Shown: positions 1 through 64,000 of the stretch, piece after piece | Numbering within the stretch: position 1 is the first letter of the stretch | Layout: every line of letters begins with the position of its first letter | Virus record (IMG/VR): IMGVR_UViG_3300005056_000001 | Location: 186,001-250,000 of that record | Reading direction: 5' to 3' (one strand) | DNA: 64,000 nucleotides | The notes under the pieces: model-generated | What the model was told of the DNA's origin: nothing | Seen by the model: only the letters and a program-made list of their open reading frames with translations | Databases searched by the model: none | Made by a program: the position numbers and the translations under genes

Positions 1-5
1 TTTCC

Positions 6-521
6 ATGATTTGTGCCGAATTGGGGGGTTCTATATTAATCGACTACGACAAGGCACACACAGAGGCACTAATCATTTCGGCAAGTATGGAAAATAGGCT
101 ATATGTGGATAGCGTGCACACCAACAAAGGAAAGACAGAGGTGTTTTGCAAGTCCTACATGAAGAGTCGTTATGGGGATGGTTCGTTCCAATCATTATAC
201 ACCCCAAAACAATACTGTGCAATGGTCTGCAAGTCCTACAAGCAATTTGGGTATGGGCATAGCGTCAGAACCCGACAGACATACAAAAAATTGATCGGGC
301 TTTGTGCTGTTTGGAATTCGATGCAAAATCCTGTACAGAAATTGACAGACATGGGCATGGTCGAGGCAAACATGATACTGAGCTATTGTCATGGTGGATA
401 TATTTCACTTCATAGAGGACGTACATTGGATTTTTCTATGTTAAACACCGACAATATGAAAATGATAATCACGTCTTCCTATTATGGAATGTGTCTAAAT
501 ACAGTCTTGGCACATGCATAG
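6..521 (+). CDS. hypothetical protein (may be 5'-truncated by the window edge)
   Basis: 171-aa ORF followed by a hairpin. Confidence 0.55.
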   Translation: MICAELGGSILIDYDKAHTEALIISASMENRLYVDSVHTNKGKTEVFCKSYMKSRYGDGSFQSLYTPKQYCAMVCKSYKQFGYGHSVRTRQTYKKLIGLCAVWNSMQNPVQKLTDMGMVEANMILSYCHGGYISLHRGRTLDFSMLNTDNMKMIITSSYYGMCLNTVLAHA

Positions 522-537
522 GCAGAAATATAATTTT

Positions 538-584
538 AAAAACCCCAAACAATTTTTTGTTTGGGGTTTTTTTTGTATGTTTGT
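538..584 (+). terminator. hairpin terminator overlapping a Bacteroidota-type promoter (-7 TATGTTTG at 577-584)
   Basis: AAAACCCCAAAC...GTTTGGGGTTTT inverted repeat plus T-tract, then TAnnTTTG. Confidence 0.65.
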
Positions 585-621
585 ATACCCTAGATGATTT
601 GGGGAACTTAAATCAATAAAA

Positions 622-900
622 ATGAAAAAGGATTTTTATCTTATTAGAGAAGAATCACGACCATTCCAAGAATGTGGATATGACCTTATGGATGTCGTCT
701 CGGCAACAAGCTACGAAGAGGTTGTGAAGAATTATATTGAGGAAGAATTTATATTTGGAGGCAAAATCGAGGTTTTAGAAAACACCAAGGAGGATTTTAA
801 ATTTAACGTCTTACGGGATCGGTATATCTTTGACACCTTCTGTCTTGTAACACAAGACGAATATACCGAGTGTTATCAAAGACTAATCGAAGAATCATAG
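622..900 (+). CDS. hypothetical protein
   Basis: 92-aa ORF, A-rich start context. Confidence 0.7.
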   Translation: MKKDFYLIREESRPFQECGYDLMDVVSATSYEEVVKNYIEEEFIFGGKIEVLENTKEDFKFNVLRDRYIFDTFCLVTQDEYTECYQRLIEES

Positions 901-902
901 CC

Positions 903-1847
903 ATGGAACAAGAAAAGTTATTAAGACTTATCGAAACAGGACTTGATGTTAATATAGAATTGGCATTACAACTGTCCAAGGCGAACGGTATACCCATCGA
1001 CATGTCCGAATATAGGGAGGCACTGACTTGGTACCACGAACACGACATACATATAGGACACGACTTTCTTGATGTAGGCAACCTCTCTGTCAAAGACCTT
1101 TTAAGAAAAGTGCTATTGGTTAGAAGTATTAATATTCCATTAACCAACACAGACTCGTTGCCCAAGTGTATCCGAAGGTTCAAAAACCTTGTCACGTTGT
1201 CGGCATTCGGCAATGGCCTTGCGGAGTTACCCCAAGAAATTGGAGAGCTCGCAAACTTACAGGTATTATCCCTTGCCGACAACAAGCTGACATCATTGCC
1301 CGACACTATCGGAAGGTTAAGTGCTCTTAAATACCTAGACATAGACAACAATAATATTTCGGTACTACCTAGCACTATGAGAAATCTTGATGGTCTACTA
1401 GGAATCCGACTACTCGACAACGATTTTGAGCGGTTTCCTGACGTTCTCTGTGGGCTCAGAAACCTCCGTGAACTAAAAATGGGTCGCAATAAGATTGGGT
1501 CGATTCCAACAAAAATTGGGTTACTGACAAACCTCACAAGCCTTGACGTGTCTAATAATTGTATAAAAGAATTACCAAAGGAATTGTTTAACCTTGACAA
1601 ACTCAAGGTTTTGTCAGTATTTAACAATGAAATAAAAGAGCTCCCAAAAGAAATAGGAAGCCTTGAGTGTCTAGAAAAATTGTACCTGAGCAACAATCCA
1701 ATCGAATGTGTGCCAACAACGATAACCAATCTGACCAATCTTGACGAGTTTATTCTTCTTGGGTCAAACATGAACAAAGTAAGGCAGGCGCAAACAAGCG
1801 AATTACTATTGACGTTACCACATAAACCCGAATTCATAGTCTCCTAG
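903..1847 (+). CDS. leucine-rich repeat protein (LRR-1)
   Basis: Repeated 23-aa LPxxIGxLxxLxxLxLxxNxL units; N-terminal KLLRLIETG..NIELALQL cap; start placed at ATG 903. Confidence 0.93.
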   Translation: MEQEKLLRLIETGLDVNIELALQLSKANGIPIDMSEYREALTWYHEHDIHIGHDFLDVGNLSVKDLLRKVLLVRSINIPLTNTDSLPKCIRRFKNLVTLSAFGNGLAELPQEIGELANLQVLSLADNKLTSLPDTIGRLSALKYLDIDNNNISVLPSTMRNLDGLLGIRLLDNDFERFPDVLCGLRNLRELKMGRNKIGSIPTKIGLLTNLTSLDVSNNCIKELPKELFNLDKLKVLSVFNNEIKELPKEIGSLECLEKLYLSNNPIECVPTTITNLTNLDEFILLGSNMNKVRQAQTSELLLTLPHKPEFIVS

Positions 1848-1854
1848 AAATATC

Positions 1855-2775
1855 ATGACAACAGAAACTAAAATACACATTACGATTACCGATCTATTTA
1901 CTTCTGCAATAGAAAGTAATATCATATCGGGCTATAAATTAATGGCAGCAAATGACACCGAAATCGACCTGTCTGATTATAGGGAAATTTATAATTGGCT
2001 ACAAAAATACGGAAAGGTTGGTGGTACCAATGACACGCTTGAGATGTTATTGGAATTAAACAAGGTAACATCCCTACATTTTATGAATTTGGGGATTAAA
2101 AAGATTCCCGAATCCATTGGTTGTTTAAGGAACCTAAGATATTTATACCTGAGCAACAATACTATTAGAACCTTGCCGACAGGACTTTTTGGACTAAACC
2201 TTGAGCATCTATGGCTCGACGAGAACATAATATCAATTGTTCCTGACGGGATTGGTAGATGTTCCACACTTAGGTCTTTGTGGCTAAACAACAACAAGCT
2301 ATATACACTTCCTGTCGATTTTTCCATGTTAAAAAACCTAGAACACCTAGAGTTGTTTCGTAACAATTTTTCTAAAATTCCCGACTGTATTGGTGGCCTA
2401 GTCCAATTGAAAATATTGAACATGTGGAATAATAATATACAATTTTTGACGGGCGAGGTGTTTAGGTGTAAAAATCTGATTCTTCTTGATGTGTCAAGAA
2501 ATAATATTCGTTGTGTCGGCAATGGGATTTCCAACCTAACAAACTTGGAAAGGCTCCATATGTCAGAAAACAGGCTAAAGAGTATGTTGCCAATAACACA
2601 GGCCAATCTGCCCAACCTAAAGAGTATACTTCTTGAAACCAATAATATAACAAAACCCCCAACGGATTATTCTAGGTTGAAATCTCTTAGACTGCTAAGT
2701 TTGTACGACAACGAATTTACGACCAAGGAAGGAGAATGTATAAAAGAAGCATTAAAAGGACAAAAGTCACAGTAG
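1855..2775 (+). CDS. leucine-rich repeat protein (LRR-2)
   Basis: Tandem LRR units, e.g. IPESIGCLRNLRYLYLSNNTI. Confidence 0.93.
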   Translation: MTTETKIHITITDLFTSAIESNIISGYKLMAANDTEIDLSDYREIYNWLQKYGKVGGTNDTLEMLLELNKVTSLHFMNLGIKKIPESIGCLRNLRYLYLSNNTIRTLPTGLFGLNLEHLWLDENIISIVPDGIGRCSTLRSLWLNNNKLYTLPVDFSMLKNLEHLELFRNNFSKIPDCIGGLVQLKILNMWNNNIQFLTGEVFRCKNLILLDVSRNNIRCVGNGISNLTNLERLHMSENRLKSMLPITQANLPNLKSILLETNNITKPPTDYSRLKSLRLLSLYDNEFTTKEGECIKEALKGQKSQ

Positions 2776-2797
2776 TACTTAACACACCAAATGAACT

Positions 2798-3385
2798 ATG
2801 TATATAAAAAGAATAGTCAAGAAAATAAAGGAACACATCGAAAAGCACAACATAAGGATCTCGACATTCGAGGAATTGTCGGATGTTATTGGACAGGTTT
2901 CGGATATTGATTGTGGGTCAACCATGGATCTTCTCAAAGAATTAGGATTGGGTATGTCGGGCGAACTGTCCCCCAAGGGTTCCGATTTTATCATGACCAA
3001 ATACGTGCTTTCGGGTTCCGAAATATGTATTGTGTTTAGTGTGTCCGACAAAAAATTGGCGGACATGAGACCCGAAATCGAGGAATGGCTAAAGCAGAAG
3101 TATCCCGACAGATTCAGTGGCTTATTGATTTATGATGAGTTGGTATACAAGGGTATCACATCGGATTCATTTTCCCAACGCTTTGGTGTGACAATGGTTT
3201 TAGGCGGCCTTATCCAAGGAGACGCCATTGAGCCGTACAGGCCCGCATTGGATATCCTGACATATTGCAACGGGTTTTATATAAACAACACCCAATACAT
3301 TAAAACCTGTGACAGATTTACCAAGGGATATGTCCTAGACTACCTAAGAGACAAGGACGATTGGAAGTCTTATGCACAATTATAA
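2798..3385 (+). CDS. hypothetical protein
   Basis: 195-aa ORF in a co-directional run. Confidence 0.65.
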   Translation: MYIKRIVKKIKEHIEKHNIRISTFEELSDVIGQVSDIDCGSTMDLLKELGLGMSGELSPKGSDFIMTKYVLSGSEICIVFSVSDKKLADMRPEIEEWLKQKYPDRFSGLLIYDELVYKGITSDSFSQRFGVTMVLGGLIQGDAIEPYRPALDILTYCNGFYINNTQYIKTCDRFTKGYVLDYLRDKDDWKSYAQL

Positions 3386-3405
3386 CCAAAAAACAATTAT
3401 AAAAC

Positions 3406-3840
3406 ATGGGTACACAGGACAAGGATTACAGGGTATTGTTAAAAAAATATGAAGACCTTCAGGTTGAGTATGATGTCTTGGAGCAAGATTTTAAGTCTGC
3501 CAATGCATATGCAACCGAATGCAAAGAGGAGTTGGAGGAATCAGAGGAAAACAAAGACTCTGTGGATAAGCTAGAAAATCGGGTCGAGGATCAGAGGCTT
3601 AAAATAGAGTCTCTAGAGCGTGAGTGTGAGACAAAGTGTGACAAAATTGACGATCTGACTTGTAAACAATCAGAATTGGAGGGCGAAAAATTACATCAGG
3701 AATGGTTTGGACTTGACGACAGGTTTATTTTGTCGTCCGAAAAGGACGAAATAATCTTGTTGCTCGGAGAAGTTTCGATGGTATCGAATGGTCGAGTCAT
3801 TATAGACACACTGACCACGCTGTTGGGCAAATCACAATAG
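3406..3840 (+). CDS. coiled-coil hypothetical protein
   Basis: E/K-rich heptad pattern in the N-terminal two thirds. Confidence 0.7.
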   Translation: MGTQDKDYRVLLKKYEDLQVEYDVLEQDFKSANAYATECKEELEESEENKDSVDKLENRVEDQRLKIESLERECETKCDKIDDLTCKQSELEGEKLHQEWFGLDDRFILSSEKDEIILLLGEVSMVSNGRVIIDTLTTLLGKSQ

Positions 3841-3879
3841 TACATATCTTACTATATAATTAATAAATAATCCAATAGA

Positions 3880-4998
3880 ATGAGACGAGTAGCAGACAAT
3901 TTAAACAGAGACGATAAATATATTGATGTTGTGGTTGGTACCGAGGTGGTATGCCAAAAATACGAAACAGCCGCAAAAATTGTTGGCAAAGAATTTATGC
4001 CCAAGGTCGGACACTACGAGTACGAATTGATGTGGGAAGACGGTACAAACGCATTTGAGTTCGGGGACGTTCTTTCTTTGGCAGAGGACAAAAAATTCCT
4101 CAACGAGGCCGCCATAAGCAAGGAGGATGCCGTTGCCATTAAAAAGATGAAGGATTTCTACAAACTGACCAAGCTAGTAATCAAGCCGTTCAAGGAACTA
4201 AAAGATCAAGACAGAAACAAGGTATTGGCATCCTTTTCGGATTCTAACACCGAAATCCTTAATGTTTCGGCATTTGCATATCACATCACCTTTGTCGGAA
4301 AAGACAAAACCGAACACCAATTTTTTATTGACTTTGAGGAGCCGCTTTCTGATGCTGCCATGTTTATAACATCCTCATTCGACAGTCTGTTTGACATGTT
4401 TGCAGAAGAAGAATATGACAAGTTTTGCAAGATTCCGAACGATATTACTGTCAAGAACAAAATGATCTACACATCAGACGACTTTACAGGAACCACTTTT
4501 GTTGGGAGCTACAATGATTTATACACATACATCATTTCAACCCTTGAGGCCGACAAATATAAAATGTTGTCGTCGTTTGTGAAAGAGTTTGACTTGGGGA
4601 AGACCGAAAATGGCTATGTCAATCAGACTGCCCTAGACGGTGTAATCAAAAAAGACACCATGTCTTACTTCGATGACATGTGGGGAAAGGACGGTGTAGA
4701 ATTTATGAAAGGGAATTTCAACACTGATTATAACGAGTTGCTTGCGCTTTCCGACAAGGTTAATTTAAACAAATACAAAGACCTATACCTAGCAAAATAC
4801 TTGGCACGTCCCAAGAATCCTGTATTCTATGAAATAATGATGGAGGGTGATTTGGAAGGCGAGGTATACAAGGACATTATCGAGTACAAACATTGGATCA
4901 ACGAGAATCTATATGTGGCATGTGAGTTTATCCTTGGCAGCGAACCAATAAAAAACCTAAATGGTAAAATTTATACAGTCCCGTATATGGGAGCCTAG
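3880..4998 (+). CDS. hypothetical protein, probably late (possible virion protein)
   Basis: 372-aa acidic ORF; GTACATA motif at 3840-3846; MRRVAD N-terminus. Confidence 0.7.
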   Translation: MRRVADNLNRDDKYIDVVVGTEVVCQKYETAAKIVGKEFMPKVGHYEYELMWEDGTNAFEFGDVLSLAEDKKFLNEAAISKEDAVAIKKMKDFYKLTKLVIKPFKELKDQDRNKVLASFSDSNTEILNVSAFAYHITFVGKDKTEHQFFIDFEEPLSDAAMFITSSFDSLFDMFAEEEYDKFCKIPNDITVKNKMIYTSDDFTGTTFVGSYNDLYTYIISTLEADKYKMLSSFVKEFDLGKTENGYVNQTALDGVIKKDTMSYFDDMWGKDGVEFMKGNFNTDYNELLALSDKVNLNKYKDLYLAKYLARPKNPVFYEIMMEGDLEGEVYKDIIEYKHWINENLYVACEFILGSEPIKNLNGKIYTVPYMGA

Positions 4999-5021
4999 TT
5001 GGTCAAGACATAATATATTTT

Positions 5022-5058
5022 CAAAAGGGATGCAAAATTATTTTTGCATCCCTTTTGT
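5022..5058 (+). terminator. intrinsic terminator
   Basis: CAAAAAGGGATGCAAAA / TTTTGCATCCCTTTTTG perfect inverted repeat. Confidence 0.75.
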
Positions 5059-5102
5059 TTTTATAAATATTTATTGTACATTGGGTGCTTAACAAGAAGG
5101 AT

Positions 5103-5366
5103 ATGAGACATAAAAACACCGACGCAACAATACCAAAGATTTTTGACGGATTTGTGCAATTAAAGACCGACACGATTCTTGGGGGTCTAAACAAAAGCAA
5201 ACCAATATACAAGAAATTTATGTCTTGGCAAAACGGTTTTATGTATTTGTTGAGATACACCTTTGTTGGTGGTTGGGCAATCAACAAAGATGTCAGGGAC
5301 AGAGAATTGATAAAACCTGTTGATTATGATAATTACATCAAGATCGACCAAGTTGTAACACGATAA
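5103..5366 (+). CDS. hypothetical protein
   Basis: Short ORF abutting LRR-3. Confidence 0.6.
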   Translation: MRHKNTDATIPKIFDGFVQLKTDTILGGLNKSKPIYKKFMSWQNGFMYLLRYTFVGGWAINKDVRDRELIKPVDYDNYIKIDQVVTR

Positions 5367-5368
5367 AC

Positions 5369-6343
5369 ATGAAAACACAACAGAAGCTTCTACGACTCCT
5401 CAGAACAGGAGATACCGACAATATTGAATTGGCATATCAGTTGGCAAAGTCTAGCAATACCAAAATCGACCTGACCGAATTTCGGGCCATGCATAAAATG
5501 TTGTTCAAGTACAGTACTCTAACGTATCAGACACTTTCATGTGAGGAGGAAAAGAAAATGATCTATGAATTGTTTAATCTAAAAACGATAACCTTAGTAA
5601 AGGACTATGTGGAACACGACAGTCTTTGTCATTTACAAAATGTTACTAGCATAACAATGAACGGATTGTGTCTGACCAAGGTTCCTGAATGGATTTATTC
5701 ACTAAATAACCTAGAATATCTATCACTTTCCACCAATATAATTCCTGTATTTCCCAAGCGTTTGTGTGGGATGACAAAACTAAAACATCTTGGTTTTTAT
5801 AATAGCAGAGTCGAAACTATTCCTGACGAGATTGGGAACCTGACCGAGTTAGTATACTTAAATCTGAGTGGTGGTTACCTAAAGGAACTCCCTGAATCAA
5901 TCGGAAATCTAACAAATCTTAAAACATTGGGTGTCGGATTCAACCAAATAACACACCTTCACGAATCAATCGGAAATCTTACAGAAATATGTTACTTACA
6001 TATTAATAACAATAATATTAAACACCTCCCCGAATCAATTGGAAGCCTGACAGATATTATTCATTTTGACATGTCAGCCAACGAGATCGAGTTGTTCCCC
6101 CAATCCATCGGGAACCTAAAAAACTTGTCACTTCTGATAGCCTACAAGAACAAAATCGAAATATTGCCCGACACAATGGGAAGTTTAGAGCAAGTTGAAA
6201 TGTTAAGACTAGACAGCAACCAAATAAACACAGTGTCCGAGTCCATAGGCAACCTACAAAACCTGTATAAAATAGAACTCAGAAACAACCCAATAAACAA
6301 AACTTCTGTACCAATCTCGTTCAGACACAAAATAACCAAATAA
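5369..6343 (+). CDS. leucine-rich repeat protein (LRR-3)
   Basis: LPESIGNLTNLKTL-type units; N-cap KLLRLLRTG..NIELAYQL matches LRR-1. Confidence 0.94.
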   Translation: MKTQQKLLRLLRTGDTDNIELAYQLAKSSNTKIDLTEFRAMHKMLFKYSTLTYQTLSCEEEKKMIYELFNLKTITLVKDYVEHDSLCHLQNVTSITMNGLCLTKVPEWIYSLNNLEYLSLSTNIIPVFPKRLCGMTKLKHLGFYNSRVETIPDEIGNLTELVYLNLSGGYLKELPESIGNLTNLKTLGVGFNQITHLHESIGNLTEICYLHINNNNIKHLPESIGSLTDIIHFDMSANEIELFPQSIGNLKNLSLLIAYKNKIEILPDTMGSLEQVEMLRLDSNQINTVSESIGNLQNLYKIELRNNPINKTSVPISFRHKITK

Positions 6344-6741
6344 TGACAAAAACATTCGAAGAAACAAAAAAGACACACCTAGAATGCTGCCTGACAAGAG
6401 ACCTAGAAGGGCTGAGTATAACCAAGGCAGACGAACACGGAGTTAATTGTGTTGGTGTACATTTTTTTGAGGAGCCACCAACACTAGACGAGTTCGTCGA
6501 GAAGTGTTACTACATTGAAAGCGCAATAGACATGATTATCTTTATGGAATTCACATTCAAACAGGCATTTTTCCATGGATTGGTAGACTTCAACGACTAT
6601 GACAGTCTTGCTACCAAACAGAAGCATTTTCGTACCGCCACACTTGATTATTTTGGGGCACAAACAAACGGGAATATTCCTGACGAGGCAAAGTTTCATG
6701 ACGCTCTATTAGAGTTTGGAAGATCACTTTTTGAACAATAA
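6343..6741 (+). CDS. hypothetical protein
   Basis: 132 aa, TAATG stop-start overlap. Confidence 0.7.
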   Translation: MTKTFEETKKTHLECCLTRDLEGLSITKADEHGVNCVGVHFFEEPPTLDEFVEKCYYIESAIDMIIFMEFTFKQAFFHGLVDFNDYDSLATKQKHFRTATLDYFGAQTNGNIPDEAKFHDALLEFGRSLFEQ

Positions 6742-6750
6742 AGAACAATA

Positions 6751-6981
6751 ATGGAAATAACAACAATATTAAAAACAGGCCAAAGTCCGTATAGAACTCA
6801 CGAAAAAATAAAACCTCCAAAGGGTTTTAGACTAGACATAGACGAAACAAAAATGTATAAAACAACCTACCTGTCCCCACACCAAAGCAGATCAAAGCTT
6901 TGGGAATACGGCTTCTTCCTTGTAAAGGGGTGTTGGTTGACAGAAAATCAAATATTTTTGAATAGTGTTTCTAGGAATTGA
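6751..6981 (+). CDS. hypothetical protein
   Basis: 76-aa ORF. Confidence 0.6.
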   Translation: MEITTILKTGQSPYRTHEKIKPPKGFRLDIDETKMYKTTYLSPHQSRSKLWEYGFFLVKGCWLTENQIFLNSVSRN

Positions 6982-7015
6982 GGCAATATTTTAAGTAATG
7001 ACATAAAAAATAAAA

Positions 7016-7228
7016 ATGGAAATAACACTCAAGTCGGTAATAACTTACAGGCAACGTATCGAATTTGGACTAGTAATCGCCAAAGAAATTCTTGGCCATG
7101 ATTATGAATGGAACGAGATGTCGGATATATTGGATATGGATATAAGTTATTCGTATATCATAGCCGAAGATGTTTTTGAATACATGGACTGTACCGAGGA
7201 TGTTTATGACGAAATCATTAAAAAAAAT
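7016..7228 (+). pseudogene. 5' part of a hypothetical gene interrupted by the IS1595 element
   Basis: ORF runs into the left terminal inverted repeat; a plausible remainder (IKEKTPLSAAEKAC...) lies at 11317-11457. Confidence 0.65.
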
Positions 7229-7278
7229 GGCAATTACATACCTTTTTACACCAAATAAATAACAGTACAGACAATAAC

Positions 7279-7320
7279 GATAAAAGCCCCAACCTATCCG
7301 AATAGGTTGTGGCTTTTATC
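7279..7320 (-). terminator. terminator of the lipoprotein gene
   Basis: GATAAAAGCC..AACCTAT / ATAGGTT..GGCTTTTATC inverted repeat. Confidence 0.7.
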
Positions 7321-7336
7321 TATTTTAATCAATTAT

Positions 7337-8125
7337 CTACTGAACAGCATCCAACATCAACATTTGAATCTTATTCATTCTAACCATTTGCTTTGTAGTT
7401 AAATCATCAGATGAAGTTTGTAGTTTATTTGAAAACTTCGTAGCCTTCTCCATAAGTGCAGGGTATTCACCTAGAGCAGAAGGATCACCGTCCATTGCTT
7501 TTCTGTACACAGAAACGTACTTCTTAGTGTAATCTTCATACTCATCCAACACTTCATCCCACTCAGTTGACGAACTAACCACAGGAGTTGAATTAGAACT
7601 ATTAGATGCGACTTTAGATACCACATTTTCTTTTAGGCTAGATGTTAGTCTTACTGTCTTTGCCTTTGAAGGATCCACAATCAACCCTTTGTCATAAATC
7701 ATAAACTCAAGCCAAATAGTTTCGCCCTCATTTAGTGATAGACATTGTTCAAACGGTTTTGTACCATACTTACCTAAATTCGTTACAATTGGGGAGCCCG
7801 AAACATCCATGATATCGGCATTGATACAATATTCATTTGACTTCCCTGCACCCACGCCACAATATTGGACATCGTTAACGTCAAAAGTAAAATCCTTGTC
7901 TGTACGCTTAATCTCGACCAACAGCTTATGCCCATAGGCACTTGCCGCAATATTCAAACTTGAATTTACAATCTCAAAATTTGAGGATAAGGCACCATTC
8001 ATTAATTGAGTGACTTCTAGCTTAGTGTTACTTGCCTTTAACTCTTCTTTTTTGGTTTCACCACCACAAGAAATAAGGAATAACAATATCATTAATACCC
8101 CAAAAACATTTTTTAAACTTTTCAT
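7337..8125 (-). CDS. lipoprotein, DUF6591-like C-terminus (IS cargo)
   Basis: Lipobox LISC after a signal peptide; C-terminal WDEVLDEYEDY..Y helix resembles DUF6591 (recalled, not searched). Confidence 0.75.
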   Translation of the reverse strand: MKSLKNVFGVLMILLFLISCGGETKKEELKASNTKLEVTQLMNGALSSNFEIVNSSLNIAASAYGHKLLVEIKRTDKDFTFDVNDVQYCGVGAGKSNEYCINADIMDVSGSPIVTNLGKYGTKPFEQCLSLNEGETIWLEFMIYDKGLIVDPSKAKTVRLTSSLKENVVSKVASNSSNSTPVVSSSTEWDEVLDEYEDYTKKYVSVYRKAMDGDPSALGEYPALMEKATKFSNKLQTSSDDLTTKQMVRMNKIQMLMLDAVQ

Positions 8126-8626
8126 ATTATGTTATTTGTTACTTTTGGAGGCAAAAAGCGGAATGTTTAGGTTGAAATCAAAATGGTAAAAAAGAAGGCG
8201 TACCCCCTGCATAATTCCAATGCCTGATAGGTACGACCAAGCACCCAACACAATTGAAATAGCAATGAGGACACGCCCATAGTGGCGCATCATCAGTCAT
8301 TCTCTTGTGTTATATTAAAATTGGTCGTTTTATCAAGCAAGAAATGTCCGCAACGCAAACTCTTTATATATTATATGGTCTTATCTTTTATTCGATAGTT
8401 CTATTTTTGGTTTAAAATGGGCACAACATTGTCTCCACTTCTGTATTCATAAATACAAAAGTATACTATTTTTATGGAATTAGAAAACACTTGGCTGTGT
8501 TTTTAGTTCGTTTAGTGAAATTAATTGTTTGAATAGTTAGTTAAGTCGTTGGTAGGCATAAAAAAACTCGCCCATTTTAGCATTGTTAAGTGGCTTGGCG
8601 AGTGTGTTGGTTCTTTATTAAATGTA

Positions 8627-8809
8627 CTACATGATTGGAATATCAAGCTGTTTACATATTAACTCACCTAAACTCCTATCAATTGTTGTATGTCTAGGAA
8701 CAGAAGTTTTCTTACCCACTGAATTTTTCCATATAGCGTGTTTTTTACCATTTCTATGAAAAACGCAATCATTACTTGTTAAATGCTTAAGAAACTTTGT
8801 TGTTTTCAA
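8627..8809 (-). CDS. hicA: HicA-family toxin (mRNA interferase)
   Basis: GKKHAIW, SVPRH and ICKQLDIP motifs; TTG start at 8809 preferred over 8833. Confidence 0.85.
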   Translation of the reverse strand: MKTTKFLKHLTSNDCVFHRNGKKHAIWKNSVGKKTSVPRHTTIDRSLGELICKQLDIPIM

Positions 8810-8819
8810 ATCAAAAATA

Positions 8820-9047
8820 TTAGTTACAAGCACTTAATGTATACAATTCTTCTTCTTTTGTGGTATTATCAGTCTCAGATTCATTATATTCATCTCGAAC
8901 ATCTTCAAGATGTAATTCTAACGCATCTTGTATATTCTCCAATAACCCTGCACGTGTCTTACCTTGGGACATAACCGCAGGAATTTCCTTTAATTGCCCA
9001 ATTAAAAAACCGTCAGCCCCTTCTTTAATCATTAATGTAATTTTCAT
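8820..9047 (-). CDS. hicB: HicB-family antitoxin (short, no DNA-binding domain)
   Basis: EIPAVMSQGKT..LLENIQDALEL motif; adjacent to hicA. Confidence 0.85.
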   Translation of the reverse strand: MKITLMIKEGADGFLIGQLKEIPAVMSQGKTRAGLLENIQDALELHLEDVRDEYNESETDNTTKEEELYTLSACN

Positions 9048-9182
9048 CTTTTTAGATTTTTTTAGATTTTTAGATGTTGACTTACTTAATATAAGTACAT
9101 TTATTGACAATAACGAAATAATGTACCCAATTCGTTCAATTTAATACAACATTAACATTTATTTTATGGTTTATGTACAAAA

Positions 9183-10152
9183 TTAACCCTTCTTAGGATT
9201 AAAATTCAAAGCTTTAGTCATATTTTTATCAAATGTCGTCAATTTCTCTTCTTCAATAGGTTCAATTGTTTGTCCTTCTTTATTGAAGTCAAACGGTAAA
9301 GACAATTGCCCCATTTTTCGTTGATTCAACTTTTCAAATTGCGACCACATTTGCTGCATATTATCAGACAATTGGAACAATGTAATAATTTGGTTGATTT
9401 GAGCCGTTAAATTGGGGTGTCCTACGTCAGTAGTAAGACTTTGATGAAACTTGGCTGTATACTTACCATTTTTACTCTTGGGGGTCTTCTTTTTTATTTC
9501 CGATAATATATTCGGTGGTAATTGTTCATATATCAGCTTATTTGTCCATTTACCGACAACACCTGGGCGTTTTTTAATTCCTTTTACTGTAAAATCCCAA
9601 CCATTTAATCTAAATAACTCTTTATAAAAAATATCAGGGAAACGTTTTTGCCACGGTAGAAGTTCTTCACTAATATAAGCCTTTAATAATTTTTGTAACT
9701 CATCTTTCTCCCTATCGTATTGGTATCCTGTTGCCTCGTCAATAACAGCAAGTATACCAATCTTAGCGAACGCACGGGTTAATACTTCCGCTTGTTCTGC
9801 GGTATCTATATATTTTTCGGGAATGAGTCCAACTTTTCTAGCTTCTAACAACATGTCACAGAGTTCAACCAATACAGTAGCCTCATATCCATTAGCAGAA
9901 AGTCCACTGTTTGTTTTAAATTCAATAGGAGAAAATACACCAGCTTTCAACTCTTCATTAATAAGCGATTGAAAGCTTTTGTTTTTAACCATACTAGGGA
10001 TTTTACTTCCCCTAGTCTGTCCTAACTTAAATGCTGTTTGTAGCCCTCTTCCCGAAAGAACTCTACGTCCATCACTTAAAACATAACAAGGAATTGATAA
10101 GTCACCAATCTCTATTTCACCATAGTGGGTCGATTTTAGTCTATCAGTCTTC

Positions 10153-10154
<2 letters not shown>
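9183..10154 (-). CDS. P63C domain protein
   Basis: CYVLSDGRRVLS, GILAVIDEATGYQ, LLPWQKRFPD and PGVVGKWTN motifs. Confidence 0.88.
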
Positions 10155-10191
<37 letters not shown>

Positions 10192-10276
10192 ACAATTTTT
10201 GCCCAGTCGCAAGTAGTTGATTAATATTAGTTTATGTGCATTTGATCATTATCTATATATATAGATATTGCCCAAC

Positions 10277-11245
10277 CTAAAAAGGTAAAACAAACTCCTC
10301 ACTCCCCTTAATAAGGTTCTTATAAGATGTTCTAATGCCACAATTAGTAAGTAGGTAAGTCATTCGATCGGATTCTATTAAGTCCCTTGTGTTGTATCTG
10401 AATGCGCTTGCATCAACATACATTTGAAGATGTTTCTTAGAAACATGATGATAGATACCAATGATACTTCTCTTTAGCTGTGACCAAAATCCTTCGATAG
10501 TGTTTGTGTGTGCTTTACCAACAACGTATTCTCCTTTACCATGCTTAACGATTTCAACATTATAGGTAAATTTTATACCATTGTAGCCACTCCATTCGTC
10601 CGTGTATACATTCGCATCGCTAGAGATATTTTCTTCTACTAGTGGCGTGATTTCTTTGCTGCTTGTTCCTTCTGTAACCGCTGCCTTAACAATACCGCCA
10701 CGCTCTACCATACCAATAACCGCTACCTTATCTTTAGTGCTTCTACCTTGTGTTCCTTTGGTCTTTTTGTGTTCGTGCTTGTTCTTATTCTTTCCACCAA
10801 CGTAAGTTTCGTCTATCTCAACATCGCCTACCATTTGTGGGTTGTTACCATCAATAGTACCAAAACAAGCTCTTATTCTATGGAGCATGAACCATGCAGT
10901 TTTTTGAGTAACTTTAATGTCTTTACCTAGTTGAATAGAAGAGATTCCTTTTTTGTGAGATGTAACCAACCAAATACCAAGAAACCATTTTTGTAGACCG
11001 ATTTTGGTGTTGTCAAACATTGTTCCTGTTTTGACGTTAAAATACTTAGCAGTATTTTTGCACTTATAACGGTTCCCTTTACAATTATATACCTTAGAGT
11101 CGGCATCAAATGGAGATATTGGATTGTTGTTCCAACGAAGTGTTTCTAAATAATCTATACATAACTGCTCATTTGAGAAAGTAGTTAGTAGGTCTATTAT
11201 TGAGTTAAATTCTGTTCCTAATATCATAAGAGGTATATTTAGCAT
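10277..11245 (-). CDS. IS1595-family (ISXO2-like) DDE transposase
   Basis: VEIDETYVGG, VYTDEW and HTNTIEGFWS motifs; N-terminal Zn-ribbon remnant. Confidence 0.93.
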   Translation of the reverse strand: MLNIPLMILGTEFNSIIDLLTTFSNEQLCIDYLETLRWNNNPISPFDADSKVYNCKGNRYKCKNTAKYFNVKTGTMFDNTKIGLQKWFLGIWLVTSHKKGISSIQLGKDIKVTQKTAWFMLHRIRACFGTIDGNNPQMVGDVEIDETYVGGKNKNKHEHKKTKGTQGRSTKDKVAVIGMVERGGIVKAAVTEGTSSKEITPLVEENISSDANVYTDEWSGYNGIKFTYNVEIVKHGKGEYVVGKAHTNTIEGFWSQLKRSIIGIYHHVSKKHLQMYVDASAFRYNTRDLIESDRMTYLLTNCGIRTSYKNLIKGSEEFVLPF

Positions 11246-11499
11246 TCGGTTGAATACAAATATATGTCTTATTTTACACTAATACAAGTTTTGGTGTAAA
11301 AAGGTATGTAATTACCAAAAAAATAAAAGAAAAGACTCCCTTGTCTGCTGCCGAAAAGGCGTGTATTGCAGACTGTGATGTGTGTTATGTGGTGGACATA
11401 TACCTGTTGTATAGACTCGGGAGTAACGGAGAAGTCTTGGTGTATAGGAAAGGTTAAAAATGTTCTCAAGGATTAATTTGAAAATAATTGGCAAAAGTA

Positions 11500-11529
11500 A
11501 TTGGATTGCCTAAAATTATGTTATCTTTG
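11500..11529 (+). promoter_or_regulatory. Bacteroidota housekeeping-sigma-type promoter
   Basis: TATCTTTG (-7 box) at 11522-11529 with TTGG upstream. Confidence 0.6.
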
Positions 11530-11657
11530 AATTGCGGAATTAGGAGAGCCATTAAAGAACTCCAATAACGTCGAGAACAATCGACAGGTAACTTTTATCG
11601 GTTACGCTTAAACCAAAACACACTGTCACCATAGGGTGGCAGTGTCTTCTAGCAATT
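11530..11657 (+). ncRNA. candidate structured RNA / 5' leader
   Basis: Four consecutive hairpins inside a closing stem, directly after a promoter. Confidence 0.35.
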
Positions 11658-11681
11658 ACAAAAATAGACTCCCTATTCAAA

Positions 11682-12002
11682 ATGAATACGAACGGATTCA
11701 AAAAATCAAACTTTGTGCTGTGGTCAAAAATTGCTGTATATGCAAGTAATTCAGAACAAATACATGCAATACGAGGCGACAAGTCTTATATGAGCAAGAA
11801 AATGACAAAGCTACACAATATGTCCATGGACGGATATTTGGTGAAGTCAGAGTCTTGTTGGAATAAACAAAGCTTCCATTTTTTACCCACACAAAAATTT
11901 AAGGATGAATTCAAGGAAAAGTTCAAGGAACTGTCCAAGAAGTTTAGTCCTGATTTTTCGGACAAAATGCGTGAGCGAATATTTGCCTCGTATAAGTTCT
12001 AA
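11682..12002 (+). CDS. hypothetical protein
   Basis: 106-aa ORF. Confidence 0.65.
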   Translation: MNTNGFKKSNFVLWSKIAVYASNSEQIHAIRGDKSYMSKKMTKLHNMSMDGYLVKSESCWNKQSFHFLPTQKFKDEFKEKFKELSKKFSPDFSDKMRERIFASYKF

Positions 12003-12041
12003 CATGTACAAATTATTTTACAAAATTAATCGAAATAAATC

Positions 12042-12245
12042 ATGGCAATTTACTACAAAGTCTATCAAAATAAAGAATGTTTTGATGGTCACTCCTATAT
12101 AATCCCTTTGGATCAACTAGAAACCACGGCAGAAATATCAATCGAATCCGTTAACAATGGAGAGGATGAACTTCCTTGTGTTTTTGAGCCAATCGAAATG
12201 AGCAAGGAAGAATTTGACAACCTGCCCGAATTTGACGGCTTTTAA
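12042..12245 (+). CDS. hypothetical protein
   Basis: 67 aa, ends EMSKEEFDNLPEFDGF. Confidence 0.7.
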   Translation: MAIYYKVYQNKECFDGHSYIIPLDQLETTAEISIESVNNGEDELPCVFEPIEMSKEEFDNLPEFDGF

Positions 12246-12256
12246 TATAAATCATC

Positions 12257-12592
12257 ATGGAAACATTTTCTATTATACATGCCCAAGGACAATATTACCA
12301 AGGCGTAACGCTAACAGTAAAGGAAGGTCGTAAGCTGTTCAATACGAACAATATTGTACAAGACTTTTATGATGCCGTGATGGAATACTTGCAGCATTAT
12401 CGTGCCACCAATTTATTTGTGACCTATGCGGTGTCAGTGGACAAATGGATCGAGGACACGGGCATGGTAAGGCTACATATTTGTTTTGATGATCCAATCA
12501 GACTAAGTCCGACACAACAACAAGAAACCATATACTTCATTGCTCCATATTTTATGGACGTGAGTGGTTTTGAAAAATATCGTTCACAATAA
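12257..12592 (+). CDS. hypothetical protein
   Basis: ORF in a tightly packed run. Confidence 0.7.
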   Translation: METFSIIHAQGQYYQGVTLTVKEGRKLFNTNNIVQDFYDAVMEYLQHYRATNLFVTYAVSVDKWIEDTGMVRLHICFDDPIRLSPTQQQETIYFIAPYFMDVSGFEKYRSQ

Positions 12593-12603
12593 ATATAAAT
12601 ATT

Positions 12604-12918
12604 ATGTATGCAACACCATTTGAATTGTGTAAACACCATCCCATACTTGTAGTAGAGAACTATTGCAAAATAGAAAAGGATTGTATGATACTGTCAGATA
12701 AGGAACTATTTCCTTTCAAAAAAGACAGCAAGGTATACCAAATAAAGTTTGTGTATCCTGCGGGGAATTTTGATGTTTGGAATTTTGATGCCCACAGAAG
12801 TAATATTTCGGTGGTTGATGTCTATAAATTCGAGAGTGAAGAAGTTGCCCTCAAAACAAGAGACGAACAATTTTCAATAATTATGGGCAATATTGCCCGT
12901 GGTACCGACAGACTATAA
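12604..12918 (+). CDS. hypothetical protein
   Basis: ORF in a tightly packed run. Confidence 0.65.
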   Translation: MYATPFELCKHHPILVVENYCKIEKDCMILSDKELFPFKKDSKVYQIKFVYPAGNFDVWNFDAHRSNISVVDVYKFESEEVALKTRDEQFSIIMGNIARGTDRL

Positions 12919-12920
12919 TC

Positions 12921-13319
12921 ATGAAAGAAACATACACAAAGGAAGAGGTTATCCAACTCCTCACAATAGAGCGTGAACGTGCAAGGGAAATATGTTACGA
13001 TGCTCGTGCAAGAACCGAAAAGAAGGCTGCCACGTTTAGTAGAATCAATTGTGACGAAATGGATTGGAAATGCAAGGAAGTCGGTGAAGCCCTAAGAATC
13101 ACAGGCAATCATATTAGTGGCGGGGATGCTCTTGGTGCCGTATTGGGAGAAACAGTAAGAGACCGTATCGAAGTTGTTTTGAATGGCTACAACCATTCAT
13201 TGGGCGATACCGTATCAAAAACAGTCAATGGGGTAACAGTCACAGGCAAAATAATCCAATACAACCACCACGGAAAATATATTGTACAGTGGTCTGACGA
13301 CACAAAAACAGACTATTAA
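12921..13319 (+). CDS. hypothetical protein
   Basis: ORF in a tightly packed run. Confidence 0.7.
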   Translation: MKETYTKEEVIQLLTIERERAREICYDARARTEKKAATFSRINCDEMDWKCKEVGEALRITGNHISGGDALGAVLGETVRDRIEVVLNGYNHSLGDTVSKTVNGVTVTGKIIQYNHHGKYIVQWSDDTKTDY

Positions 13320-13762
13320 TGAACCCAAAACAACTATTCGAGGCATTCTTTTTCAACCACAAGCTATCCGAATGGGAGGCCATAGACGCAGAAATAAAAG
13401 GACAAATGTTTAATTACATCATATCTGCATGTATAAAAAAAGACCTCAAACTTGCCTCCAAGCTTATGAGGATGGCACACAACGTGCCAAAAGGTGTGTG
13501 CCGTGAACATCATAGGGCATTTATCCTAGACCGCTACAGGGCTAATTTTGTGACAAACAAACGAAGTCTGTACAATATCAGCTTCTTTGTGTTCCCAAAG
13601 AAAATAAAAGAAACCGAGATAAATACGGCAGCCATCGAGTTTGGTCTTAGAACGATAGGCAAGTCCGACGAGCTCCAAGAATTTTTGAGGGGAAAGATGG
13701 ACAAGAAGTTTGTAAAGTGGTGCGAGACAGAGTACAAGCGGAATAAGAAATATATTGGATAA
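13319..13762 (+). CDS. hypothetical protein
   Basis: Stop-start overlap with the upstream gene. Confidence 0.7.
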   Translation: MNPKQLFEAFFFNHKLSEWEAIDAEIKGQMFNYIISACIKKDLKLASKLMRMAHNVPKGVCREHHRAFILDRYRANFVTNKRSLYNISFFVFPKKIKETEINTAAIEFGLRTIGKSDELQEFLRGKMDKKFVKWCETEYKRNKKYIG

Positions 13763-13806
13763 TATATCCGTTATTATAGGACTAGATCACCACCAAAATA
13801 CATGAA

Positions 13807-14709
13807 ATGGAATACCAAACAGTAATACTAGCAGTTGTTATAGTGTACCTTATAAAAAAATACCTCAAGCGGCGTGCTATCAAAAAGTCGTTGGACGAGG
13901 ACTATAAGGCGGCTAAATATGACATTGACAATCCGTCTACAACGGACACACAAGAGGGAAATAACGAAACAAAGCCCACCTTTTGCTTACGTATGAACAT
14001 GTTTTATCCAAGGCCCAAGAGTTCCGTATTGATAGGCAGTAGTCAGGGACTTAAGATAAGGCTAGAAAACGGTGACACATTTTCGTATGACGAATGGAAT
14101 CATTATGTTAGAATAGAAAAAGGGATTATGAAGGATCCTAATAGGTTGCATTACAAATCACTGCTCGATGGTGGGGTTATAATACCCGAGGATGCAATAG
14201 ACACAAAAATAGCCTTGGCGACTACAATGGAGGCAGAGGATCAGTATCAATATACATTGTCCAAACTTGATAATGGGTACGGAAGTATTGACCCACAAGA
14301 CTTGGTTGGTTTTGAACAGCCCGACCCTCAAGAATTGGAGCGTTTGGCACATACTACTCTACAAACCTCGATTTTTAGAGACAGTGTTAATTGGGCTAAA
14401 CTTGATGATGCCACTCATGTCATAAAATTCAACCTACCCTATGATGAACAATCGCCCCTTTTGTCAAAGGATGATAGGATTGAGATACCCACAGATTTTG
14501 TGGATAATTTCCATGAGTACATATCAGGCTGTCAGCACCTAGAAGAGGTTGTGGGATTATGTCGGAGTCAAAGCGAGTTTTCGAAGGTGATACAACAGGC
14601 CGCAAAAAGGTCAACCATAGCGGATGAGCTACGCATACTAGAACAGGTAGGCGAACTAACATATGCAAAAACCATTCAAGAGATTTATAAACTCGTCAAA
14701 AAAGATTGA
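13807..14709 (+). CDS. hypothetical protein with N-terminal membrane anchor
   Basis: VILAVVIVYLI followed by a basic patch. Confidence 0.7.
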   Translation: MEYQTVILAVVIVYLIKKYLKRRAIKKSLDEDYKAAKYDIDNPSTTDTQEGNNETKPTFCLRMNMFYPRPKSSVLIGSSQGLKIRLENGDTFSYDEWNHYVRIEKGIMKDPNRLHYKSLLDGGVIIPEDAIDTKIALATTMEAEDQYQYTLSKLDNGYGSIDPQDLVGFEQPDPQELERLAHTTLQTSIFRDSVNWAKLDDATHVIKFNLPYDEQSPLLSKDDRIEIPTDFVDNFHEYISGCQHLEEVVGLCRSQSEFSKVIQQAAKRSTIADELRILEQVGELTYAKTIQEIYKLVKKD

Positions 14710-14710
14710 C

Positions 14711-14875
14711 ATGACACACAAGGAAAATATACTATTGTTGACAATTGCGGTTTTTATATCTATCAATTTTTTCGATTTTAATATTTGGATATTGATCGGT
14801 AATGTTATTGGTATTGTTATTATCAATACAGGATTGTTTTGTCGGTTAAAAAATATCACACAACGAACACCATAA
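14711..14875 (+). CDS. small membrane protein
   Basis: 54 aa with two hydrophobic segments. Confidence 0.55.
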   Translation: MTHKENILLLTIAVFISINFFDFNIWILIGNVIGIVIINTGLFCRLKNITQRTP

Positions 14876-14885
14876 TCAAAAAAGA

Positions 14886-15530
14886 ATGACATACGAAGAA
14901 TTATACAAGCTAGAAGTTAATAACCGTGTCTACCATAACAACCACAATGTGGTATGTGTTGTAGACACAATTATCAAGGACTCAGAAACCAAGGAAGTGC
15001 GGATGGTTCAACTTGTTCAGGTTGACGGTGATGGGTGTATAGAATATATTAATAACTCCACACTGAGTGTTTGGAATCTATTCCCCATAATAGAAAGAAA
15101 AATGCAATGTATGGTGTATTATTCGTCATGTCATGACAACGTGGATATCAAAACCTGCATGACACTGCCCGTGGTTTGGGATGATGGCTGTGTCGAGAAA
15201 ATACGTGCATGGGTCGAGGGTGAGAATCCATTGATAAAATGGGACATGAAGAATGTTCAGATTAGAGGTCTTCGAATGTCACCAAAAAATTGGGAAATTT
15301 ACAGCATAGAAAATACTCCACCAAAGAAACCCACCAAAAATTTGTCTGTAACTATCAACCTTGAAATAACGGCACACGAATTTGGTGATAATGTGCAAGA
15401 AAGTCTAAGGTATGAAATTCATAGACTACTAAGCGATTTCACTTTTGTCAACGAGGAGCACAGCGGGTCTTACCAAGTCGAACTAGACACAGTAGGCCCT
15501 CCTGACGATATTTACATAAACGAAAACTAA
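14886..15530 (+). CDS. hypothetical protein (paralog family A)
   Basis: N-terminus MTYEELYKLEV..RVYH resembles the 16382 and 17037 ORFs. Confidence 0.7.
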   Translation: MTYEELYKLEVNNRVYHNNHNVVCVVDTIIKDSETKEVRMVQLVQVDGDGCIEYINNSTLSVWNLFPIIERKMQCMVYYSSCHDNVDIKTCMTLPVVWDDGCVEKIRAWVEGENPLIKWDMKNVQIRGLRMSPKNWEIYSIENTPPKKPTKNLSVTINLEITAHEFGDNVQESLRYEIHRLLSDFTFVNEEHSGSYQVELDTVGPPDDIYINEN

Positions 15531-15534
15531 CAAT

Positions 15535-15975
15535 ATGTGCAACCTACAAGACCACGACACAATAACACTATTTGACGGTTCCAAAAGGAAGTCTAAATGT
15601 TATGTATTTGTGGCAAACATATTGGGACTCAAGGAAGGCGACACGATACCACAGCATTTAACAAAAGACAACACCGAATGGGATTTGAATATTGCCTATG
15701 GGCGAAATTGTATGGAGCAAGGATTGATACCGCATGATCACTCCTTGGTCAAGGACAACCCGAATACGGCCAAGGTTCCGTTTGTTTTACACGAAAAATG
15801 TCCTTTTTGCGACCAACCAAAATTGAATGTTGTTTTTAGATGCAAACTTCCTGAATATCCAAAGTTGGGCCTGTGGTATGTTGATTGTTTTAAGGAAGAC
15901 TGTCAGCAAGGAATATTGTATTTTAGGACTATTGACGAATTGAACAAGTATTACAAGTATTATCCGTATAATTAA
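15535..15975 (+). CDS. hypothetical protein with CxxC zinc ribbon
   Basis: CPFC...CFKEDC. Confidence 0.65.
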   Translation: MCNLQDHDTITLFDGSKRKSKCYVFVANILGLKEGDTIPQHLTKDNTEWDLNIAYGRNCMEQGLIPHDHSLVKDNPNTAKVPFVLHEKCPFCDQPKLNVVFRCKLPEYPKLGLWYVDCFKEDCQQGILYFRTIDELNKYYKYYPYN

Positions 15976-15979
15976 AATA

Positions 15980-16378
15980 ATGAGAAAGAAACAAAAGGCA
16001 TATTCAGTCATGAGCCGTGGAACGATTGATGAAAATGGAACAATAACGAATATAGAATATGTCAGAACTGATCGTGTTATTCTTTGGACAATGCTCAAAA
16101 ACGTGTCGGAATTAAAGACCCTGTATAAAACAGAGACGTGTACCACGCAGAAGTTCCCCAACATCCCACATCGTCCACGTTGGGTTAATTTTTTGTATGC
16201 AAAATACAAAAGGTTTTTTTGGTTAGCCTGTCCACATTGCCTCACAAAATTTGGGGGACACGAATGGTACGGCTCAGACGAGAACACAAACAAGGCAATA
16301 TGTCCCGAGTGTACCCTTAAAATATATAACCAAACAGGAGATTTTAACATCGAAAAACATAACAAAATAAAACCATAA
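15980..16378 (+). CDS. hypothetical protein with CxxC zinc ribbon
   Basis: CPHC...CPEC. Confidence 0.65.
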   Translation: MRKKQKAYSVMSRGTIDENGTITNIEYVRTDRVILWTMLKNVSELKTLYKTETCTTQKFPNIPHRPRWVNFLYAKYKRFFWLACPHCLTKFGGHEWYGSDENTNKAICPECTLKIYNQTGDFNIEKHNKIKP

Positions 16379-16381
16379 ATC

Positions 16382-17047
16382 ATGACATACAAAGAATTGT
16401 ACATGCTCCAAGTGGGCAGTCTTATTTACAAAGAAGGCACGAATAAGATATTTAATGTCACCGAATTCCATACGATAGGTGATATTGAGGAAATCGAACG
16501 TGTAAGTATGGAGTCGGGCAGCAATTCAGAACCATTATTCTTTAGGGTTCGTCTGAATAGACTGAGCGAATGGAAAATATTCGATCCACTAGACGGGCTT
16601 ATGTTGGTCAAGTTTATTGTTAACCAAAAAACTACTCCTATTGTTGTCTATAAAACCTTTAATATCAAAACCTCCCAATCCGAACTTCAGGCGTATTCTT
16701 TACATCTTCATACAAAGCATTGGATGGACATTAGCGATATCTATGCGGAACATGACTACTATCCTGTACTAGAGGAAGATCCTGTATTCGAGGAAAGCAA
16801 TCCTGTTGCTCCACAAAAAAAGACATCGGAACGGGTTAAAATGTCCATGGAATTTAGTATAAGTGGATACCTTGACGACTATGCCCTTGATAAATTCAGG
16901 TTTGCGATCGGAGATGTGCTCCAAAAATTTACGCATAGTTATACAGACGAGCGTGACAACAAAGAAAAACAATTAGAAATAAATCGAACATCCACTTGGG
17001 AGGGTATTAATGCCAAGTTCGTAAAAACAAATAATTATGACCAATGA
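16382..17047 (+). CDS. hypothetical protein (paralog family A)
   Basis: MTYKELYMLQVGSLIYK. Confidence 0.7.
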   Translation: MTYKELYMLQVGSLIYKEGTNKIFNVTEFHTIGDIEEIERVSMESGSNSEPLFFRVRLNRLSEWKIFDPLDGLMLVKFIVNQKTTPIVVYKTFNIKTSQSELQAYSLHLHTKHWMDISDIYAEHDYYPVLEEDPVFEESNPVAPQKKTSERVKMSMEFSISGYLDDYALDKFRFAIGDVLQKFTHSYTDERDNKEKQLEINRTSTWEGINAKFVKTNNYDQ

Positions 17048-17441
17048 AGTATGGGATTATTTAAAAGGAGGAGATTTGATTTATCATAAAGACGAGGGTG
17101 TTTTACATCGTGTGATATCAAAAACAGGATGTGACAATAGTAACTCATACCAAGAGGTTTTGATGTTACAATTTGAGTATGGTACGAAATACACTAGCAC
17201 AGATATATCAATTTCGGATGTAGATAATTGGGAGATGAACATTAGTACAGACATGCTTAAAGTTACGATAGAATCATTGTCTAAATATACTGAAATATTG
17301 TCTTCACATTTTATTAAAATGTCAACGGATAGCAGTGTTCAAGACCTATACAAAATATTGAGCGATTGTCGTGAGGCTCAATCAAAAATGCCATACTATT
17401 ATAAGGTCGATAGTATGATCGTCACGGCTTTGTGTAATTAG
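17037..17441 (+). CDS. hypothetical protein (paralog family A, weak)
   Basis: LKGGDLIYHK. Confidence 0.65.
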   Translation: MTNEVWDYLKGGDLIYHKDEGVLHRVISKTGCDNSNSYQEVLMLQFEYGTKYTSTDISISDVDNWEMNISTDMLKVTIESLSKYTEILSSHFIKMSTDSSVQDLYKILSDCREAQSKMPYYYKVDSMIVTALCN

Positions 17442-17500
17442 TATAAATGAATATCATAGAAACCATTAAGCAATACAGGACTTAATAAGTAACAGAAAAT

Positions 17501-18091
17501 ATGGAAAATAAAAGGTTGAATAAAAAATTAACGGAAATAGAGCGTAAAAATACGATTGATTGGTTTGATATTGAATCAAACCTTGAATCTAATGCAGATA
17601 CTAGTATTGGCGAAAAGTTTTTATTACTAGAATCCGATAATTTTTATGATTTTTTTTCGAAAGACACGGAAGGGTATGTATTTTATCATAACCTCAGCCA
17701 CATGGGCGAGACCGAAACAATCGAGGATTCTAAGATATTATTATGTAATTTACTCAAGTCTTGGTTTTGGGGCGCATTTGCTGTTGTAATTCATAAAATT
17801 GATACTATGACAGTAAGGTTTAAAGAAAACACCTACCGTGCATTCTGTGCCTACGGATCAGAATCTAAAGAACAAGAATATCTACATTTTTTGGAGGTTT
17901 ATAAAGGCGACGGGTATGTTCAGAACATTATCAACATTTCAGACGAGCGTAATAGTGTTGTTTATGAGATGGTTGACAGTATGGGCACGTACTTTAGACC
18001 CTGTGAGTATCCAAATCTGTTGGGACACAAGAAAATTGAGGACTGTATGACCGCCATATGGTCGGGTGATTACGATAAACAATTACACTAA
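17501..18091 (+). CDS. hypothetical protein
   Basis: 196-aa ORF. Confidence 0.7.
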   Translation: MENKRLNKKLTEIERKNTIDWFDIESNLESNADTSIGEKFLLLESDNFYDFFSKDTEGYVFYHNLSHMGETETIEDSKILLCNLLKSWFWGAFAVVIHKIDTMTVRFKENTYRAFCAYGSESKEQEYLHFLEVYKGDGYVQNIINISDERNSVVYEMVDSMGTYFRPCEYPNLLGHKKIEDCMTAIWSGDYDKQLH

Positions 18092-18094
18092 CAT

Positions 18095-18130
18095 AACAAA
18101 AAAGGCTTCCAATCGGAAGCCTTTTTTGTT
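18095..18130. terminator. bidirectional terminator
   Basis: AACAAAAAAGGCTTCC / GGAAGCCTTTTTTGTT between convergent genes. Confidence 0.85.
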
Positions 18131-18131
18131 T

Positions 18132-19598
18132 TTAAGGAGTTGCTATACTGTCCCATTTTTCTGTGGAAATATTCCATTTATAATATTGGCCGTTGTATTC
18201 GCCGATTAAGTTGGCCGTGTCGATCATGGTTGGCAAAAATGTTCTTGATGACACGATTGCATTGACCGTCACGTCACCTGTGGCATTGGCAAGGGCATTG
18301 TTTACCGTGGCAAATAGACTGAATAACTCTTCGTTTGTTATTCGAATGTCGTTGGTGCCTGCCTGCCATGACTTGAGCCTTTGAATATCGTCTGCCATGG
18401 ATGATATCTCATCAATCCTGTTTTGGAGCTCCTGATAGTTTCCTATGGCACTTGTTAGGTTTACAATGGTTTCTTGTAGGGCTCTCCAATCTCTTTCTAT
18501 GGTGTTAACCTTGTCTAGTGTCAGATTTAACTTGTCGGCAACATCTAGCCATTGATTGAATGCAAAATCGGTTGTGGTTGTGGTGCTAATATTAAAGGTT
18601 CCTGCACTAAATCCTATGTTCATTTTGAAATTGAACGAATTCCCTGACTGAACATTGTCGGGTTGGTATTTTGTAAGGGTTGGTATTGTTGATACACCAC
18701 CAATGGCAGTGTTAAAGTTTTCGATTAGATGTAGACCCCATGCATTGATCCTGTTTGTGTTGTTACCCGACTTGTCTGTGGCCGTGTAGTACAGGATTAT
18801 TGCATTAAATTCGAAGTCGCCTTGTTTATGATTGGCAGTGTCTTCTAACACAAAATCAAAGTCAATTCCTAGGTCTGTTAGGTCATTCCCGACTTCATAT
18901 TCGTTTCCTCCTGTGTCGTAGATTGCCTCTACCTGTTCGCTGCCCGCAAATGAGTCCAAGCCATTGGAATATTGTCCGCCGCCGCCCTGTGGTATTAAAC
19001 CGCTCGAATGTGTGTTGTGTGGCTTGGGTATAAACTGTACATCGGTCATTAGACCGTCCTCGGTTGGTATGTGCAAATATACCTCTACATATTCATTGCC
19101 GTCGTTGTCCTTTCGGTGATTTACTAGGTTTGTTTCTCCTACATACTTGACCACCTGTTCATAGTTTGGTTGTGCCACGTCTTCTTTGTAAAGGCTGTGT
19201 GTGTTGCCGTCAATCACGGTGGATCCGTCCACAACAAAGTCTATGGCGTCCAACCTGCGCAACATCTTGAAGAGTGCCTGTTCTGCATAGGTTCCTAGCC
19301 CGTTATCCGTTTTCTCGAAATCGCTATTGGACAAACAATTCTCTAAATAGTTCTGAATAACCTTTGGGAATACAATATTCGGGTCGGTTATGGCAGGAAC
19401 GAAAAAACTCCCATCAAAAAAAGTTGATTGGTCTGTTGTGTCTTCCCAATCAGGAATTTTAATCAGGGCAAAGTGGCTTGGTACAATTGTTACGTCACTA
19501 TTCGACAGCAAATATGCAAAATCGTTTGTGGTTGTTGCAAACGTTTGGAGCGTTCCGCCTTTTGATCGCAACTCGTCTAATAAAGGAGTATTTCTCAT
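18132..19598 (-). CDS. probable virion structural protein
   Basis: 488 aa, beta-rich with a C-terminal coiled coil; in a GTACATA-preceded unit. Confidence 0.6.
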   Translation of the reverse strand: MRNTPLLDELRSKGGTLQTFATTTNDFAYLLSNSDVTIVPSHFALIKIPDWEDTTDQSTFFDGSFFVPAITDPNIVFPKVIQNYLENCLSNSDFEKTDNGLGTYAEQALFKMLRRLDAIDFVVDGSTVIDGNTHSLYKEDVAQPNYEQVVKYVGETNLVNHRKDNDGNEYVEVYLHIPTEDGLMTDVQFIPKPHNTHSSGLIPQGGGGQYSNGLDSFAGSEQVEAIYDTGGNEYEVGNDLTDLGIDFDFVLEDTANHKQGDFEFNAIILYYTATDKSGNNTNRINAWGLHLIENFNTAIGGVSTIPTLTKYQPDNVQSGNSFNFKMNIGFSAGTFNISTTTTTDFAFNQWLDVADKLNLTLDKVNTIERDWRALQETIVNLTSAIGNYQELQNRIDEISSMADDIQRLKSWQAGTNDIRITNEELFSLFATVNNALANATGDVTVNAIVSSRTFLPTMIDTANLIGEYNGQYYKWNISTEKWDSIATP

Positions 19599-19611
19599 TG
19601 TATTTTATGGC

Positions 19612-20070
19612 TTAGGACTTGTTGTTTAATATGACCAACTTTAAATTTGCAGGGTAAATAACAGGCATTGTAATGGACATGTTTGTGGTGGTATTTTGGT
19701 CAACCTGTATGTCCAAGTTCTCGGTCACAATCTTTCCGTCAAAATCGACTATTTGAAACACGGCATCCACCAAATCCGTGATGTGGATGACACTAAACAC
19801 AAGCGCATTTTTGGTGACCGATGTTCCGTCCGACAATATTTCGGGTGTGGCATCAGGCAGGGTAACATCAAGCGGGTAACTATAAAGTTTTAGCTCTGAG
19901 GTTGCGGGTGTGATTGTATTGATTGAATTTTCCAATATCAAGATGCATGCAACAACATCGGCTCCCCAAGCCGACAGTGTGTCCATATTTATACCATGCG
20001 CACTATTTAGTGTGGCAACATCTTTTGATAGCGGTAATTTTATTAGTTCTAGTACGGCTGTTATTGGCAT
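19612..20070 (-). CDS. probable virion/late protein
   Basis: GTACATA on the minus strand at 20111-20117; co-directional with 18132-19598. Confidence 0.55.
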   Translation of the reverse strand: MPITAVLELIKLPLSKDVATLNSAHGINMDTLSAWGADVVACILILENSINTITPATSELKLYSYPLDVTLPDATPEILSDGTSVTKNALVFSVIHITDLVDAVFQIVDFDGKIVTENLDIQVDQNTTTNMSITMPVIYPANLKLVILNNKS

Positions 20071-20182
20071 TGGGTATATATTTTAAATACTTGTACATAT
20101 TTCTTTTGTTTATGTACAAGTTTCTTTGTATTATCGAAAATTTTAAATATCTTGGTGATTTACTAATCAAAACAACAAAGAA

Positions 20183-20284
20183 ATGAAAACATTAATATTT
20201 TTTGCGCTAATTTTTGTTTGTGTGGCCTTCTTTTATGTATCGGATCAAATGACTCAGAAGTCAAAAGATAAAAACAAACACTAG
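20183..20284 (+). CDS. 33-aa single-pass membrane peptide (not in the ORF track)
   Basis: MKTLIFFALIFVCVAFFYVSDQMTQKSKDKNKH; A-rich start context; fills the intergenic gap. Confidence 0.45.
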   Translation: MKTLIFFALIFVCVAFFYVSDQMTQKSKDKNKH

Positions 20285-21006
20285 CCATACTTTTCTAGTG
20301 CAATACCAAACGCCTCGAGTTCCTGTGTCTTGTTCATGTGATCATGTTTCAGGCTGTCGGGGTACATTCTCATGGATTGTTCCAAAAGAAAATCGAGGTC
20401 ATTGTTTTTCCAACATGCCCTGACAAACAGGTAGTATTCTTCCTTTTGCTTCATCTTCCATAGGATTTTTTCCCATAAAGGATTTTTTGCATGTTGTTTT
20501 AATAGGTGCCAACATTTTTTATATGCCTTTTGGTAATCAATCCTTATTGTCTGCTTTATGGCATCGGTCACATATAGCGTGACGTCTTGGTTTGTTATGA
20601 TTTGACATATTCCGTTCTGCATGTACAGTGAGTACGGATATTCATAGACCTTGCTCAAAAGATTCTGAACTTTTTTCATTAGCGGAAACACGACATTTCT
20701 TGTGTTTGACACTGCCCTGTTATAGTCTTTTTCATGCACCAAAGGCTTGACCAACAACAACATTTCAGGATTGAACGGATTGTATAAATTGTCTTCAATA
20801 ATACCCTCAAACATCCATAGTTTGTTTTCGGGCAACATTTTTTGTTCTGCGCTCATACCTTCTTCTGTATATTCTGCATACCGACAGGTCATCTCCTCTC
20901 GACAGTCATTCTTTTCGACAAACAACTTTGTGCCTTTTTTCATTGTCACATAGCCTTGAGGGTTAGGGAAGTTATCACTACCCTTTATTAAAATGTATAC
21001 TTTCAT
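20281..21006 (-). CDS. hypothetical protein
   Basis: 241 aa, ATGA overlap with the methyltransferase. Confidence 0.7.
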   Translation of the reverse strand: MKVYILIKGSDNFPNPQGYVTMKKGTKLFVEKNDCREEMTCRYAEYTEEGMSAEQKMLPENKLWMFEGIIEDNLYNPFNPEMLLLVKPLVHEKDYNRAVSNTRNVVFPLMKKVQNLLSKVYEYPYSLYMQNGICQIITNQDVTLYVTDAIKQTIRIDYQKAYKKCWHLLKQHAKNPLWEKILWKMKQKEEYYLFVRACWKNNDLDFLLEQSMRMYPDSLKHDHMNKTQELEAFGIALEKYG

Positions 21007-21953
21007 ATTTCGCTTTTTGCCTGTTCAATTCTTTGTCGTCCTGTATCGCAATATTCCTTGTCCAATTCGATGCATATATAATTGCGTCCTGTGTTAATAC
21101 AGGCAACAGCAGTGCTGCATGACCCTGCCGTTAAGTCCAAAACCAAGTCGCCTTCGTTGCTATATGTTTTGATTAAATCCTCTAGGAGTTTTACGGGTTT
21201 TTGTGTGGGATGGTGGCCGTTATAGTCTTTTTTGTATTTAAATATGTTCGACTTGAATTTTTTGCCCTGCCATAGGTTGAATGTGGAATTGAATGTGGAA
21301 TTGAATGTGGAATTGATATGTTTTAGGGTTGAGTAGTCCAAATAACCGTCCATGTTTTTAATCGCAAAGGAGTCAATAAGTTTTTGATATGTTTGTTCTG
21401 TACATAAACCGAATTGGGTCGAATTCGTTCTTAATGTATGATACACGCATTGCCCAACGACTGCAAATATTTGCTGTTTATTAAGGTTTATGAATTCTAA
21501 TACATCATTAAAATACAACCTTAACGGGTGTAAGTTTAGCGTGTCATACTTCTTACCAAACACCAATAAATCCTCATAATAGGATACAGGGGCTTTTTTG
21601 GCAATCAACGAATTTGCAAAATGGTCTTTCTCCCAAATATTTCTGTAAAGAAACGGTAAATTGGCAATCGCATTGTTTCTAAGATCTGTGGTATATGGTT
21701 CTTGTCCAAATAGAATCATTTTCCCGTTTACTCGTAACAAATCGTTGGCATGCTTAAATAAATCATTGGGTGGTATCGAATTATCCCAATCAACCTTACC
21801 AACCATACCGTGGTTGGTCGATTTGCCACCAATACCCTTTACTATGCCATACGGAGGGTCTGTGAGTATCAAATCCACACTACCTTTTTTAATGAACTTT
21901 GCTACTTCCAAGCAGTCGCCCTGTATTAGACTATTATTTTCAATTTCTTTCAT
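21003..21953 (-). CDS. DNA N6-adenine/N4-cytosine methyltransferase (beta class)
   Basis: DLILTDPPY, HPTQKP and VLDLTAGSCST motifs in beta order. Confidence 0.92.
   Translation of the reverse strand: MKEIENNSLIQGDCLEVAKFIKKGSVDLILTDPPYGIVKGIGGKSTNHGMVGKVDWDNSIPPNDLFKHANDLLRVNGKMILFGQEPYTTDLRNNAIANLPFLYRNIWEKDHFANSLIAKKAPVSYYEDLLVFGKKYDTLNLHPLRLYFNDVLEFINLNKQQIFAVVGQCVYHTLRTNSTQFGLCTEQTYQKLIDSFAIKNMDGYLDYSTLKHINSTFNSTFNSTFNLWQGKKFKSNIFKYKKDYNGHHPTQKPVKLLEDLIKTYSNEGDLVLDLTAGSCSTAVACINTGRNYICIELDKEYCDTGRQRIEQAKSEI
21277..21316. repeat. 12-bp in-frame tandem repeat, about 3.3 copies (NSTF)
   Basis: TTGAATGTGGAA repeated. Confidence 0.9.
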
Positions 21954-21956
21954 GTT

Positions 21957-22445
21957 TTAAATTTCGACTTCCTGATTCCAATCCTCGTTTTCGCACCCAT
22001 ACAAAGAGGACTTAAAGTTTGACGAGGAAAATGTGACAATTAACTCACGGTCATTTGCGGCACCCGCACGTGGGTTTATTCTTCCGCCCCATGCTACCTG
22101 TCCCTTTGCGTTTTTAACATTAAGCAACTTGATTCCGTTTTCATAGGCAAACACGATGTAACTAGCCTCGTACCCTTCCATGTTTGTGGCCTTTTGTAGT
22201 TCGGTTAGTTTCATGATACTGACCTTTGGGGTGTGGTTGTCTTCTATGTTTTTGTACTTGACTCCCTTGATTTCGACCGATACACGACTGCCGTTGGGAA
22301 GGTATAGCATATAATCAATCTGATGATTGCCTAGTTTTATGATGGTTGGGTCAATAAACGTCTTGTCCATGTCCGACATCACATCAATAAATAATCTGAT
22401 GGCGTTCTCTTCTCGTTTTATGTCTTCTTTTCTTTCGTATCTCAT
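21957..22445 (-). CDS. putative PD-(D/E)xK nuclease
   Basis: ID...VEIKG motif; start placed at MRYERKE. Confidence 0.55.
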   Translation of the reverse strand: MRYERKEDIKREENAIRLFIDVMSDMDKTFIDPTIIKLGNHQIDYMLYLPNGSRVSVEIKGVKYKNIEDNHTPKVSIMKLTELQKATNMEGYEASYIVFAYENGIKLLNVKNAKGQVAWGGRINPRAGAANDRELIVTFSSSNFKSSLYGCENEDWNQEVEI

Positions 22446-22536
22446 ATTATTTTTATAACCAAACCGATAATAACACAATAACGCCAATAACACGGCACCT
22501 GTTTGCTAATGGCATGGTACATACATAAAATAAAAC

Positions 22537-22944
22537 ATGACCCAATTTAATCAACAACTAGGAGAGGCAGACTACAATATGTATGCACCCGACGAATATG
22601 GCTATGCAAATGGTATCATAATCAAGCAGGGGTATGCATTGTTTATCCAAGAAATTCAGTTGTTGTTTGACACAGAAAGGGGTGAAATCCTTGGCAATGA
22701 TTTTGGTTCGGAGGCAAGAAGGCTTATTTGGAGACAAAGAGCAACCGAGCAACAGGTTACCGCCTTGCTTATTGCCGAAATAAAAAGATTCTGTGACCTG
22801 TCAAATAAATACCGCTTTAAACTGAGTGTTAAGTTTATGTTGGGGGACTCAAGAGACATTGCCGTGATTGATATAGAGGTGGAAGCCTTGGAGGAGGCCG
22901 TGGAATACGGCGGAATTGTTGCCTATCAGTATACTTTTTCTTAG
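22537..22944 (+). CDS. baseplate wedge protein, T4 gp25-like
   Basis: LLFDTERGEILG.DFG motif; GTACATA at 22517-22523. Confidence 0.75.
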   Translation: MTQFNQQLGEADYNMYAPDEYGYANGIIIKQGYALFIQEIQLLFDTERGEILGNDFGSEARRLIWRQRATEQQVTALLIAEIKRFCDLSNKYRFKLSVKFMLGDSRDIAVIDIEVEALEEAVEYGGIVAYQYTFS

Positions 22945-23039
22945 GTTAATTTGCAATAAATAAAGGTTTTATGTAAAAAACAGTAATATTATTGTAACTT
23001 AGCAGCCAAGACAAAGTATTAACAGATAAAAAACAACAC

Positions 23040-24014
23040 ATGTTACAATTAAAAACAATTGTGTTGCTCTTGTATTCTATTTTTGCACTCTTGGCAAAGA
23101 CCGTGCAAAAAGAAGCCATAACAGCACAGACGGTAATATTCCAATCGAATACTACCAAATCAACCTTTGACCACGAAACATATTCGGTGGACAAGAAGCA
23201 ATCCAAAAAAGAAAAGGCTGCAATGTTGGCAGCCAACAATTTCGATTATTCAAGACAGAAGCCCTACGGCAAGCACGACTATATTAAGTTTCTTGAATAT
23301 TGGCTCATTAAAAATGATGGTATAGGTAAGGCTATACGTGGATCAAAACGAAATGTTCCTGTTGAGGTCGTAATAGCGAAATTATGGTTTGAGTCTCATG
23401 GCGGACACTCGGGTCTTGCAAAAAAAGACCCAACGGCAATATTGGGGATAAAGGGCAACAACGGCGTGAAAGGATATGACGACACAGATAAATCCAATGT
23501 TCAGTATGCCTCATACCCAAACCGTGCAGCAGCATTAAAGGCATTCAACAACTTGCTGTCTGTAAACAACGGGTGGTCATCGAAAGTATACCGTGAACGT
23601 TATTTGGCATGGGAGGCACTATCAAACAAAGAACTTGGCACGTATTTGACAAGAGACATTGTAAAAGGTAAAACACATCACCTTCCTTTGGTAACACAAA
23701 AGGGAAAACAACCTTCTTGGTATTATTGGTTATTGGCTATGCAGGCACACCCAAGCAGCGACCTAAAGAAATCAAAAATGTCCTACGCAAACAACGGATG
23801 GACAACTGAACGTATAAATAAGATGGGTGCGATTCCTTTGATGAGACAAGAGCGTTTGTTTCATTCACAAAAGATGATAAATTTTCTTCTCCAAGACGAT
23901 GTAAGAAGTGTTGTCGCAACCTACTATAAAAAGTACGAAAAGTCTTGGACAGAGCCAATAAAATGGTACGGTTCGGTCGTGTCCATCGAAAAAAACTACA
24001 CATTCAAGAACTGA
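23040..24014 (+). CDS. peptidoglycan hydrolase, glucosaminidase (GH73)-like, with N-terminal signal/anchor
   Basis: VPVEVVIAKLWFES..G.S.LA....ILGIKG and YASY motifs. Confidence 0.65.
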   Translation: MLQLKTIVLLLYSIFALLAKTVQKEAITAQTVIFQSNTTKSTFDHETYSVDKKQSKKEKAAMLAANNFDYSRQKPYGKHDYIKFLEYWLIKNDGIGKAIRGSKRNVPVEVVIAKLWFESHGGHSGLAKKDPTAILGIKGNNGVKGYDDTDKSNVQYASYPNRAAALKAFNNLLSVNNGWSSKVYRERYLAWEALSNKELGTYLTRDIVKGKTHHLPLVTQKGKQPSWYYWLLAMQAHPSSDLKKSKMSYANNGWTTERINKMGAIPLMRQERLFHSQKMINFLLQDDVRSVVATYYKKYEKSWTEPIKWYGSVVSIEKNYTFKN

Positions 24015-24019
24015 GCAAT

Positions 24020-24060
24020 AAAAACCCGTAAGTGTTAAAACTTACGGGTTTTTATTTTTT
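24020..24060 (+). terminator. intrinsic terminator
   Basis: AAAAACCCGTAAG / CTTACGGGTTTTT. Confidence 0.75.
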
Positions 24061-24121
24061 TGTTTGGTGGTGTGGATTGTTTATCCTATATTGTGTATAT
24101 TGTTAATATAAATAAACAAAA

Positions 24122-24394
24122 ATGAAACTGACAGCAGACAATCTAGAGACAAAAATGCTTATTGACGGAGAAATGAAAACTCCTATACAGGCACTTCAGG
24201 ACATGCTTGACCATGGGGATAAATACAAGAGTACATGGTTTGTAAGACGAATCATGCCCGCAAAGAAAATTATTTGGTTGATTGTACAGGACGGACTAGA
24301 AGGGATTGTTCTTAAGATTTATATCGACAACCCAAAACAGACCCGCTATTGGATCATAGAAAAATTAATCGAATGGGGCTTCAAACCCTTTTAA
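24122..24394 (+). CDS. hypothetical protein
   Basis: 90-aa ORF. Confidence 0.65.
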   Translation: MKLTADNLETKMLIDGEMKTPIQALQDMLDHGDKYKSTWFVRRIMPAKKIIWLIVQDGLEGIVLKIYIDNPKQTRYWIIEKLIEWGFKPF

Positions 24395-24407
24395 ATAACC
24401 AAAGAAA

Positions 24408-24989
24408 ATGGACAGACTAGAAAAATTGCGCCAATTGGCAGAAGAGGAACGTCGGGACAAGCAATATAACACCAAATTGAAAAATGTTTTAAACAGCACA
24501 AGGTATACACTTGGCGACATGGAACACAACAAGATTATTGGGATTAAACTCCCTTGTTGGGAAAAGGTTTGTTGGGGTGTTTTCCACAAGAACAGTATCT
24601 TTACAACACGCTCAATAAAGGTAACAACAACGGATTGGCGTGGACGTGAAATGAAATTCAATCGGGATTATTTTCTGCTTGGTGACATACTTGTCAATGA
24701 AGACAATTTGGACTATTGCCTAAATGAATTGTATACGCTCCCAATCAATTATATTGTTTCTGTTGATATATCAAAAACACACATCAGTCCAATTGTTGAT
24801 GGTATGGGTTATAAAGAACTGATGAACGAACTTGAGGAGCTAAGACGATATGTTGATACACAAAGACTCTTTGAGGTCAAGGCAAAGCTCCTACAATTTC
24901 CCAAGAAAAAAGAAAAACAGCCTGTCAAAATGATGACAGCAAAAGATTACGAACATGTCCCAAAGGCCAATTGGGCTAGATATTATTAA
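24408..24989 (+). CDS. hypothetical protein
   Basis: 193-aa ORF. Confidence 0.7.
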   Translation: MDRLEKLRQLAEEERRDKQYNTKLKNVLNSTRYTLGDMEHNKIIGIKLPCWEKVCWGVFHKNSIFTTRSIKVTTTDWRGREMKFNRDYFLLGDILVNEDNLDYCLNELYTLPINYIVSVDISKTHISPIVDGMGYKELMNELEELRRYVDTQRLFEVKAKLLQFPKKKEKQPVKMMTAKDYEHVPKANWARYY

Positions 24990-25058
24990 ACACTAATCAA
25001 AAATAATCGAATTGGGCTTCAAGCTCTTTAAAATCAAAAATAAACAGATAAACAGATA

Positions 25059-25694
25059 ATGACTCTACAAGAAATAATTAACGACCTAGACAAGTCAAAA
25101 AGAAACGAATGCGATGTTGACATGGCAATAGTCTCGGACGCATGTGGTCTACTATGGGACTTTAGCGAGCACGATGACAGCAAAAATATCAAGTCATACT
25201 ATTTTGCGGCATGGCAATGCACAGACACGTGGGTCGGAGGCAAGGTCTATTTTATGGACGACAAGGCGGTCTGTATTTCATGGAGAAATACTCGCAGCGA
25301 CTCCGAACAATTCTCTTGGGTATCCACAAAGGCATACCAAGAAGTATATGACCATATTCTTGAATTGATTAGGCCAAAAGAGTATGACCTTTCAAATATT
25401 GATGTGGTTAATATGTCGGATGATTTGGGGAAAGGATTCCATGTGGATTTTGCCAAGGATCTTTTGAGCAAGAATGTGTATTATATTCCGACAAAGGAGT
25501 ACGTTATGATAGCGGGCATAGTACCCGACAATTTTAAAGACACAACTTATTGCCTGTCAACAGAGGTCACCATTAAACTAAAGGACGGCAGCACCAAGGA
25601 TGTTCCTACAACGGACATACTGTCGTTGTACAGAACAAAAACATGGTTGGATGTGCACGCATATTTAGAAAGCCTTTCCACTAAAACTGCCTAA
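25059..25694 (+). CDS. hypothetical phage protein
   Basis: 211 aa, WQCTDTWVG motif. Confidence 0.7.
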   Translation: MTLQEIINDLDKSKRNECDVDMAIVSDACGLLWDFSEHDDSKNIKSYYFAAWQCTDTWVGGKVYFMDDKAVCISWRNTRSDSEQFSWVSTKAYQEVYDHILELIRPKEYDLSNIDVVNMSDDLGKGFHVDFAKDLLSKNVYYIPTKEYVMIAGIVPDNFKDTTYCLSTEVTIKLKDGSTKDVPTTDILSLYRTKTWLDVHAYLESLSTKTA

Positions 25695-25884
25695 TAAGCA
25701 AGATATTGAAATTTTTTCCACTAACAGGCCCAATTTATTAAAATATTTCTGCTAAAACATATCATGACTAAAACATTCAAGTACGCTGTTATATATCTTA
25801 GTCCTGTGAGGGGGGTATAAACACGAAAAGTCCATCATTGAGTACTATGATAATCTTTATTTTAGCACCCACAAATAAACAACA

Positions 25885-26316
25885 ATGAACAAGATAACAA
25901 ACGAAAACAGAAAGACGCACGGAGGAATACAATTGGGTGATATTATAGACACAGGATTCTCGAAGGGTAAGGTTGTCGAACTGTGCGAAAAAACCTCAAA
26001 GAGATACTTTGTGATGGTTTCTATGTTTGGCACCGAATCGTCTAAGCCGATTCGGTACTCAACCACACAGATAGCACTCCACATCAAAAGAGAGGACTAC
26101 GAAAAGTCTAGGGAGATATTTAATTCAGACTATGCCCATGTCATTGTGAATCCCATAAAAGGAACATTCACGAATACTTTCAGGGTGGATAGATTGATTT
26201 CAAGACTATCAAAAGAAGATTTGGACAGTGCAACAAAACAGGGTCAGAAAATCATTGAGTACAAATGCATAAACGACAAGGGCTTTGAGTTCATCAATTC
26301 CATGAAACTCAGATAA
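25885..26316 (+). CDS. hypothetical protein
   Basis: 143-aa ORF. Confidence 0.65.
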   Translation: MNKITNENRKTHGGIQLGDIIDTGFSKGKVVELCEKTSKRYFVMVSMFGTESSKPIRYSTTQIALHIKREDYEKSREIFNSDYAHVIVNPIKGTFTNTFRVDRLISRLSKEDLDSATKQGQKIIEYKCINDKGFEFINSMKLR

Positions 26317-26318
26317 TT

Positions 26319-26357
26319 AAAAAACCGATTGTTTCGTAATGGAACAATCGGTTTTTG
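26319..26357. terminator. bidirectional terminator
   Basis: AAAAACCGATTGTT / AACAATCGGTTTTT between convergent genes. Confidence 0.8.
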
Positions 26358-26361
26358 TTGT

Positions 26362-26907
26362 CTACAGATAATTATTGCTGATTATGTATGCCAATGTCGG
26401 GTCTTTTTCGCCAAGCTCCGTGAATCTTGGTGTCTTCTTATACATGTTAGGATAGATTTCGGAATTGTCGTATGCCTCCCTTTCCCATGGCAACTCTTTG
26501 TGCTTCTCGAAGTCTCGGTTTGATTTGTAGTCCTCAAGGGTAATGTAATCATTGCCGTCCCATGTAAACCATGTCATGTCGCTATTGACGCCCAACTTTA
26601 CATTTACGATCTGCCAAATGTGGGTCATTTCATGGGTGATAATCTTTAGAATGGGCATGGTTCCAAACTTGCTGTCGATGTTTATTTTAACATCTTTTTT
26701 CTTGTCGTCTAGCAAGTCTTTCATGTCTATATTACCAAATATATGTTTCGGCATTTTTCGATAATTCAAAAGAATATTCTTTTGGATATTTTGCAGATCT
26801 AAAATTTCAAGGAGCCATTCGGTGTAGTCCACGAATAGTATCTTTTCGTATTCGGACATTCCTCCCTTGGTCTTTACCTTTATCTTTGACTCGGTTATCC
26901 TTCTCAT
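26362..26907 (-). CDS. HExxH zinc-metallopeptidase-like protein with MRRITE leader
   Basis: THEMTHIWQ...LPWEREAY. Confidence 0.75.
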   Translation of the reverse strand: MRRITESKIKVKTKGGMSEYEKILFVDYTEWLLEILDLQNIQKNILLNYRKMPKHIFGNIDMKDLLDDKKKDVKINIDSKFGTMPILKIITHEMTHIWQIVNVKLGVNSDMTWFTWDGNDYITLEDYKSNRDFEKHKELPWEREAYDNSEIYPNMYKKTPRFTELGEKDPTLAYIISNNYL

Positions 26908-27845
26908 ATTGTTGGGTATTGAATGATTGTTAATGAAGTCATTTCCTTGGTGAAATCAAGGGTTCCTAGGTCTATTTTGGTGCCACTAATATTTAACCTC
27001 CTGAGCATTTCCATTTTTCGCATCGTACTTGGGAGGTCTGCAATGGGCGAACCCTGAATATCCAACTCCTCCAACTTCTTTAGCTTGCCAATAGACTTGG
27101 GGAGTTCGGCTATATTGTTGTGATTGAGCCAAAGTTTTTTGAGTCTTCGTAGGTCTCCAATTGTCTTGGGGACGTCCTTGATATTGTTGTAACCCAAGCC
27201 CAACAGCCTTAATTTTTTAAGGCTTCCGATACTTGGCGGCAACGACTTTAGATTGTTGTTTATCATAAAAAACTCCTCCAAGTTAACTAGCATGCCAATT
27301 CCTGTCGGGATATTATTAATCGAATTTTTGTTGATATAGAGCTCCTTTAGGGAGGTTAGGCCGCCAACATAACGACTCAGTGATGTTAGCCTGTTTTTGT
27401 TCAAAATAAGCACCTCAAGATTTGCAAGTTTTCGGATCGTTGTTGGTAGTGTGGCCAATGAATTATTCTGAAGCTCCAAGGACTTTAGATTTGTTAGATC
27501 ACCAATAGAACTTGGCAACTCCTTGAGTCCACAACCCGTGACGGTTAGCGTGCGCAACATTTTCAACAGCCCCAATTGGTCGGGGAGTCTGTCAATCTTG
27601 GTGTCTCTAATAACAATGTGCTCGTCTAAAAACAGCCCTTTAAGGTCGTGTTTTAAGATTTTTAGCATAGGGGCGAACTCGACCTTTAATTCTGCCTCTA
27701 TACCCAAAGAAAGCTCTGTGTCAAGCCTGAATGCCGATATAATGTTGAGCCGTTCGCCTGTCTTGATTAGGTTATACGCATTCTTGCGTTCTTTATTACG
27801 CTTTTTTTCATCCTCGGGGTTTGTTGCCTCTGTTATTCTACGCAT
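26904..27845 (-). CDS. leucine-rich repeat protein (LRR-4) with MRRITE leader
   Basis: LPSSIGDLTNLKSLELQNNSL-type repeats. Confidence 0.93.
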   Translation of the reverse strand: MRRITEATNPEDEKKRNKERKNAYNLIKTGERLNIISAFRLDTELSLGIEAELKVEFAPMLKILKHDLKGLFLDEHIVIRDTKIDRLPDQLGLLKMLRTLTVTGCGLKELPSSIGDLTNLKSLELQNNSLATLPTTIRKLANLEVLILNKNRLTSLSRYVGGLTSLKELYINKNSINNIPTGIGMLVNLEEFFMINNNLKSLPPSIGSLKKLRLLGLGYNNIKDVPKTIGDLRRLKKLWLNHNNIAELPKSIGKLKKLEELDIQGSPIADLPSTMRKMEMLRRLNISGTKIDLGTLDFTKEMTSLTIIQYPTI

Positions 27846-27864
27846 AATTGTTTTTTTGTATGTA

Positions 27865-28569
27865 TCATATAACCGTTATCCCTCGCATATCGTTCCTAAA
27901 GAATTTGCCTACCTTTACAGGGTGTTCCCAAGGATTATCCTTGATAGACAATACGCCAAGACCCTGTAACTTGACAAGGTCGTTTGGGAGGTTTGTTATT
28001 TGATTGTTGCCGAGTCTTAGTGTCTCAAGATTGGTCATATCGCCAATATATGACGGGATCTTGGTCAAGTGATTATAGCCCATATCCAAGGATTTTAGAC
28101 TATCCATCTTTGACAATACCTTTGGAATGATTTTAAAGTCATTCTCGTCAAGATATAATGTGCGGAGCCTTGTCAGGTTTTCGATTGTTTTTGGAAGACT
28201 TGACAATTTATTTTGTGACAGTCCTAGGAAATCCAAATTTTCCAAGTCGCCTATTTCCTTTGGGAGTTCGAAAATGCCGTTGGCTTCCAATTGAAGTTCT
28301 CTTAGGTTTGTCAACATTCCAATTTCTTTTGGGACTGTGCCGATTCCGTCGCCTGTTAGGTCAATACTGTCTGCCATAAACAAACCAAGCAGGTCTGTCT
28401 CCATTGAAGTAAGGAAATATGAAAATATATCCTCTAGCTCTGCAATGTACCCAAGCCCTACCGACTCATCAAATGCGATTGCTGTTTCTATGCTGTCTTG
28501 ATCACCCGACAATAATTGTGCCTTAACAAAATTAATATTGTCGGACTTACTTTCTACTATACGTTTCAT
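27865..28569 (-). CDS. leucine-rich repeat protein (LRR-5) with MKRIVE leader
   Basis: LPKEIGDLENLDFLGLSQNKL-type repeats. Confidence 0.93.
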   Translation of the reverse strand: MKRIVESKSDNINFVKAQLLSGDQDSIETAIAFDESVGLGYIAELEDIFSYFLTSMETDLLGLFMADSIDLTGDGIGTVPKEIGMLTNLRELQLEANGIFELPKEIGDLENLDFLGLSQNKLSSLPKTIENLTRLRTLYLDENDFKIIPKVLSKMDSLKSLDMGYNHLTKIPSYIGDMTNLETLRLGNNQITNLPNDLVKLQGLGVLSIKDNPWEHPVKVGKFFRNDMRGITVI

Positions 28570-28571
28570 GA

Positions 28572-30248
28572 TTATAATTGTTCAAACACTCCATTCTTTT
28601 GGGCAAATACCATAACAGAATCGTTCAGTGTTGTTAGTGTGTTGTTGTTAAAAAGTGCAATAGGTCTCAATATAGGAATTTCTCCGTTATTAACCGCAAT
28701 ACTATTCAAAGAATTTAGACCAAGGTTAGGATTCTTTCCGACAGGAACCTCTTTTCGGACACGTTGTACAATACGGGATGTTCCGCTAGAGGTTACCTCG
28801 TTCACGAAATAGTACCCGTTCGATTTTGCCAACTCGTTGTCTTCCGAAAATATGTTGACCTGCACGGATTTAATTTCGTTCATGTTGTAGATCCCGTTTT
28901 CGATATCCGAATTCACAATAATATTATCAAACTTCATGTCCCTGCTTTTGAATGTTGCCTTTAACATCAATTCGGATACAATGTCTCGGATCTCGTTTAG
29001 TACTTGGGCGTCATCATCAAAATCACCCCTGACATAGATTAGCATGGAATACCTTTTTAACACAGGATTTTCCATTATAATTTCGGATGTCGGAAATTGT
29101 CTCTTGGAGTTGTTAATCATACTTTTGATGGCATCCTTTTGGGGCAATGTCAGGGAAAACCTAGTCTCGGACATATTCAAGTAATCACGGCTGTTCAAAA
29201 AGTTTAGACTCGGCAATGCCAACACATGCATGATTAGATCATTGTTCTTGTCTGACCAAACAGACACATGAGACAATATACTAAGACGGCTAAGATATGC
29301 CTGTAGGTTTTCGGGTCTAACAAACGTGAATGCCCTTGACGAATGTCCGATTAAGTTTCGGGTTACCTCGGGATGTTCTCCGTTTGAGGCCAAAATTAGT
29401 CCTGTGGAGCGTGTGATTATAAAGTCTGTGAGCTCGTCACCGTTCGAGTTGGTGAATCCTTCCACGATTGTAAATTTATCCCCACGACTCAATATTCCCA
29501 ACTCGCCATTGGTGACCATATATTCGACCTCGACAACATCGCCGTGTTTTAATTCAACCCCGTGTGTGGTGTCGCCAAAAATAATATCCAACTGACTTTG
29601 CCATCCATTCTCCGTAATGTACACCTCGTCGCCTTGTGCCATGTCCTCAATACTGTCTGTTTTTGACCACAGGACATTGTTTACCTTTACCTTGACAGAA
29701 TAATGTTCGATATATTCCTCGTCTTCCAATCGGATTGTAAATAGTGTGGTGTCTTCGCTCGTGGCATCAATCACAAAAGATTGATTTTTTAGAATCCCTT
29801 GTATTATTGGCAGCTCAATGGTGTTGTTACTGAGCGAGTATTTCTTTTCGGTGTCGATGTTTACGGTATAAACAAGACTGTTTGTTGTGCAAGTAAGCGT
29901 GGCGGTCGGAGAAACATACAAAAAACTACCAACTGCAAACGACTCGTTCTTTCGGAGCTTCACGGTACCACGGGCCGAAATTGGTCGTGTTGCCTCGTGT
30001 CCTGATATCGAGGCCAAGCCCCTTATTGAGGTCGGCTTTGTGACGGTCTGTGGTGCCAATTGTCTATGTGACTGTGCTTGGTATAACAAGGACAGGTTTA
30101 GCTGATCCTGAAGCACATCAAGAACGATTTTATAAAGCCTTGCCTGTGCAGAATCACGCATCCCCAATGTCTTGGCAATAAACTCATTTACCTGAGTTCT
30201 CATGCGATTCATTCTGATCGAAGATTGGTCGAAGATTTTTAGTGCCAT
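28572..30248 (-). CDS. baseplate wedge protein, T4 gp6-like
   Basis: SIRGLASISGHEATR, IIQG, IIFGD...G and VEVEY.VTNG motifs; GTACATA at 30262-30268. Confidence 0.8.
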   Translation of the reverse strand: MALKIFDQSSIRMNRMRTQVNEFIAKTLGMRDSAQARLYKIVLDVLQDQLNLSLLYQAQSHRQLAPQTVTKPTSIRGLASISGHEATRPISARGTVKLRKNESFAVGSFLYVSPTATLTCTTNSLVYTVNIDTEKKYSLSNNTIELPIIQGILKNQSFVIDATSEDTTLFTIRLEDEEYIEHYSVKVKVNNVLWSKTDSIEDMAQGDEVYITENGWQSQLDIIFGDTTHGVELKHGDVVEVEYMVTNGELGILSRGDKFTIVEGFTNSNGDELTDFIITRSTGLILASNGEHPEVTRNLIGHSSRAFTFVRPENLQAYLSRLSILSHVSVWSDKNNDLIMHVLALPSLNFLNSRDYLNMSETRFSLTLPQKDAIKSMINNSKRQFPTSEIIMENPVLKRYSMLIYVRGDFDDDAQVLNEIRDIVSELMLKATFKSRDMKFDNIIVNSDIENGIYNMNEIKSVQVNIFSEDNELAKSNGYYFVNEVTSSGTSRIVQRVRKEVPVGKNPNLGLNSLNSIAVNNGEIPILRPIALFNNNTLTTLNDSVMVFAQKNGVFEQL

Positions 30249-30669
30249 TGTATTTTTATTATATGTACTGTTTTTTTTGAAAAAACGGAAAATGTATGAA
30301 TTATTGGCGTTTTAATACAAAAAAGTGCCATTTGCTACCCCAATAAAAAACGTCAAAAAGCCTAATAACAGCTATGGTGGTCTAGCCCTGTGTTTGTCGA
30401 ATGTTCAGGAAAATAAAAAAGCCCATATTTCCCAAGAAAAAACACCCACTTTTGCAAAAAATGGCGAAATCGTCCTCTTTTTGCCCTAAAAATTAGACTT
30501 TTTCGATATTCGAGGCCTATTTTTTCATTTGAGTTTTTTGGGTTAAATTTATTACCACTCTGTAACCCTTTATATATCGAATGTATGCGATTTTTTATAA
30601 TGTGAATATTTTGGCTGTCTACTAGTAAAACAATAATAACTTTAATTTAATAACAAAATCAACAAAAAC

Positions 30670-31515
30670 ATGTACAAAATAATCAGTATTTTGATGTTAT
30701 TTTCAACAACCTGTCTTGGACAAATCAAGATAGGAACTTTCAATATTCAAGTATTTGGTGCCAAGAAAAGCTCTAATATAACTGTGCTTGATAGTATCTG
30801 TTCAGTGATATCCCGATACGATATATTGGCAATACAAGAAGTAAAGGATATTAGCGGAAAAACAATCACAATACTTAGACATGCCCTCAATGAAAATGGA
30901 CTTGGCAACCATGCAATAATGAGCAGTCCACGTTCGGGACTCCAAGAAAGTGATGTGCATTATAGGGAGCAATACCTATACATATACGACACCACCACAA
31001 TCAATGTCGTGGAGGTGGTCGATTGCGAACACTCAGACAAAACACTTCAATGGGGACTAATGTCGGACACGGCATCCGAAATAAAAAGAGAGCCGTTCAT
31101 AGGACTATTCAAGGTAAAGAAGACAGGATTGTTGCTCACACTCTTTAATATACACACAAGCCCGTCTGTGGCAAACGAGGATGTCACTGCCATGCTAAAA
31201 AATATATCAATCATTTGCGACCAAGGCAGATCCCCACATTTTAAGAACTTTATTGTCTTGGGCGACTTTAATGCAAGTTGCTCCTACATGTCTAAAACCG
31301 AAATAGAAAAACTCAAAAAGGAATTCCCGTTCTTGATATGGGTTATTGACAATGATAGCGACAGCTCTGTATCAAGCAAAGATTGTGCATATGACCGAAT
31401 ATTAATATCGGCCCACCTGTCTAATCTTGTTATTGATCATGGGGTGGACAAACGCTCTGTGACAAAAAGCGTGTCTGATCACTATCCTGTTTTTATGATT
31501 TTGGAAGAAAATTAG
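30670..31515 (+). CDS. DNase I-like endonuclease (EEP superfamily) with signal peptide
   Basis: FNIQVFG, YDILAIQEV, EQYLYIY, REPF, GDFNASCSY, CAYDRI and SDHYPV motifs. Confidence 0.9.
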   Translation: MYKIISILMLFSTTCLGQIKIGTFNIQVFGAKKSSNITVLDSICSVISRYDILAIQEVKDISGKTITILRHALNENGLGNHAIMSSPRSGLQESDVHYREQYLYIYDTTTINVVEVVDCEHSDKTLQWGLMSDTASEIKREPFIGLFKVKKTGLLLTLFNIHTSPSVANEDVTAMLKNISIICDQGRSPHFKNFIVLGDFNASCSYMSKTEIEKLKKEFPFLIWVIDNDSDSSVSSKDCAYDRILISAHLSNLVIDHGVDKRSVTKSVSDHYPVFMILEEN

Positions 31516-31569
31516 AGAATATATTTGGTTTGTCGTATTTAATTTGCGATATTGTAAAAAATAACAATT

Positions 31570-31749
31570 ATGAAAGACAGAAACAAAGACAAGACAAAGT
31601 TCGAATACGGGGACATACTACACGACCGAAAATTTAACACATGTTTTAAATATGCGAGGAAGTATTTATTGGCTATTACCTATAACTTTACGGGTCGATA
31701 TACATTGGCAACGGAGGAGCAGAAAGGCACTTGTGTTATGGAGGGGTGA
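31570..31749 (+). CDS. 59-aa hypothetical protein (not in the ORF track)
   Basis: MKDRNKDKTKFEYGD...; promoter-like region upstream. Confidence 0.5.
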   Translation: MKDRNKDKTKFEYGDILHDRKFNTCFKYARKYLLAITYNFTGRYTLATEEQKGTCVMEG

Positions 31750-31822
31750 TTAGGGGCGTGTTGTTTACTATAGTACATATATCATTGATGAATAAGCTTA
31801 CAGTACCTATATAAACACGACC

Positions 31823-32170
31823 ATGGAAAGACAACTAACACAGGAGACATTAACGTTTCTGAAAACTATGTATGACAACACTAACGCAAAAGACGCTGCT
31901 CAAAGAGTGTTGACACGACTACTAGAGGGCGAAGATTGGAAAGGAACTTCATATATCCATTTTGCTAAATACGGTCTATCCGTAACCGAGAATGTTGACC
32001 ATTCGATCTATGTTGATGATAATCAAATTGTCTTTATGAGTAAGTACAGCTCTATAACTATTGATCATTCCGATATTCTTAGAATAAGAACAGGAGAATA
32101 TACAATACAGATCATAACAACAAATGGCTCAACGATATCTTTCCAAGAAAAAGGCAGGATTAAACAATAA
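31823..32170 (+). CDS. hypothetical protein, probably late
   Basis: GTACATA at 31773-31779. Confidence 0.65.
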   Translation: MERQLTQETLTFLKTMYDNTNAKDAAQRVLTRLLEGEDWKGTSYIHFAKYGLSVTENVDHSIYVDDNQIVFMSKYSSITIDHSDILRIRTGEYTIQIITTNGSTISFQEKGRIKQ

Positions 32171-32172
32171 TC

Positions 32173-32556
32173 CTAGTACCTAAAAATACCACGTCCTTTA
32201 GTGTATAACAAATCTACCTTGGTATTATCACAGTCACAACCATAAGATTCAGTCCAATACGGTTTACGTTTTGGACTGAATTTATATTCCTCTTTTGGTA
32301 AAATTTTAATCTGCTCAGAATAAAATATGTTGACCTCTTCACATTTAATATAGGCACAAACTCTTTTTGTTGCCCCATTGAATATTTTAAGTGCGGTTTT
32401 CTTGCCGTTCCTTAGCACACAATCTGTCAACACAAGCGTAACATGGTCGGGGTCATAGAAACACACTGTTTTATGTTTCATGTCCTCCACACGCCATTTG
32501 GCGTAGTGCTGACCTCCGTTTTCTTTCCCTAGGTGGAATCTTATTTTGTATGGCAT
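32173..32556 (-). CDS. hypothetical phage protein
   Basis: 127 aa, downstream of polB. Confidence 0.7.
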   Translation of the reverse strand: MPYKIRFHLGKENGGQHYAKWRVEDMKHKTVCFYDPDHVTLVLTDCVLRNGKKTALKIFNGATKRVCAYIKCEEVNIFYSEQIKILPKEEYKFSPKRKPYWTESYGCDCDNTKVDLLYTKGRGIFRY

Positions 32557-32561
32557 TGTGG

Positions 32562-34475
32562 TTATTTATTCTTCCCTTCGGCCTCCATTTCTTTAATCGC
32601 CTGCACAATGGCGGGTGTATAAAATTGGAGCAAATTTTGACTTAAATCTTTTGCATGATATCGACCATCAATCTGTCGTGTCCAAATCGTTTTTAGGGCA
32701 CCGTCTTTTGATCCGTCGTAAACATTCCTATTGAATGATATCCTGTGACCCGCCTTAAATGCGGCCTCTAGCTCCTTGTCGTTGCAGTTTACACCAAGCA
32801 GAATTTCTTTTGAGCAGCCAAGTGCCTTTCCTGAATTGGGATATTGGGCCTTCATGTCCAAGAACACACCAAATAGAATTTTGTGTAGCCTTGGAGGAAC
32901 CACATAACCACCCTCAAATGGTTTTATTTTTTTTGATGGTGCCTGTATGGACTTGTAGAACCTTCGCTTTTCGCCTATTACATTGCTTGTGTAATAATAT
33001 CCGACCTTGGTGGTCACATTTCTTTTTCGACCCATTAACATGGCATCCTCGTCGTTGTTGTCTTCGATATCCTCTTCTTCGTCCTCTTCTTTTCCGTATC
33101 CATCAAACGACGAGGCCGTCACCAATCCTTGTTCGTTCCAAAAGTAATCATGAAACACGGCAGCCGATTTTCGGGTGATATAGAATGCATCAGACACAGA
33201 CACTTTCGAGCTGTAACTAGATATTAGAATTTGATTCAGAAACAGTTTAGAGAGATGTATCAACATCAATGTGATTGTGTCAATACTGCCATAGAAAAAG
33301 AATGTCTCGGTGTCTCCTGTAATTAAATCTTGAAATTTCCCGTCAAAGGAAACCTTTCCGACCCCCAAAAACTCCTTGGAAATAACGTCCAATTTGAGGG
33401 ACTTCGAGTCTCTTTTCCTAGAAAACTTCTCGGTGATTACCATATAGTCCAACTCTAGTCGATGGGCAGGCTTAAAGTTTAGTGGTTTATCCGATCCAAA
33501 CTTGGCAACCATGGCATCAGACAGAATAGCCGTAGAACGTACAACACTTTCTGTCGGACTTGCCATGGCCCTAAGATGTTTTCTTTTGGGTATCGACTTG
33601 ATACGACCTGTCTTGTATATCGAACTTTGTTGTTTTGATGGGTGTAGTACTTTATAGGCAAGGCTGTTTGTGTTTGAGGTCTCGTTCATTTCCCATTCTA
33701 GTTTGATTGCCCTGTTGTGCAGATACAAACTATCAAAGGTCTCGTTGTTCCACCAAATCGTGCTGTGTAATGCCTTTGCCTGTCCCTTAAAAAATCCTGC
33801 CAATAACCTGTACTCGGTCGGGAACCAATATATTCTTATTTGTGGAGGGTTTTCTAGACTGAGCCCCAAGTCCTTTAGCACAGAAAACCTAAGCTTCTTG
33901 GCCTTTATATCATCTTCTTTGTCCTTGGGAAGTTCTTTTTCGGGAATCTTAAGTAGCGGGTCATTGATATCAGAGAATAGATGTGCCCCAATTCTTGCCT
34001 CGATCTTCTTGTGTAGTTTTTCTTCTGCTCCTACTCTCCAATTCTCGTCTTTTTCGACACTCCTGTATTCGTCTTCTAGGGCATATACCACAGTATCAAG
34101 ATTGGACGATGTTATTGTTATTAAATTAACGGGTGCCTCTGAATCTGCTGCTTCAGGGAATGGCGCAGTTATTTTGGTAATGTCAACCTCGATATCACAT
34201 GCAAAAACATTAGGAATATTGTATGCAAATATTAAGTCCTGTTCTTTTTGTGTAAGCGTGAAAAGAAACTGCCTTAGTTCATACTGTCCAAACTTTGACA
34301 CATTATCCGTAATCTTTATGGCCTTTTCGCCATCCCATGTATCCACATCACCATTCACATCTTTTTTATACTTCCAAAACTTAACATCCTTTTTTTCAAG
34401 AATGCTGATTTGACCGTCGGTATCAATATAAGAAATATCAACCCGATTGAGTCCTTGGATTACGTTTACAATCAT
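32562..34475 (-). CDS. family B DNA polymerase, N-terminal subunit (3'-5' exonuclease plus palm motif A)
   Basis: ExoI CDIE, ExoII WN..TFD..YL, ExoIII Y..ID, FEGGYV and motif A DMKAQYP; no motif B or DTD motif C. Confidence 0.8.
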   Translation of the reverse strand: MIVNVIQGLNRVDISYIDTDGQISILEKKDVKFWKYKKDVNGDVDTWDGEKAIKITDNVSKFGQYELRQFLFTLTQKEQDLIFAYNIPNVFACDIEVDITKITAPFPEAADSEAPVNLITITSSNLDTVVYALEDEYRSVEKDENWRVGAEEKLHKKIEARIGAHLFSDINDPLLKIPEKELPKDKEDDIKAKKLRFSVLKDLGLSLENPPQIRIYWFPTEYRLLAGFFKGQAKALHSTIWWNNETFDSLYLHNRAIKLEWEMNETSNTNSLAYKVLHPSKQQSSIYKTGRIKSIPKRKHLRAMASPTESVVRSTAILSDAMVAKFGSDKPLNFKPAHRLELDYMVITEKFSRKRDSKSLKLDVISKEFLGVGKVSFDGKFQDLITGDTETFFFYGSIDTITLMLIHLSKLFLNQILISSYSSKVSVSDAFYITRKSAAVFHDYFWNEQGLVTASSFDGYGKEEDEEEDIEDNNDEDAMLMGRKRNVTTKVGYYYTSNVIGEKRRFYKSIQAPSKKIKPFEGGYVVPPRLHKILFGVFLDMKAQYPNSGKALGCSKEILLGVNCNDKELEAAFKAGHRISFNRNVYDGSKDGALKTIWTRQIDGRYHAKDLSQNLLQFYTPAIVQAIKEMEAEGKNK

Positions 34476-34545
34476 ATGTGCCTAATTAACTTTTTGAATA
34501 ATGGTATAAATGTACGAAATCCAAACCGAAAAACTTAGCAGAACA

Positions 34546-34842
34546 CTATTTTATTGATTTATATTTTTCATAGTCTGTTTCGATGCCCGTATTAAACACA
34601 TCGACTCTGTCTGAAATATTTTTAACTATTCCCAAGTCATTGATTGTATATTTGTCTTTAATATTACCCTCTCCATCTGTTCGGGTAAATATACACACAC
34701 TGTTCTCTTCGTCGAAATCTAACGTATGGAATTTATTAATATCTTTATAGTAAAATCGACCGTTAATGTCATCGACAGGGTTAATGTCGTCCCAATATCC
34801 CTTTGTGAATTTCAACTCCTCAATATCTTCTTTTGTAATCAT
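34546..34842 (-). CDS. hypothetical protein
   Basis: Start placed at MITKE. Confidence 0.6.
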   Translation of the reverse strand: MITKEDIEELKFTKGYWDDINPVDDINGRFYYKDINKFHTLDFDEENSVCIFTRTDGEGNIKDKYTINDLGIVKNISDRVDVFNTGIETDYEKYKSIK

Positions 34843-34960
34843 AATTATTTTTTGGGTTATTGTGATATGTCCTGATAATGGACAGTGTTTTAATATGCGT
34901 CTCAATTAAAACGTAAAAATTCAATGTTTGCCTGTATCGCCCAACAAGGATTATACAATT

Positions 34961-35353
34961 CTAGACCAATGGGTACTCCACCAAGATTTCATACCAAGAT
35001 TTCATTGTGAATTCGTTTATCATCTTGCTCTTGTCCGAATCCTTAAAATGTGTAATATCAACAATTTGATGCTTACCAATAGTATCATAACCGCCAATTA
35101 TATTATACATCTCGGCATTGGAACCCCAATGAGTAGGATTCATTCGGCCGTCAATAACCTCAAACAAGACCGACAGTTTATCAATTGCACCCCTGTATGT
35201 AAATGTGCTCAATATTTCATTGTACCTGTAATGTATGCTCTTGATGCCATCACAAATGAATATATACTCCTTATTATTATCGACCTCTTGGGGATACCAA
35301 GTGATACCCGTTCTTTTTGAGTTGCATTTGAAAAAATTTTGCAATGTTGCCAT
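34961..35353 (-). CDS. hypothetical protein
   Basis: Start placed at MATLQ. Confidence 0.6.
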   Translation of the reverse strand: MATLQNFFKCNSKRTGITWYPQEVDNNKEYIFICDGIKSIHYRYNEILSTFTYRGAIDKLSVLFEVIDGRMNPTHWGSNAEMYNIIGGYDTIGKHQIVDITHFKDSDKSKMINEFTMKSWYEILVEYPLV

Positions 35354-35430
35354 GACTGTTTTATTATGTGATGAATATATAGGATATGTAGCAAATAGGT
35401 ACATAGGTAAAACGCAAAATATCCTTATTT

Positions 35431-36405
35431 ATGCCAAAGAATGAAATACATTTACAAAATCTACGTACAATAACAAATACGATCAGTACGACCGAATTCA
35501 AGTCGGCATCCGAAGAGCTTAGGTTATTCATGGACGAAAAGGGCGGAATGATAAACGGGTTCTTTACATTGCCCGACCCCCACGTGAAAGGGTTTAAGCT
35601 CTTCTTTCACTTCCATGATGAGTATGGGCTATTGGCAGACGGTGACCTACAGGCAAGCGCAGAGGCGTACCTCAGAAGGATTGGCGAAACAAAAAGGGCG
35701 GACTCCTTGGCGGTGTTCAAGGATTTATTGTCACAGGTGGCATCTAGCTATTCCCACCAAATGACATCGCTTGAGGGTGTGGCGGAAAGTTATACCGAGG
35801 GGTATGGTATGTTGGAACGTGAAGAAAAGCCTAATATTACAATTAATTTCTTTGACACGCTCGACAACAAAATTCAGGCCCTAATCGGACTATATCGAGA
35901 CATTGCATGGCACAACACAAGAAAGGTTTGGGTGCTTCCTGAAAATATGCGTGAGTTCAACATGAGTGTATACATTTTTGATGCATCGTTCTATTCAACA
36001 AAGGTCGAATTCTTGCCTAGGTACACCAATCAAGACTTGATGAAAATAAATCACACAATGCTTGAGTACAGCTATTGTACCATAAACGAAACAAGTGGTG
36101 GTATGGCATTCGAGACATTGTTGAGGGGGAATGACGAAGCAGTTGCCACGAATTTTATTGTTGACTATACCAAGGTAAAAACCTCACATCTATTCAGGAA
36201 CATAACAGGAAACACGCCAATAAATGAAAGTACCTTGGCGATTGCCACAACAGCAATTGCCGACAGACTAACCCTAAACAACCCGATAGGAGAATTTGGA
36301 ATTTTCCCGAATCCTAATATAAGGAGACCACCAATACCGCTTATACCATTTACATTTATTCGTCCGAGTGGACTTAATCGTGATGGTAGTCCTGTTTTTG
36401 GATAA
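35431..36405 (+). CDS. probable tail/baseplate structural protein
   Basis: GTACATA at 35399-35405; beta-rich with an LPENMREFNMSVY motif, reminiscent of tube-fold proteins. Confidence 0.5.
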   Translation: MPKNEIHLQNLRTITNTISTTEFKSASEELRLFMDEKGGMINGFFTLPDPHVKGFKLFFHFHDEYGLLADGDLQASAEAYLRRIGETKRADSLAVFKDLLSQVASSYSHQMTSLEGVAESYTEGYGMLEREEKPNITINFFDTLDNKIQALIGLYRDIAWHNTRKVWVLPENMREFNMSVYIFDASFYSTKVEFLPRYTNQDLMKINHTMLEYSYCTINETSGGMAFETLLRGNDEAVATNFIVDYTKVKTSHLFRNITGNTPINESTLAIATTAIADRLTLNNPIGEFGIFPNPNIRRPPIPLIPFTFIRPSGLNRDGSPVFG

Positions 36406-36460
36406 TAGTACATAGATAGTACATAGTAATATATATAACAATAATTGACAAAAAAGAATC

Positions 36461-36850
36461 ATGAACAACAGACTTACAGAGGCGAACAAAAGATACGTTG
36501 AAAGCAAAAAAATTAACGAGAGCAAGGCAATGAAATTCATTCAGAGCATGATTAAGGACAAGGCCATGAAGCGTGAGGATGCCGAGACATTTCAGGAGTT
36601 ATTGGCATTTGGTGCCAATGATGTTATGTTTTTTGTGGAAGACATGTCTCCACGCTCAAAATTTGAGGTTACATTAAATGGACAATTAAAAATCAAGATG
36701 GGGGGCAAGACAATGTCTTTCTATGTTGATGGTGCCTATTATGTGACCGTTGGCTACAATGAAATTACAGAGGGCTCGATATTACCCAATGGGTATTATG
36801 GATTTTTCTTGGATAACGGTTTGAGAATTGCCATTAATGTCCTAAATTAA
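36461..36850 (+). CDS. probable late head-associated protein
   Basis: Tandem GTACATA at 36408 and 36419; N-terminus with repeated LTE/YVE/INE sites. Confidence 0.55.
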   Translation: MNNRLTEANKRYVESKKINESKAMKFIQSMIKDKAMKREDAETFQELLAFGANDVMFFVEDMSPRSKFEVTLNGQLKIKMGGKTMSFYVDGAYYVTVGYNEITEGSILPNGYYGFFLDNGLRIAINVLN

Positions 36851-37016
36851 CAAAGAATTAGTTGGACTCGACCACACAAGATTAACAAAAATACCACAAA
36901 TATTGATTCCGTCATTTTTGTGGTATTTTTGTTTTAATAGGACAGGTATATCCTATAATACTAATGCCCATTTTTGGCGTTTTATCCATATCAAAATTAT
37001 TAACAAAACCATATCA

Positions 37017-40000
37017 ATGAAAGAAGTAACAAAACCATCGGTGAAGGTGCATTCCTACACCTTTGACCATGCATTGGCAACATCCACCAAATATTTTAAG
37101 GGTGACGTGTTGGCGGCCACCGTTTGGATTAACAAGTATGCATTAAAAGATTCCGAGGGTAATATTTACGAGAGTACCCCCGACCAAATGCATCATAGGT
37201 TGGCTCGTGAATTGGCTCGTGCCGAGGGCAAGTATCCGAATCCCATACCCGAGGAAGAAATATATGGCCTAATCAAGGATTTTGGGTATTTGGTGCCACA
37301 GGGGAGTCCTATGGCAGGGATCGGGAATAATTATCAGGTTGTGTCTATTTCCAATTGCTTTGTTATTGGTAACGAATCGGATTCTTATGGAGGGATCATG
37401 AAGGATGACGAGGAGTTAATCCAATTACAGAAGCGGAGGGCAGGAGTCGGTGAGGACTTATCACACATTAGACCAAAGGGATCACCCGTAAAAAATGCCG
37501 CAATAAGTTCGACAGGAATCGTTCCGTACATGGAGCGTTATTCTAATTCGACAAGAGAGGTTGCGCAGGGAGGACGTAGATAAAGTAATCATTATTACCA
37601 TGAGAAAATATATAGAGTATTATGGAAAAGGAAAATTTAATAGCACATTTAAGACTAGAATTATCTTATAGAGACATTGCCAAGATCGAAAAATGCAGCT
37701 CAAGCAAAGTTAAGTATTGGGTTAATAGACACAATATCAAATTTGAGTCGAAGTTTAATAGAGAATATCAGAAAAGTGTCAACCACAACCTATTCAACAA
37801 GATTGATGACATTAATTTGGCATACATAACAGGCTTTGTTCTTGGGGACGGTTATATAAATAGCAATTATGATGTCAACCTCACTGTTGCCCTAAAGGAT
37901 GCAATTCTTTTGGAAGACATAAATAAGTATATTACATGGGATTGCAAGATCGCATATGACCGCACATTAGACACAACAAAAAGGAGATTTCCTAGCTGTC
38001 GATTGTGTGTCAGAAGCAGAGGTGTTGGAAAGGATCTGACAAAACATTTGGGTGGAAGGCTTAAGCCTGACAGACACACACCAATAGTTTCAAAAGGATT
38101 AGAGCCTTATCTTGTGGCGGGTTTATTTGATGCCGATGGTTGTATAACTTGGGGGTACCGAAAGGACAGAAACCGATTATGGCAAAAAATTTCGTTCACG
38201 TCTCCAATTGGGATATTAATAGGTGTTCAAAAAATACTTATTAAGTATGAAATTTCGACTATCATCAGACCAAAGGCGCATGAAGAGGTGTCTATAATCG
38301 AGTTCGCAAGCAAAAAAGATGTTATTAAATTTTATCGTATGCTGCCAAAAGATGGTATACGCCTTGAAAGAAAGGTAATCAAATTCGACAAATTAATTAA
38401 AGAGTTTGGGTTACCAATAAAATGATTATGACGCTCCCTTGCGTCTTGAATCGGATGAATTCGGTGGAGAGCTTCGTTTGAAGAGAATACCGAGCCAAGC
38501 TTCACAAGCGTGTGAGGAAGGTGTAGAGACTAGGTGGTGTGACACGAACTTGTCATGTAATACACCAATAGCGTCCGAGCCATTAAAATGGTGAGATATA
38601 GTCCATGTATGAGGGGAGCATTAATGTTAACGCTATCAATTGAACATCCTGATGCCGAGGATTTCATTGATGCAAAGGTTGACGGTACAAAGGTGACGGG
38701 TGCAAATATTTCACTTAGAGTCACGGACAATTTTATGAATGCCGCAAAATCAAATTCTGTATTTGTACAACAGTATCCGATTGGTTCCGAGAACCCGATG
38801 GTGAAAAAGCATATTGTTGCCAAGGATCTTTGGGACAAGATGATGTATAACTCGTGGAGTCGTGCCGAGCCAAGTATATTATTTTGGGACACAATAATAC
38901 GGGAGTCGATTCCTGATTGTTATGCAGACTTGGGCTTTAAGACCATTTCTACCAATCCTTGTGTGGTTGGTGATACGTTAGTAAAGACCGACAAAGGTGA
39001 TCTGACGGTCGAAGAAATTGTTGAGCGATTTTTAGACAATGAAGATTTTGAAATATTATCCTACAATATCGAAACCGATAAATTTGAATATAAAAAATTG
39101 CTGAATGCTTTACTTACAAAGCACGATGCCGATGTAATTAATATTAAGACGCAATGTGACAAACAGGTTACTTTAACCCCTGACCACAAAGTGTATACCG
39201 AACAGGATGGTTGGGTTGAGGCACAGAATTTGACAATCGACCATACCCTAATCATACACACTGAAGGCGATATTAGTGCACATACATTTTTGATCGAAAA
39301 TATTGAAGTTGGACAAGAAGATGTCTATGATTTGACTGTGGAAGATAATCACAACTTCTTGGCTAACAACGTGTTAATTAAAAATTGTGGCGAAATTCCA
39401 TTATGTGCAAAAGATAGCTGCCGATTGTTGGCCATTAACTTATACTCTTTTGTAGACAAGCCATTTACCCCACAGGCATCCTTCGATTTTGAGAAGTTTG
39501 TTAAGTACACAAATATTGCACAACGGCTGATGGACGATATTGTTGAAATTGAATTGGAGAAGATTGATGCCATACTAGAAAAAATAAATACGGATCCCGA
39601 AAGTGATAAAATAAAATCCACAGAGAAAAATCTTTGGATGGACATCAAGGAAAAGTGTAAAATGGGCCGTCGAACAGGTCTAGGAATAACCGCCGAAGGA
39701 GACATGTTGGCAGCACTAGGGATTCGATACGGAACAAAAGAAGCAACAACGTTTTCGACAAAGGTACACAAAACACTTGCACTTAGTGCGTATCGCTCGT
39801 CTGTAACCATGGCACAAGAACGTGGAGCATTCCCGATTTACGAATCTTCTCGTGAAGTAGATAATCCGATGATTCAACGAATCAAGGAGGTCGACGAGGA
39901 TTTGTACAATGACATGGTAAAGTATGGAAGGCGTAATATTGCCTTGCTAACAATTGCCCCCGCAGGAACCACGTCCATGATGACACAGACATCATCAGGT

Positions 40001-41029
40001 TTTGAGCCCGTGTTTATGGTGAGCTATAAAAGGAGACGCAAGATTAATCCAAATGATACCAACGTAACTGTTGCGTTTGTTGATAAGGTCGGAGACTCAT
40101 GGGAGGAATACAACGTTTTTCATCATAAGTTTATCACATGGCTAGAGGTTAATGATTACGATGTTGACGAGGTTACCAAAATGAGCCAAGAAGATTTGGA
40201 CATTATTATCTCACAATCGCCATACCACGAGGCAACTGCACATCATGTTGATTGGGTAGAAAAAATTCGTATGCAAGGAAGTATCCAAAAGTGGGTGGAT
40301 CATTCCATTAGTGTGACTGTAAATGTTCCTGAAGATTGTACACAAGAACAGGTAAGTGAAATCTATATGACAGGATGGGAGCATGGATGTAAGGGTGTGA
40401 CAATATATCGTGAGGGCTCTCGTAGTGGGGTGCTAATCTCAAACGACGACAAGAAAGACAAGGTCGAAAAAGTCTTCCTTGAAAACAATGCCCCGAAACG
40501 TCCAAAGACATTGGATGCCGAGGTATTTAAATTTAACAACAACAAAGAAAAATGGGTTGCTGTTATTGGTTTGTTGGATGGTCGTCCTTATGAGATTTTT
40601 ACAGGGAAATTGGATAGCTCATTTTCTATACTGTCAAAAGTAGACAGTGGTTGGATTGTAAAACAAAAAGTCAAGGGTGAAAGAGCACGCTACGACTTTC
40701 AATACGAAGACAGCGAAGGGCACAAGACCACGATTGAGGGACTTTCACAATCCTTTAACAAGGAGTATTGGAACTATGCCAAGTTGATTTCGGGTGTGTT
40801 GCGCCACGGGATGCCACTAAATTTTGTGGTTGATATGGTCAATAACCTACACCTGAATGAGGACACGCTTAATACATGGAAAAAAGGAACTGCCCGTGCA
40901 TTAAAACGTTATATTCCTGACGGAACAAAGGCCGCAGGGAATACATGTGGCGACTGTGGCGAGGATGCGCTTGTTTATCAGGAGGGTTGCCTAACATGCA
41001 AAAACTGTGGATATTCTAAGTGTGGATAA
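37017..41029 (+). CDS. nrdJ: class II (adenosylcobalamin-dependent) ribonucleotide reductase; exon 1 37017-37577, exon 2 38612-41029; contains an intein
   Basis: ISNCFVIG, spliced AQGGR/RGALM, TNP/CGE, GRRTGLG, TIAPAGT and C-terminal CxxC..CxxCG motifs. Confidence 0.93.
37578..38611 (+). other. group I self-splicing intron in nrdJ
   Basis: 5' exon ends in U, intron ends in G; core elements AATACCGAGCC, GTAGAGACTA and GATATAGTCC; internal guide GCGTCTT at 38441-38447; removal restores GGRRGALM. Confidence 0.92.
37622..38425 (+). CDS. intron-encoded double-motif LAGLIDADG homing endonuclease
   Basis: YITGFVLGDG and LVAGLFDADG motifs; N-terminal HTH-like segment. Confidence 0.9.
   Translation: MEKENLIAHLRLELSYRDIAKIEKCSSSKVKYWVNRHNIKFESKFNREYQKSVNHNLFNKIDDINLAYITGFVLGDGYINSNYDVNLTVALKDAILLEDINKYITWDCKIAYDRTLDTTKRRFPSCRLCVRSRGVGKDLTKHLGGRLKPDRHTPIVSKGLEPYLVAGLFDADGCITWGYRKDRNRLWQKISFTSPIGILIGVQKILIKYEISTIIRPKAHEEVSIIEFASKKDVIKFYRMLPKDGIRLERKVIKFDKLIKEFGLPIK
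38960..39385 (+). other. mini-intein (142 aa, no endonuclease) in the NrdJ NP/CGE active-site motif
   Basis: Starts CVVGDT; block B TPDH; block F VYDLTV..NHNF; ends KN before C. Confidence 0.92.
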
Positions 41030-41137
41030 TTAATACTTGTTAATATTTTGCTTAAATTTTTTATTTTAATACCACAAAATTTGGTTTATCCATTTTTTGT
41101 GGTATTTTTGTTACTGAACAATGTAAAACACATAATC

Positions 41138-41776
41138 ATGGAAAATTTTGAAACTATTATATTTGAACACTATACCCCACAAATAAAGGTGTTTACAGAC
41201 AAAATGATAGCACGTAATGGATCAAAACATTTACGTGAAGAGCTAAAGTCGCTCAGACTACAAAAGAAAAATGCGCTTGAAACCTGTCATTATCTACATA
41301 ATGACAAAAATCCTAGTGAGCCTAGTAGTCCTGTTGCAGACTTTTTCTACACCCAACTAGGAATAAAGGCACACACATCAACCTTTATTGATGGGGACGG
41401 GATAACAATGGGTTACGGCGACATTGATTCTCATGGTTGGTTTGAATATGCTTGTTCTGCCGATATTATTAAAGAAAAATATGGCACCATGATTTGGAAC
41501 GAGGTCGATTGGTACAATATTCTACCTCACGAAAGAATAACGATACGTTTCACGTTCAATGGAGGCAAGGTCACGAATATACCCAAAACGTTCTATGAAC
41601 AGAACAAAGACTATTGGGATCGACAAATGGCCAACAAGACAATTATTATCAATCAGATTAATAAAAAACCAAATGTAACCACGTCCATGATGACACAGAC
41701 AACAACAGGTATTGAGCCCGTGTTTATGGCGAGCTACAAAAGGAGACGTAAAATCAATCCAAATGAATCAAAGTAG
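41138..41776 (+). CDS. hypothetical protein whose C-terminus is an NrdJ-derived segment
   Basis: Ends TTSMMTQTTTGIEPVFMASYKRRRKINPNESK. Confidence 0.65.
   Translation: MENFETIIFEHYTPQIKVFTDKMIARNGSKHLREELKSLRLQKKNALETCHYLHNDKNPSEPSSPVADFFYTQLGIKAHTSTFIDGDGITMGYGDIDSHGWFEYACSADIIKEKYGTMIWNEVDWYNILPHERITIRFTFNGGKVTNIPKTFYEQNKDYWDRQMANKTIIINQINKKPNVTTSMMTQTTTGIEPVFMASYKRRRKINPNESK
41677..41766 (+). repeat. 90-bp diverged copy of nrdJ 39967-40056
   Basis: Direct alignment. Confidence 0.9.
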
Positions 41777-42431
41777 CAGGATATTAATAGAGGCATTCGA
41801 AGAAATGTTTTTCGACAGTATCAAAAAGAATGAGGAACGTGTGGCTATGAATCTATTATTCAAAACATTCCAACCCATGCTTTTTGATGGAAACATAACA
41901 ATGGTAGACAATGTATTGGGTCGGCTTGATTATCTAAAGTATCCAATCAAGTTTTTGGTCGGATTTCTTAGTGCAACAAATCCGTGGAAGTCTGAATTGC
42001 CAAACAGACAAGTACTATTAAACTATACGGCACATAAAATCTATAAATCGTATGGTGCCGATAGAGTAAATACGGTCTTGAAAGACCTGCGACTTTCTTT
42101 TTTGGATGAGGTAGATTGGTTTGTTGACAAGATAGAAAAATGCATCGAAACAGAGTCCGACCATGATGACACGGACGATGTGTTGTGTTTAATATTAGAC
42201 ATGATCGAGAATGAACTGAATTATAAACGATACATCTTTATGAATAGTGTGTTGACAAAGCTCAATCTTGAACTATACAACATCGACATTTTACTTAATA
42301 TTTGGTCGCTAACGGATTTATCAAAGACTGAACTGCCCAACCACAAAATTATAACAGACTATTTAATAAAAAAAGCATACAGAGAGTTGAATTGCACAGA
42401 AGCAAAATCTCTTCTACGAGGAATCGAATAA
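41763..42431 (+). CDS. hypothetical protein with internal duplication
   Basis: KSELPN / KTELPN repeated halves. Confidence 0.65.
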   Translation: MNQSSRILIEAFEEMFFDSIKKNEERVAMNLLFKTFQPMLFDGNITMVDNVLGRLDYLKYPIKFLVGFLSATNPWKSELPNRQVLLNYTAHKIYKSYGADRVNTVLKDLRLSFLDEVDWFVDKIEKCIETESDHDDTDDVLCLILDMIENELNYKRYIFMNSVLTKLNLELYNIDILLNIWSLTDLSKTELPNHKIITDYLIKKAYRELNCTEAKSLLRGIE

Positions 42432-42442
42432 ACCAACAAAAA

Positions 42443-43168
42443 ATGAAAATGGACGACAACACAACAGAACTGCTTAATAATATTTATGACATTTTGGTAA
42501 AATATGCGGGTGCCAAAGACTGTGAACACGAAAAATATTCTTTCGCACATAGCATCGACAAGGAAGGCACCGAAGAATATCGCTTTTGTGGAGTTTTTGG
42601 GTTTGGTGGCAAGTATTGGCCACGCATAAACTTTGTCACATATTACATAGAAAATGAGACACAAAAAATAAAGGATGCCGCAGAATTGACCAATCAAAAG
42701 CTAAAGGAACTTAAGGATCAATGGTATTCGAAAATGATGAAGGTTAAGGTGTATGCCAAAACCAACGGCTGTGCAAAAATTGAAAAAACAAATATTGAGG
42801 CCACGGTTGTTGGCAAGTCTGTCATGTCGGGCGAGTCACACAAACGATTTGTGTTGGGGGGATACCTACAGGCGTCCGATGTTGGCAACACAGGAGCCGA
42901 GGTTTACTGTACCGAGGACAGTTATCTGATAGCGGTTACCAAATGTGTAAACAGGGTAATCAACAACTGTCAGCACTACAAGACGAGCCATAACAAAATA
43001 ACCAAGCCTATCGCAAAACATTTTGAGCGTATCCAATTTCAAATGCATCTGTTACACTGTGATGTCAAGGAGGAATATTCTCATCAGGTCGTAACAGGCA
43101 AAAATTCGCATTTGACAGAACGTGTGGGTTTTGAGTTGTTGGAGAATATTAATGGTAATAAAAAGTAA
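42443..43168 (+). CDS. hypothetical protein
   Basis: EYRFCGVFGFGGKYW motif. Confidence 0.7.
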   Translation: MKMDDNTTELLNNIYDILVKYAGAKDCEHEKYSFAHSIDKEGTEEYRFCGVFGFGGKYWPRINFVTYYIENETQKIKDAAELTNQKLKELKDQWYSKMMKVKVYAKTNGCAKIEKTNIEATVVGKSVMSGESHKRFVLGGYLQASDVGNTGAEVYCTEDSYLIAVTKCVNRVINNCQHYKTSHNKITKPIAKHFERIQFQMHLLHCDVKEEYSHQVVTGKNSHLTERVGFELLENINGNKK

Positions 43169-43287
43169 TTTGTTTGTTGTTTGGGAACAGCGAACGTAAA
43201 ATAAATGCCATGAAAAATAATAGGATATTCCAACCTCAACAAACAGCTCGACAAGTTAAATAACTTTAAACTAAAATTTGCCAACAT

Positions 43288-43524
43288 ATGCGGTGGTCAG
43301 AAAGGGTAATACGAAAGAAATTAGAGTCCAAAGGATTCATTGTAAAGGAGGTTTCTTTGCCTAGCAAGGGATACGAACGAGGAAAAGACGACAACGTGTT
43401 CAATGCCACAATTTCCAAGGACGGTAAGTTGTATAAGGAGGTTTACCTTGGATACAATTCAGTAAAGGGTTGTCTAACAAATATTGATTATTTTTATAAA
43501 GAATGGTTTAGTAATGAGAAATAG
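43288..43524 (+). CDS. hypothetical protein
   Basis: 78-aa ORF. Confidence 0.55.
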   Translation: MRWSERVIRKKLESKGFIVKEVSLPSKGYERGKDDNVFNATISKDGKLYKEVYLGYNSVKGCLTNIDYFYKEWFSNEK

Positions 43525-44134
43525 TAAAAGAGACATAACACCACAGGATATTAAGGATCTCAGTCAAATCAAGACCGATATGTTTTTGGCATACGACCTA
43601 CTAAAGGTCGAGTTCGAAAATGATGACAATATTCCCGAATCCATATGTGAGCTGCTATATAAGTATGGCGAAAGCCTCAAGTCATTGGCAGAGATTCATG
43701 TGCTACAATTGATGATGGAAGAGTCTGAATATGAACTAGGCGGCTACAAACTAGGCGACGGAACAGGCAAGTATGCAAAAGAATATATGTCCCTGTCGGA
43801 CAATAATGTTGTGGACATCACAAAGGGTCATATCCATAAAACACTCACGGCATATTTTTTCTTGGACAGTATTGACACAAACCACACAAAGTGGTTTATT
43901 GACCCATACGAACTCGAAAACACTCCTGTAGATAATATCAAAACCGCACATGGCGAAATAAATGGTGCCCTATGGAATCGCACCACCGATATCAAGGTCA
44001 GTGACAAACAAATAGAGCTATTGGAGCAACTAACCAAGGGTCTGTATGCCACCACCACAAATTGGTGGTTTGATATATTTAACCGTAACAATCCGAACGG
44101 TTTTGATGTTTTGATGGCCGAGTTAAAGACTTAA
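43514..44134 (+). CDS. hypothetical protein (tandem paralog B1)
   Basis: Shares YDLLK.EFENDDNI and YAKEYMSLSD.NVVDITKGHI with the next gene. Confidence 0.75.
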   Translation: MRNSKRDITPQDIKDLSQIKTDMFLAYDLLKVEFENDDNIPESICELLYKYGESLKSLAEIHVLQLMMEESEYELGGYKLGDGTGKYAKEYMSLSDNNVVDITKGHIHKTLTAYFFLDSIDTNHTKWFIDPYELENTPVDNIKTAHGEINGALWNRTTDIKVSDKQIELLEQLTKGLYATTTNWWFDIFNRNNPNGFDVLMAELKT

Positions 44135-44177
44135 CAAAAACATATTTCTCAGACATATTTCACAAGCAATTTCTAAA

Positions 44178-44810
44178 ATGAAAAACAAGAAAATAGACAT
44201 AACACAACAAGACATTAAAAATCTAAGTCGGATCAAAAAAGATTTGTTTGTGAATTACGACTTGCTTAAAACAGAATTTGAGAATGATGACAATATCTCA
44301 CAATCCATATGCGAGCGTTTGTATGGATTTGGCAAAACGCTTGGTCTATTGTCGGAGGTGCATGTGCTAAAGTTAATGTCAAAAGAGGAAGATTACAGGC
44401 TGTCTGAGTATGCAAAGGAATATATGTCCTTGTCGGACACGAATGTTGTGGACATCACAAAGGGTCATATATTCAGGGTGATAACCCTCAACATATTCTT
44501 GGGTCATATTCCTAAGAGTATGCATGATTACTTTCCTAGTCTGTACAGGTTATTAAAGTTTGACGATGCCCCAATAGAGGACATGAAAACCGCACACAAG
44601 GCAATGACCAAGTCGCTATGGAACGACAAGTGTATGACAGAAACAACCGAAAACCAAAGAGAGTTAATATTTAAACTAGAGAGTGGGCTACATGCAACAA
44701 CAATATGGAGCCTTGATATATTTAAGCGAAATAATCCACAATACATGGAGGAGTTTATTCTGAAGCGTGATAGGATTATGGCAAAACAAACCAAAACAAA
44801 AATAAAATGA
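44178..44810 (+). CDS. hypothetical protein (tandem paralog B2)
   Basis: Alignable to B1 along its length. Confidence 0.75.
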   Translation: MKNKKIDITQQDIKNLSRIKKDLFVNYDLLKTEFENDDNISQSICERLYGFGKTLGLLSEVHVLKLMSKEEDYRLSEYAKEYMSLSDTNVVDITKGHIFRVITLNIFLGHIPKSMHDYFPSLYRLLKFDDAPIEDMKTAHKAMTKSLWNDKCMTETTENQRELIFKLESGLHATTIWSLDIFKRNNPQYMEEFILKRDRIMAKQTKTKIK

Positions 44811-45151
44811 GTTATATAAGAAACACATCAAACCCTGAAGGATTGTACATTTGGTCGGGTGAATATAAAAGAGAAAGTCGGGTTGGTATAAAATGGGGAG
44901 GTCTAAATGGTACTACGGTATCCGTAACACAATCGGATTTTGATATCGTAATGAATACCATGTTATCCGAGGATTGGGAAGAGAACGCTATTGTTACCGA
45001 TAGCATGGAATTATACCCGCCACACACCAAAGGAGACAGGGAGGGTAAATACACCCTTGTGGTGGGCGGTATGTCACTAAAGATTTTTGTGGTGACATTG
45101 GAGGCTGTTCTTAGGGAGCACCAACGACAGGTTAATTGGTCGCCATCTTAG
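44807..45151 (+). CDS. hypothetical protein
   Basis: ATGA overlap with the upstream gene. Confidence 0.7.
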   Translation: MSYIRNTSNPEGLYIWSGEYKRESRVGIKWGGLNGTTVSVTQSDFDIVMNTMLSEDWEENAIVTDSMELYPPHTKGDREGKYTLVVGGMSLKIFVVTLEAVLREHQRQVNWSPS

Positions 45152-45232
45152 TATGTTTATTTTTGAAAAAACGGACATATTGTACATAATTACGTTATGT
45201 AGGCTCTTACTAAAACATCAAAAATACATACA

Positions 45233-45433
45233 ATGTTGAATGCAAAAGGAATAAAAGAATGTCTCATTGACGGGGGCAATGTAACATACGGTTTTGCTAG
45301 TCTTAAAAATGAAAGCATGGCAAGATCGGAGGCAAGCATCCGAGGGTTTAAGGAGTATCTTGGCTGTAGTCATACATACTACATCAATGGAGCCCAACAA
45401 ACGTCGGTGATTGCTGCACACTTCTTTAAGTAG
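45233..45433 (+). CDS. hypothetical protein
   Basis: 66 aa; GTACATA at 45182-45188. Confidence 0.5.
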   Translation: MLNAKGIKECLIDGGNVTYGFASLKNESMARSEASIRGFKEYLGCSHTYYINGAQQTSVIAAHFFK

Positions 45434-45443
45434 ATAAAAGTAT

Positions 45444-45884
45444 ATGAAACCAAGCAAGAACATAAAGAAAATAAAGATTACGGCCTCCTGCCATGATACC
45501 AATTGGTATCATGGCTTGGTAGGAAAGATATTGTACACAGATTTGAACCTGTCGTTTGAACTTGTGGGGCAATATCTGATTACCAATGAGGAGGGAGAAA
45601 TCAAAGAAGACTTCAAGTCTGTCCACAAGATTGATGTCGAGGTCTTGAACGAGTTTCACTACAACTGTGTTTGTTGTGGAACCGAAATAAAGACCTTGTA
45701 TGCCGAATGTTATGACGGTGCAGATCCCGAACAAAACATGTGGAACGACGGGATGGTTGGTCGCATTGACGGGCCTTATGGTAGTTCGCATGATGGTTCT
45801 AAATATATTGTGGCTATTTGCGACACGTGTATTCCAAAGCTAGTGGATGGCAACAGGCTTGAGTATCGGGGGGAATATTTTTAG
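45444..45884 (+). CDS. hypothetical protein with zinc-binding motifs
   Basis: CVCC...YGSSHDG...ICDTC. Confidence 0.7.
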   Translation: MKPSKNIKKIKITASCHDTNWYHGLVGKILYTDLNLSFELVGQYLITNEEGEIKEDFKSVHKIDVEVLNEFHYNCVCCGTEIKTLYAECYDGADPEQNMWNDGMVGRIDGPYGSSHDGSKYIVAICDTCIPKLVDGNRLEYRGEYF

Positions 45885-45893
45885 GCAGTACAA

Positions 45894-47195
45894 CTACTGC
45901 TTAAGTCCTGTTCCCTTTATATACATTGGTATCGGCGAAGATCCGTTACTGCGCTTATACACGTACTGAAGGTCAACTATATGATACTTCCCGCTTATTT
46001 CAAGTTCGACAATGCCACTCTTTGGCTCAAAGTCTTCCAAGGCATCATCGGAGCTATTCTCGTCGTCTTGGTTTCTAAGCTTGCTGTCTTTAATATTGTG
46101 CACCATCTTAAAATCTGCATTCATACCAACAAACAAATAAGGAGTATACCTGTCAAGCCTGAAATCTATTTCGGTTCCTTGGATTAGGGCATTCTTTATT
46201 TGTTTGTTTTTTGCCGCAATATATCCAAATGAAGCATGAAGATTGTCTCGATCAAACCTTCCGTTGTCTACCGTGTGTTGTCCATCAACACCCATACTAG
46301 ACTCAACCTCCTCCTCGTCTATGCTAATATCCGTGCTACTGTCGCTTGTGTTGTCTGTGTAAATTCCTGTTTTGTAGTTCCTTAAATAGCTGTCTAGGTT
46401 ACTTTTTGAACTCCATGATTCTAACGGGATACCGTCGTCTTCCTCAATTTCTTGTTCATTAGTGACCAATAACTTGAATTTTTCGACTTTTTTACCCACA
46501 GCATTGGTTTCAATATAATATTGGGTGGTGTCTGCAATTGCCTTTCCGTATTGTAAAACAGTCAGGTTTGCATAGGCATCAATGAAGATGTTATAACAGT
46601 CATTGTCAATACTTCCCCTACGTTCTATGTCCATTATTAACGACTCTAAATTTTTGTTGGTGAGCCATAAAGAATCGTCTGAAGGAGTGTCGGTTATGTT
46701 TGTTGCAAATCCGAGTCCACAAAATTCGGCAATTTCCTTGAGTGCATCAAAACTGTTTGTATTTAATCCGTACTGTATCTTTCCTGTCATCTTAGGAACA
46801 TACAATTCGGCACTAAATGTCACACTATCGCTGCCTGCACTACTCCTTTGGCTTGTGATCTTGTAATCATTCTTAATGGCAGAATTAGTGTCGTCCTGTA
46901 GAATAGAAATATAAATTGTCATCAATGAATCCCCTCGGATAAAATCGTCTGTTAATTGGAACCCACGAAGGTTAATGTCGGCATCATCAATAGTAAGCGT
47001 TACGGTAGGAATAAGACTTTCGCCAACATTCAAAACAAATGCTTTTATGTCGTCCTTTTCGAACGTAGTGTCCCCGATCCTGATTAACGGAAACATTGAA
47101 CCAATCTCAGACACATCCTTTTCGTCGCTTCCTTTGTCTTGTCGGACAACGATTTTTTGCGACTCGAGTTTATGCTTAAATTTATTTTCTATCAT
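45894..47195 (-). CDS. probable baseplate hub/tail structural protein
   Basis: 433 aa; GTACATA at 47208-47214; layout reminiscent of gp27/GPD hubs (LEISGKYHIV at the C-terminus). Confidence 0.5.
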   Translation of the reverse strand: MIENKFKHKLESQKIVVRQDKGSDEKDVSEIGSMFPLIRIGDTTFEKDDIKAFVLNVGESLIPTVTLTIDDADINLRGFQLTDDFIRGDSLMTIYISILQDDTNSAIKNDYKITSQRSSAGSDSVTFSAELYVPKMTGKIQYGLNTNSFDALKEIAEFCGLGFATNITDTPSDDSLWLTNKNLESLIMDIERRGSIDNDCYNIFIDAYANLTVLQYGKAIADTTQYYIETNAVGKKVEKFKLLVTNEQEIEEDDGIPLESWSSKSNLDSYLRNYKTGIYTDNTSDSSTDISIDEEEVESSMGVDGQHTVDNGRFDRDNLHASFGYIAAKNKQIKNALIQGTEIDFRLDRYTPYLFVGMNADFKMVHNIKDSKLRNQDDENSSDDALEDFEPKSGIVELEISGKYHIVDLQYVYKRSNGSSPIPMYIKGTGLKQ

Positions 47196-47249
47196 TGTGT
47201 TTTGTATTATGTACCTATAAGAAACGTTAAATAATTAAACGTTATTTAT

Positions 47250-47822
47250 ATGAACAAAGAACAAGAAGAGAATACACACATCCGACAACTATGCCACACA
47301 GACAACTTTGAAATGGCGATGTATATTGACCACGGAAGAGATGGCAATGTCATAGACAACCTCAGAAACGAATACTTTGATATTGTATGGCTCATGGAAC
47401 TGCCCTTAGAAAGGGTATTGTCCACGGACTTTGACAGAAGTCTTGTGAGCGAGAAGTGGATTATAAGGGATGTTATCCCACTCCTGAAAGGACTTGTAAA
47501 TCAACCAACCGAGAAAACTATTACTGTCAGTCATATTTATCAGGCCCTATACAAAAACACATGGATACACAAGTCGTGCAACATTGACGAGACCATAAAG
47601 TATTTAAAGGGCGAACCAACAAACATTGAAGATTTCCACTACAAATATATTAACATTGACCAAAGTAAGGTCACAAGCCTGCTCCTAAAAATAGACAGTA
47701 ATTGGAACAGTGTCTATATGCATATTTTAGGGCAAATGGGCGAATTGATGCCACATGTTAAATTGGCCATGGAAGGTATAGGATTCGTTTTGTATAAGGG
47801 TGAAACACTAAATAAATATTAA
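47250..47822 (+). CDS. hypothetical protein
   Basis: 190-aa ORF. Confidence 0.65.
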   Translation: MNKEQEENTHIRQLCHTDNFEMAMYIDHGRDGNVIDNLRNEYFDIVWLMELPLERVLSTDFDRSLVSEKWIIRDVIPLLKGLVNQPTEKTITVSHIYQALYKNTWIHKSCNIDETIKYLKGEPTNIEDFHYKYINIDQSKVTSLLLKIDSNWNSVYMHILGQMGELMPHVKLAMEGIGFVLYKGETLNKY

Positions 47823-48122
47823 GATACCTTATTATTTTATGAATACTTCGTTGGAATAATAACGTTATGTTTTCTGTGGATTCTAATGTCTACGAATGTA
47901 AACCTAATCGTCCGAACAAGTATTTTCACTAGGCGACTAAAAAATAGAACTATCAAGTAGATGATAGTATAAGTACATATAAAGAGTTTGTGTTGTAGAC
48001 AGTTTGCTTGGTAGTACCCAAGCAGTCATTTTGATCATACAGGGGGTACACATTCTTTTTATCATTTTTATTTTAACCTAAATATTCCGCTTTTCGCCTC
48101 CAAGAGCAGCAAATAACACAGT

Positions 48123-48908
48123 ATGAAAAGTTTAAAAAATGTTTTTTGGGTATTAACGATTCTGTTATTCCTTATTTCTTGTGGTGACGAAACCAAAAAA
48201 GAAAATGAAACGAGCGTTACCAAATTGAATGTTGAGTCTAAAATGACAGGTGGGTTGTCGGATTACTATGAAGTGGTCAATGCCTCATTAAATATTGGAT
48301 CGGGTTCGTTCGACCGCAAACTGTTGGTCGAGGTAAAACGTACTAGTAAAGAATTTGAATTTGATGGTAATGACGTGCAGCTTTGTGGTACAAGCGCAGG
48401 TAAATCTAATGAGTATTGTATCAGTGCCGATATTATGGGCGATTCGGAGTCTCCATTAGCCACCAATTTAGGCAAGTACGGAACAAAACCGTTTGAACAA
48501 TGTTTGTCTTTAAATGCCAATGAAACTATTTGGCTTGTGTTTTTTGTAGATAACAAAGACTTAATCCGCAACCCCACAAAAGCCAAGACCGTTAAATTAA
48601 TCTCTAGCTTTAAAGGAAATGTCGTGTCTAAAGTCGCATCAAATAGCCCTAATTCTACTACTACAACCACTTCTACTGCTGAGTGGGACGAAGTGTTGGA
48701 CGACTATGAAGACTATGCCAAGAGACATGCTTCTGTGCACAAAAAATCAATGGACGGCGAACCTCATGCACTAGGTGAATATATCGACCTTATGACAAAG
48801 GCCACTAGGTTTTCGGAAACGCTAGAAAGTTCATACGATGACTTAACGCCAAAGCAAATTATCAGAATGAATAAGATTCAAGTGTTGACATTGGAACCTG
48901 TTCAGTAA
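48123..48908 (+). CDS. lipoprotein, paralog of 7337-8125
   Basis: LISC lipobox; shared GKSNEYCI, TNLGKYGTKPFEQCLSLN and WDEVLD motifs. Confidence 0.8.
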   Translation: MKSLKNVFWVLTILLFLISCGDETKKENETSVTKLNVESKMTGGLSDYYEVVNASLNIGSGSFDRKLLVEVKRTSKEFEFDGNDVQLCGTSAGKSNEYCISADIMGDSESPLATNLGKYGTKPFEQCLSLNANETIWLVFFVDNKDLIRNPTKAKTVKLISSFKGNVVSKVASNSPNSTTTTTSTAEWDEVLDDYEDYAKRHASVHKKSMDGEPHALGEYIDLMTKATRFSETLESSYDDLTPKQIIRMNKIQVLTLEPVQ

Positions 48909-48931
48909 GTAAGTAAGTAATTGATTTAAAT

Positions 48932-48970
48932 AAAAAGCCGCAAACTATTAAATAGTTTGCGGCTTTTTTT
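48932..48970 (+). terminator. terminator of the second lipoprotein gene
   Basis: AAAAAGCCGCAAACTAT / ATAGTTTGCGGCTTTTT. Confidence 0.8.
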
Positions 48971-48999
48971 GTGTATACTTCTATTTGTTTGGTGTAAAG

Positions 49000-49205
49000 G
49001 GTAGGAATAAGACTTTCGCCAACATTCAAAACAAATGTTTTTATGTCGTCCTTTTCGAACGTCGTGTCCCCGATTCTGATTAACGAAAACATTAAACCAA
49101 TCTCAGACACATCCTTTTCGTCGCTTCCTTTGTCGGACAACGATTTTTTGCGCCTCAAGATTGTGCTTAAATTTATTTTCTATCATTGTGTTTTGTATTA
49201 TGTAC
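49000..49205 (-). pseudogene. frameshifted duplicate of the promoter and 5' end of 45894-47195
   Basis: Direct repeat of 47004-47214 with a 5-bp deletion. Confidence 0.85.
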
Positions 49206-49306
49206 TTGTTAAATCGAACCTTAGTAAACAAATAACGTCATAATTTTGGTTATTAGAATGGAATAGTTTACCTTTACCCTATTCTTAATTTAAAAAGCTT
49301 ATTATT

Positions 49307-50062
49307 ATGAATACTATTACAATTAAACACAGATATAAAGGTGTTGATATCTACATACATACTCAAGAAGAGAATAACGTTAAAGTTACTTTTGAGAAAG
49401 CTGTGAAAGAGGGTGTTGATTTATCGTTTGTTGATATGGAAGGTGTTAATTTGGTAGGTGTTAATTTGGCAGGTGCTAATTTGCGAGGTGCTAATTTTAA
49501 AGGTGCCAATTTACGAGCTGCTAATTTTAAAGGTGCTAATTTACGAGCTGTTAATTTACGAGCTGCTATTTTGGAAGGTGCTAATTTGCGAGCTGCTAAT
49601 TTGCGAGCTGCTAATTTGGAAGCTGTCAATTTGAAATCTGCTAATTTGAAATCTGCTAATTTTCGAGGTACCAATTTGGAAGGTGCTAACTTTAAAGGTG
49701 CTAATTTGCGATGTGCTAATTTGCAAGATGCTAATCTACAAGGCATCAAACACGATCTAGCGGTACCGAAAATAAAAAATCTACACCAAAAAATCGCTGA
49801 TAATGTCACAAAGTCCAACCTAGAAATGTCATATTGGTATAGTACCGATTGTGGAACCACGCATAGTCACGCAGGGCATATAATCCACCTAGCAGGAGAA
49901 GAAGGATATGCTTTAGAACAATCAACATCGACACCTTTAGCCGCAATACTGATTGTGAATAATTCTTCCGAAATTGAAATCCCTGTTGATATGTTTTACA
50001 TTGACAATAAAGCGGCTTTGTTGAATATCAAAGAATTGGCTCGCAAGGAAGCGGAGCTTTAG
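49307..50062 (+). CDS. pentapeptide repeat protein
   Basis: A(N/D)Lxx repeats over roughly 49430-49745. Confidence 0.92.
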   Translation: MNTITIKHRYKGVDIYIHTQEENNVKVTFEKAVKEGVDLSFVDMEGVNLVGVNLAGANLRGANFKGANLRAANFKGANLRAVNLRAAILEGANLRAANLRAANLEAVNLKSANLKSANFRGTNLEGANFKGANLRCANLQDANLQGIKHDLAVPKIKNLHQKIADNVTKSNLEMSYWYSTDCGTTHSHAGHIIHLAGEEGYALEQSTSTPLAAILIVNNSSEIEIPVDMFYIDNKAALLNIKELARKEAEL

Positions 50063-50090
50063 AATATATTACACATAACCAAAAACAATT

Positions 50091-51008
50091 ATGACAATAA
50101 GAGATCTAAGAAATGGCGAAAAATTAGACCACACAGCCTTTATGTTGCGGGCAGATGTGAACATCAAGGAAACGTTGGGTATGATGCTTGTGTATAACAA
50201 GTTCTTGCCCTGTTACTACCTGATTCGTGTTCCTGTTGACGACAGGGACGTTGTGTGTTATCGTGCAAACCATGAAATTGACGCATTTCAGTTTCAATAT
50301 GAGTTGCGTAAACGTGATACCGATTATATACGTGTTATTTATGACACAATCAAAAAGCGTGTGTTTGTTTTGGTCAAAGACGAACAAGAACTTCACAAGT
50401 ATTGGGACAAGCTGTCTTTATTTATCGAAACAGATTTTTTGCAGAAAGTTTGTTTGAGAAAAGATGTATGGACAATTGAAAAGGACGATAGTCGTAAGCT
50501 ATATAAAGCAACGACGTGCGTGGCACCCATAAAAACATTGGAACATTATTTGACAGGATTCGAACTAGATCCATATGTGGAGGAGTTGAGAAACCTAGAT
50601 AATCTTAGAGACGAGCCTGTTATAAAAGAAATATTAATTCGCATGTTATGCGACCTCTGTTTTGTGGGTAGATATCATACGTGCTATATGACGAACCGAT
50701 TTAATGAGGATATAAAGGGACATTACGAACTTGGCGATGGCGGTTTTAACCTCAATAGCAACATAAACTATTTTATTGATGGCGACAACCGTAGTCCTTT
50801 TACAGGCCTTGAATTTGTATACGACAGTCTTGAGCACAGGCTGCACATTCCTGACTGTTACAAAGATATACAACACAACGGGAATCACAACATCAAGGTC
50901 TATTGGAACGACATGGTACGTTTTTGTTTTAAACAGTTCGGTGTGGCTATTACTGATGATATTATCACTTGGTTTAATTTAGAAGAAATAAAACATGAAA
51001 ATATATAG
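50091..51008 (+). CDS. hypothetical protein
   Basis: 305-aa ORF. Confidence 0.7.
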   Translation: MTIRDLRNGEKLDHTAFMLRADVNIKETLGMMLVYNKFLPCYYLIRVPVDDRDVVCYRANHEIDAFQFQYELRKRDTDYIRVIYDTIKKRVFVLVKDEQELHKYWDKLSLFIETDFLQKVCLRKDVWTIEKDDSRKLYKATTCVAPIKTLEHYLTGFELDPYVEELRNLDNLRDEPVIKEILIRMLCDLCFVGRYHTCYMTNRFNEDIKGHYELGDGGFNLNSNINYFIDGDNRSPFTGLEFVYDSLEHRLHIPDCYKDIQHNGNHNIKVYWNDMVRFCFKQFGVAITDDIITWFNLEEIKHENI

Positions 51009-51354
51009 AATAACATGGACACTAAGTCCGTTGGGATTGAAGCAAAGCATCAAGGAGATTGATTGCAAGGAAACCACAAAGAGCTATACCTACACAGCTC
51101 GTCGTGTGGATAACACACAAAAAAGAATCCCAAAAACAGACATAGGGACGGTAAGAGGCTCGCTGATTACCCAAAAACAATCTTTTGTCACGTACAGCGG
51201 CTATACCCTCGAGGATGGTATAGTGACACTGAGCCAAGACATACTAAAAAGGGTTATTGAGCGTTTTAAACAATTCGAGTATGATTATATTTCCGCATCA
51301 AAACATCTAAAGAAATATTTGTCGGACGGGATATTTATCAATAATATCCAATAA
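50995..51354 (+). CDS. hypothetical protein
   Basis: 119-aa ORF. Confidence 0.65.
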   Translation: MKIYRITWTLSPLGLKQSIKEIDCKETTKSYTYTARRVDNTQKRIPKTDIGTVRGSLITQKQSFVTYSGYTLEDGIVTLSQDILKRVIERFKQFEYDYISASKHLKKYLSDGIFINNIQ

Positions 51355-51438
51355 ACATAAAAATTCGTATTTACTTTTGTGGGTACGGATTTTTTGTTTA
51401 TATTACAGGACTATTGGTAACCATAAAAACAATATATC

Positions 51439-51834
51439 ATGAACCTAAAGACATTTAATTATTGTGTTTTAAAGTATTGTCCTTCACATGCATTGGGCGA
51501 GCAGGTCAACATTGGAATATTGTTACTATTCAAAGAGTCCGACACAGCAAGGTTTATTTTCCCAACCAATTTATCCCGCTTGGTTGCTCTTTTTCCTGCC
51601 GTTGACATTAACACATTGGAGAAATACCTAACAAACCTAAGAACAAAGATTGAGGTGTTAACAGAAGGCACCAATATAATGTCACAACTTACTCCAAAAG
51701 AGTTTATCGCTACCAAGGTATTGGTGCCTGATTCTAATAGTCTGTATTTTGACGAATTAAGAACGTCGAAATATGACACAATTGATGCAACAAAAGAGCA
51801 TTATTATAACATGTATTTTGATAGTTATTGCTAA
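51439..51834 (+). CDS. DUF3037-like protein
   Basis: Y.VLKY.P....GEQVNIGILL and RLVALFPAVD motifs. Confidence 0.7.
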   Translation: MNLKTFNYCVLKYCPSHALGEQVNIGILLLFKESDTARFIFPTNLSRLVALFPAVDINTLEKYLTNLRTKIEVLTEGTNIMSQLTPKEFIATKVLVPDSNSLYFDELRTSKYDTIDATKEHYYNMYFDSYC

Positions 51835-51874
51835 AACGACATGCTTTATGTATCTGCTGTCGATTGTAATTATT

Positions 51875-52075
51875 CTACACAAAATAAGTCAAAAGGAATG
51901 GTATAATTGTATCAGTGTCAGATTCGGCACTGTCCACTAAGCCCTTCACTTGTGCAGTAAATGGCACATCACTCAATTTTTCAATCAATGGAAAATCATC
52001 GACCATAGTGGCTTCGGGTGAACTTGTCAATGGAAAATCATCACGTATATTTTTTAATGCCTTATTAATTATCAT
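51875..52075 (-). CDS. small hypothetical protein inside a 281-bp repeat-flanked insert
   Basis: 66 aa with internal DDFPL repeat. Confidence 0.4.
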   Translation of the reverse strand: MIINKALKNIRDDFPLTSSPEATMVDDFPLIEKLSDVPFTAQVKGLVDSAESDTDTIIPFLLTYFV

Positions 52076-52111
52076 ATGTATTTATTACAAAATGTATTTT
52101 GATAGTTATTG

Positions 52112-52564
52112 CTAAAACACAAGCACACCATTCTTCACATCAACCTTAAATTTCTTCTTGGTACTTATGCGACGGTTCGGTAGGGTGCTTTGTCCGTTTA
52201 TAATAATGTCGCCACTTGCCGAGAATGCAGTAACATTACTTTCGATAAACTTTGTCTGAAATTCTTGAATGTCGGTATTGTTCAACATACTGCCAAGGTC
52301 AGGAAGTGCAATGACATCGCCTGTGATCACATCATTGGCGTTTAGTATTTCATTGTATCGCATTATCTGTTCCAAGAAGCTGTGCTGACCATACAGCTCA
52401 CGTGCTATTTTGTCCAAGCGTTTGTTTTCACTTTCCGAAATCTTTAGATAGCCAAGAATAATGACACGTGCATGCTCTATTTCGGTATAGGTGGACAAGA
52501 AGTCGATGTCTTCAATCAACTTCACATCCTCGTGCATTGCCTCTAGGTCGGGTAAATATAGCAT
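52112..52564 (-). CDS. baseplate wedge protein, T4 gp53-like (LysM)
   Basis: RLDKIARELYG.......IMRYN.I.N......GDVIALP. Confidence 0.7.
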   Translation of the reverse strand: MLYLPDLEAMHEDVKLIEDIDFLSTYTEIEHARVIILGYLKISESENKRLDKIARELYGQHSFLEQIMRYNEILNANDVITGDVIALPDLGSMLNNTDIQEFQTKFIESNVTAFSASGDIIINGQSTLPNRRISTKKKFKVDVKNGVLVF

Positions 52565-52568
52565 GTTT

Positions 52569-53474
52569 TTAGTTTATTTCGATTTGTTTTAGTTTGCCTA
52601 TTTCCATGACAAACATTCCTTCGGGTGCATTTTTAATTTCATGTCCTAGATACTCCAACACAAAAAAGAAACCCTTGTCTTCGACGAATCGCCCCCAATC
52701 CACAAAGTCCGACATGTTTGTTTTTGCGGCCTTGTTTAATAGGGTGTTTTTGTATTCAGGGAACGAGTTTTCTTCGATAAACCGTTTTTTTAAGGAGTCT
52801 TTTTGATCCTCTAGGTTTGCATTCTCGTTGTCCCAAAGTATGGATTCTAGCTCATGCGGGAAATATTCTTCCATGGTGCGCTTGGCACCCTTGCTTTCCC
52901 ATACACTCTCAAAGGCATTAACACGGTGTTCATGGCACATCTTGTCCAACTTTTTCTTGTTGAAATATGGCGAAGTAGTGCTGTTTAGATTAAATGCCTC
53001 GACTAGTCCTCGGTCGTGTTGTGCCTTTATTCGTTCCAAAAACTCGGCCTTCATACAGTCATTGTCGCCAACAAGGTATGTTCCGCCATTAACATTGGTT
53101 ATGACGTATCCACCATTGGAGTTGGACTCGACTTTTTCTACAAGGAAAAGTGAGGATGTGTCAAAATTGTATTCAAACCATTCGGAAAACACTTTATAGT
53201 CGTCATAGTCGTCACATAATTCGGACAGCTCGTCCCATGGCATTACGGCCAAGAAAGTATGTGTTCGACCAAGGTCATTTTCCATAAAGAATACAAATTC
53301 ACGACCCTCTAATCTGTTCTCGATTAGATTGGATTTTGGTATATCACTAGCATAAACCACAGCACGCTCCTTGATTGTAAGAGATTCGACAGACCGTATG
53401 TCTGTTATCTTTGTGTCAAAGGCCTCGTTGAGGTTTTTTATTAGCAATTGATTGTTAAAAGTATCGTTAGACAT
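52569..53474 (-). CDS. hypothetical late protein
   Basis: GTACATA at 53492-53498; LNE site near the N-terminus. Confidence 0.65.
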   Translation of the reverse strand: MSNDTFNNQLLIKNLNEAFDTKITDIRSVESLTIKERAVVYASDIPKSNLIENRLEGREFVFFMENDLGRTHTFLAVMPWDELSELCDDYDDYKVFSEWFEYNFDTSSLFLVEKVESNSNGGYVITNVNGGTYLVGDNDCMKAEFLERIKAQHDRGLVEAFNLNSTTSPYFNKKKLDKMCHEHRVNAFESVWESKGAKRTMEEYFPHELESILWDNENANLEDQKDSLKKRFIEENSFPEYKNTLLNKAAKTNMSDFVDWGRFVEDKGFFFVLEYLGHEIKNAPEGMFVMEIGKLKQIEIN

Positions 53475-53504
53475 AGGTTGGTATTTTAATGTATGTACAA
53501 AATG

Positions 53505-54473
53505 CTAAACCGCCATTTTTAGTTTGAGGATTGGGTGTGGGTCATAGTTGTCCAACGAAAACCAATCCAACTCCATATCCCATGGTTTCTGTCCTATATA
53601 CTTGTCCTTGCCTCCCTTGAATGATAGTGTTGGCATTTCCTTGGACTCACGTTCTAGCAGCACATTTGCCCCGTCTATGTGATTGTTGTAAATGTGTGCA
53701 TCACCAACATTGTACCGTAAAAAACAGGCAGTCTTGCCTGTGATAGCCGCAAATGTTTCAAGCAAAAGGGCATATGAGGCAATATTATACGGGGCACCCA
53801 ATAACCAATCATTGCTTCGAACATAAAGAACAAGGGACAGTTTTTCCATGTCGTCGCCATGCACCAAAAACTGAAACTGCATATGACACGGCGGCAATGC
53901 CATTTTATCCAACTCCACAGGGTTCCATGCACTAACAATAATTCTTCTTGACGACGGGTTGTTGTTTATTTGGTCAAGGACATTTTGTATTTGGTCTACC
54001 TTGTCAAACGTGAAGCAACTTCCCGAGGAAACATTGTGACTGAATACGGGCTTTTTCAAATTTCGCCATTGCGCCCCATAAACAGGGCCCAAATCTCCAA
54101 ACGAGCCCACGCCGTCCTTGATAACAGACAGCCATGTTTGTTTGGTAAAGGGACGAACAAAAAAATCTGTGTTCTTGAGATAATGATCATAGGCATTGTC
54201 TGTCCATATATTACACTTGTTGTCCACCAAATACTTGATATTTGTGTCGCCCATCAAAAACCATTTTAGCTCATGGAATATATTATTAAACGAGGTTTTC
54301 TTGAGGGACAACAACGGGAACCCATCACGTAAATCAAATACCATCTGAGGCAGTATAGGATTTTTGATGGTGCCTGTGCCTGTTCGGTCGTCAGACTTTG
54401 ACGACTCAGGAGATTCTAAAATAAACTTTATTTGCTCCTTGAAAATATTGTCTACGCTTTTCATATGTTTCAT
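53505..54473 (-). CDS. thyA: thymidylate synthase
   Basis: DRTGTGT, LGPVYGAQWR, MALPPCH, RSND and DAHIY motifs. Confidence 0.97.
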   Translation of the reverse strand: MKHMKSVDNIFKEQIKFILESPESSKSDDRTGTGTIKNPILPQMVFDLRDGFPLLSLKKTSFNNIFHELKWFLMGDTNIKYLVDNKCNIWTDNAYDHYLKNTDFFVRPFTKQTWLSVIKDGVGSFGDLGPVYGAQWRNLKKPVFSHNVSSGSCFTFDKVDQIQNVLDQINNNPSSRRIIVSAWNPVELDKMALPPCHMQFQFLVHGDDMEKLSLVLYVRSNDWLLGAPYNIASYALLLETFAAITGKTACFLRYNVGDAHIYNNHIDGANVLLERESKEMPTLSFKGGKDKYIGQKPWDMELDWFSLDNYDPHPILKLKMAV

Positions 54474-54605
54474 TATTTAATTAATAGTATCCTAATAACG
54501 CATTTTAGTTGTTATTGACGTTATTGCATATAATATAAACCGTGTCGGATAATCACAAGGATCAGAATAGAAAAGGACTTGACACACGCAAAAAATAAGG
54601 CACGG

Positions 54606-54653
54606 TAGACTAATTTACGTACAGCACACTAGACTAATTTACATACAACACAC
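54606..54653. repeat. 24-bp tandem direct repeat, two copies
   Basis: TAGACTAATTTAC[G/A]TACA[G/A]CACAC. Confidence 0.85.
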
Positions 54654-54661
54654 AAAAAATA

Positions 54662-55240
54662 ATGAAACAAATAACACCAAAGGAAGGATGTTTTATTGTT
54701 CACGACGACAAGGGATGGATTTTTCCATTCTCTCGGAACGGTAGGGCCTTTGATATATATAACAAAAACCACAAGGAATGGCGAAATGCCACCCAAAAAG
54801 AAATTGAATGGTACAACACACAGGGGGTATTACACGAACAGCCGATAATTCCGCTTCCTGTACAAGACCCGATAAATTATGTTTTTGAGGCCTTTTGTCA
54901 CAACCTTGTCAATAATATTGACCCTTTCGGGACTCTGCCCCAACAAACAATTATAGAAAACGAGATTCCTAGGCTCATATATGAATACATGTTTTCGGAG
55001 TACGGAAAGCATTGCCCGTTTATCGTGAGGGATTGTGTGGTTGAACAGGTTGCACAAACCTTTAGTGTTGTCATGACTCATGAGTGGAGAAGTCACGAAT
55101 TCGAAAGAACTGTTGTGATATCAAGACCCTGTGACGATAGCTTCGAGACAGAAATAACATTATTGCTTGATGACGCAATGTCCGAACTAGGCAAATGTGC
55201 CATAACAAAACGTATTCAAAAAATTAAAGATGAAATGTAG
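54662..55240 (+). CDS. hypothetical protein
   Basis: 192-aa ORF. Confidence 0.7.
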   Translation: MKQITPKEGCFIVHDDKGWIFPFSRNGRAFDIYNKNHKEWRNATQKEIEWYNTQGVLHEQPIIPLPVQDPINYVFEAFCHNLVNNIDPFGTLPQQTIIENEIPRLIYEYMFSEYGKHCPFIVRDCVVEQVAQTFSVVMTHEWRSHEFERTVVISRPCDDSFETEITLLLDDAMSELGKCAITKRIQKIKDEM

Positions 55241-55448
55241 CCTAATCTCATGCATAATCAAGCACGACAGCCATTCCGAGCCTATATTCGACTATGTTCC
55301 TTGGCAAGGCACAAAACTTTCATTTATTATAGAAAAAACGGGTTGTTATGACGACCTTACAGTATTGTATAGTGAAGAAATAACAAAAGAACAGTACGAT
55401 CATTTTGTTGAGTTCCAAAAGGGTACCGCTAAAGATTTGGTTTACTAG
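55230..55448 (+). CDS. hypothetical protein
   Basis: 72-aa ORF. Confidence 0.55.
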   Translation: MKCSLISCIIKHDSHSEPIFDYVPWQGTKLSFIIEKTGCYDDLTVLYSEEITKEQYDHFVEFQKGTAKDLVY

Positions 55449-55842
55449 CCATATTCTTCACGACCAACCGATACCCATTTGGTACCATTATCTCAAACGT
55501 CAACACATCCACCATCTCAGTGCCCCCAACAATGATTTGGTGTGATGTTTTTGGCATCTCGATCAGTAAGTATTCGCCATTGTTATCCGTTTTTGTGACA
55601 ATGTTGTATCTCCCAACAATAACAAGGGCCTTAAGTATTGACACCTTGGTTGTGTTCATTGTTACGGTGGTATTAACCCGAATGTATTCTTCATCCCATT
55701 CTTTTTGGACAACGCTTCCGTCTAGCACAACATATGCCGTGTGTGTGGTATTAACAGAAATTGATTTTGTTAATACTTTTTGTGTTTGTGCAATAACCAT
55801 GGTGGTTATTAAGACAAGTAATAGTGTAAATATATGCTTCAT
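55429..55842 (-). CDS. secreted protein of probable host (Bacteroidota) origin
   Basis: Sec signal ending VIA-Q, typical of Bacteroidota. Confidence 0.7.
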   Translation of the reverse strand: MKHIFTLLLVLITTMVIAQTQKVLTKSISVNTTHTAYVVLDGSVVQKEWDEEYIRVNTTVTMNTTKVSILKALVIVGRYNIVTKTDNNGEYLLIEMPKTSHQIIVGGTEMVDVLTFEIMVPNGYRLVVKNMASKPNL

Positions 55843-56119
55843 GATGTTGTTTTTAATTAATGAATGTAGAATTAATGACATATTTTGTGTATTTGTTACC
55901 ATATATACCAAATTATGTTCTTGATTATAACCCGACAAAGCCGCCTACATAAAATTAAATTTCTATAAACGCACAATATGTTTATATTTATTCTTTATTG
56001 GTTGTGACTTTCGATTTTAACCACTCTTCCGAAATTGTATAACCAAATTAAAAATTTGTGTTAATTATACTGTGGTTTTGTATATTTTTTGTATATTACG
56101 ACCTACAAAAAATAAAATT

Positions 56120-56683
56120 ATGTCCACAATAACAGAGTTAATGCATAACACGTCGCTTGATATGCTTGTTTCAATATATAAATATTCATACCAACACCAT
56201 TCGCATGATTACAGTGTCCTATTCTGCGGAGGAAGCCCTCACAACAACAAGAACTGTAACATGATACGTGCAATTCTGACAAAAAAGGCTAGTGGTGAGG
56301 CATTTAGTGAATATCTAGAAATGGTTGGCGAACTTGGGGGTGCTCATTACGAATCATTAAACAACAAACCATTCACGGCAAGAGATTGGGCGTTTGTTAA
56401 GCGGAACTCCCATGTGCTTGACATGCAAGACTTTTTCATTGAAAATAGTCTAAACAATAGAATCTACGATGCGGCCGAAACCTCGAATACATACAAAGAC
56501 GAGCAATATGAAGGCAAAGAAGAAGAAGAACAGGAAGATATTTTGAATGACATAAAAAAAGAAGCCGAGGACGAATTGTTCGAGACGTTGCTTAAAAAAC
56601 GTTCCAATGGCAAGTTGGGTTCAGAAAACAAGGTCGAATTGGTTCTTATGAATCAGATTAAAAACAGCAATAACCACACGTAA
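56120..56683 (+). CDS. hypothetical protein
   Basis: Start placed at MSTIT. Confidence 0.65.
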   Translation: MSTITELMHNTSLDMLVSIYKYSYQHHSHDYSVLFCGGSPHNNKNCNMIRAILTKKASGEAFSEYLEMVGELGGAHYESLNNKPFTARDWAFVKRNSHVLDMQDFFIENSLNNRIYDAAETSNTYKDEQYEGKEEEEQEDILNDIKKEAEDELFETLLKKRSNGKLGSENKVELVLMNQIKNSNNHT

Positions 56684-56689
56684 AATACC

Positions 56690-57205
56690 ATGAGAGAATA
56701 CAACATTGTCGAAATCAACCTACACATAATAAAAAACCCAACAACACCCATAGAGCATGGAAACTATGTCAAGGGGTGTTATGATGTCGGATTTTCGCCA
56801 CAAACAGCCGATATAATACTTAAGATCAAGCAGGCTATGCCCTCTGAAATTACCGAATTAATGGTCGAGGAAATCCCTAACGGTGTCAAGTTTTCTGTTG
56901 TTGGTCTAAATATTTATATGGCGGCCACGATGTTGGGGGATGTTTTTTTGATTGGTGGGAAGTCGTCATTGACATCGTTCAGGATCGAAGAACTCCAAAC
57001 CCACACACGGAGTATGGCTAGTGTGGATATAAGGGACATGGTGGGTGCCGAAATTATGCAGACCATCAAAAAAACCAATTGGTTTGGCGAGATATTAGCA
57101 AAGGATTATAGGGAAAGGCTTGTTATGCTCATGGAAGCAGGTCGGTGGCAGTTGGTGATACAACTATTAAAATCATTGGAAATTAAAGACAAATATAAAT
57201 TATGA
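56690..57205 (+). CDS. hypothetical protein
   Basis: 171-aa ORF. Confidence 0.7.
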   Translation: MREYNIVEINLHIIKNPTTPIEHGNYVKGCYDVGFSPQTADIILKIKQAMPSEITELMVEEIPNGVKFSVVGLNIYMAATMLGDVFLIGGKSSLTSFRIEELQTHTRSMASVDIRDMVGAEIMQTIKKTNWFGEILAKDYRERLVMLMEAGRWQLVIQLLKSLEIKDKYKL

Positions 57206-57975
57206 ATATACAACACACAAACGTAAATCTTGAGGTATTGGATGACCAAATAATCAAAAGGATATTGGATATCATTCACAAACAAACACATGGTCTGTGT
57301 ATTGATGTTTACTATGCAAAAACCGAACACGACCTACTTTTAAGGGTGGGACGGTTAGAGATTATCCATATCGGAAACGGTGTGAGTTATTATTTTCCCA
57401 CCAAGGAGACCAACGAACTCGAATGGAAACGTACCATAAGCGGTGATTGGAGTGTGCTGCTTGATTACTTTCATTGTAACAGGGACAAAATAGTGTTATT
57501 ATGGGATCACCGTCCATCTGTCGGATATGTATACAATGAAAAATCTGAGGGTAGAATATTAACACCAAGGTTGTTACTCACAAAGTCCGACATGTTGTTG
57601 ACATCGTATTGGTCGTCATTTGACACATTATATAGTATAATGTGCGGCAGAAAAATCACAACCGTTGTTACTATGCCATCCTTATTCTTTCTGCTTAATG
57701 CCCTGACAGAATTGGATTGTTTTGTAAAAGGTGTTGTCGGTTTTAAGGGGTATAGATTCAATGAAAAACAATTGACCGTCAAGAAATCATACACAAACGA
57801 TTTTGGCAACGGGGATTACCCCAAAGAACTTGTGTCCTGCTCCAATAATATAGAAAGGTTGCACCACCTAACAACAATTGGCACACCAAAGTCTTTTGGC
57901 GACGACAAATATTATGAGTTAGACACCAAACTATTTTTTGGCTGTGAGGGAAAGACTATCATAGAGGCATACTAG
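57202..57975 (+). CDS. hypothetical protein
   Basis: 257 aa; source of the 96-bp duplicate. Confidence 0.7.
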   Translation: MNIQHTNVNLEVLDDQIIKRILDIIHKQTHGLCIDVYYAKTEHDLLLRVGRLEIIHIGNGVSYYFPTKETNELEWKRTISGDWSVLLDYFHCNRDKIVLLWDHRPSVGYVYNEKSEGRILTPRLLLTKSDMLLTSYWSSFDTLYSIMCGRKITTVVTMPSLFFLLNALTELDCFVKGVVGFKGYRFNEKQLTVKKSYTNDFGNGDYPKELVSCSNNIERLHHLTTIGTPKSFGDDKYYELDTKLFFGCEGKTIIEAY

Positions 57976-58062
57976 CCAAAAACAGTTAAAACTCGGCTGT
58001 TGTTTTGGATTTTTAATAAAATATCGTAGCTTTAAAAATATTAGACAATTAAATCAATAAAA

Positions 58063-58800
58063 ATGCATGCAAAGGTAATAGAGGTATCCAATCAATACAA
58101 CAATGGTTTTGGTTACTACACGATACTCATAACAGACAAGAAAGGGAATATGACCAATTATATATCTAAAATTGCTCCTCTATGGAATGTATATGTCACA
58201 AATCACATCGAAGAAGCCGAGAGTATTGTCGAAAGGCTCAATATTGAATACGACGCTGCTTCTGAATCATTGTCGATTGAGGGTGGTGTTATGGTGGCGG
58301 ATACACCAAACGAGAATAGACGGTTGTACACATCTCCTGTGTTTGTAATTGGAATGATAAAAGACCATGAATATGTTTTTGGTGCCCCAAAAACCTTCCA
58401 ACAACGTTTTGGTATCGAATACCTAATGACCATTTCGGATTATATAAAAACCGAGGCAACAAAGGAACAAATCAAGGATTATAGTGATTGGCTACAGGTA
58501 TATTTTACGGTAGACGACATTATTTCAATTGACATGGCGTATCCTTGGTTCTGTGCCGAAATGTCGGGTGACAGCCCTGTTGTGTTCAAAGACTACAGGT
58601 ATGATTCTCATGATAAAGGCGACAATGTAAAGATACTAAAATGCACAAACGGGTCGTGTTATATTGAGTTTGAGTATAGTCTGTTTGACGGCTCAGGACT
58701 ATTGGTATTGTCGTGTATTAATCATCACAGCATAGACGAAGAAATAACCCGACAGAAATTGGCAGAGCTAAGCAAACACACAAAACTTTATTTCGTATAA
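58063..58800 (+). CDS. hypothetical protein
   Basis: 245-aa ORF. Confidence 0.7.
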   Translation: MHAKVIEVSNQYNNGFGYYTILITDKKGNMTNYISKIAPLWNVYVTNHIEEAESIVERLNIEYDAASESLSIEGGVMVADTPNENRRLYTSPVFVIGMIKDHEYVFGAPKTFQQRFGIEYLMTISDYIKTEATKEQIKDYSDWLQVYFTVDDIISIDMAYPWFCAEMSGDSPVVFKDYRYDSHDKGDNVKILKCTNGSCYIEFEYSLFDGSGLLVLSCINHHSIDEEITRQKLAELSKHTKLYFV

Positions 58801-58810
58801 ACCAAAAACA

Positions 58811-59149
58811 ATGACAGTAATTAAATATAAAATAGGCGATTATGACTGTGCCATTAAAGAGAGTGATGATCACCACAGGGTCTGTATAAACAACCTGTGC
58901 TTTGCTGTATTTGGCGGAATAGAAAAGGCCAAGACAGAATTAAAGACTCATATCCTTAGAGACTTAAATGCCGACAACATATTTTATGAGCGAAACATCA
59001 AATCCAAAAGACAGGAAATCGAAAGACTTGAAAGTGATATTGTTTCGACAGCCGATATACTCAAGGTGTTGAATTCATGGAGCAACAAAAATTCTATCAA
59101 CAATTTTCAACAAAAACAAAATGACATATACGATCTCAATAAAAGATGA
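58811..59149 (+). CDS. hypothetical protein
   Basis: 112-aa ORF. Confidence 0.65.
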   Translation: MTVIKYKIGDYDCAIKESDDHHRVCINNLCFAVFGGIEKAKTELKTHILRDLNADNIFYERNIKSKRQEIERLESDIVSTADILKVLNSWSNKNSINNFQQKQNDIYDLNKR

Positions 59150-59486
59150 GCAACATCATGTGTTACGACTGCTCCATGTTCCTACCATAATACTTGGGTT
59201 GATTGACGGAGACTTTTTGAAAAGCGCATACGACGAGGACAAAGAATCAATGGTGGCGTTTAATAGGTGGTTCATGGATATTTCAAAGGATTATAATGTC
59301 CAAAGAATTTTTGAGGAGCGTGGTGTTGTTGTGTCCGAGGGTATTGACTATACAGAGGAACTTAAGTATTGTTGTCATACAAAACTTTTTGACCTAGAGC
59401 TCATGGGTACATATGGAAAGATTGTGACAATAGAATTCCGTCTATATAAGATTGTTGATAAGGATTATGTTTTGTTGGAGGGGTGA
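59121..59486 (+). CDS. hypothetical protein
   Basis: 121-aa ORF. Confidence 0.65.
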   Translation: MTYTISIKDEQHHVLRLLHVPTIILGLIDGDFLKSAYDEDKESMVAFNRWFMDISKDYNVQRIFEERGVVVSEGIDYTEELKYCCHTKLFDLELMGTYGKIVTIEFRLYKIVDKDYVLLEG

Positions 59487-59529
59487 GCTAGACCCCGAGA
59501 CTGTTAGATTGGAATGTAACTATAATTAA

Positions 59530-59766
59530 ATGTTTATGAAAAATAAAAATTTCCATCAACCAAGGCTAGAAACATATACAAAAGATCCTGTGTTCTCGGG
59601 GATATATGTAAAGCGATGCAAATGTGGAGCACGACCCTACTACGATCGGATATATCCAAACTTCTCTCATTGGGTTGCTTGTCGATGTGGAGTTAAAGGT
59701 AAATCTGATAAAAACTTACTAAAGGCAATTGAAAATTGGAACAATGGTTCTCTAGTTGGAAATTAA
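59530..59766 (+). CDS. Lar (restriction alleviation)-like zinc-finger protein
   Basis: CKCG...VAC.CG.......AIENWN. Confidence 0.5.
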   Translation: MFMKNKNFHQPRLETYTKDPVFSGIYVKRCKCGARPYYDRIYPNFSHWVACRCGVKGKSDKNLLKAIENWNNGSLVGN

Positions 59767-59851
59767 AGACAAATATAAATTATGAATATACAACACACAA
59801 ACGTAAATCTTGAGGTATTGGATGACCAAATAATCAAAAGGATATTGGATA
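59756..59851 (+). repeat. exact 96-bp copy of 57176-57271
   Basis: Base-by-base identity. Confidence 0.95.
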
Positions 59852-60246
59852 GGTCACTAAATGAAAAATACAGAATAAAGACAGAAGAATTTTTTGACGG
59901 TGAACATAATCTGCTCAAGTCTAAGTACCACGTTGTAAGACCGATTTTTTTTGGTTGGATTGAGCTGTCAACATATTTCTTTTATCTTAGTCCTGAAATA
60001 GCTTACCTAAGCAAACACAAGGCTGTTTTTGATACCATCGAAATTGCCAATAATTACATCAACAACTACACAAACGGTCTTGTGTGCAGACATCAAGGTT
60101 ATAAAATAATCAAGCATTTACACAAAGACATGATGACAGAGGGGTTTGCGTTGCTTAATGACAATGGCATTCCCTTACCATACGAAACATTGCATGAGGC
60201 AAAGGACACGGTAAATAGATGGCATACATACTCAAAATTTAAGTAA
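59782..60246 (+). CDS. chimeric hypothetical protein (paralog C1)
   Basis: N-terminus from the 57202 gene; body paralogous to 60838. Confidence 0.65.
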   Translation: MNIQHTNVNLEVLDDQIIKRILDRSLNEKYRIKTEEFFDGEHNLLKSKYHVVRPIFFGWIELSTYFFYLSPEIAYLSKHKAVFDTIEIANNYINNYTNGLVCRHQGYKIIKHLHKDMMTEGFALLNDNGIPLPYETLHEAKDTVNRWHTYSKFK

Positions 60247-60254
60247 ATAAGAAA

Positions 60255-60695
60255 ATGGAAGAAGCTTACAAAGATTCGAAAAAATACACAATAACCACAG
60301 TGGATACTCATGACGGGAATGGTGTTCTTTTGGACACTAAATACCATGTCAGGGCAAAAATATTCTTTGGCAAACTTCGTAGATACCTAAAGATTGCTAC
60401 GTATCATAGATGTCCTAACACACATTATCAAAGTCTTGAGTATAGGCAGTCAATTTTCTCCAAGAAAGAACACGCCGAAAACTATATAGAAAAATTCACA
60501 ATTGGAGGATGGGAGATGTATATGAAATACAAAATCGTTAAGTGTTTACATTACGACTTAATGTCCGAGAGGTTTGTTATAGTTTATAGGAGTGGATGTG
60601 CCGACAAGTGTCATAATATATACATCGAATGTGATACCCTTCAAGCAGCAAAGGATAAGATACAGAGTTGGGAACGTACATCAAGTATAAGATAA
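60255..60695 (+). CDS. hypothetical protein (distant paralog C2)
   Basis: DG...L.TKYHV...IFFG shared with C1 and C3. Confidence 0.7.
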   Translation: MEEAYKDSKKYTITTVDTHDGNGVLLDTKYHVRAKIFFGKLRRYLKIATYHRCPNTHYQSLEYRQSIFSKKEHAENYIEKFTIGGWEMYMKYKIVKCLHYDLMSERFVIVYRSGCADKCHNIYIECDTLQAAKDKIQSWERTSSIR

Positions 60696-60837
60696 TAATG
60701 TATCAATATTCATTTAAAATATACAGAAAGGGTTGATATATAATGGATATATAATGGATATATACAGAAGCGTTAAAATCCGTACTCGTATTTGTGGTAC
60801 GGACGGTTCTCTAGTTGGATAGGTCACTAATAAAAAT

Positions 60838-61227
60838 ATGAAAAATATGAAAAAATACAGAATAAAGACAAAGAAAATTTTTGACGGTGAAAACAACCCG
60901 CTCAAGTCTAAGTATCATGTTGTAAAACCGATATTTTTTGGTTGGATTGAGCTGTCAACATATTTCTTTGGCTTCAACCATGAAATATCTCACCTAAGCA
61001 CACACAAGGCTATTTTCGACACGATTGAAGTTGCCAATAATTACATTAACAACTACACGAATGATCTTGCGTACATACATAACGGTTATAAAATAATCAA
61101 GTATTTACACGACGACATGACGACGGAGGGGTTTGTATTGATTAATGATGCGGGACATCACTTACCACACGAAACGTTATATGCGGCAAAGGATACAGCG
61201 AATAGATTCGCATTCAAAAATAAGTAA
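60838..61227 (+). CDS. hypothetical protein (paralog C3)
   Basis: LKSKYHVV.PIFFGWIELSTYFF shared with C1. Confidence 0.7.
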   Translation: MKNMKKYRIKTKKIFDGENNPLKSKYHVVKPIFFGWIELSTYFFGFNHEISHLSTHKAIFDTIEVANNYINNYTNDLAYIHNGYKIIKYLHDDMTTEGFVLINDAGHHLPHETLYAAKDTANRFAFKNK

Positions 61228-61262
61228 ATGGAAGAATCTTGCAGAATCGTTAAAATAATGTT

Positions 61263-61309
61263 AAAATCCGTACTCACATTTGTGGGTATGGATTTTTTGT
61301 TTATATTTG
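61263..61309 (+). promoter_or_regulatory. stem-loop overlapping a TTTG-N19-TATATTTG promoter
   Basis: Exact match to the Bacteroidota -33/-7 consensus. Confidence 0.7.
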
Positions 61310-61351
61310 TAAGGCAATCAATTATAACACTCGTTTAAAATAATATCAACC

Positions 61352-61810
61352 ATGGACAAAGTAACTTTTCAGGAACTAAAAAATGCAAAGATTAAAAATA
61401 TTAACAGAGATATGTCAATTCTAAAAAAGGTGACAAGCTCAAAAATCACATCCTGTTTGGGTATGGAGGATGTCAAAGAATTTAAGACATCCTTACGTCT
61501 TGGGCATGTTGTGGGTCTAACCGTTTTTACGGTAGGCGAATATGACGTCTTTGATATCATATTTACTGTAAACGATTTTTACGACAGCGTGAGCGATAAC
61601 GCAACACTAGAGGAATATATGGACAATGCAGTTTCTGTTATAAGATCCTTCACAGTCGATGGTTGTGTGTGTCAAGTAGGCGACACATCACAAGCAAAGC
61701 TTTTGAGTAGCGTTTCTGACAATATAGACCTCATCGAGGATATATTATATAGTGCTGCCAAGGAAATGTTTGTTCTTATGCTTGAGATGTCGGTTGCAAG
61801 TTTCGGTTAG
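61352..61810 (+). CDS. hypothetical protein
   Basis: 152-aa ORF. Confidence 0.7.
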   Translation: MDKVTFQELKNAKIKNINRDMSILKKVTSSKITSCLGMEDVKEFKTSLRLGHVVGLTVFTVGEYDVFDIIFTVNDFYDSVSDNATLEEYMDNAVSVIRSFTVDGCVCQVGDTSQAKLLSSVSDNIDLIEDILYSAAKEMFVLMLEMSVASFG

Positions 61811-61937
61811 ACAGAATAAAGTCAATAACCGTAAAGTGTTAAGGTTTTGTTAAAGAAATAAAAAGATTGGGCGGTGTCGCCAAAAAGAACGTACTTAGTG
61901 TCAACGAAATAATCAATAACAATTAAAAAATATCGAC

Positions 61938-62480
61938 ATGTCAAACCAACAACAACACGAACAAATAATTGAAAAATTACGCAAGATCAAGGCACTAGTA
62001 GAACAGGGTGTGGATGGTGAGGCTAATAATGCCAAGACATTGCTAAATCAACAGCTTAGAAAATATGGGCTAACAATAGAAGATCTCTCATCAAATGATA
62101 TTTTTGACTACTATGTTAAATACAAGACTGACAATGACAGACAGCTAATCGTGCAAATATGTGCAAAATTAGATATAGAAATATTCGCAGTCAGAAGAGT
62201 TAAGAAATTAAAAAAGTATTGTCTTGAATGTGATGCTATCACATATGCAGAGTTTTCGAGCATGTTGGAGTTCCATAAGACCCTTTTGGAAAAGGAAATG
62301 AAAATTTTTCTTTCGTCTTACATCCACAAACACGACTTGTTTAGTGCAAACAATGACGGAAAGAACAGACCAAAACCAACGGCTGAACAGTTGGCAGACA
62401 CTAAGGCCATGTTTGCTATGATGGGAAATCTGTCGGACAAAAAATATGAATCCAATAAGCTACGATTGGGTGAAGAGTAA
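61938..62480 (+). CDS. DUF2786-like protein
   Basis: EKLRKIKAL...G..GEA.NA...L...L.KYGL motif. Confidence 0.65.
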   Translation: MSNQQQHEQIIEKLRKIKALVEQGVDGEANNAKTLLNQQLRKYGLTIEDLSSNDIFDYYVKYKTDNDRQLIVQICAKLDIEIFAVRRVKKLKKYCLECDAITYAEFSSMLEFHKTLLEKEMKIFLSSYIHKHDLFSANNDGKNRPKPTAEQLADTKAMFAMMGNLSDKKYESNKLRLGEE

Positions 62481-62582
62481 AGTGTTAAATAAATGTTAAG
62501 GGTACGGGAATATTTGGCAATGGTTTTAATGTTCCCGTACTTAGCGTCAACGAAATAATCAATAACAAAAACAGTAATTATC

Positions 62583-62909
62583 ATGAAAAACACAACAATA
62601 TTCCAAGTGTCCATAAACAACACGGTTGTTGGTGCAATTTCGGAACACAGTCTTGTATTGGCAGTTTCACACCCTAGGGGGCAAGGTGCATGTGTGTATA
62701 AAGATATTAATACATGGCTCCTGACAATGCTAGAAAAATTTGAGAATGTCAAGGAAGCATTCGAGAGTATCGAAATGATTCCCTCAGAAGGTTTTGACTT
62801 CTTGGAAGGTTTTGAGCCGCAAGAACGTGTGATTCTAATTTTTGGGGACAATGGATTAGTCAGAATAGACTTTTGTCCTATAGAATACTTGTCAGAAATA
62901 ATCAAATAA
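62583..62909 (+). CDS. hypothetical protein
   Basis: 108 aa; duplicated promoter upstream. Confidence 0.65.
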   Translation: MKNTTIFQVSINNTVVGAISEHSLVLAVSHPRGQGACVYKDINTWLLTMLEKFENVKEAFESIEMIPSEGFDFLEGFEPQERVILIFGDNGLVRIDFCPIEYLSEIIK

Positions 62910-62943
62910 CAGTAAAAAGTAAACAAATTCAAAATTCAAAATA

Positions 62944-63213
62944 ATGCGCACAACACAAGATTTAATCGCAATACTTAAGGCCCTTAATTGTGCCAATAAT
63001 TCATATTTCATTACAGGGGCAGCATGGGAGGACAGAAACGGGACAGAACTCGCTATAAGTCTTGACCGAAACACTCCTCTAAGAGAGCAAATGGCATTCG
63101 ATGCCAAGGTAAAGTCACTAAACTTCGAGATGATCATGAATGCAACGCTCACAAGCAAGGGTGTGCATTACATCTTGGGTGTCGGCGAATTCAAATCAAC
63201 GCTCGATGAATAG
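62944..63213 (+). CDS. hypothetical protein
   Basis: 89-aa ORF. Confidence 0.6.
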   Translation: MRTTQDLIAILKALNCANNSYFITGAAWEDRNGTELAISLDRNTPLREQMAFDAKVKSLNFEMIMNATLTSKGVHYILGVGEFKSTLDE

Positions 63214-63553
63214 ACACATGATCCTTGACAAGGCATTCACACAGGAATGTCATCCGTACAACACACGCAAGGCCTTTGTTTATATGATACACAAAAAAGC
63301 CTTTGCATATTGTCCGAGTGTATGGAATTTCGATTTCGTGCCGTTAGATGGCGAACTAAAGGGGTATGTGAGGGTCAATATAAAGGATGGCGAGTTCTTC
63401 CAATTACATCGAAATGAGGTTCACCAAGAAATAGATATACCATCGGATATTATATCTTCACAGGCACCAAATGGCAATAGTCTAATTTCTGTTGTTGGAC
63501 GACCAAGAACAAGGGTGTGTATTGAAGACTTTAACCCTGAAAATGATAAATAA
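63206..63553 (+). CDS. hypothetical protein
   Basis: Start placed at MNRHM. Confidence 0.55.
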   Translation: MNRHMILDKAFTQECHPYNTRKAFVYMIHKKAFAYCPSVWNFDFVPLDGELKGYVRVNIKDGEFFQLHRNEVHQEIDIPSDIISSQAPNGNSLISVVGRPRTRVCIEDFNPENDK

Positions 63554-63586
63554 AAAAAATCCTCACCTAGTGGGGATTTTTTTTTG
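63553..63586. terminator. bidirectional terminator
   Basis: AAAAAAAATCC.CAC / GTG.GGATTTTTTTT. Confidence 0.7.
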
Positions 63587-64000
63587 TTGGTAACTGAACC
63601 GATGCACTTCCTATCTTGAACGCAATGCTTAGCTCAAATGTCCCAAAGTCGTTGTTTGTGGTTTCGCTGTCTAGTGGAATATCGTCTAGTGCAGCAAACA
63701 GAAAGTCCTTGAATGAGAATACAAATGCGGTCTGACGTTTCGTGTTTTTTATCACAATGTCAAGGCTGTCTTTGATGGTGTTCTTGTGGTTGGCCGAATA
63801 CTGCCTCTGAAAACTCTCCCACAGGAATAGGTACGACATGTATGCATCCACATGATGTAGCTCAAGTGTGACCGTCTTTGAGGACAGTCCTTGTACCCAA
63901 CTTTTTGTGCCCAATTGTGGTGCTGTTGTATGACTAAAACCACCGCCTTGTTCTTGTGTCACAAAGCTGTCTGTAAATCCGACTATATTGACCTTTTTAA
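63567..64000 (-). CDS. probable tail-tube-like structural protein (5' end outside the window)
   Basis: Beta-rich C-terminus (FSF.D....L..I.L......F.TF.LSIAF); frame open to the window edge. Confidence 0.45.
   Translation of the reverse strand, partial: KKVNIVGFTDSFVTQEQGGGFSHTTAPQLGTKSWVQGLSSKTVTLELHHVDAYMSYLFLWESFQRQYSANHKNTIKDSLDIVIKNTKRQTAFVFSFKDFLFAALDDIPLDSETTNNDFGTFELSIAFKIGSASVQLPTKKNPH

What the first reader, a model, noticed from the sequence alone, without database searches (positions are those of the whole stretch)
903..6343. Expanded, divergent LRR repertoire on a phage with a shared helical N-cap
Seen: five LRR-only proteins in 64 kb, all with 23-aa repeats. The scaffold is conserved while the exposed xxLxLxx strand residues differ. 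LRR-1 and LRR-3 share the cap LLRL..TG...NIELA.QL.K.....ID; weaker versions appear in LRR-4 (LIKTGERLNIISA) and LRR-5 (LLSGDQDSIETA). None has an enzymatic domain. Established: LRRs are protein-binding scaffolds, uncommon in bacteriophages but expanded in some marine Bacteroidota. Inference: host-derived LRRs amplified into a panel of binders or decoys, deployed in two waves (early-expressed and late/packaged).
Basis: partly seen in the sequence, partly recalled or inferred. Interest (0 to 1): 0.7.

Follow-up and report, generated by a model that had tools for sequence, protein, structure and literature searches.

The report
Jumbo phage with 28 capped LRR genes
A 368-kb marine jumbo phage spends about 6% of its genome on some 28 enzyme-free leucine-rich-repeat proteins that share a four-helix N-terminal cap otherwise found almost only in chromosomes of Saprospiraceae and a few Cytophagales, and related phages keep the family at the same loci while its sequences change fast; what the proteins bind is unknown.

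Summary
The window is part of a complete 368,109-bp phage genome with terminal repeats. Its five LRR-only ORFs are real (Pfam E 1e-17 to 1e-37, 23-residue repeats, no other domain). The whole genome has 28 such ORFs, about 6% of the DNA, in 23-residue and 22-residue subfamilies. The N-cap is a distinct module of about 70 residues, modelled as four helices (pLDDT 93). It heads 23 ORFs, all LRR or LRR fragments, and LRR-2 carries a degenerate copy. Outside the phage the cap is rare: 98 clusters among 1.84 billion proteins. It occurs in chromosomes of Aureispira, other Saprospiraceae and a few Cytophagales, with 2 to 49 weak-threshold matches per genome, and in two related phage contigs. Those relatives keep LRR genes at matching loci at 24-39% identity, against a median of about 52% for other shared proteins. 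Two promoter-like motifs separate the window copies. LRR-1 and LRR-2 follow a Bacteroidota-type TAnnTTTG box. LRR-5 and LRR-4 are co-transcribed with a baseplate wedge gene from the GTACATA motif that also precedes terminase and tail genes. Function as binders, decoys or virion parts remains inferred, and so does the direction of transfer between host and phage.

The parts
538..571 (+). Intrinsic-terminator-like hairpin that closes the upstream gene and precedes the LRR-1/LRR-2 operon
   Evidence: Stem of 15 pairs followed by a T-run; sequence read.
576..583 (+). TATGTTTG box, a match to the Bacteroidota sigma-A -7 consensus TAnnTTTG, about 40 nt before the ATG at 622. Putative early promoter used by host polymerase.
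   Evidence: Sequence. It has the same 'hairpin then TAnnTTTGTA' layout as the genome-wide class C elements before small ORFs. The consensus itself comes from established knowledge.
622..900 (+). Small ORF (92 aa), first gene of the operon, unknown function
   Evidence: no Pfam match.
903..1847 (+). LRR-1 (314 aa): cap at residues 1 to about 70, then about 9 repeats of 23 residues, with a degenerate C-terminal cap (LPHKPEFIVS)
   Evidence: Pfam LRR_14 2e-31; cap profile 62 bits; motif spacing 23; C-terminus.
1855..2775 (+). LRR-2 (306 aa), starting 8 nt after LRR-1, with a degenerate cap (ITDLFTSAIESNIISGYKL...EIDLSDYREIYNWL)
   Evidence: Pfam LRR_8 2e-24; cap profile 55 bits.
2798..4998 (+). 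Three unknown ORFs in the same transcription unit (2798-3385, 3406-3840, 3880-4998)
   Evidence: no significant Pfam or PHROG matches.
5022..5057 (+). Terminator-like hairpin that ends the LRR-1/LRR-2 unit
   Evidence: Stem of 16 pairs followed by a T-run.
5074..5082 (+). TTGTACATT, one mismatch from the late-type motif TTGTACATA, 29 nt before the ATG at 5103
   Evidence: Sequence; motif definition.
5103..5366 (+). Small ORF directly upstream of LRR-3
5369..6343 (+). LRR-3 (324 aa): canonical cap (residues 1-69, four helices) followed by 23-residue repeats
   Evidence: Pfam LRR_14 2e-32; cap profile 67 bits; model of residues 1-177 with pLDDT 93.
26362..26907 (-). ORF of 181 aa whose start overlaps the stop of LRR-4 by 4 nt; last gene of the wedge operon
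   Evidence: phrog_16532, unknown function.
26904..27845 (-). LRR-4 (313 aa): N-terminal extension of 17 residues (RRITE...), divergent cap and 9 repeats. Its positional ortholog in the related phage G006 is 39% identical.
   Evidence: Pfam LRR_14 8e-37; cap 46 bits; synteny; alignment.
27865..28569 (-). LRR-5 (234 aa), starting 2 nt after the wedge stop codon, with a divergent cap and 5-6 repeats
   Evidence: Pfam LRR_14 2e-23; cap 51 bits.
28572..30248 (-). Baseplate wedge-like protein (558 aa), first gene of the operon that holds LRR-5 and LRR-4
   Evidence: phrog_219 'baseplate wedge subunit' at 6e-18; 71% identical ortholog in G006, also followed by an LRR gene.
30262..30269 (-). AGTACATA, a late-type motif A, 21 nt upstream of the wedge start codon
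   Evidence: Sequence. The same motif lies 20-50 nt upstream of genes for terminase large subunit, a tail protein and a baseplate protein.

Best explanation
The five window genes belong to a multigene family specific to this phage lineage. The 368-kb jumbo phage has 28 such ORFs, probably about 27 genes. The likely host is a marine gliding member of the Bacteroidota, probably in the Saprospiraceae.

Each protein is a soluble module without any enzyme domain. It has a four-helix cap of about 70 residues (KIxxLLxTGDxxNIELAxQLxKSNxIxLDLxxYxxLxxWL), then 5 to 12 leucine-rich repeats, then a short degenerate C-terminal cap. The module is homologous to a family of cytoplasmic cap-LRR proteins that is itself expanded in the chromosomes of the probable host clade.

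My reading of the mechanism is that the phage uses these proteins as interchangeable protein-binding scaffolds in two temporal classes. Most copies, including LRR-1 and LRR-2, lie in operons of small genes behind host-type promoters. I infer that they are made early and act in the cytoplasm, where they bind host proteins, most plausibly by imitating the host's own cap-LRR adaptors and competing for their partners. A divergent-cap subgroup is tied to virion genes. LRR-5 and LRR-4 are co-transcribed with a baseplate wedge gene from the late-type promoter, and two further divergent-cap copies elsewhere in the genome lie next to a baseplate gene and an adaptor-like gene. I infer that this subgroup is made late and is a peripheral virion or baseplate accessory.

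Shown here: family membership, copy number, the cap and its modelled fold, its distribution in cells and phages, synteny with fast divergence, and the link between promoter motifs and gene classes. Inferred: the timing of expression, what is bound, mimicry of host proteins, and virion association.
For: - Pfam finds only LRR domains in the five window proteins.
- The genome holds 28 LRR ORFs totalling 22.2 kb, or 6.0% of its length, and is a complete phage.
- The cap heads 23 ORFs, all of them LRR or LRR fragments. It is modelled as four helices with pLDDT 93 and pTM 0.86.
- No hydrophobic segment is present in any copy (maximum Kyte-Doolittle value over 19 residues below 1.6).
- The cap is rare worldwide: 98 clusters among 1.84e9 proteins at E<=1e-3, and nearly all of them are an N-terminal cap followed by LRRs.
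- Cellular copies exist. One lies between T9SS, cytochrome c assembly and thyA genes. Others are in Aureispira, Saprospiraceae, Cytophagaceae and AO1-C genomes, including megabase-sized contigs. Weak-threshold matches number 11, 23, 2, 49 and 30 per genome.
- At E<=1e-5 the cap was found in 0 of 400 other Bacteroidota, 0 of 200 other genomes of the same order, and 7 of 151 genomes of the family (6 besides the centre genome G001).
- AlphaFold DB clusters A1ZSF0 and H6L4Y0 match the cap as well as the LRRs.
- Relatives G006 and L008 keep LRR genes at syntenic loci at 24-39% identity. The neighbouring genes are 46-71% identical, and 61 shared non-LRR proteins have a median of 52.5%.
- Motif A (GTACATA) precedes genes for terminase, a tail protein, a baseplate protein and the wedge. 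TAnnTTTG elements behind hairpins precede small ORFs and the LRR-1/LRR-2 operon.
Against: - No expression, proteome or interaction data exist, so 'early' and 'late' rest on motif associations alone.
- LRR-3 sits behind a late-like motif although it has no structural neighbours.
- The LRR g143218 lies upstream of the baseplate gene's own late motif and may not be co-transcribed with it.
- The wedge plus LRR-4 complex prediction gave no verdict.
- The function of the cellular family is unknown. Its only fusions are to TPR and BRCT domains, with no NTPase or TIR domain, so the idea of mimicking host adaptors has no identified target.
- Exposed concave and convex positions have diverged equally in the one ortholog pair. 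That pattern fits relaxed constraint as well as an arms race.
- Two copies appear to be split by frameshifts.
Confidence: 0.4

Rival explanations
1. All or most copies are virion-borne adhesins or receptor-binding accessories. The conserved N-terminal module would dock onto the baseplate or tail and the variable LRR arc would contact the cell surface, giving a multivalent particle like the fibre cloud proposed for phage Goslar.
For: - The proteins combine a conserved N-terminal module with a variable C-terminal part.
- LRR-5 and LRR-4 occupy the gene slots just after the wedge gene, where myoviruses such as P2 and Mu usually place peripheral wedge and fibre genes (established knowledge). This position is conserved in G006.
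- Another LRR abuts a baseplate protein gene and another follows an adaptor-like gene.
- Sequence divergence is much faster than in neighbouring genes.
Against: - The cap is part of the LRR fold and also heads cytoplasmic cellular proteins that have no virion to dock to.
- Most copies sit in long same-strand blocks with genes such as DNA ligase and small unknown ORFs behind TAnnTTTG-type promoters, and not behind motif A.
- No trimerisation or fibre-like segment is present.
- The complex prediction gave no support, which is not evidence against binding.
Confidence: 0.2
2. The early copies are anti-defence decoys or sequestering proteins. Each would bind and neutralise a host immune sensor or effector, and the family would expand and turn over as host defences change.
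For: - The family is multi-copy, fast-evolving and shows gains and losses between relatives.
- It has an early-type promoter context.
- The proteins are soluble binding folds without enzyme domains.
- Filamentous multicellular bacteria are rich in LRR-bearing conflict systems (PMC8195603).
- One cellular homolog lies beside a Dnd/SNF2/SMC-type island.
Against: - I know of no described LRR anti-defence protein, and the literature searches found none.
- The cap-bearing cellular proteins I examined are not fused to NTPase, TIR or nuclease domains.
- There is no concave-face-specific divergence.
- The hypothesis could not be tested directly here.
Confidence: 0.2
3. The family is largely dispensable cargo. 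A host-type repeat gene duplicated and drifted in a roomy jumbo-phage genome, without a specific conserved function for individual copies.
For: - Two copies are split by frameshifts.
- Loci are gained and lost between relatives.
- Divergence is equal at all exposed positions.
- Paralogs are only 29-40% identical.
Against: - Nearly all copies are intact ORFs with a preserved hydrophobic scaffold and cap.
- The family is retained at syntenic loci in three phages whose shared proteins are only about 50% identical.
- It takes up 6% of the genome.
- The 22-residue subfamily shows recent amplification at 50-63% identity.
Confidence: 0.1

Closest known systems
Cap-LRR proteins encoded in chromosomes of Saprospiraceae (Aureispira; probably Saprospira) and some Cytophagales ('Marine bacterium AO1-C'; probably Microscilla). 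The family is unnamed and uncharacterised.
   Same: They share the same N-terminal helical cap motif (LLxSGDxxNIELAxQL...IxLDLxxYxxLxxWL). They have the same 23-residue LxxLxLxxNxLxxLPxxIGxLxx repeats, no signal peptide and no enzyme domain, and they are often tandem and multi-copy. AlphaFold DB clusters A1ZSF0 and H6L4Y0 superpose over both cap and LRRs. Assigning those two accessions to organisms rests on my memory, because the tool hides the names.
   Different: Cellular copies usually end in a C-terminal cap of the form ...LPxCxIxF, which is degenerate or missing in the phage copies. Some cellular proteins join the first cap hairpin to TPR or BRCT domains. The phage also has a 22-residue subfamily with its own cap variant and a THPTAxIxI tail, and I did not look for that subfamily in cells.
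Leptospira LRR proteins (LIC12234, LIC12759, LIC10831) and eukaryotic SHOC2, Rsu1, CNOT6L and LRRC8 LRR domains
   Same: These are the best structural matches to the repeat region, with Foldseek E 6e-8 to 1e-4 and 23-32% identity. They belong to the same 23-residue repeat class.
   Different: The matches cover only about 90-130 columns, which is the LRR part, and none reproduces the four-helix cap. The Leptospira proteins are secreted or lipoproteins (established knowledge), whereas the phage proteins have no signal peptide.
DUF7941 'fibre cloud' proteins of Chimalliviridae phage Goslar (bioRxiv 10.64898/2026.04.21.720040)
   Same: A jumbo phage carries about ten paralogs that share an N-terminal module, three of which have variable C-terminal parts, including LRR or beta-helix domains, and are proposed to be peripheral baseplate host-recognition elements.
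   Different: The N-module is different, since Pfam finds no non-LRR domain here. This phage is related to Tenacibaculum jumbo phages rather than to Chimalliviridae (DNA polymerase 31% identical to pT24). Most copies here are not in structural-gene contexts.
Repeat-protein expansions (ankyrin, LRR, F-box, BTB) in giant viruses of eukaryotes, and the LRR clusters in huge phage LR756500.1 and in Leptospira LE1-like elements
   Same: These are large paralogous families of repeat scaffolds resembling host proteins inside a large viral genome. LR756500.1 has 19 LRR places and the LE1-like records have 5 and 22.
   Different: LR756500.1 lacks this cap (one match of 15 bits). The comparison with giant viruses rests on my own knowledge and is an analogy only.
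PHROG phrog_6688 (unknown function)
   Same: All five window proteins, and the two copies with a different N-domain, match it at 1e-37 to 1e-47.
   Different: The match covers only the C-terminal LRR half of a 681-position profile. The family carries no functional annotation.

Membership tests
Leucine-rich repeat superfamily (Pfam LRR_8, LRR_4, LRR_14), 23-residue class | Tandem LxxLxLxxN/C motifs with a fixed period of 20-30 residues | tested here: met
   Pfam scores of 62-127 bits against cut-offs of 27-40. Motif spacing is 23 residues. The consensus of 73 repeats is L(E/K)xLxLxxNxIxxLPxSIGNLxN.
Leucine-rich repeat superfamily (Pfam LRR_8, LRR_4, LRR_14), 23-residue class | Curved solenoid fold with one short strand per repeat | tested here: met
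   The predicted models alternate a strand and a short helix every 23 residues. Foldseek hits to solved LRR proteins have probability 1.00. This rests on prediction only.
Cellular cap-LRR family of Saprospiraceae and Cytophagales | N-terminal helical cap containing the NIELAxQL motif directly before the repeats | tested here: met
   The cap profile scores 46-67 bits for the five window proteins. The same profile finds chromosomal proteins at up to 58 bits.
Cellular cap-LRR family of Saprospiraceae and Cytophagales | C-terminal cap ending in ...LPxCxIxF | tested here: not met
   None of the 28 phage copies has the Cys-containing motif. A few keep a degenerate form (LLPDVTVIF, LPHKPEFIVS, ILPHTNINY). 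The motif is not universal outside the phage either, occurring in 10 of 51 metagenomic cap proteins.
Cellular cap-LRR family of Saprospiraceae and Cytophagales | No signal peptide or membrane segment | tested here: met
   The maximum 19-residue hydropathy is below 1.6 in all 28 copies, and the N-terminus is the cap itself.
Phage receptor-binding proteins and tail fibres | Gene located in a tail or baseplate module and expressed late | tested here: inconclusive
   This holds for LRR-5 and LRR-4 (wedge operon behind motif A). It holds loosely for g143218 and g254802. It does not hold for LRR-1, LRR-2 and most other copies.
Phage receptor-binding proteins and tail fibres | Physical presence in the virion and attachment to the baseplate | not testable with these tools
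   No proteome or structure is available. The wedge plus LRR-4 complex prediction returned no verdict.
Goslar-type DUF7941 fibre proteins | N-terminal DUF7941 module | tested here: not met
   Pfam finds no non-LRR domain in any of the five proteins. The cap is a four-helix bundle of about 70 residues with only generic structural neighbours.
Type III-secreted LRR effectors (YopM, IpaH, SspH type) | LRRs of 20-22 residues with an N-terminal secretion signal or two-helix cap and, for IpaH/SspH, a C-terminal NEL ligase domain | tested here: not met
   No NEL or other domain is present. None of these proteins appears among the top 50 solved-structure matches. The window copies have 23-residue repeats.
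Internalins | Signal peptide, three-helix cap, 22-residue repeats and an Ig-like inter-repeat domain | tested here: not met
   InlA and InlB appear only as generic LRR matches. No signal peptide is present and no extra domain.
Targets of diversity-generating retroelements | A reverse transcriptase and template repeat in the same genome | tested here: not met
   There is no RVT_1 match in the 368-kb genome and no DNA-level repeats in the window's LRR genes.

The most novel reading that the evidence does not exclude
A lineage of marine jumbo phages has turned a cytoplasmic LRR adaptor family of its filamentous Bacteroidota hosts into a diversified repertoire of about 28 members that works as a combinatorial binder set. 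Early copies would neutralise or rewire host proteins, possibly immune sensors. A divergent subgroup would be built into the baseplate as a new class of receptor-binding protein based on an LRR solenoid.
Probability: 0.2. Interest if true: 0.8.

Novelty: new variant of a known kind. Interest (0 to 1): 0.6.

Why it matters
LRR proteins are the standard recognition scaffolds of eukaryotic innate immunity and of many bacterial effectors, but they are rare in phages and have no established role there. Only 5 of 50,697 phage records match LRR-1.

In this lineage about 6% of a 368-kb genome is a capped LRR family shared with one narrow host clade. The family is kept at the same loci in three diverged phages, it evolves faster than its neighbours, and it appears to be split between early and baseplate-linked late expression.

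If the copies bind host proteins or the cell surface, they would be a natural library of binders aimed at one bacterium. They would also open a way to study the unstudied cap-LRR family of Saprospiraceae, and could add a new fold to the known types of phage receptor-binding or host-takeover proteins.

The cap profile is also a practical marker for finding these phages and for linking them to hosts.

Tried and rejected
- **DNA search of phages.** blastn of window 1-8000 against 50,697 phage records found nothing.
- **Pattern scans with the wide cap alignment.** Scans with A2 failed because no stretch was conserved enough. With the narrower A3, the IMG/VR scan confirmed no locus, so relatives had to be found through the DNA polymerase.
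- **Huge phage LR756500.1.** It has many LRRs but not this cap, so it is not part of the same family.
- **G007.** This 19-kb contig differs from the window by 1 mismatch in 13.3 kb, so it carries no divergence information.
- **Single-sequence fold.** The model of LRR-3 left the cap below pLDDT 50. It was replaced by the model built from the alignment.
- **Structure searches for the cap.** The PDB search returned only generic LRR matches. The Atlas search with the cap alone returned generic small helical bundles such as AAA+ lid and MgsA_C at TM about 0.6, which means little at 70 residues.
- **Cap tree.** With 88 rows and 76 columns it was unresolved. It neither shows nor excludes one origin for the phage copies, so no donor or direction is claimed.
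- **dN/dS.** I did not attempt it, because the only ortholog pairs are 24-39% identical and synonymous sites must be saturated. I replaced it with identity by position class.
- **Complex prediction.** Wedge plus LRR-4 scored 0.00, giving no verdict for or against binding.
- **Sequencing runs.** Only a few short identical contigs turned up, in one subsurface and one seawater metagenome. They give no population variation and no RNA.
- **Effector-domain fusions.** A search for NTPase, TIR or kinase fusions among cap-bearing proteins found only LRR, TPR and BRCT.
- **DGR idea.** Rejected, since the genome has no reverse transcriptase.
- **Literature searches.** They found no description of an LRR expansion in a jumbo phage or of the Saprospiraceae family.
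- **Cellular contamination.** Rejected on the terminal repeats, the CheckV estimate of 100%, and the terminase, tail and baseplate genes.

Full report
**1. Where the window lies**

The window is bases 186,001-250,000 of a single 368,109-bp virus record. The record has direct terminal repeats, a CheckV completeness estimate of 100%, and 38% G+C. It is a tailed jumbo phage. The window encodes a ribonucleotide reductase, a DNA polymerase and a baseplate wedge-like protein. Elsewhere the genome encodes a terminase large subunit, a tail protein and a baseplate protein.

The DNA polymerase is closest to those of jumbo phages of Bacteroidota. It is 31% identical to Tenacibaculum phage pT24 and about 23% identical to PTm1 and PTm5. 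It also has weak matches to Sphingomonas phage PAU and to metagenomic huge phages. At the DNA level nothing in 50,697 phage records matches the window. Short identical contigs occur in one subsurface and one seawater metagenome.

**2. The observation**

Each matches several Pfam LRR models far above the curated thresholds and matches no other family. All five match phrog_6688, which has no known function. The LxxLxLxxN motifs recur every 23 residues. No copy has a hydrophobic segment that could be a signal peptide or membrane anchor.

**3. The family is much larger than five**

LRR profiles find matches in clusters all along the genome. An HMM built from the five window proteins recovers 28 ORFs at E <= 2e-12. 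Together they span 22.2 kb, or 6.0% of the genome.

There are two subfamilies:
- The first has 23-residue repeats with consensus L(E/K)xLxLxxNxIxxLPxSIGNLxN. It includes all five window genes. Its paralogs are only 29-40% identical to each other.
- The second has 22-residue repeats (…NQLTTPPILEGLVNL…). It sits in three clusters at genome positions 65-71 kb, 99.5-102.3 kb and 108.7-110.5 kb. Its members are 50-63% identical and end in THPTAxIxI.

Two genes seem to be split by frameshifts. One is a cap-only ORF at 100296-100577 that overlaps an LRR-only ORF at 100571-101050. The other is the pair 109484-110113 and 110107-110526. Two copies (73659-74498 and 74517-75314) carry a different N-terminal domain of about 120 residues with no family match.

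**4. The cap**

Aligning the N-termini of 21 and then 22 paralogs gives the consensus KIxxLLxTGDxxNIELAxxL…L. In the canonical copies it continues as …KSNxIxLDLxxYxxLxxWL. A profile of this region hits 23 ORFs in the genome, all of them LRR proteins or LRR fragments. The next-best ORF scores 10 bits.

A single-sequence fold left the cap at low confidence. With a 47-sequence alignment of cap plus first repeats (A4), the model reaches pLDDT 93 and pTM 0.86. It shows four helices (2-12, 16-28, 36-48, 58-69) followed by the first LRR strand at residue 73.

Solved structures match only the repeat part, with hits to CNOT6L, Leptospira LIC12234 and LIC12759, LRRC8, Rsu1, SHOC2 and internalins. On its own the cap resembles generic small helical bundles, which says nothing about function.

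Five copies form a divergent-cap subgroup that lacks the 'IxLDL' insertion: LRR-4, LRR-5, g143218, g254802 and g135679. In the cap tree LRR-5 pairs with g143218, and LRR-4 pairs with its G006 ortholog.

**5. The cap outside this genome**

A profile search of 1.84 billion representative proteins gives only 98 hits at E <= 1e-3, and some of those are the phage's own proteins. Almost all of the hits I read have the cap at the N-terminus followed by LRRs. A few have two cap-LRR units in tandem, and many end in …LPxCxIxF.

The genomic contexts fall into two kinds:
- **Cellular.** One homolog lies among cytochrome c assembly genes, a T9SS-tail protein gene, ABC-F, FKBP genes and thyA, which is a Bacteroidota chromosome. 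A pattern scan of one genome per GTDB species finds the cap in two Aureispira MAGs, another Saprospiraceae MAG, two Cytophagaceae MAGs and 'Marine bacterium AO1-C'. Within five of these genomes the profile gives 11, 23, 2, 49 and 30 matches at E <= 0.01. Many matches lie on megabase contigs, and many cover only the first two helices. The cellular proteins have no signal peptide and are often tandem. They consist only of cap plus LRRs, or of the first cap hairpin plus a few LRRs plus TPR or BRCT. None has an NTPase, TIR or kinase domain.
- **Phage-like.** These are the two related contigs described in section 6.

At E <= 1e-5 the cap was not found in 400 other evenly sampled Bacteroidota genomes. 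It was not found in 200 other genomes of the order of the Aureispira genome. It was found in 7 of 151 genomes of its family, counting that genome itself. Two AlphaFold DB clusters, A1ZSF0 and H6L4Y0, superpose over cap and repeats. From memory these are Microscilla marina and Saprospira grandis entries, but the tool hides the organism names.

The family is therefore narrow, and it is expanded in a few lineages of marine filamentous gliding Bacteroidota. This makes a Saprospiraceae-like host likely, and it supports a relationship between the phage family and a host-clade family.

It does not settle the direction of transfer. A tree of the cap region (88 rows, 76 columns) is unresolved. Only the 22-residue subfamily is a firm clade, and a single origin of the phage copies is neither shown nor excluded.

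**6. Related phages**

The DNA polymerase finds two IMG/VR contigs. G007 (19 kb) is the same phage, with 1 mismatch in 13.3 kb. G006 is a 137-kb fragment, estimated at 37% of a genome, with a polymerase 59% identical. It has eight or nine LRR ORFs, several with the cap.

Sixty-one non-LRR proteins shared with the window's genome are 52.5% identical at the median, with quartiles of 41% and 61%. The LRR ORFs reach only 28-39% to their best match.

Synteny with G006 shows four things:
- The wedge gene (71% identical) is followed by an LRR gene in both phages. That gene is the ortholog of LRR-4 (39% identical, alignable end to end, with a shared N-terminal R[RK]I[TS]E motif).
- The locus next to the homolog of the gene that ends at window 521 holds LRR-1 and LRR-2 here. 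In G006 it holds three LRR genes whose best matches are other paralogs.
- Two G006 LRR loci have no counterpart in this genome.
- LRR genes are thus both retained in position and gained or lost between the two phages.

A third relative is the 9.9-kb metagenomic contig L008. Its NA37-like and GmrSD_N-like genes are 46-49% identical to genome genes at 106-108 kb. They are followed by five tandem cap-LRR genes that are syntenic with the five-gene cluster at 114.4-118.4 kb but only 24-33% identical to it. The 22-residue cluster between them is absent from L008.

The capped LRR family is therefore ancestral to this phage lineage, persistent at fixed loci and fast-evolving.

In the one clean ortholog pair, scaffold positions are 53% identical, concave-face x positions 29% and convex x positions 25%. 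There is no sign that the concave face in particular is diversifying. There is also no reverse transcriptase and no DNA-level repeat structure. A DGR or recent repeat shuffling can therefore be set aside.

**7. Expression classes**

A k-mer enrichment analysis of intergenic DNA gives two element types.

Motif A, (T)TGTACATA, lies 20-50 nt before start codons. Every gene behind it that has a functional annotation is a morphogenesis gene: terminase large subunit, a tail protein (phrog_8763), a baseplate protein (phrog_37871) and, as AGTACATA at -21, the baseplate wedge gene. I read it as the late promoter. That reading is an inference.

The second type is a composite: tandem GTTAA boxes, a terminator hairpin, then TAnnTTTGTAAGGCAAT about 35-70 nt before small ORFs. 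TAnnTTTG is the -7 consensus of Bacteroidota primary-sigma promoters (established knowledge), so I read these as promoters used early by host polymerase. This too is an inference.

In the window:
- A hairpin at 538-571 and TATGTTTG at 576-583 precede ORF 622-900. LRR-1, LRR-2 and three unknown ORFs follow, up to the hairpin at 5022-5057.
- After that hairpin, TTGTACATT at 5074-5082 (one mismatch from motif A) precedes ORF 5103-5366 and LRR-3.
- The wedge gene, LRR-5 (2-nt gap), LRR-4 (19-nt gap) and a 181-aa ORF (4-nt overlap) form one unit behind motif A.

Elsewhere in the genome:
- The LRR g143218 lies just upstream of a baseplate protein gene that has its own motif A.
- The LRR g254802 follows an adaptor-like gene that is itself behind motif A.
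- The clusters at 99-102 kb and 306 kb lie in units headed by TAnnTTTG elements, and the first of those units also contains an NAD-dependent DNA ligase.

'Packaged' is not shown.

**8. What it most likely is and does**

These are soluble binding scaffolds without enzyme domains, belonging to a host-clade family. My preferred reading is given under Best explanation: early cytoplasmic copies act on host proteins, most simply by imitating the host's own cap-LRR adaptors, and a late subgroup linked to the baseplate acts as virion accessories.

The main rivals are:
- An all-virion adhesin set, by analogy with the Goslar DUF7941 proteins.
- Anti-defence decoys. LRR sensors are common in the conflict systems of multicellular bacteria.
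- Dispensable cargo.

A complex prediction for wedge plus LRR-4 gave no verdict. I could not reach proteomic, transcriptomic or interaction data with these tools.

**9. Comparison and novelty**

Membership in the LRR superfamily is met. Membership in the cellular cap-LRR family is met for the cap and for the lack of a signal peptide, but not for the C-terminal Cys-containing cap. The proteins are not internalins, type III LRR effectors, DUF7941 proteins or DGR targets (see the membership table).

LRR genes in phages are rare. Only five of 50,697 records match LRR-1: one huge phage, two Leptospira elements and two short records of 1.9 and 8.5 kb. The literature searches found no description of such an expansion, or of this cap, in phages or in Saprospiraceae.

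I class the finding as a new variant of a known kind, namely a repeat-scaffold expansion in a large virus. It has a newly defined cap module and a defined link to a host clade.

Noticed in passing
window 8627-11245 (- strand), within the low-GC patch at about 8000-12000: A small mobile-looking island sits just downstream of the LRR-3 block. It holds a HicA toxin-family ORF (8627-8833; Pfam 28.3 bits against a cut-off of 27) that overlaps a HicB-like ORF (8820-9110; judged by eye, no Pfam hit). It also holds a P63C-domain protein (9183-10154) and an IS1595-family DDE transposase (10277-11245). G+C drops to 0.33-0.35 here, against about 0.38 elsewhere.
   Followed up: partly
whole genome; examples at window 30262-30269 (-), 5074-5082 (+) and 576-583 (+): There are two genome-wide regulatory element types. 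(T)TGTACATA lies 20-50 nt before morphogenesis genes. The second is a composite of tandem GTTAA boxes, a terminator hairpin and TAnnTTTGTAAGGCAAT before small ORFs. These are candidate late and early promoters for this phage lineage.
   Followed up: partly
window 30670-31515 (+): An ORF of 281 aa belongs to the endonuclease/exonuclease/phosphatase superfamily (Pfam Exo_endo_phos, 1e-10). Its only PHROG match is weak (2e-6), to a family labelled 'cytolethal distending toxin B subunit', which is a DNase-I-like fold. It is divergently placed next to the wedge operon.
   Followed up: no
genome 100296-101050 and 109484-110526 (loci L002:1296-2050 and L002:10484-11526): Two 22-residue-type LRR genes are each split into two overlapping ORFs in different frames, with a 7-nt overlap. 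In both cases the downstream ORF starts at a ...VNL... repeat position. They could be frameshift pseudogenes, assembly errors or programmed shifts.
   Followed up: no
genome 73659-75314 (L001:17659-19314, - strand): Two adjacent LRR proteins lack the helical cap. They carry a different N-terminal domain of about 120 residues with no Pfam or PHROG match, and they keep the most cell-like C-terminal cap (…LLPDVTVIF and …MLPSVHVHF).
   Followed up: partly
locus L052 (G004 'Marine bacterium AO1-C', contig 27, 1,205,001-1,213,000): Four tandem chromosomal genes (350-440 aa) join the first cap hairpin (KIKxLLxSGExxNIxLAxQL) to two or three LRRs and a TPR array. Other cap-bearing proteins carry a BRCT domain. 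The cap hairpin is therefore not restricted to pure LRR proteins in cells.
   Followed up: partly
locus L006/L007 (Logan contigs), gene at L006:10001-11062: A cap-LRR gene lies between a Dnd-associated/SMC-like/SNF2 helicase cluster and a block containing Amidase_2 and GH108 lysis-type genes. It is unclear whether this contig is cellular, a prophage or a defence island.
   Followed up: no
window 18132-19598 (-): An ORF of 488 aa has only a sub-threshold match to the coronavirus S2 profile (23 bits against a cut-off of 40). This is most likely a coiled-coil artefact. The function is unknown.
   Followed up: no
genome 50885-51704 (- strand), outside the window: A cluster of four tRNA genes: Ser-TGA, Tyr-GTA, His-GTG and Ala-TGC.
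   Followed up: no
window 47250-47822 (+): An ORF of 190 aa gives a marginal match to the cap profile (E 0.04, 10 bits) and has no LRRs and no Pfam hit. This is probably chance.
   Followed up: partly

What the first reader, a model, noticed from the sequence alone, without database searches (positions are those of the whole stretch)
26362..28569. Candidate system: LRR proteins with a capsid-targeting-like leader (virion-packaged LRR effectors)
Seen: three consecutive genes right behind the gp6-like baseplate gene begin MKRIVE-S (LRR-5), MRRITE-A (LRR-4) and MRRITE-S (an unrelated HExxH protein). The leader is therefore shared across two unrelated folds. The three LRRs among early-type genes (903, 1855, 5369) lack it. 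Other GTACATA-preceded genes have similar N-termini (36461 MNNRLTE-A..YVE-S..INE-S; 52569 ..NLNE-A; 3880 MRRVAD). Established: T4 internal proteins carry a short N-terminal capsid-targeting sequence that the gp21 prohead protease removes after (L/I)xE, and they are injected with the DNA (IPI* blocks the GmrSD nuclease). Inference: this phage loads LRR binding proteins and a metallopeptidase-like protein into its head, so they can act before any phage gene expression, plausibly against host defences. I am not aware of a described LRR-based injected-effector system.
Basis: partly seen in the sequence, partly recalled or inferred. Interest (0 to 1): 0.85.

Follow-up and report, generated by a model that had tools for sequence, protein, structure and literature searches.

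The report
Head-targeting leader on phage LRR proteins
Three neighbouring late genes of an uncultured 368-kb jumbo phage (two leucine-rich-repeat proteins and a small zinc-protease-like protein) carry the same six-residue N-terminal tag, which matches the phage's own capsid-protease cutting site and the tag T4 uses on its injected Alt enzyme. They are therefore probably loaded into the phage head and delivered with the DNA, a known mechanism carrying a new kind of cargo.

Summary
Window genes 28569-27865 (LRR-5, MKRIVE|S), 27845-26904 (LRR-4, MRRITE|A) and 26907-26362 (HExxH protein, MRRITE|S) follow the gp6-like baseplate wedge gene in one late operon. This start motif occurs nowhere else in the window.

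Walking along the contig reached the head module: T4-type portal, a Peptidase_S77 (gp21-family) protease fused to scaffold, and the major capsid protein. The predicted capsid maturation site is LITE|S, the same I-T-E|S as the leader. T4 Alt, an injected enzyme, begins MELITE and loses exactly six residues at ITE-6.

The HExxH protein belongs to a phage family of 127 homologues. Of these, 65% carry a hydrophobic-x-Glu leader, against 24% in the background. In three other phages this leader is phage-specific and shared with unrelated neighbours. One contig has MRRITE on the HExxH protein and MRRISE on a pentapeptide-repeat protein and on an unknown protein. PAU-clade phages widely show such shared leaders.

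Verdict: a T4-type capsid-targeting and prohead-protease tag carrying new cargo (LRR solenoids and a SprT-like zincin). Packaging, cleavage, ejection and any anti-defence role are inferred, not shown. It is a new variant of a known kind.

The parts
30262..30268 (-). GTACATA late-promoter-like motif about 20 nt upstream of the wedge gene. It is the presumed promoter of the wedge, LRR-5, LRR-4 and HExxH operon.
   Evidence: The same heptamer lies upstream of the capsid, protease-scaffold, gp2-like, gp13 neck, wedge and gp25-like genes. It is absent upstream of the three upstream LRR genes.
28572..30248 (-). Baseplate wedge subunit (gp6-like), first gene of the operon. It has no leader (starts MALKIF).
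   Evidence: PHROG 219 baseplate wedge, E 6e-18. 37% identity to the pT24 and PTm1 wedge proteins.
27865..28569 (-). LRR-5, 234 aa. Leader MKRIVE|S (codons 28552-28569), then a roughly 60-aa helical cap and about 6 LRRs. Acidic, pI 4.6.
   Evidence: Pfam LRR_14 1.6e-23, LRR_4, LRR_8. Alignment with paralogues. pI.
27859..27866 (-). GATACATA, a one-mismatch variant of the late motif, 13 nt upstream of the LRR-4 start codon.
26904..27845 (-). LRR-4, 313 aa. Leader MRRITE|A (codons 27828-27845), a charged linker, a helical cap and about 9 LRRs. Basic, pI 9.7.
   Evidence: Pfam LRR_14 8e-37. Atlas model pTM 0.85, SHOC2-like LRR, with structural matches starting at residue 14 or later. The orthologue in a 71%-identical relative starts MRNYLRKISE|ES.
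26362..26907 (-). HExxH protein, 181 aa. Leader MRRITE|S (codons 26890-26907). HEMTH is at residues 92-96 (26620-26634). Family-invariant residues are H92, E93, H96, Q99 and E142. Predicted SprT-like / minimal zincin fold.
   Evidence: 127 homologues. Invariant columns. AF2 with alignment gives pLDDT 94.7, with residues 1-10 a low-confidence tail. BFVD matches to the pT24 protein (TM 0.75) and to 'SprT-like' phage proteins. Weak Pfam hits of family members to DUF6782, eCIS_core and SprT-like.
26319..26356 (-). Intrinsic terminator (hairpin plus U-run) that closes the operon just after the HExxH stop codon.
   Evidence: RNA fold -16.8 kcal/mol, z-score -5.5, 0 of 200 shuffles as good.
903..6343 (+). 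Three LRR paralogues (903-1847, 1855-2775, 5369-6343) in a block of plus-strand genes; none of the three has the late motif upstream. All lack the leader and the N-terminal extension. They serve as an internal control.

Best explanation
The six residues M-(R/K)-R-I-(T/V)-E are this phage's version of the T4 capsid-targeting and prohead-protease propeptide.

Proposed sequence of events:
1. The wedge, LRR-5, LRR-4 and HExxH genes are transcribed late as one unit. This is inferred from the GTACATA motif and the terminator.
2. The tag brings the three proteins into the scaffolding core of the prohead (inferred).
3. The gp21-family (Peptidase_S77) protease, which is fused to the scaffold in this phage, removes the tag after Glu6. 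It is predicted to cut the major capsid protein after LITE73 in the same way (inferred from motif identity and from T4 Alt).
4. The mature proteins stay in the DNA-filled head and enter the next host with the DNA, as T4 Alt and the internal proteins (IPs) do (by analogy).
5. In the cell the two enzyme-less LRR solenoids would act as stoichiometric binders of host proteins. The SprT-like zincin would act as a protease. Both would act before any phage gene is expressed (speculative, target unknown).

Shown here: the genes, the folds, the shared peptide, its rarity, the protease and capsid site in the same genome, and recurrence of the principle in other phages.

Not shown here: packaging, cleavage, ejection and function.
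For: 1. The leader is non-random and conserved at peptide level, not DNA level.
2. It sits on an N-terminal extension that the upstream LRR paralogues lack. None of 120 generic LRR homologues has such a start.
3. The same contig encodes Portal_T4, a gp2-like protein, Peptidase_S77 fused to scaffold (E 3.8e-10, above the Pfam cut-off) and the capsid protein.
4. The capsid propeptide ends ...SILITE|SGYD. This aligns with IINE|S in PTm1, NILE|S in pT24 and LLLE|S in the 67%-identical relative. The scaffold part of the protease fusion contains further sites: TITE|N, QITE|G and QLTE|S.
5. T4 Alt reads MELITE|LFD in the T4 genome. PMC5694885 states that six residues are removed at ITE-6. T4 gp23 has FLTE|A.
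6. In the HExxH family, 61 of 94 full-length homologues have hydrophobic-x-E within residues 4-14, against 24% of background genes (p = 6e-13). Many look like the T4 CTS, for example MQTFKEYINE|S.
7. Leaders are phage-specific and shared with unrelated genes. L100 has HExxH MRRITE|A, a pentapeptide-repeat protein MRRISE|S (Pfam 1e-56) and a 239-aa unknown MRRISE|I. L105/L106 have MIIFLE|SK and MKIYLE|SK (the second on a DUF5662 protein). L108 has two 14-residue leaders ending INE.
8. In the clade, PAU has 11 proteins starting MKTL..LYE|, including the annotated scaffold and 'internal capsid protein'. 22 of the MCP-containing loci fetched show the same pattern.
9. All four leader-bearing genes found in 119 kb are in GTACATA-driven late units. 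The fourth is a 799-aa KD-repeat protein full of [LIV]xE sites, which looks like a core protein.
10. Rao & Black (PMC3012670) describe the T-even internal proteins as diverse proteins that share only the CTS.
Against: - There is no virion proteome, N-terminal sequence or transcript data. The phage is uncultured.
- The leader is shorter (6 aa) than the typical clade leaders (9-14 aa) and than the T4 IP CTS (10 aa). Whether six residues suffice for targeting, rather than only for cleavage, is unknown even for T4 Alt.
- No small leader-bearing internal proteins lie between portal and capsid gene in this phage, unlike in PAU.
- In the close relative, the LRR leader (KISE|E) and the capsid site (LLLE|S) agree only at the level of the generic motif, so there is no strict co-variation.
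- Generic [LIVF]xE in the first 18 residues is common (about 27% of genes).
- The operon position behind a baseplate gene would also fit a tail-associated role.
- Only 119 of 368 kb were examined.
Confidence: 0.62

Rival explanations
1. The leader is a prohead-protease site and the proteins do enter the prohead, but they serve assembly rather than infection. They could be accessory core or scaffold components, or a maturation peptidase, that are degraded or expelled. They could also stay in the head without a role in the host. On this reading there is no injected effector system.
For: T4 uses the same chemistry on gp22, gp67 and gp68, which are destroyed (PMC5694885). The fourth leader-bearing gene is a KD-repeat protein riddled with [LIV]xE sites and resembles a core protein. 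The protease gene is fused to a scaffold-like region.
Against: LRR-4, LRR-5 and the HExxH protein are compact folded domains, with the tag at the extreme N-terminus only. That is the layout of T4 Alt and the IPs. Unlike scaffold proteins, they were not noted to be riddled with internal [LIV]xE sites, but this was not counted. The cassette is absent from pT24 and PTm1 and reduced to one LRR in the close relative. Such variability is typical of accessory cargo, not of essential assembly parts. Leader-less paralogues elsewhere in the genome argue for an intracellular function in the host.
Confidence: 0.15
2. LRR-4 and LRR-5 are tail or baseplate accessory proteins (adhesins or host-recognition modules) that are co-expressed with the wedge. 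On this reading the shared start is unrelated to the head.
For: The genes lie directly behind, and are translationally coupled to, the baseplate wedge gene. LRR/beta-helix domains are proposed host-recognition elements on Goslar virion fibres (bioRxiv 10.64898/2026.04.21.720040).
Against: This does not explain why an unrelated zincin carries the identical tag. It does not explain why that zincin family carries CTS-like leaders in many phages, nor why the tag equals the capsid maturation site. There is no fibre, collar or baseplate-attachment domain. The proteins are bare LRR domains of 25-35 kDa, and leader-less paralogues are encoded elsewhere in the genome.
Confidence: 0.1
3. The shared start is a by-product of gene-cassette shuffling or of translation-initiation constraints. 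A short conserved 5' end would promote recombination or efficient initiation, and the peptide would have no role at protein level.
For: Conserved 5' ends could serve as recombination joints for swapping cargo genes. Two of the three starts are translationally coupled.
Against: The codons differ while the peptide is identical. There is no shared upstream DNA. Across homologues the leader sequence changes completely but keeps hydrophobic-x-Glu at its end and matches other proteins of the same phage. In the AF2 model the tag is a flexible tail outside the fold.
Confidence: 0.05

Closest known systems
T4 Alt (head-packaged, injected ADP-ribosyltransferase)
   Same: Six-residue N-terminal propeptide ending I-T-E: MELITE in T4 (ITE-6 per PMC5694885) against MRRITE/MKRIVE here. 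Both are folded proteins of tens of kDa, expressed late. The protease is of the gp21 / Peptidase_S77 family. In both phages the gene lies next to baseplate or tail genes.
   Different: The cargo here has no ART domain. It consists of enzyme-less LRR solenoids and a small zincin. Packaging and ejection are demonstrated for Alt and only inferred here.
T4 internal proteins IPI, IPII and IPIII with the capsid targeting sequence (CTS)
   Same: One short leader is shared by otherwise unrelated proteins of the same phage. It is cut after (L/I)-x-E, and the cargo set varies between relatives. IPI* counters a host restriction system (PMC3012670).
   Different: The T4 IP CTS is 10 residues or more, and the IPs are small (about 8-20 kDa) proteins with their own folds. 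Here the leader is 6 residues and the cargo is repeat-protein binders plus a peptidase-like protein.
Sphingomonas phage PAU gp149-gp154 and the shared leaders of the PAU / pT24 / PTm1 clade
   Same: Same phage clade (wedge 30-37% and capsid 26-33% identical). Multiple proteins per phage start with a phage-specific leader ending in [LIV]xE, including the annotated scaffold and 'internal capsid protein'.
   Different: The clade leaders are 9-14 residues (MKTLTQLYE, MKSLSTHITE, MKNL.SFDEFVNE) and sit mostly on small proteins next to the protease gene. No LRR cargo was seen in the 80 loci retrieved with the MCP query.
phiKZ / SPN3US ejection proteins processed by the S80 prohead protease
   Same: These are jumbo phages with many head-internal proteins that carry propeptides cleaved after Glu and are ejected into the host (PMC5694885).
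   Different: Different protease family and motif (S/A/G-x-E). The propeptides are often longer than 100 residues. The lineage is different, with nucleus-forming relatives.
SprT-like / zincin metallopeptidases of jumbo phages (Iyer et al. 2021, PMC7824862)
   Same: Small HExxH zincin-like proteins, variable in copy number and proposed to cleave host proteins. BFVD neighbours of the model are annotated SprT-like.
   Different: That paper describes them as encoded enzymes and does not identify them as leader-tagged head cargo. Our protein is below Pfam thresholds and has no solved homologue.
Bacterial type III secreted LRR effectors (YopM, IpaH, SlrP class)
   Same: The concept is the same: an LRR binding module delivered pre-made into a target cell by an injection machine.
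   Different: Unrelated delivery signal and machine. These are bacterial effectors aimed at eukaryotic hosts. The LRR subtype here is SHOC2-like with 23-residue repeats, and there is no E3 ligase domain.

Membership tests
T4-type CTS / prohead-protease-processed head cargo | The phage encodes a gp21-family (Peptidase_S77) prohead protease with a scaffolding core. | tested here: met
   L096:15229-17310, 693 aa, Peptidase_S77 E 3.8e-10 (40 bits, cut-off 27). It is flanked by Portal_T4 and the capsid gene.
T4-type CTS / prohead-protease-processed head cargo | Short N-terminal propeptide ending in (L/I/V)-x-Glu. | tested here: met
   MKRIVE|S, MRRITE|A and MRRITE|S. T4 Alt MELITE|L, gp24 ...LLRE|S and gp23 ...FLTE|A were read from the T4 genome.
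T4-type CTS / prohead-protease-processed head cargo | The same cleavage motif is used at the capsid-protein maturation site of the same phage. | tested here: met
   The capsid propeptide ends LITE|SGYD, aligned with the equivalent sites of five relatives. The site is predicted, not sequenced.
T4-type CTS / prohead-protease-processed head cargo | The leader is shared by unrelated proteins within a phage and differs between phages. | tested here: met
   LRR against zincin folds here. L100, L105/L106, L108 and PAU show the same principle with other leaders.
T4-type CTS / prohead-protease-processed head cargo | Late (morphogenetic) expression. | tested here: inconclusive
   The operon starts at a GTACATA motif that also precedes the capsid, protease, neck and baseplate genes. 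There is no transcript data.
T4-type CTS / prohead-protease-processed head cargo | The protein is present in purified virions with the propeptide removed. | not testable with these tools
   The phage is uncultured and known from metagenomes only (JGI 3300005056 and 3300029927).
T4-type CTS / prohead-protease-processed head cargo | Ejection into the host with the DNA, and an effect on a host target. | not testable with these tools
   No data. Inferred by analogy with Alt and IPI*.
Leucine-rich repeat proteins | Tandem LxxLxLxxN repeats recognised by the Pfam LRR models. | tested here: met
   LRR_14, LRR_8 and LRR_4 well above cut-offs for both proteins. Atlas structure matches at TM 0.76-0.81.
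Zincin metallopeptidases (SprT-like / DUF6782 / minigluzincin-like) | HExxH on a helix plus a third zinc ligand, and family membership by profile or fold. | tested here: inconclusive
   HExxH plus invariant Q99 and E142. 20 of 73 family members weakly hit DUF6782 and a few hit SprT-like or eCIS_core. BFVD neighbours are called SprT-like. The window protein itself has no Pfam hit. PDB fold hits are weak, E >= 0.03. The profile search of PDB sequences found nothing significant.

The most novel reading that the evidence does not exclude
A widespread clade of PAU-like jumbo phages, whose cultured members infect Tenacibaculum, Sphingomonas and other bacteria, may pre-load their capsids with a fast-evolving set of repeat-protein binders and a DNA-associated SprT-like protease. 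LRR proteins are the binders here; a pentapeptide-repeat protein, a possible DNA mimic, is seen in a related contig. All are addressed by a short phage-specific tag. On this reading these would be the first LRR-based effectors injected by a virus of bacteria. They would neutralise host immune or nucleoid proteins in the seconds before transcription starts, and leader-less paralogues encoded elsewhere in the genome would be made only after infection.
Probability: 0.35. Interest if true: 0.8.

Novelty: new variant of a known kind. Interest (0 to 1): 0.62.

Why it matters
If the tag works as in T4, it gives a simple sequence rule for reading the injected protein arsenal directly from metagenomic jumbo-phage genomes. 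The rule is a phage-specific N-terminal peptide that ends in hydrophobic-x-Glu and matches the capsid maturation site.

It would also add two new cargo classes to a list that so far holds enzymes and small inhibitors. These are enzyme-less solenoid binders (LRR, pentapeptide repeats) and a small zincin. LRR domains are the classic sensor modules of immunity, so a virus injecting them into bacteria would be an unexpected turn in phage-host conflict.

The short tag could also serve as a packaging handle for engineering relatives such as pT24 or PTm1.

Tried and rejected
- Megablast of the locus against GenBank phages gave no match.
- The word-indexed protein search with the HExxH protein found only itself. 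The search with the N-terminal 110 residues of LRR-4 found nothing.
- The full-length LRR-4 search returned only generic SHOC2-like LRRs from bacteria, archaea and plants, none with a leader. It says nothing about origin.
- AF2 without an alignment was useless (pLDDT 37).
- The Foldseek search of PDB and the profile search of PDB sequences gave no reliable relative for the zincin.
- An alignment-based scan for the capsid gene returned 80 relatives but not this contig. The head module was reached instead by walking with the look-up of encoding contigs.
- LRR and HExxH alignments were too diverse for the search for related loci.
- The scan with the 799-aa protein was swamped by its DKDK repeat.
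- The co-variation test between LRR leader and capsid site in the 67-71%-identical relative was not decisive. KISE|E and LLLE|S agree only generically.
- The generic pattern [LIVF]xE in the first 18 residues was rejected as a criterion because about 27% of genes have it.
- A signal peptide or lipoprotein reading was rejected because there is no hydrophobic stretch.
- A sixth LRR gene behind the gp13 neck gene first looked like a late, leader-less counter-example. It is separated from gp13 by two terminator-like hairpins and has no GTACATA motif.
- The contexts of P0002, P0010 and P0030 were too short to be informative.
Full report
**What is there.** The window is positions 186001-250000 of a 368,109-bp metagenomic contig (JGI 3300005056, Ga0071102_1000001 = IMGVR_UViG_3300005056_000001). 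By its baseplate wedge, capsid and other proteins it is a jumbo myophage of the clade that holds Sphingomonas phage PAU and Tenacibaculum phages pT24 and PTm1. On the minus strand there are four tightly packed genes:
- a gp6-like baseplate wedge gene (30248-28572; PHROG 219);
- LRR-5 (28569-27865, 234 aa);
- LRR-4 (27845-26904, 313 aa);
- a 181-aa HExxH protein (26907-26362).

LRR-5 starts two bases after the wedge stop codon, and HExxH overlaps LRR-4 by ATGA. A strong hairpin with a U-run closes the unit (dG -16.8 kcal/mol, z -5.5). The cassette is missing behind the wedge gene of pT24 and PTm5. In a 71%-identical relative it is reduced to a single LRR gene (L005).

**Is the shared start more than chance?** The three proteins begin MKRIVE|S, MRRITE|A and MRRITE|S. 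The pattern M[RK][RK][ILV].E at an ORF start occurs only there in the window. In 119 kb of stitched contig (166 genes) it occurs once more. From position-specific residue frequencies, 0.14 such starts are expected (Poisson P for three or more = 4e-4). Given three hits, adjacency has probability 2e-4. The two identical MRRITE peptides are encoded by different codons and the upstream DNA is not shared, so the peptide is what is conserved. Aligned with the three LRR paralogues in the upstream plus-strand block (903, 1855, 5369), the tag sits on an N-terminal extension of 13-21 residues that those paralogues lack. The orthologue in the relative has MRNYLRKISE|ES at the same place. None of the 120 best generic LRR homologues has such a start.

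**Two unrelated folds.** LRR-4 and LRR-5 are bare SHOC2-like LRR domains (Atlas model pTM 0.85, structural matches beginning after residue 14). A full HMMER scan of 1.84 billion representatives gave the HExxH protein 127 homologues. Their invariant residues are H92, E93, H96, Q99 and E142. With that alignment AlphaFold2 gives pLDDT 94.7 and pTM 0.90, and the first ten residues form a low-confidence tail. The model matches the pT24 homologue (TM 0.75) and several phage proteins annotated SprT-like, including proteins from T4-like cyanophages and phiM12-type phages. It has no reliable solved relative. Family members weakly hit DUF6782, eCIS_core, M78 and SprT-like. I call it a SprT-like minimal zincin. 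Peptidase activity is inferred from the motif only.

**The phage's own head machinery.** The window holds no head genes. I walked rightwards along the contig and found a gp13 neck gene. About 20 kb beyond the window lie a gp2-like gene, Portal_T4, a 693-aa Peptidase_S77 protease fused to a scaffold-like region (confirmed E 3.8e-10) and the 635-aa major capsid protein. The capsid propeptide ends ...SILITE|SGYDSV...GMG. In an alignment with five relatives this is the position of IINE|S (PTm1), NILE|S (pT24), ALME|N (PAU) and LLLE|S (the 67% relative). The predicted capsid maturation site is therefore I-T-E|S, the same as the leader. The scaffold part also contains TITE|N, QITE|G and QLTE|S.

**The T4 parallel, checked on sequence.** In the T4 genome Alt begins MELITE|LFD. 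gp23 has FLTE|A at residue 65, gp24 has LLRE|S at residue 10, and gp67, gp68 and gp22 start with similar sites. Ali et al. 2017 (PMC5694885) state that six residues are removed from Alt by gp21 at ITE-6. They also state that T4 CTS propeptides are 10-20 residues long and direct proteins into the prohead core. Rao & Black 2010 (PMC3012670) describe the T-even internal proteins as a diverse set sharing only the CTS, with IPI* blocking GmrS/GmrD. The leader here is thus closest to the Alt propeptide: M-x-x-I-T-E, six residues, on a folded protein.

**The principle recurs.** Three sets of results show this:
- *Clade.* PAU has eleven proteins within 21 kb that start MKT(L/I)..L(Y/F)E|, among them the annotated scaffold and 'internal capsid protein'. 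22 of the MCP-containing loci fetched (80 from IMG/VR plus the GenBank PAU locus) show a phage-specific leader shared by two to eleven genes and ending in [LIV]xE. One example is MKSLSTHITE|S on five genes in L013.
- *HExxH family.* 61 of 94 full-length homologues have hydrophobic-x-Glu within residues 4-14, against 24% of background genes (Fisher p = 6e-13). Many read like the T4 CTS (MQTFKEYINE|S, MIRFQEFINE|K, MKRFKTYITE|A).
- *Sharing with neighbours.* Where context is available, the HExxH leader equals that of unrelated neighbouring genes. In L100 the HExxH protein has MRRITE|A, a pentapeptide-repeat protein has MRRISE|S (Pfam 1e-56) and a 239-aa unknown has MRRISE|I. In L105/L106 the pair is MIIFLE|SK and MKIYLE|SK, the latter on a DUF5662 protein. 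In L108 (a 421-kb contig) two 14-residue leaders end in INE.

This is what a targeting and cleavage tag predicts. It is hard to explain otherwise.

**Timing.** It lies upstream of the capsid, protease, gp2-like, gp13, wedge and gp25-like genes and of other genes. It is absent before the three upstream LRR genes. The wedge gene has it 20 nt upstream, and LRR-4 has a GATACATA variant. All four genes with the strict leader in 119 kb are in such units. The fourth is a 799-aa KD-repeat protein starting MKKVYE|L. It is full of [LIV]xE[GASN] sites and looks like a prohead core component. Late expression is inferred from motif position, not measured.

**Most likely mechanism and its rivals.** I consider it most likely (0.62) that the tag takes LRR-5, LRR-4 and the zincin into the prohead core, that the S77 protease removes it after Glu6, and that the mature proteins travel with the DNA.

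What they do in the host is open:
- The LRRs have no catalytic domain, so they would bind something. LRR-4 is basic (pI 9.7) and LRR-5 acidic (pI 4.6).
- SprT-type zincins are typically DNA-associated proteases. This rests on general knowledge of that family.
- An anti-defence role rests only on the IPI* analogy.

The rivals are:
- head entry for assembly purposes only (0.15);
- baseplate-associated LRR adhesins (0.10), a reading suggested by the operon position and by the proposal for Goslar fibres;
- a nucleic-acid-level explanation of the shared start (0.05), which the codon differences contradict.

**Limits.**
- The phage is uncultured, so there are no proteomic or transcript data.
- Only 119 of 368 kb were read.
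- Six residues is short for a targeting signal, and it may be only a cleavage site.
- The close relative shows no strict co-variation between LRR leader and capsid site.

**Novelty.** The mechanism is known from T4, and shared leaders in the PAU clade are visible in GenBank annotation. The new element is the cargo: LRR solenoids, a pentapeptide-repeat protein in a related contig, and a conserved SprT-like zincin family that appears to be habitually tagged. Full-text searches found no description of LRR proteins as phage head or ejection proteins. I rate it a new variant of a known kind.

Noticed in passing
window 37017-41029: The ribonucleotide reductase large subunit is split into two ORFs (37017-37583 and 38588-41029) by an endonuclease gene (37622-38425, PHROG 4645). 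This looks like an intron or homing-endonuclease insertion. PTm1 also has a split, intein-containing RNR.
   Followed up: partly
window 30670-31515: A plus-strand gene next to the wedge promoter encodes a DNase I-like Exo_endo_phos protein with a hydrophobic N-terminus. PHROGs files it with cytolethal distending toxin B-like nucleases (E 2e-6).
   Followed up: no
window and L093-L121 (contig 177855-296856): GTACATA behaves as a late-promoter-like motif. There are 24 forward and 8 reverse copies in 92 kb, lying upstream of the capsid, protease, gp2-like, neck, wedge and gp25-like genes. 23 of 166 genes have it within 80 nt upstream.
   Followed up: partly
L095:6724-7734 (contig about 254.8-255.8 kb): A sixth LRR gene (336 aa, same PHROG 6688) lies behind the gp13 neck gene. 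It starts MEYTTEE without the leader and is separated from gp13 by two terminator-like hairpins.
   Followed up: partly
L096:3883-6282 (contig 261471-263870): A 799-aa late protein starts MKKVYE|L. It has a long DKDKDKDA low-complexity tract and dozens of [LIV]xE[GASN] sites. It is a candidate prohead core or internal protein and has no database family.
   Followed up: partly
L010 / L014 (Sphingomonas phage PAU, 104.9-126.6 kb): Eleven PAU proteins share the start MKT(L/I)..L(Y/F)E, a T4-CTS-like leader. 22 of the fetched loci with related capsid genes show their own version. This looks like a clade-wide, largely undescribed cargo-tagging system.
   Followed up: partly
L100 (JGI 3300045264, Ga0493824_28824, 4973 bp): A pentapeptide-repeat protein (252 aa) carries the leader MRRISE. 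After the tag it has an N-terminal helix resembling the cap of the window's LRR proteins. It could be a DNA-mimic cargo.
   Followed up: partly
window 7337-8125 and 48123-48908: Two paralogous predicted lipoproteins lie on opposite strands, 40 kb apart. Both start MKSLKNVF and have a cysteine at about residue 20.
   Followed up: no
L122 (contig 177855-186000, left of the window) and window 8820-11245: Mobile-element and toxin-antitoxin-like genes sit inside the phage genome: OrfB_IS605/TnpB, a TnsA-like gene, an IS1595 transposase, a HicA-like toxin, an RnlB antitoxin-like gene and a cytosine methylase.
   Followed up: no
window 32562-34475 and L096:7512-9020: A family B DNA polymerase appears in at least two separate pieces about 47 kb apart. 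This recalls the split, intein-containing polymerase of PTm1.
   Followed up: no
window 18132-19598, 22537-22944, 28572-30248: The three baseplate genes that are adjacent in pT24 (BPT24_245, 244, 243) are here spread over 12 kb. Methylase and other non-structural genes are inserted between them.
   Followed up: partly
L096:13353-15170 and L099:6000-7823: The portal proteins of this phage and of its relative have a [LIV]xE site near residue 18-21 (KNISE|K and DRISE|S). This raises the possibility of N-terminal portal processing, which T4 lacks.
   Followed up: no

What the first reader, a model, noticed from the sequence alone, without database searches (positions are those of the whole stretch)
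47930..49005. Second, domesticated capture of the same lipoprotein cassette
Seen: 48123-48908 is a full-length diverged paralog of the IS-borne lipoprotein. Homology extends through the upstream leader, the terminator and a remnant of the IS end (TTTGGTGTAAA.GGTA near 48988-49003). Transposase, P63C and hicBA are gone, yet the ORF is intact. A GTACATA motif (47973) is present here but absent from the IS copy, which could be chance. Inference: the phage acquired this lipoprotein twice and kept only the lipoprotein from the older event, suggesting selection, for example superinfection exclusion or receptor masking.
Basis: partly seen in the sequence, partly recalled or inferred. Interest (0 to 1): 0.6.

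Follow-up and report, generated by a model that had tools for sequence, protein, structure and literature searches.

The report
Stranded IS-derived lipoprotein gene in phage
A 368-kb marine phage carries a second, diverged but intact copy of a bacterial-type lipoprotein gene that an insertion sequence left behind; it looks like an ordinary accessory gene, and its proposed role in blocking rival phages is untested.

Summary
ORF 48123-48908 (+, 261 aa) is a full-length paralog (66-67% aa, 73% nt) of the lipoprotein at 7337-8125 (-). That copy sits inside an intact 4,088-bp IS1595-family element (7229-11316). Homology covers the leader, the terminator and the inner 12 nt of the IS end.

One correction and one addition. 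The 'GGTA' of the claimed IS remnant belongs to a 206-nt frameshifted duplicate of the 5' end of virion gene 45894-47195. That duplicate (49000-49205) and its original (47004-47214) bracket ORF190 plus the cassette as 93%-identical direct repeats. So the cassette was fixed by illegitimate recombination through the IS end, not by clean transposition. It lies in a 4.9-kb accessory island that splits a baseplate-module gene pair adjacent in Tenacibaculum phage pT24.

The protein belongs to the DUF6591 family of Bacteroidota lipoproteins. It has a signal peptide, a lipobox Cys20, a beta-sandwich, an S/T linker and a three-helix bundle. No functional homolog was found. Pairwise dN/dS is 0.155, which argues against long neutral decay but cannot be assigned to the phage-resident period.

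GTACATA is a real genome-wide promoter-like core, but this copy has poor flanks and is probably chance. Two captures and a functional gene are plausible. Superinfection exclusion is untested.

The parts
47940..48013 (+). Distal upstream segment homologous to copy A (8408-8331, 74%). Contains the GTACATA heptamer at 47973-47979.
48005..48122 (+). Proximal leader / 5' UTR. It is 86-89% identical to copy A, far above the gene body. No Rfam family and no stable fold.
48123..48908 (+). Lipoprotein gene, copy B (261 aa). Signal peptide, lipobox L-I-S-C with Cys20 (48180-48182), D+3/E+4 after the Cys, beta-sandwich (residues about 29-168), S/T-rich linker, C-terminal three-helix bundle (about 185-260).
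48932..48968 (+). Intrinsic terminator hairpin (17 bp) with an A-run on its left and a T-run on its right, so possibly bidirectional. Homologous to the terminator after copy A.
48988..48999 (+). Remnant of the inner 12 nt of the IS1595-type right inverted repeat (11/12 identical to copy A). The outer 15 nt are missing.
49000..49205 (-). Right direct repeat. A frameshifted (5-nt deletion) pseudo-copy of codons 1-64 of gene 45894-47195 plus 19 nt upstream, including its GTACATA promoter-like core (49199-49205). It points antisense toward the lipoprotein gene.
47004..47214 (-). Left direct repeat. The functional 5' end (codons 1-64) and promoter-like core (47208-47214) of the intact 433-aa virion-module gene.
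47250..47822 (+). ORF190, an ORFan lying between the left repeat and the cassette. It has no family and no homolog apart from itself in 5.8 billion proteins.
45894..47195 (-). 433-aa gene (phrog_35886; homolog of pT24 BPT24_175, PTm1 ORF-246 and PAU gp128/129). It is the donor of the duplicated 5' fragment.
7229..11316 (-). Reference element: an intact IS1595-family IS with 27-bp inverted repeats and an 8-bp target duplication. It carries the transposase (10277-11245), P63C (9183-10154), hicB (8820-9110), hicA (8627-8833) and lipoprotein copy A (7337-8125).

Best explanation
Copy B is a stand-alone, moron-like accessory gene. It encodes a Bacteroidota-type (DUF6591-family) lipoprotein and originated as the passenger gene next to the right end of an IS1595-family transporter IS.

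Shown: the IS-derived part now consists only of leader, ORF, terminator and the inner 12 nt of the inverted repeat. The right junction cuts through the repeat and joins it, at a GGTA microhomology, to a duplicated and frameshifted copy of the first 64 codons plus promoter core of the neighbouring virion gene. The duplicate and its original flank ORF190 plus the cassette as 93%-identical direct repeats. The whole unit lies in a 4.9-kb island of opposite-strand accessory genes. That island separates two baseplate-module genes that are adjacent in phage pT24.

Inferred: the cassette was immobilised by microhomology-mediated illegitimate recombination, not by transposition followed by slow decay. 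It came from an IS lineage long diverged from the intact IS now at 7229-11316, which makes it a separate capture. In the infected Flavobacteriaceae-type host the protein would be exported by Sec and lipidated on Cys20. It would then be sorted to the outer membrane and possibly flipped to the surface, because Asp+3/Glu+4 resemble the Bacteroidota lipoprotein export signal. There it would alter the envelope of the infected cell.

I rate 'functional gene under purifying selection' at about 0.65. Within that, receptor masking or exclusion of other phages (T5 Llp-like, including protection of progeny from debris) is the most likely specific role, but at only about 0.2 overall.
For: - Full-length paralogy, with only two copies in the genome.
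- Contiguous homology through the terminator and spacer into the inverted repeat.
- IS anatomy with repeats and target duplication.
- Direct repeats and a frameshifted gene fragment.
- An identical arrangement in three independent assemblies.
- pT24 synteny: the BPT24_174 homolog is at 52112-52564 and the BPT24_175 homolog at 45894-47195. They are 4 nt apart in pT24 and 4.9 kb apart here.
- A and B are sister sequences at 100/100 support on a long stem.
- dN/dS is 0.155 with dS 1.39.
- B keeps all 34 columns that are invariant across the seven-sequence alignment, including the lipobox Ser-Cys.
- Nearly all family members inspected have an SCGG-type lipobox, and the family is Bacteroidota-dominated.
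- The fold is confident: N-domain pLDDT 96.
- The acidic +3/+4 motif fits the published export signals of Flavobacterium johnsoniae and Bacteroides fragilis (PMC5080379).
- Rough clock (my inference): the pseudo-fragment beside B accumulated 9 substitutions and 1 frameshifting indel in 206 nt. At that rate a neutral 783-nt ORF, in which 5.1% of substitutions create stops, would stay intact with probability of roughly 0.004 to 0.4, depending on assumptions.
Against: - There is no transcript evidence. Only DNA contigs of two metagenomes hold fragments.
- No clear promoter was found. The sigma-70-type scan found no site upstream of B's start codon; its only + strand hits lie inside ORF190 and inside B. 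The phage-type GTACATA copy has poor flanks and lies 150 nt from the ATG.
- B's branch is 2.4 times longer than A's. The excess is about what a neutral period comparable to the repeat divergence would add.
- Pairwise dN/dS cannot be partitioned, because synonymous sites are saturated.
- There is no polymorphism between samples from which to compute pN/pS.
- The protein has no homolog of known function and no informative structural match: best Z 5.1 for the beta-sandwich, and a generic Z 8.8 for the helical bundle.
- No other phage in GenBank or IMG/VR carries a relative, so there is no comparative support for a phage-adaptive role.
Confidence: 0.55

Rival explanations
1. B is a functionless relic that hitchhiked. 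An IS-related rearrangement disturbed the 5' end of the conserved virion gene. Selection acted only on restoring that gene, which produced the duplication. The lipoprotein ORF simply has not yet been hit by a disabling mutation.
For: - The junction lies inside a duplicated fragment of the 433-aa virion-module gene.
- B's branch is longer than A's, and B departs more often from the family consensus: 12 vs 7 sites, including E139V in the conserved WLEF motif.
- No promoter was identified.
- No transcript data exist.
- No other phage carries the family.
Against: - The 261-codon ORF, the lipobox and all invariant residues are intact.
- The adjacent pseudo-fragment already carries a frameshift in only 206 nt.
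- dN/dS is 0.155.
- The relative-rate excess is not significant in 9 of 10 outgroup tests.
- The leader and terminator are conserved.
Confidence: 0.25
2. There was one capture, not two. A single IS lineage resided in this phage lineage for a long time and transposed within it. B is the decayed older copy and A the still-active descendant, so the pair is an intragenomic IS-mediated duplication.
For: - A and B are each other's closest relatives by far: a 0.63 stem, with the next homologs at 39-43% identity.
- None of the bacterial relatives of the IS carries hicBA or the lipoprotein. They are units of about 2.1 kb holding transposase plus P63C.
- The passenger region of IS A starts with a high-scoring phage-type GTACATA promoter-like site right after the P63C stop. 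This suggests a history inside this phage lineage.
Against: - dS of about 1.4 between A and B contrasts with only about 5% divergence between the repeats that date B's fixation.
- IS A looks freshly inserted, with 26/27 inverted repeats and a perfect 8-bp target duplication.
- A long-resident active IS would be expected to leave more copies or scars, yet the genome has one transposase and two lipoproteins.
Confidence: 0.15
3. The direction is reversed. The lipoprotein was a native phage moron at the B locus, and the IS picked it up from phage DNA. B would then be the source rather than a product.
For: - Bacterial IS relatives lack the passenger.
- A phage-type promoter-like site heads the passenger module in IS A.
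Against: - B itself carries the IS-side terminator, the spacer and the inner inverted repeat in contiguous homology, oriented from inside the IS outward. So B must have been inside an IS.
- The terminator-plus-repeat architecture matches what follows P63C in the bacterial IS copies.
Confidence: 0.05

Closest known systems
Phage-encoded exclusion lipoproteins (T5 Llp, phi80/N15 Cor, Streptococcus phage TP-J34 Ltp). Named from general knowledge; not tested here beyond family scans.
   Same: A phage-borne gene for a signal-peptide/lipobox lipoprotein, carried as a self-contained unit with its own terminator. Like Ltp, it has a Ser/Thr-rich spacer and a small helical domain. It would plausibly act at the cell envelope.
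   Different: There is no sequence or fold relationship. At 241 mature residues it is much larger than Llp or Cor. It has a beta-sandwich domain. It belongs to a large bacterial family (DUF6591). No receptor, expression timing or phenotype is known.
DUF6591 (PF20234) lipoproteins of Bacteroidota
   Same: The architecture is the same over the full length, the SCGG-type lipobox is shared, and profile E-values against family members reach 1e-51 to 1e-106.
   Different: - B itself gets no Pfam hit, and A scores 19.7 bits, below the 27.1 cutoff.
- The phage pair sits on a long branch at 39-43% identity to the nearest bacterial members.
- Bacterial members are chromosomal and not IS-linked.
- The function of the family is unknown, and no paper mentions it.
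IS1595-family insertion sequences with passenger genes (transporter IS)
   Same: Copy A's element has the DDE_Tnp_IS1595 transposase, 27-bp inverted repeats and an 8-bp target duplication. Relatives at 57-67% transposase identity occur across Flavobacteriaceae and carry P63C as passenger.
   Different: The B locus has no transposase, only 12 of 27 nt of one repeat, and no target duplication. It is a relic, not an IS. The hicBA-plus-lipoprotein extension was not found in any bacterial or viral relative examined.
Modular cassette shuffling at promoter-bearing repeats in T4-type phages (PeSL model). Recalled from memory as a lead only.
   Same: An accessory segment is bracketed by direct repeats that contain a phage promoter-like core and a gene start. 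The repeat boundary coincides exactly with the outer edge of the GTACATA core.
   Different: Only one clear case is seen here. The repeat is a fragment of a virion gene, not a dedicated regulatory cassette. No circle or excised form was observed.

Membership tests
Bacterial lipoprotein (signal peptidase II substrate) | N-terminal signal peptide ending in a lipobox [LVI][ASTVI][GAS]-C | tested here: met
   Residues 1-20 are MKSLKNVFWVLTILLFLISC. The L-I-S-C lipobox is at 17-20, and Ser19-Cys20 are invariant in the family alignment.
Bacterial lipoprotein (signal peptidase II substrate) | Actual lipidation and membrane anchoring | not testable with these tools
   Needs palmitate labelling or globomycin sensitivity in a host.
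DUF6591 (PF20234) | Pfam model hit above the gathering threshold | tested here: not met
   B has no hit at E<=0.01. A scores 19.7 bits against a cutoff of 27.1.
DUF6591 (PF20234) | Full-length homology to proteins that carry PF20234 | tested here: met
   phmmer E-values of 3.9e-51 to 9e-27 to five PF20234-annotated proteins. A profile search finds 2666 representatives at E<=1e-3. The atlas's nearest clusters are DUF6591.
IS1595-family insertion sequence (status of the B locus) | DDE_Tnp_IS1595 transposase within the element | tested here: not met
   The only transposase in the genome is at 10277-11245.
IS1595-family insertion sequence (status of the B locus) | Two terminal inverted repeats and an 8-bp target duplication | tested here: not met
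   Only the inner 12 of 27 nt of one repeat remain (48988-48999). There is no second repeat and no duplication of the IS type.
Superinfection-exclusion / receptor-masking lipoproteins (Llp, Cor, Ltp) | Sequence or fold homology to a characterised member | tested here: not met
   No PHROG, PADLOC or NCBIfam hit and no Pfam hit above its cutoff. No matching solved structure.
Superinfection-exclusion / receptor-masking lipoproteins (Llp, Cor, Ltp) | Expression in the infected or lysogenic cell, with reduced adsorption or DNA entry of challenging phage | not testable with these tools
   No cultured phage or host, and no RNA runs.
Bacteroidota surface-exposed lipoproteins (lipoprotein export signal) | Acidic residues close to the +1 Cys (positions +3 to +5) | tested here: met
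   Mature B starts C-G-D-E-T-K-K-E, with Asp+3 and Glu+4. A has C-G-G-E. Compare SDDFE and SDDDD in PMC5080379. Surface exposure itself is untested.

The most novel reading that the evidence does not exclude
The IS1595-type element is a phage-adapted transporter IS. Its passenger module (a phage-type GTACATA promoter, hicBA and the lipoprotein) circulates among jumbo phages of marine Flavobacteriaceae. B would be a fixed, selected product of an earlier visit. It would be expressed during infection as a surface lipoprotein that masks the phage's own receptor, excluding competitors and protecting progeny from debris. The promoter-edged direct repeats would mark a general cassette-insertion mechanism in this phage.
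Probability: 0.1. Interest if true: 0.7.

Novelty: new member of a known kind. Interest (0 to 1): 0.4.

Why it matters
Insertion sequences are uncommon in virulent and jumbo phage genomes. This genome holds both an intact passenger-carrying IS and a stranded older passenger of the same gene. That gives a concrete before-and-after picture of how a transposable element can deliver a host-type envelope gene to a phage and leave it behind as a moron.

If the lipoprotein proves to act on adsorption or exclusion, it would be the first such factor described for phages of Bacteroidota. It would also give a first function to the DUF6591 family. As it stands, the locus is a well-documented but functionally open accessory gene.

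Two by-products are likely to be more useful for annotating this phage group than the lipoprotein itself: the genome-wide GTACATA promoter-like motif, and the repeat-bracketed insertions in the island.

Tried and rejected
- RNA element in the conserved leader. No Rfam family was found beyond terminator noise. There is no stable fold (z +0.59) and no covariation. Rejected; the 86-89% conservation of the leader stays unexplained.
- GTACATA as a sign of rewiring to phage transcription. The heptamer is a real promoter-like core. However, the copy at 47973 scores -3.55 on flanks, against 3.24 +/- 3.66 for sites upstream of genes, and lies 150 nt from the ATG. Judged probably chance.
- Function from structure. 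Foldseek and VIA-align were run on the whole model and on the N-domain alone. They gave only generic beta-sandwich (Z <= 5.1) and three-helix-bundle (Z <= 8.8) matches.
- Function from families. PHROGs, PADLOC and NCBIfam gave nothing, and Pfam gave nothing above its cutoff.
- Function from bacterial gene neighbourhood. Contexts were short or inconsistent.
- Distribution. There is no relative of the lipoprotein in GenBank phages or IMG/VR, using a single sequence or the seven-sequence alignment as query. Five Flavobacteriaceae genomes that hold IS relatives gave no hit.
- Ancestral state. The closest relative found (IMG/VR contig L068, 57% identity for the 433-aa gene) shares none of the island genes, so it does not show the empty site.
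- Branch-specific selection. Relative-rate tests were mostly not significant. Codon adaptation does not separate A, B and phage genes. Composition shows no anomaly.
- Expression and excised forms. Only two DNA metagenomes hold short fragments. There are no RNA runs and no junction-spanning contigs.
- Literature. No paper mentions DUF6591.

Only genetic code 11 was used.
Full report
SETTING. The window is bases 186001-250000 of a 368,109-bp virus record with direct terminal repeats. The 433-aa gene next to the finding has its nearest annotated relatives in the jumbo Tenacibaculum phages pT24, PTm1 and PTm5, in Sphingomonas phage PAU and in Chryseobacterium phages. Fragments of the genome occur in a seawater and a subsurface metagenome. 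Relatives of its insertion sequence occur across marine Flavobacteriaceae. A marine Flavobacteriaceae-type host is therefore likely; this is an inference.

THE OBSERVATION. ORF 48123-48908 (+, 261 aa; 'B') and ORF 7337-8125 (-, 262 aa; 'A') are 66-67% identical over their full length. They are the only two copies in the genome.
- DNA homology runs from 48005 to 48998 against 8243-7245 (73.2%).
- A further upstream block, 47940-48013, matches 8408-8331. About 88 nt between the two blocks are present only in A.
- Both genes are followed by homologous hairpin terminators (48932-48968 in B).

Copy A lies in an element with all the marks of an intact IS1595-family IS:
- a DDE_Tnp_IS1595 transposase (E 1.7e-44), a P63C protein, HicB and HicA;
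- 27-bp terminal inverted repeats at 7229-7255 and 11290-11316 (26/27 identical);
- an 8-bp target duplication AAAAAAAT.

No second transposase exists in the genome. After the terminator, B keeps the spacer and the inner 12 nt of the right inverted repeat (48988-48999, 11/12 identical).

From 49000 onward the sequence is not IS. It is a copy of 47004-47214, the first 64 codons plus 19 upstream nucleotides of the 433-aa gene at 45894-47195 (-).
- The right copy (49000-49205) differs from the original by 9 substitutions and a 5-nt deletion that breaks the frame. It is a pseudo-fragment. tblastn with the pT24 homolog hits it separately.
Because the inverted repeat also contains GGTA at that point, the junction looks like a microhomology-mediated illegitimate join that removed the outer 15 nt of the repeat.
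- The two repeats bracket a 1,785-bp segment consisting of ORF190 (47250-47822) and the B cassette. ORF190 is an ORFan with no homolog apart from itself.
- The outer boundary of both repeats coincides exactly with the edge of a GTACATA heptamer (47208-47214 and 49199-49205).
- The arrangement is 100% identical in contigs from three JGI samples. One of those contigs spans both repeats, so it is not a mis-assembly.

WIDER CONTEXT. In pT24 the homologs of window ORF 52112-52564 (-) and of the 433-aa gene are adjacent, 4 nt apart, in a virion module next to head-completion and tail-collar genes. ORF 52112-52564 has baseplate-wedge-like PHROG hits. Here the two genes are 4.9 kb apart. The gap holds + strand accessory ORFs:
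- ORF190;
- B;
- a pentapeptide-repeat protein (49307-50062);
- two ORFans;
- a DUF3037 protein that matches a PADLOC candidate-defence model.

A closer relative (IMG/VR contig L068, 57% identity for the 433-aa gene) has unrelated divergent genes at this position. The site is therefore a variable accessory island, and B is one of its morons.

ORIGIN. The sequences of the bacterial IS copies with recognisable ends (L009, L021) show that P63C is followed by a terminator and then the right inverted repeat. None of the bacterial relatives carries hicBA or the lipoprotein within 6 kb. An IMG/VR contig with a 60%-identical transposase shows no lipoprotein-sized ORF after its P63C-sized ORF.
- In the phage IS, hicBA and the lipoprotein are inserted between the P63C stop and that terminator-repeat module.
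- Since B carries the same terminator-repeat module, B must once have been inside such an extended IS. This rules out the reversed direction, in which the IS copied a native phage gene from the B locus.
- Synonymous divergence between A and B is saturated (pS 0.63, dS about 1.4). The repeats that date B's fixation differ by only about 5%, and IS A looks freshly inserted. Two captures from a diverged pool of lipoprotein-bearing ISs is therefore the simplest reading.
- Long residence of one IS lineage in the phage lineage remains possible. It is hinted at by a strong phage-type promoter-like site heading the passenger module of IS A.

How the 211-nt duplication arose cannot be resolved. Candidate routes are single-crossover integration of a circle bearing the repeat, insertion of a copy of the promoter and 5' fragment next to the IS end, or repair of a disrupted virion gene from a co-infecting relative.

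THE PROTEIN. B has a signal peptide and an L-I-S-C lipobox with Cys20. It has a confidently predicted beta-sandwich (residues about 29-168; pLDDT 96 with a 68-sequence alignment), a Ser/Thr-rich linker and a C-terminal three-helix bundle.
- It belongs to a large family of Bacteroidota lipoproteins that includes DUF6591. There are 2666 representatives at E<=1e-3, and nearly all of those inspected have an SCGG-type lipobox.
- Neither phage copy reaches Pfam's own threshold.
- The nearest bacterial members are 39-43% identical. They are chromosomal, in Flavobacteriales, and not IS-linked.
- No solved structure gives more than a generic match: Z 5.1 for the sandwich and Z 8.8 for the bundle.
- No family library assigns a function, and no paper mentions the family.
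- Mature B begins C-G-D-E. Acidic residues at +3/+4 resemble the lipoprotein export signals described for Flavobacterium johnsoniae (SDDFE) and Bacteroides fragilis (SDDDD) (PMC5080379). Surface exposure is therefore plausible. A has C-G-G-E, and G22D is one of B's departures from the family consensus.

SELECTION. Nei-Gojobori dN/dS between A and B is 0.155 (dN 0.216, dS 1.39). Because dS is saturated, the true ratio is if anything lower.
- B keeps all 34 columns that are invariant in the seven-sequence alignment.
- On a maximum-likelihood tree A and B are sisters (100/100). B's branch is 0.34 and A's is 0.14 substitutions per site.
- Tajima-type relative-rate tests give an excess for B in all ten outgroup comparisons, but it is significant in only one (p 0.045-0.64).
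- This pattern fits purifying selection with some relaxation or adaptation in B. It does not prove selection during phage residence, because most of the divergence may predate capture.
- A rough internal clock helps a little. The adjacent pseudo-fragment acquired 9 substitutions and one frameshift in 206 nt. At that rate a neutral 783-nt ORF, in which 5.1% of substitutions create stops, would survive intact with a probability between about 0.004 (all changes on the pseudo-copy, indel rate taken at face value) and about 0.4 (half the changes, indels ignored). This is my inference from small numbers.
- Codon adaptation and composition do not discriminate.

REGULATION. The leader and signal-peptide region (about 48043-48205) is 86-89% identical between A and B, while the gene body is 50-75% identical and its synonymous sites are saturated. 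No Rfam family, stable fold or covariation explains this. A recombinational mosaic or a promoter/translation-initiation constraint are the remaining options.

- The heptamer occurs 93 times in the genome.
- 54 copies lie 15-70 nt upstream of an ATG-initiated ORF, with an extended context of A/T-A/T-T-[T/G/A], GTACATA, four variable bases, then AAA.
- It precedes the 433-aa gene and a baseplate-wedge gene, among others. It is most likely a phage promoter core.
- B's copy at 47973 has flanks typical of non-promoter occurrences (score -3.55, against 3.24 +/- 3.66 for sites upstream of genes) and sits 150 nt from the start codon. I treat it as probably chance.
- The duplicated fragment at 49000-49205 retains a good copy (score 4.5) that points antisense into B. 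The hairpin at 48932-48968 has an A-run on one side and a T-run on the other, so it could terminate transcription from both directions (inference).

VERDICT. The feature is real and its IS ancestry is well supported. It is best described as an IS-delivered lipoprotein moron stranded by illegitimate recombination in an accessory island. It is probably still functional (about 0.65). Its biochemical role is unknown. Superinfection exclusion or receptor masking is a reasonable but untested guess (about 0.2). It is a new member of known kinds (phage morons, passenger-carrying ISs and Bacteroidota lipoproteins), and it is of moderate interest.

Noticed in passing
whole genome; in the window e.g. 3840, 20111(-), 22517, 30262(-), 35399, 47208(-), 53492(-): GTACATA is a genome-wide promoter-like core. 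There are 93 copies in 368 kb, and 54 of them lie 15-70 nt upstream of an ATG ORF. The extended consensus is A/T-A/T-T-[T/G/A], GTACATA, four variable bases, then AAA. It precedes baseplate and virion-module genes, so it may be a late promoter.
   Followed up: partly
window 9172-9178 (-): A high-scoring copy of the phage promoter-like motif (flank score 8.0) sits 4 nt after the P63C stop inside the IS, heading the hicBA-lipoprotein passenger module. Bacterial relatives of the IS have a terminator and the right inverted repeat at this position. The passenger module may have been shaped in a phage genome.
   Followed up: partly
window 51813-51839 and 52093-52119: A 27-nt direct repeat brackets a 253-bp segment containing a 66-aa ORF on the - strand (51875-52075). 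One copy overlaps the stop of the DUF3037 ORF and the other overlaps the stop of the baseplate-like ORF 52112-52564. This is a second repeat-bracketed insertion in the same island.
   Followed up: no
window 57176-57271 and 59756-59851: A perfect 96-nt direct repeat, 2,580 nt apart, covers 26 nt upstream plus the first 23 codons of two ORFs (57202-57975 and 59782-60246). A third paralog lies at 60838-61227 (300 nt at 84%). This points to recent duplication or conversion among gene starts.
   Followed up: no
window 51439-51834 (+): The 131-aa DUF3037 protein in the island matches the PADLOC candidate defence model PDC-M66B (E 2.2e-15). Its neighbour at 49307-50062 is a pentapeptide-repeat protein.
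   Followed up: no
window 48043-48205 vs 8045-8206: The leader plus signal-peptide region of the two lipoprotein copies is 86-89% identical, while synonymous sites in the rest of the gene are saturated. No RNA family or structure explains this.
   Followed up: yes
window 8244-8330 (-): About 88 nt present only upstream of copy A open a short ORF whose product, by my reading of the sequence, begins MTDDAPLWACPHCYFNCVGC (two CxxC pairs). It is absent from copy B.
   Followed up: no
window 7016-7258 (+): The IS inserted into the 3' end of an 80-aa ORF. The ORF's last codons and its stop are now supplied by the IS inverted repeat.
   Followed up: no
window 39967-40056 and 41677-41766: A 90-nt direct repeat (91% identical) lies within the 813-aa ORF 38588-41029 and at the 3' end of the following ORF, 41048-41776.
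   Followed up: no
window 48862-49158 (-): JGI gene calls include a 98-aa ORF here. It is the frameshifted fragment of the 433-aa gene read through the IS remnant and terminator into the antisense of the lipoprotein 3' end, so it is almost certainly not a gene.
   Followed up: yes
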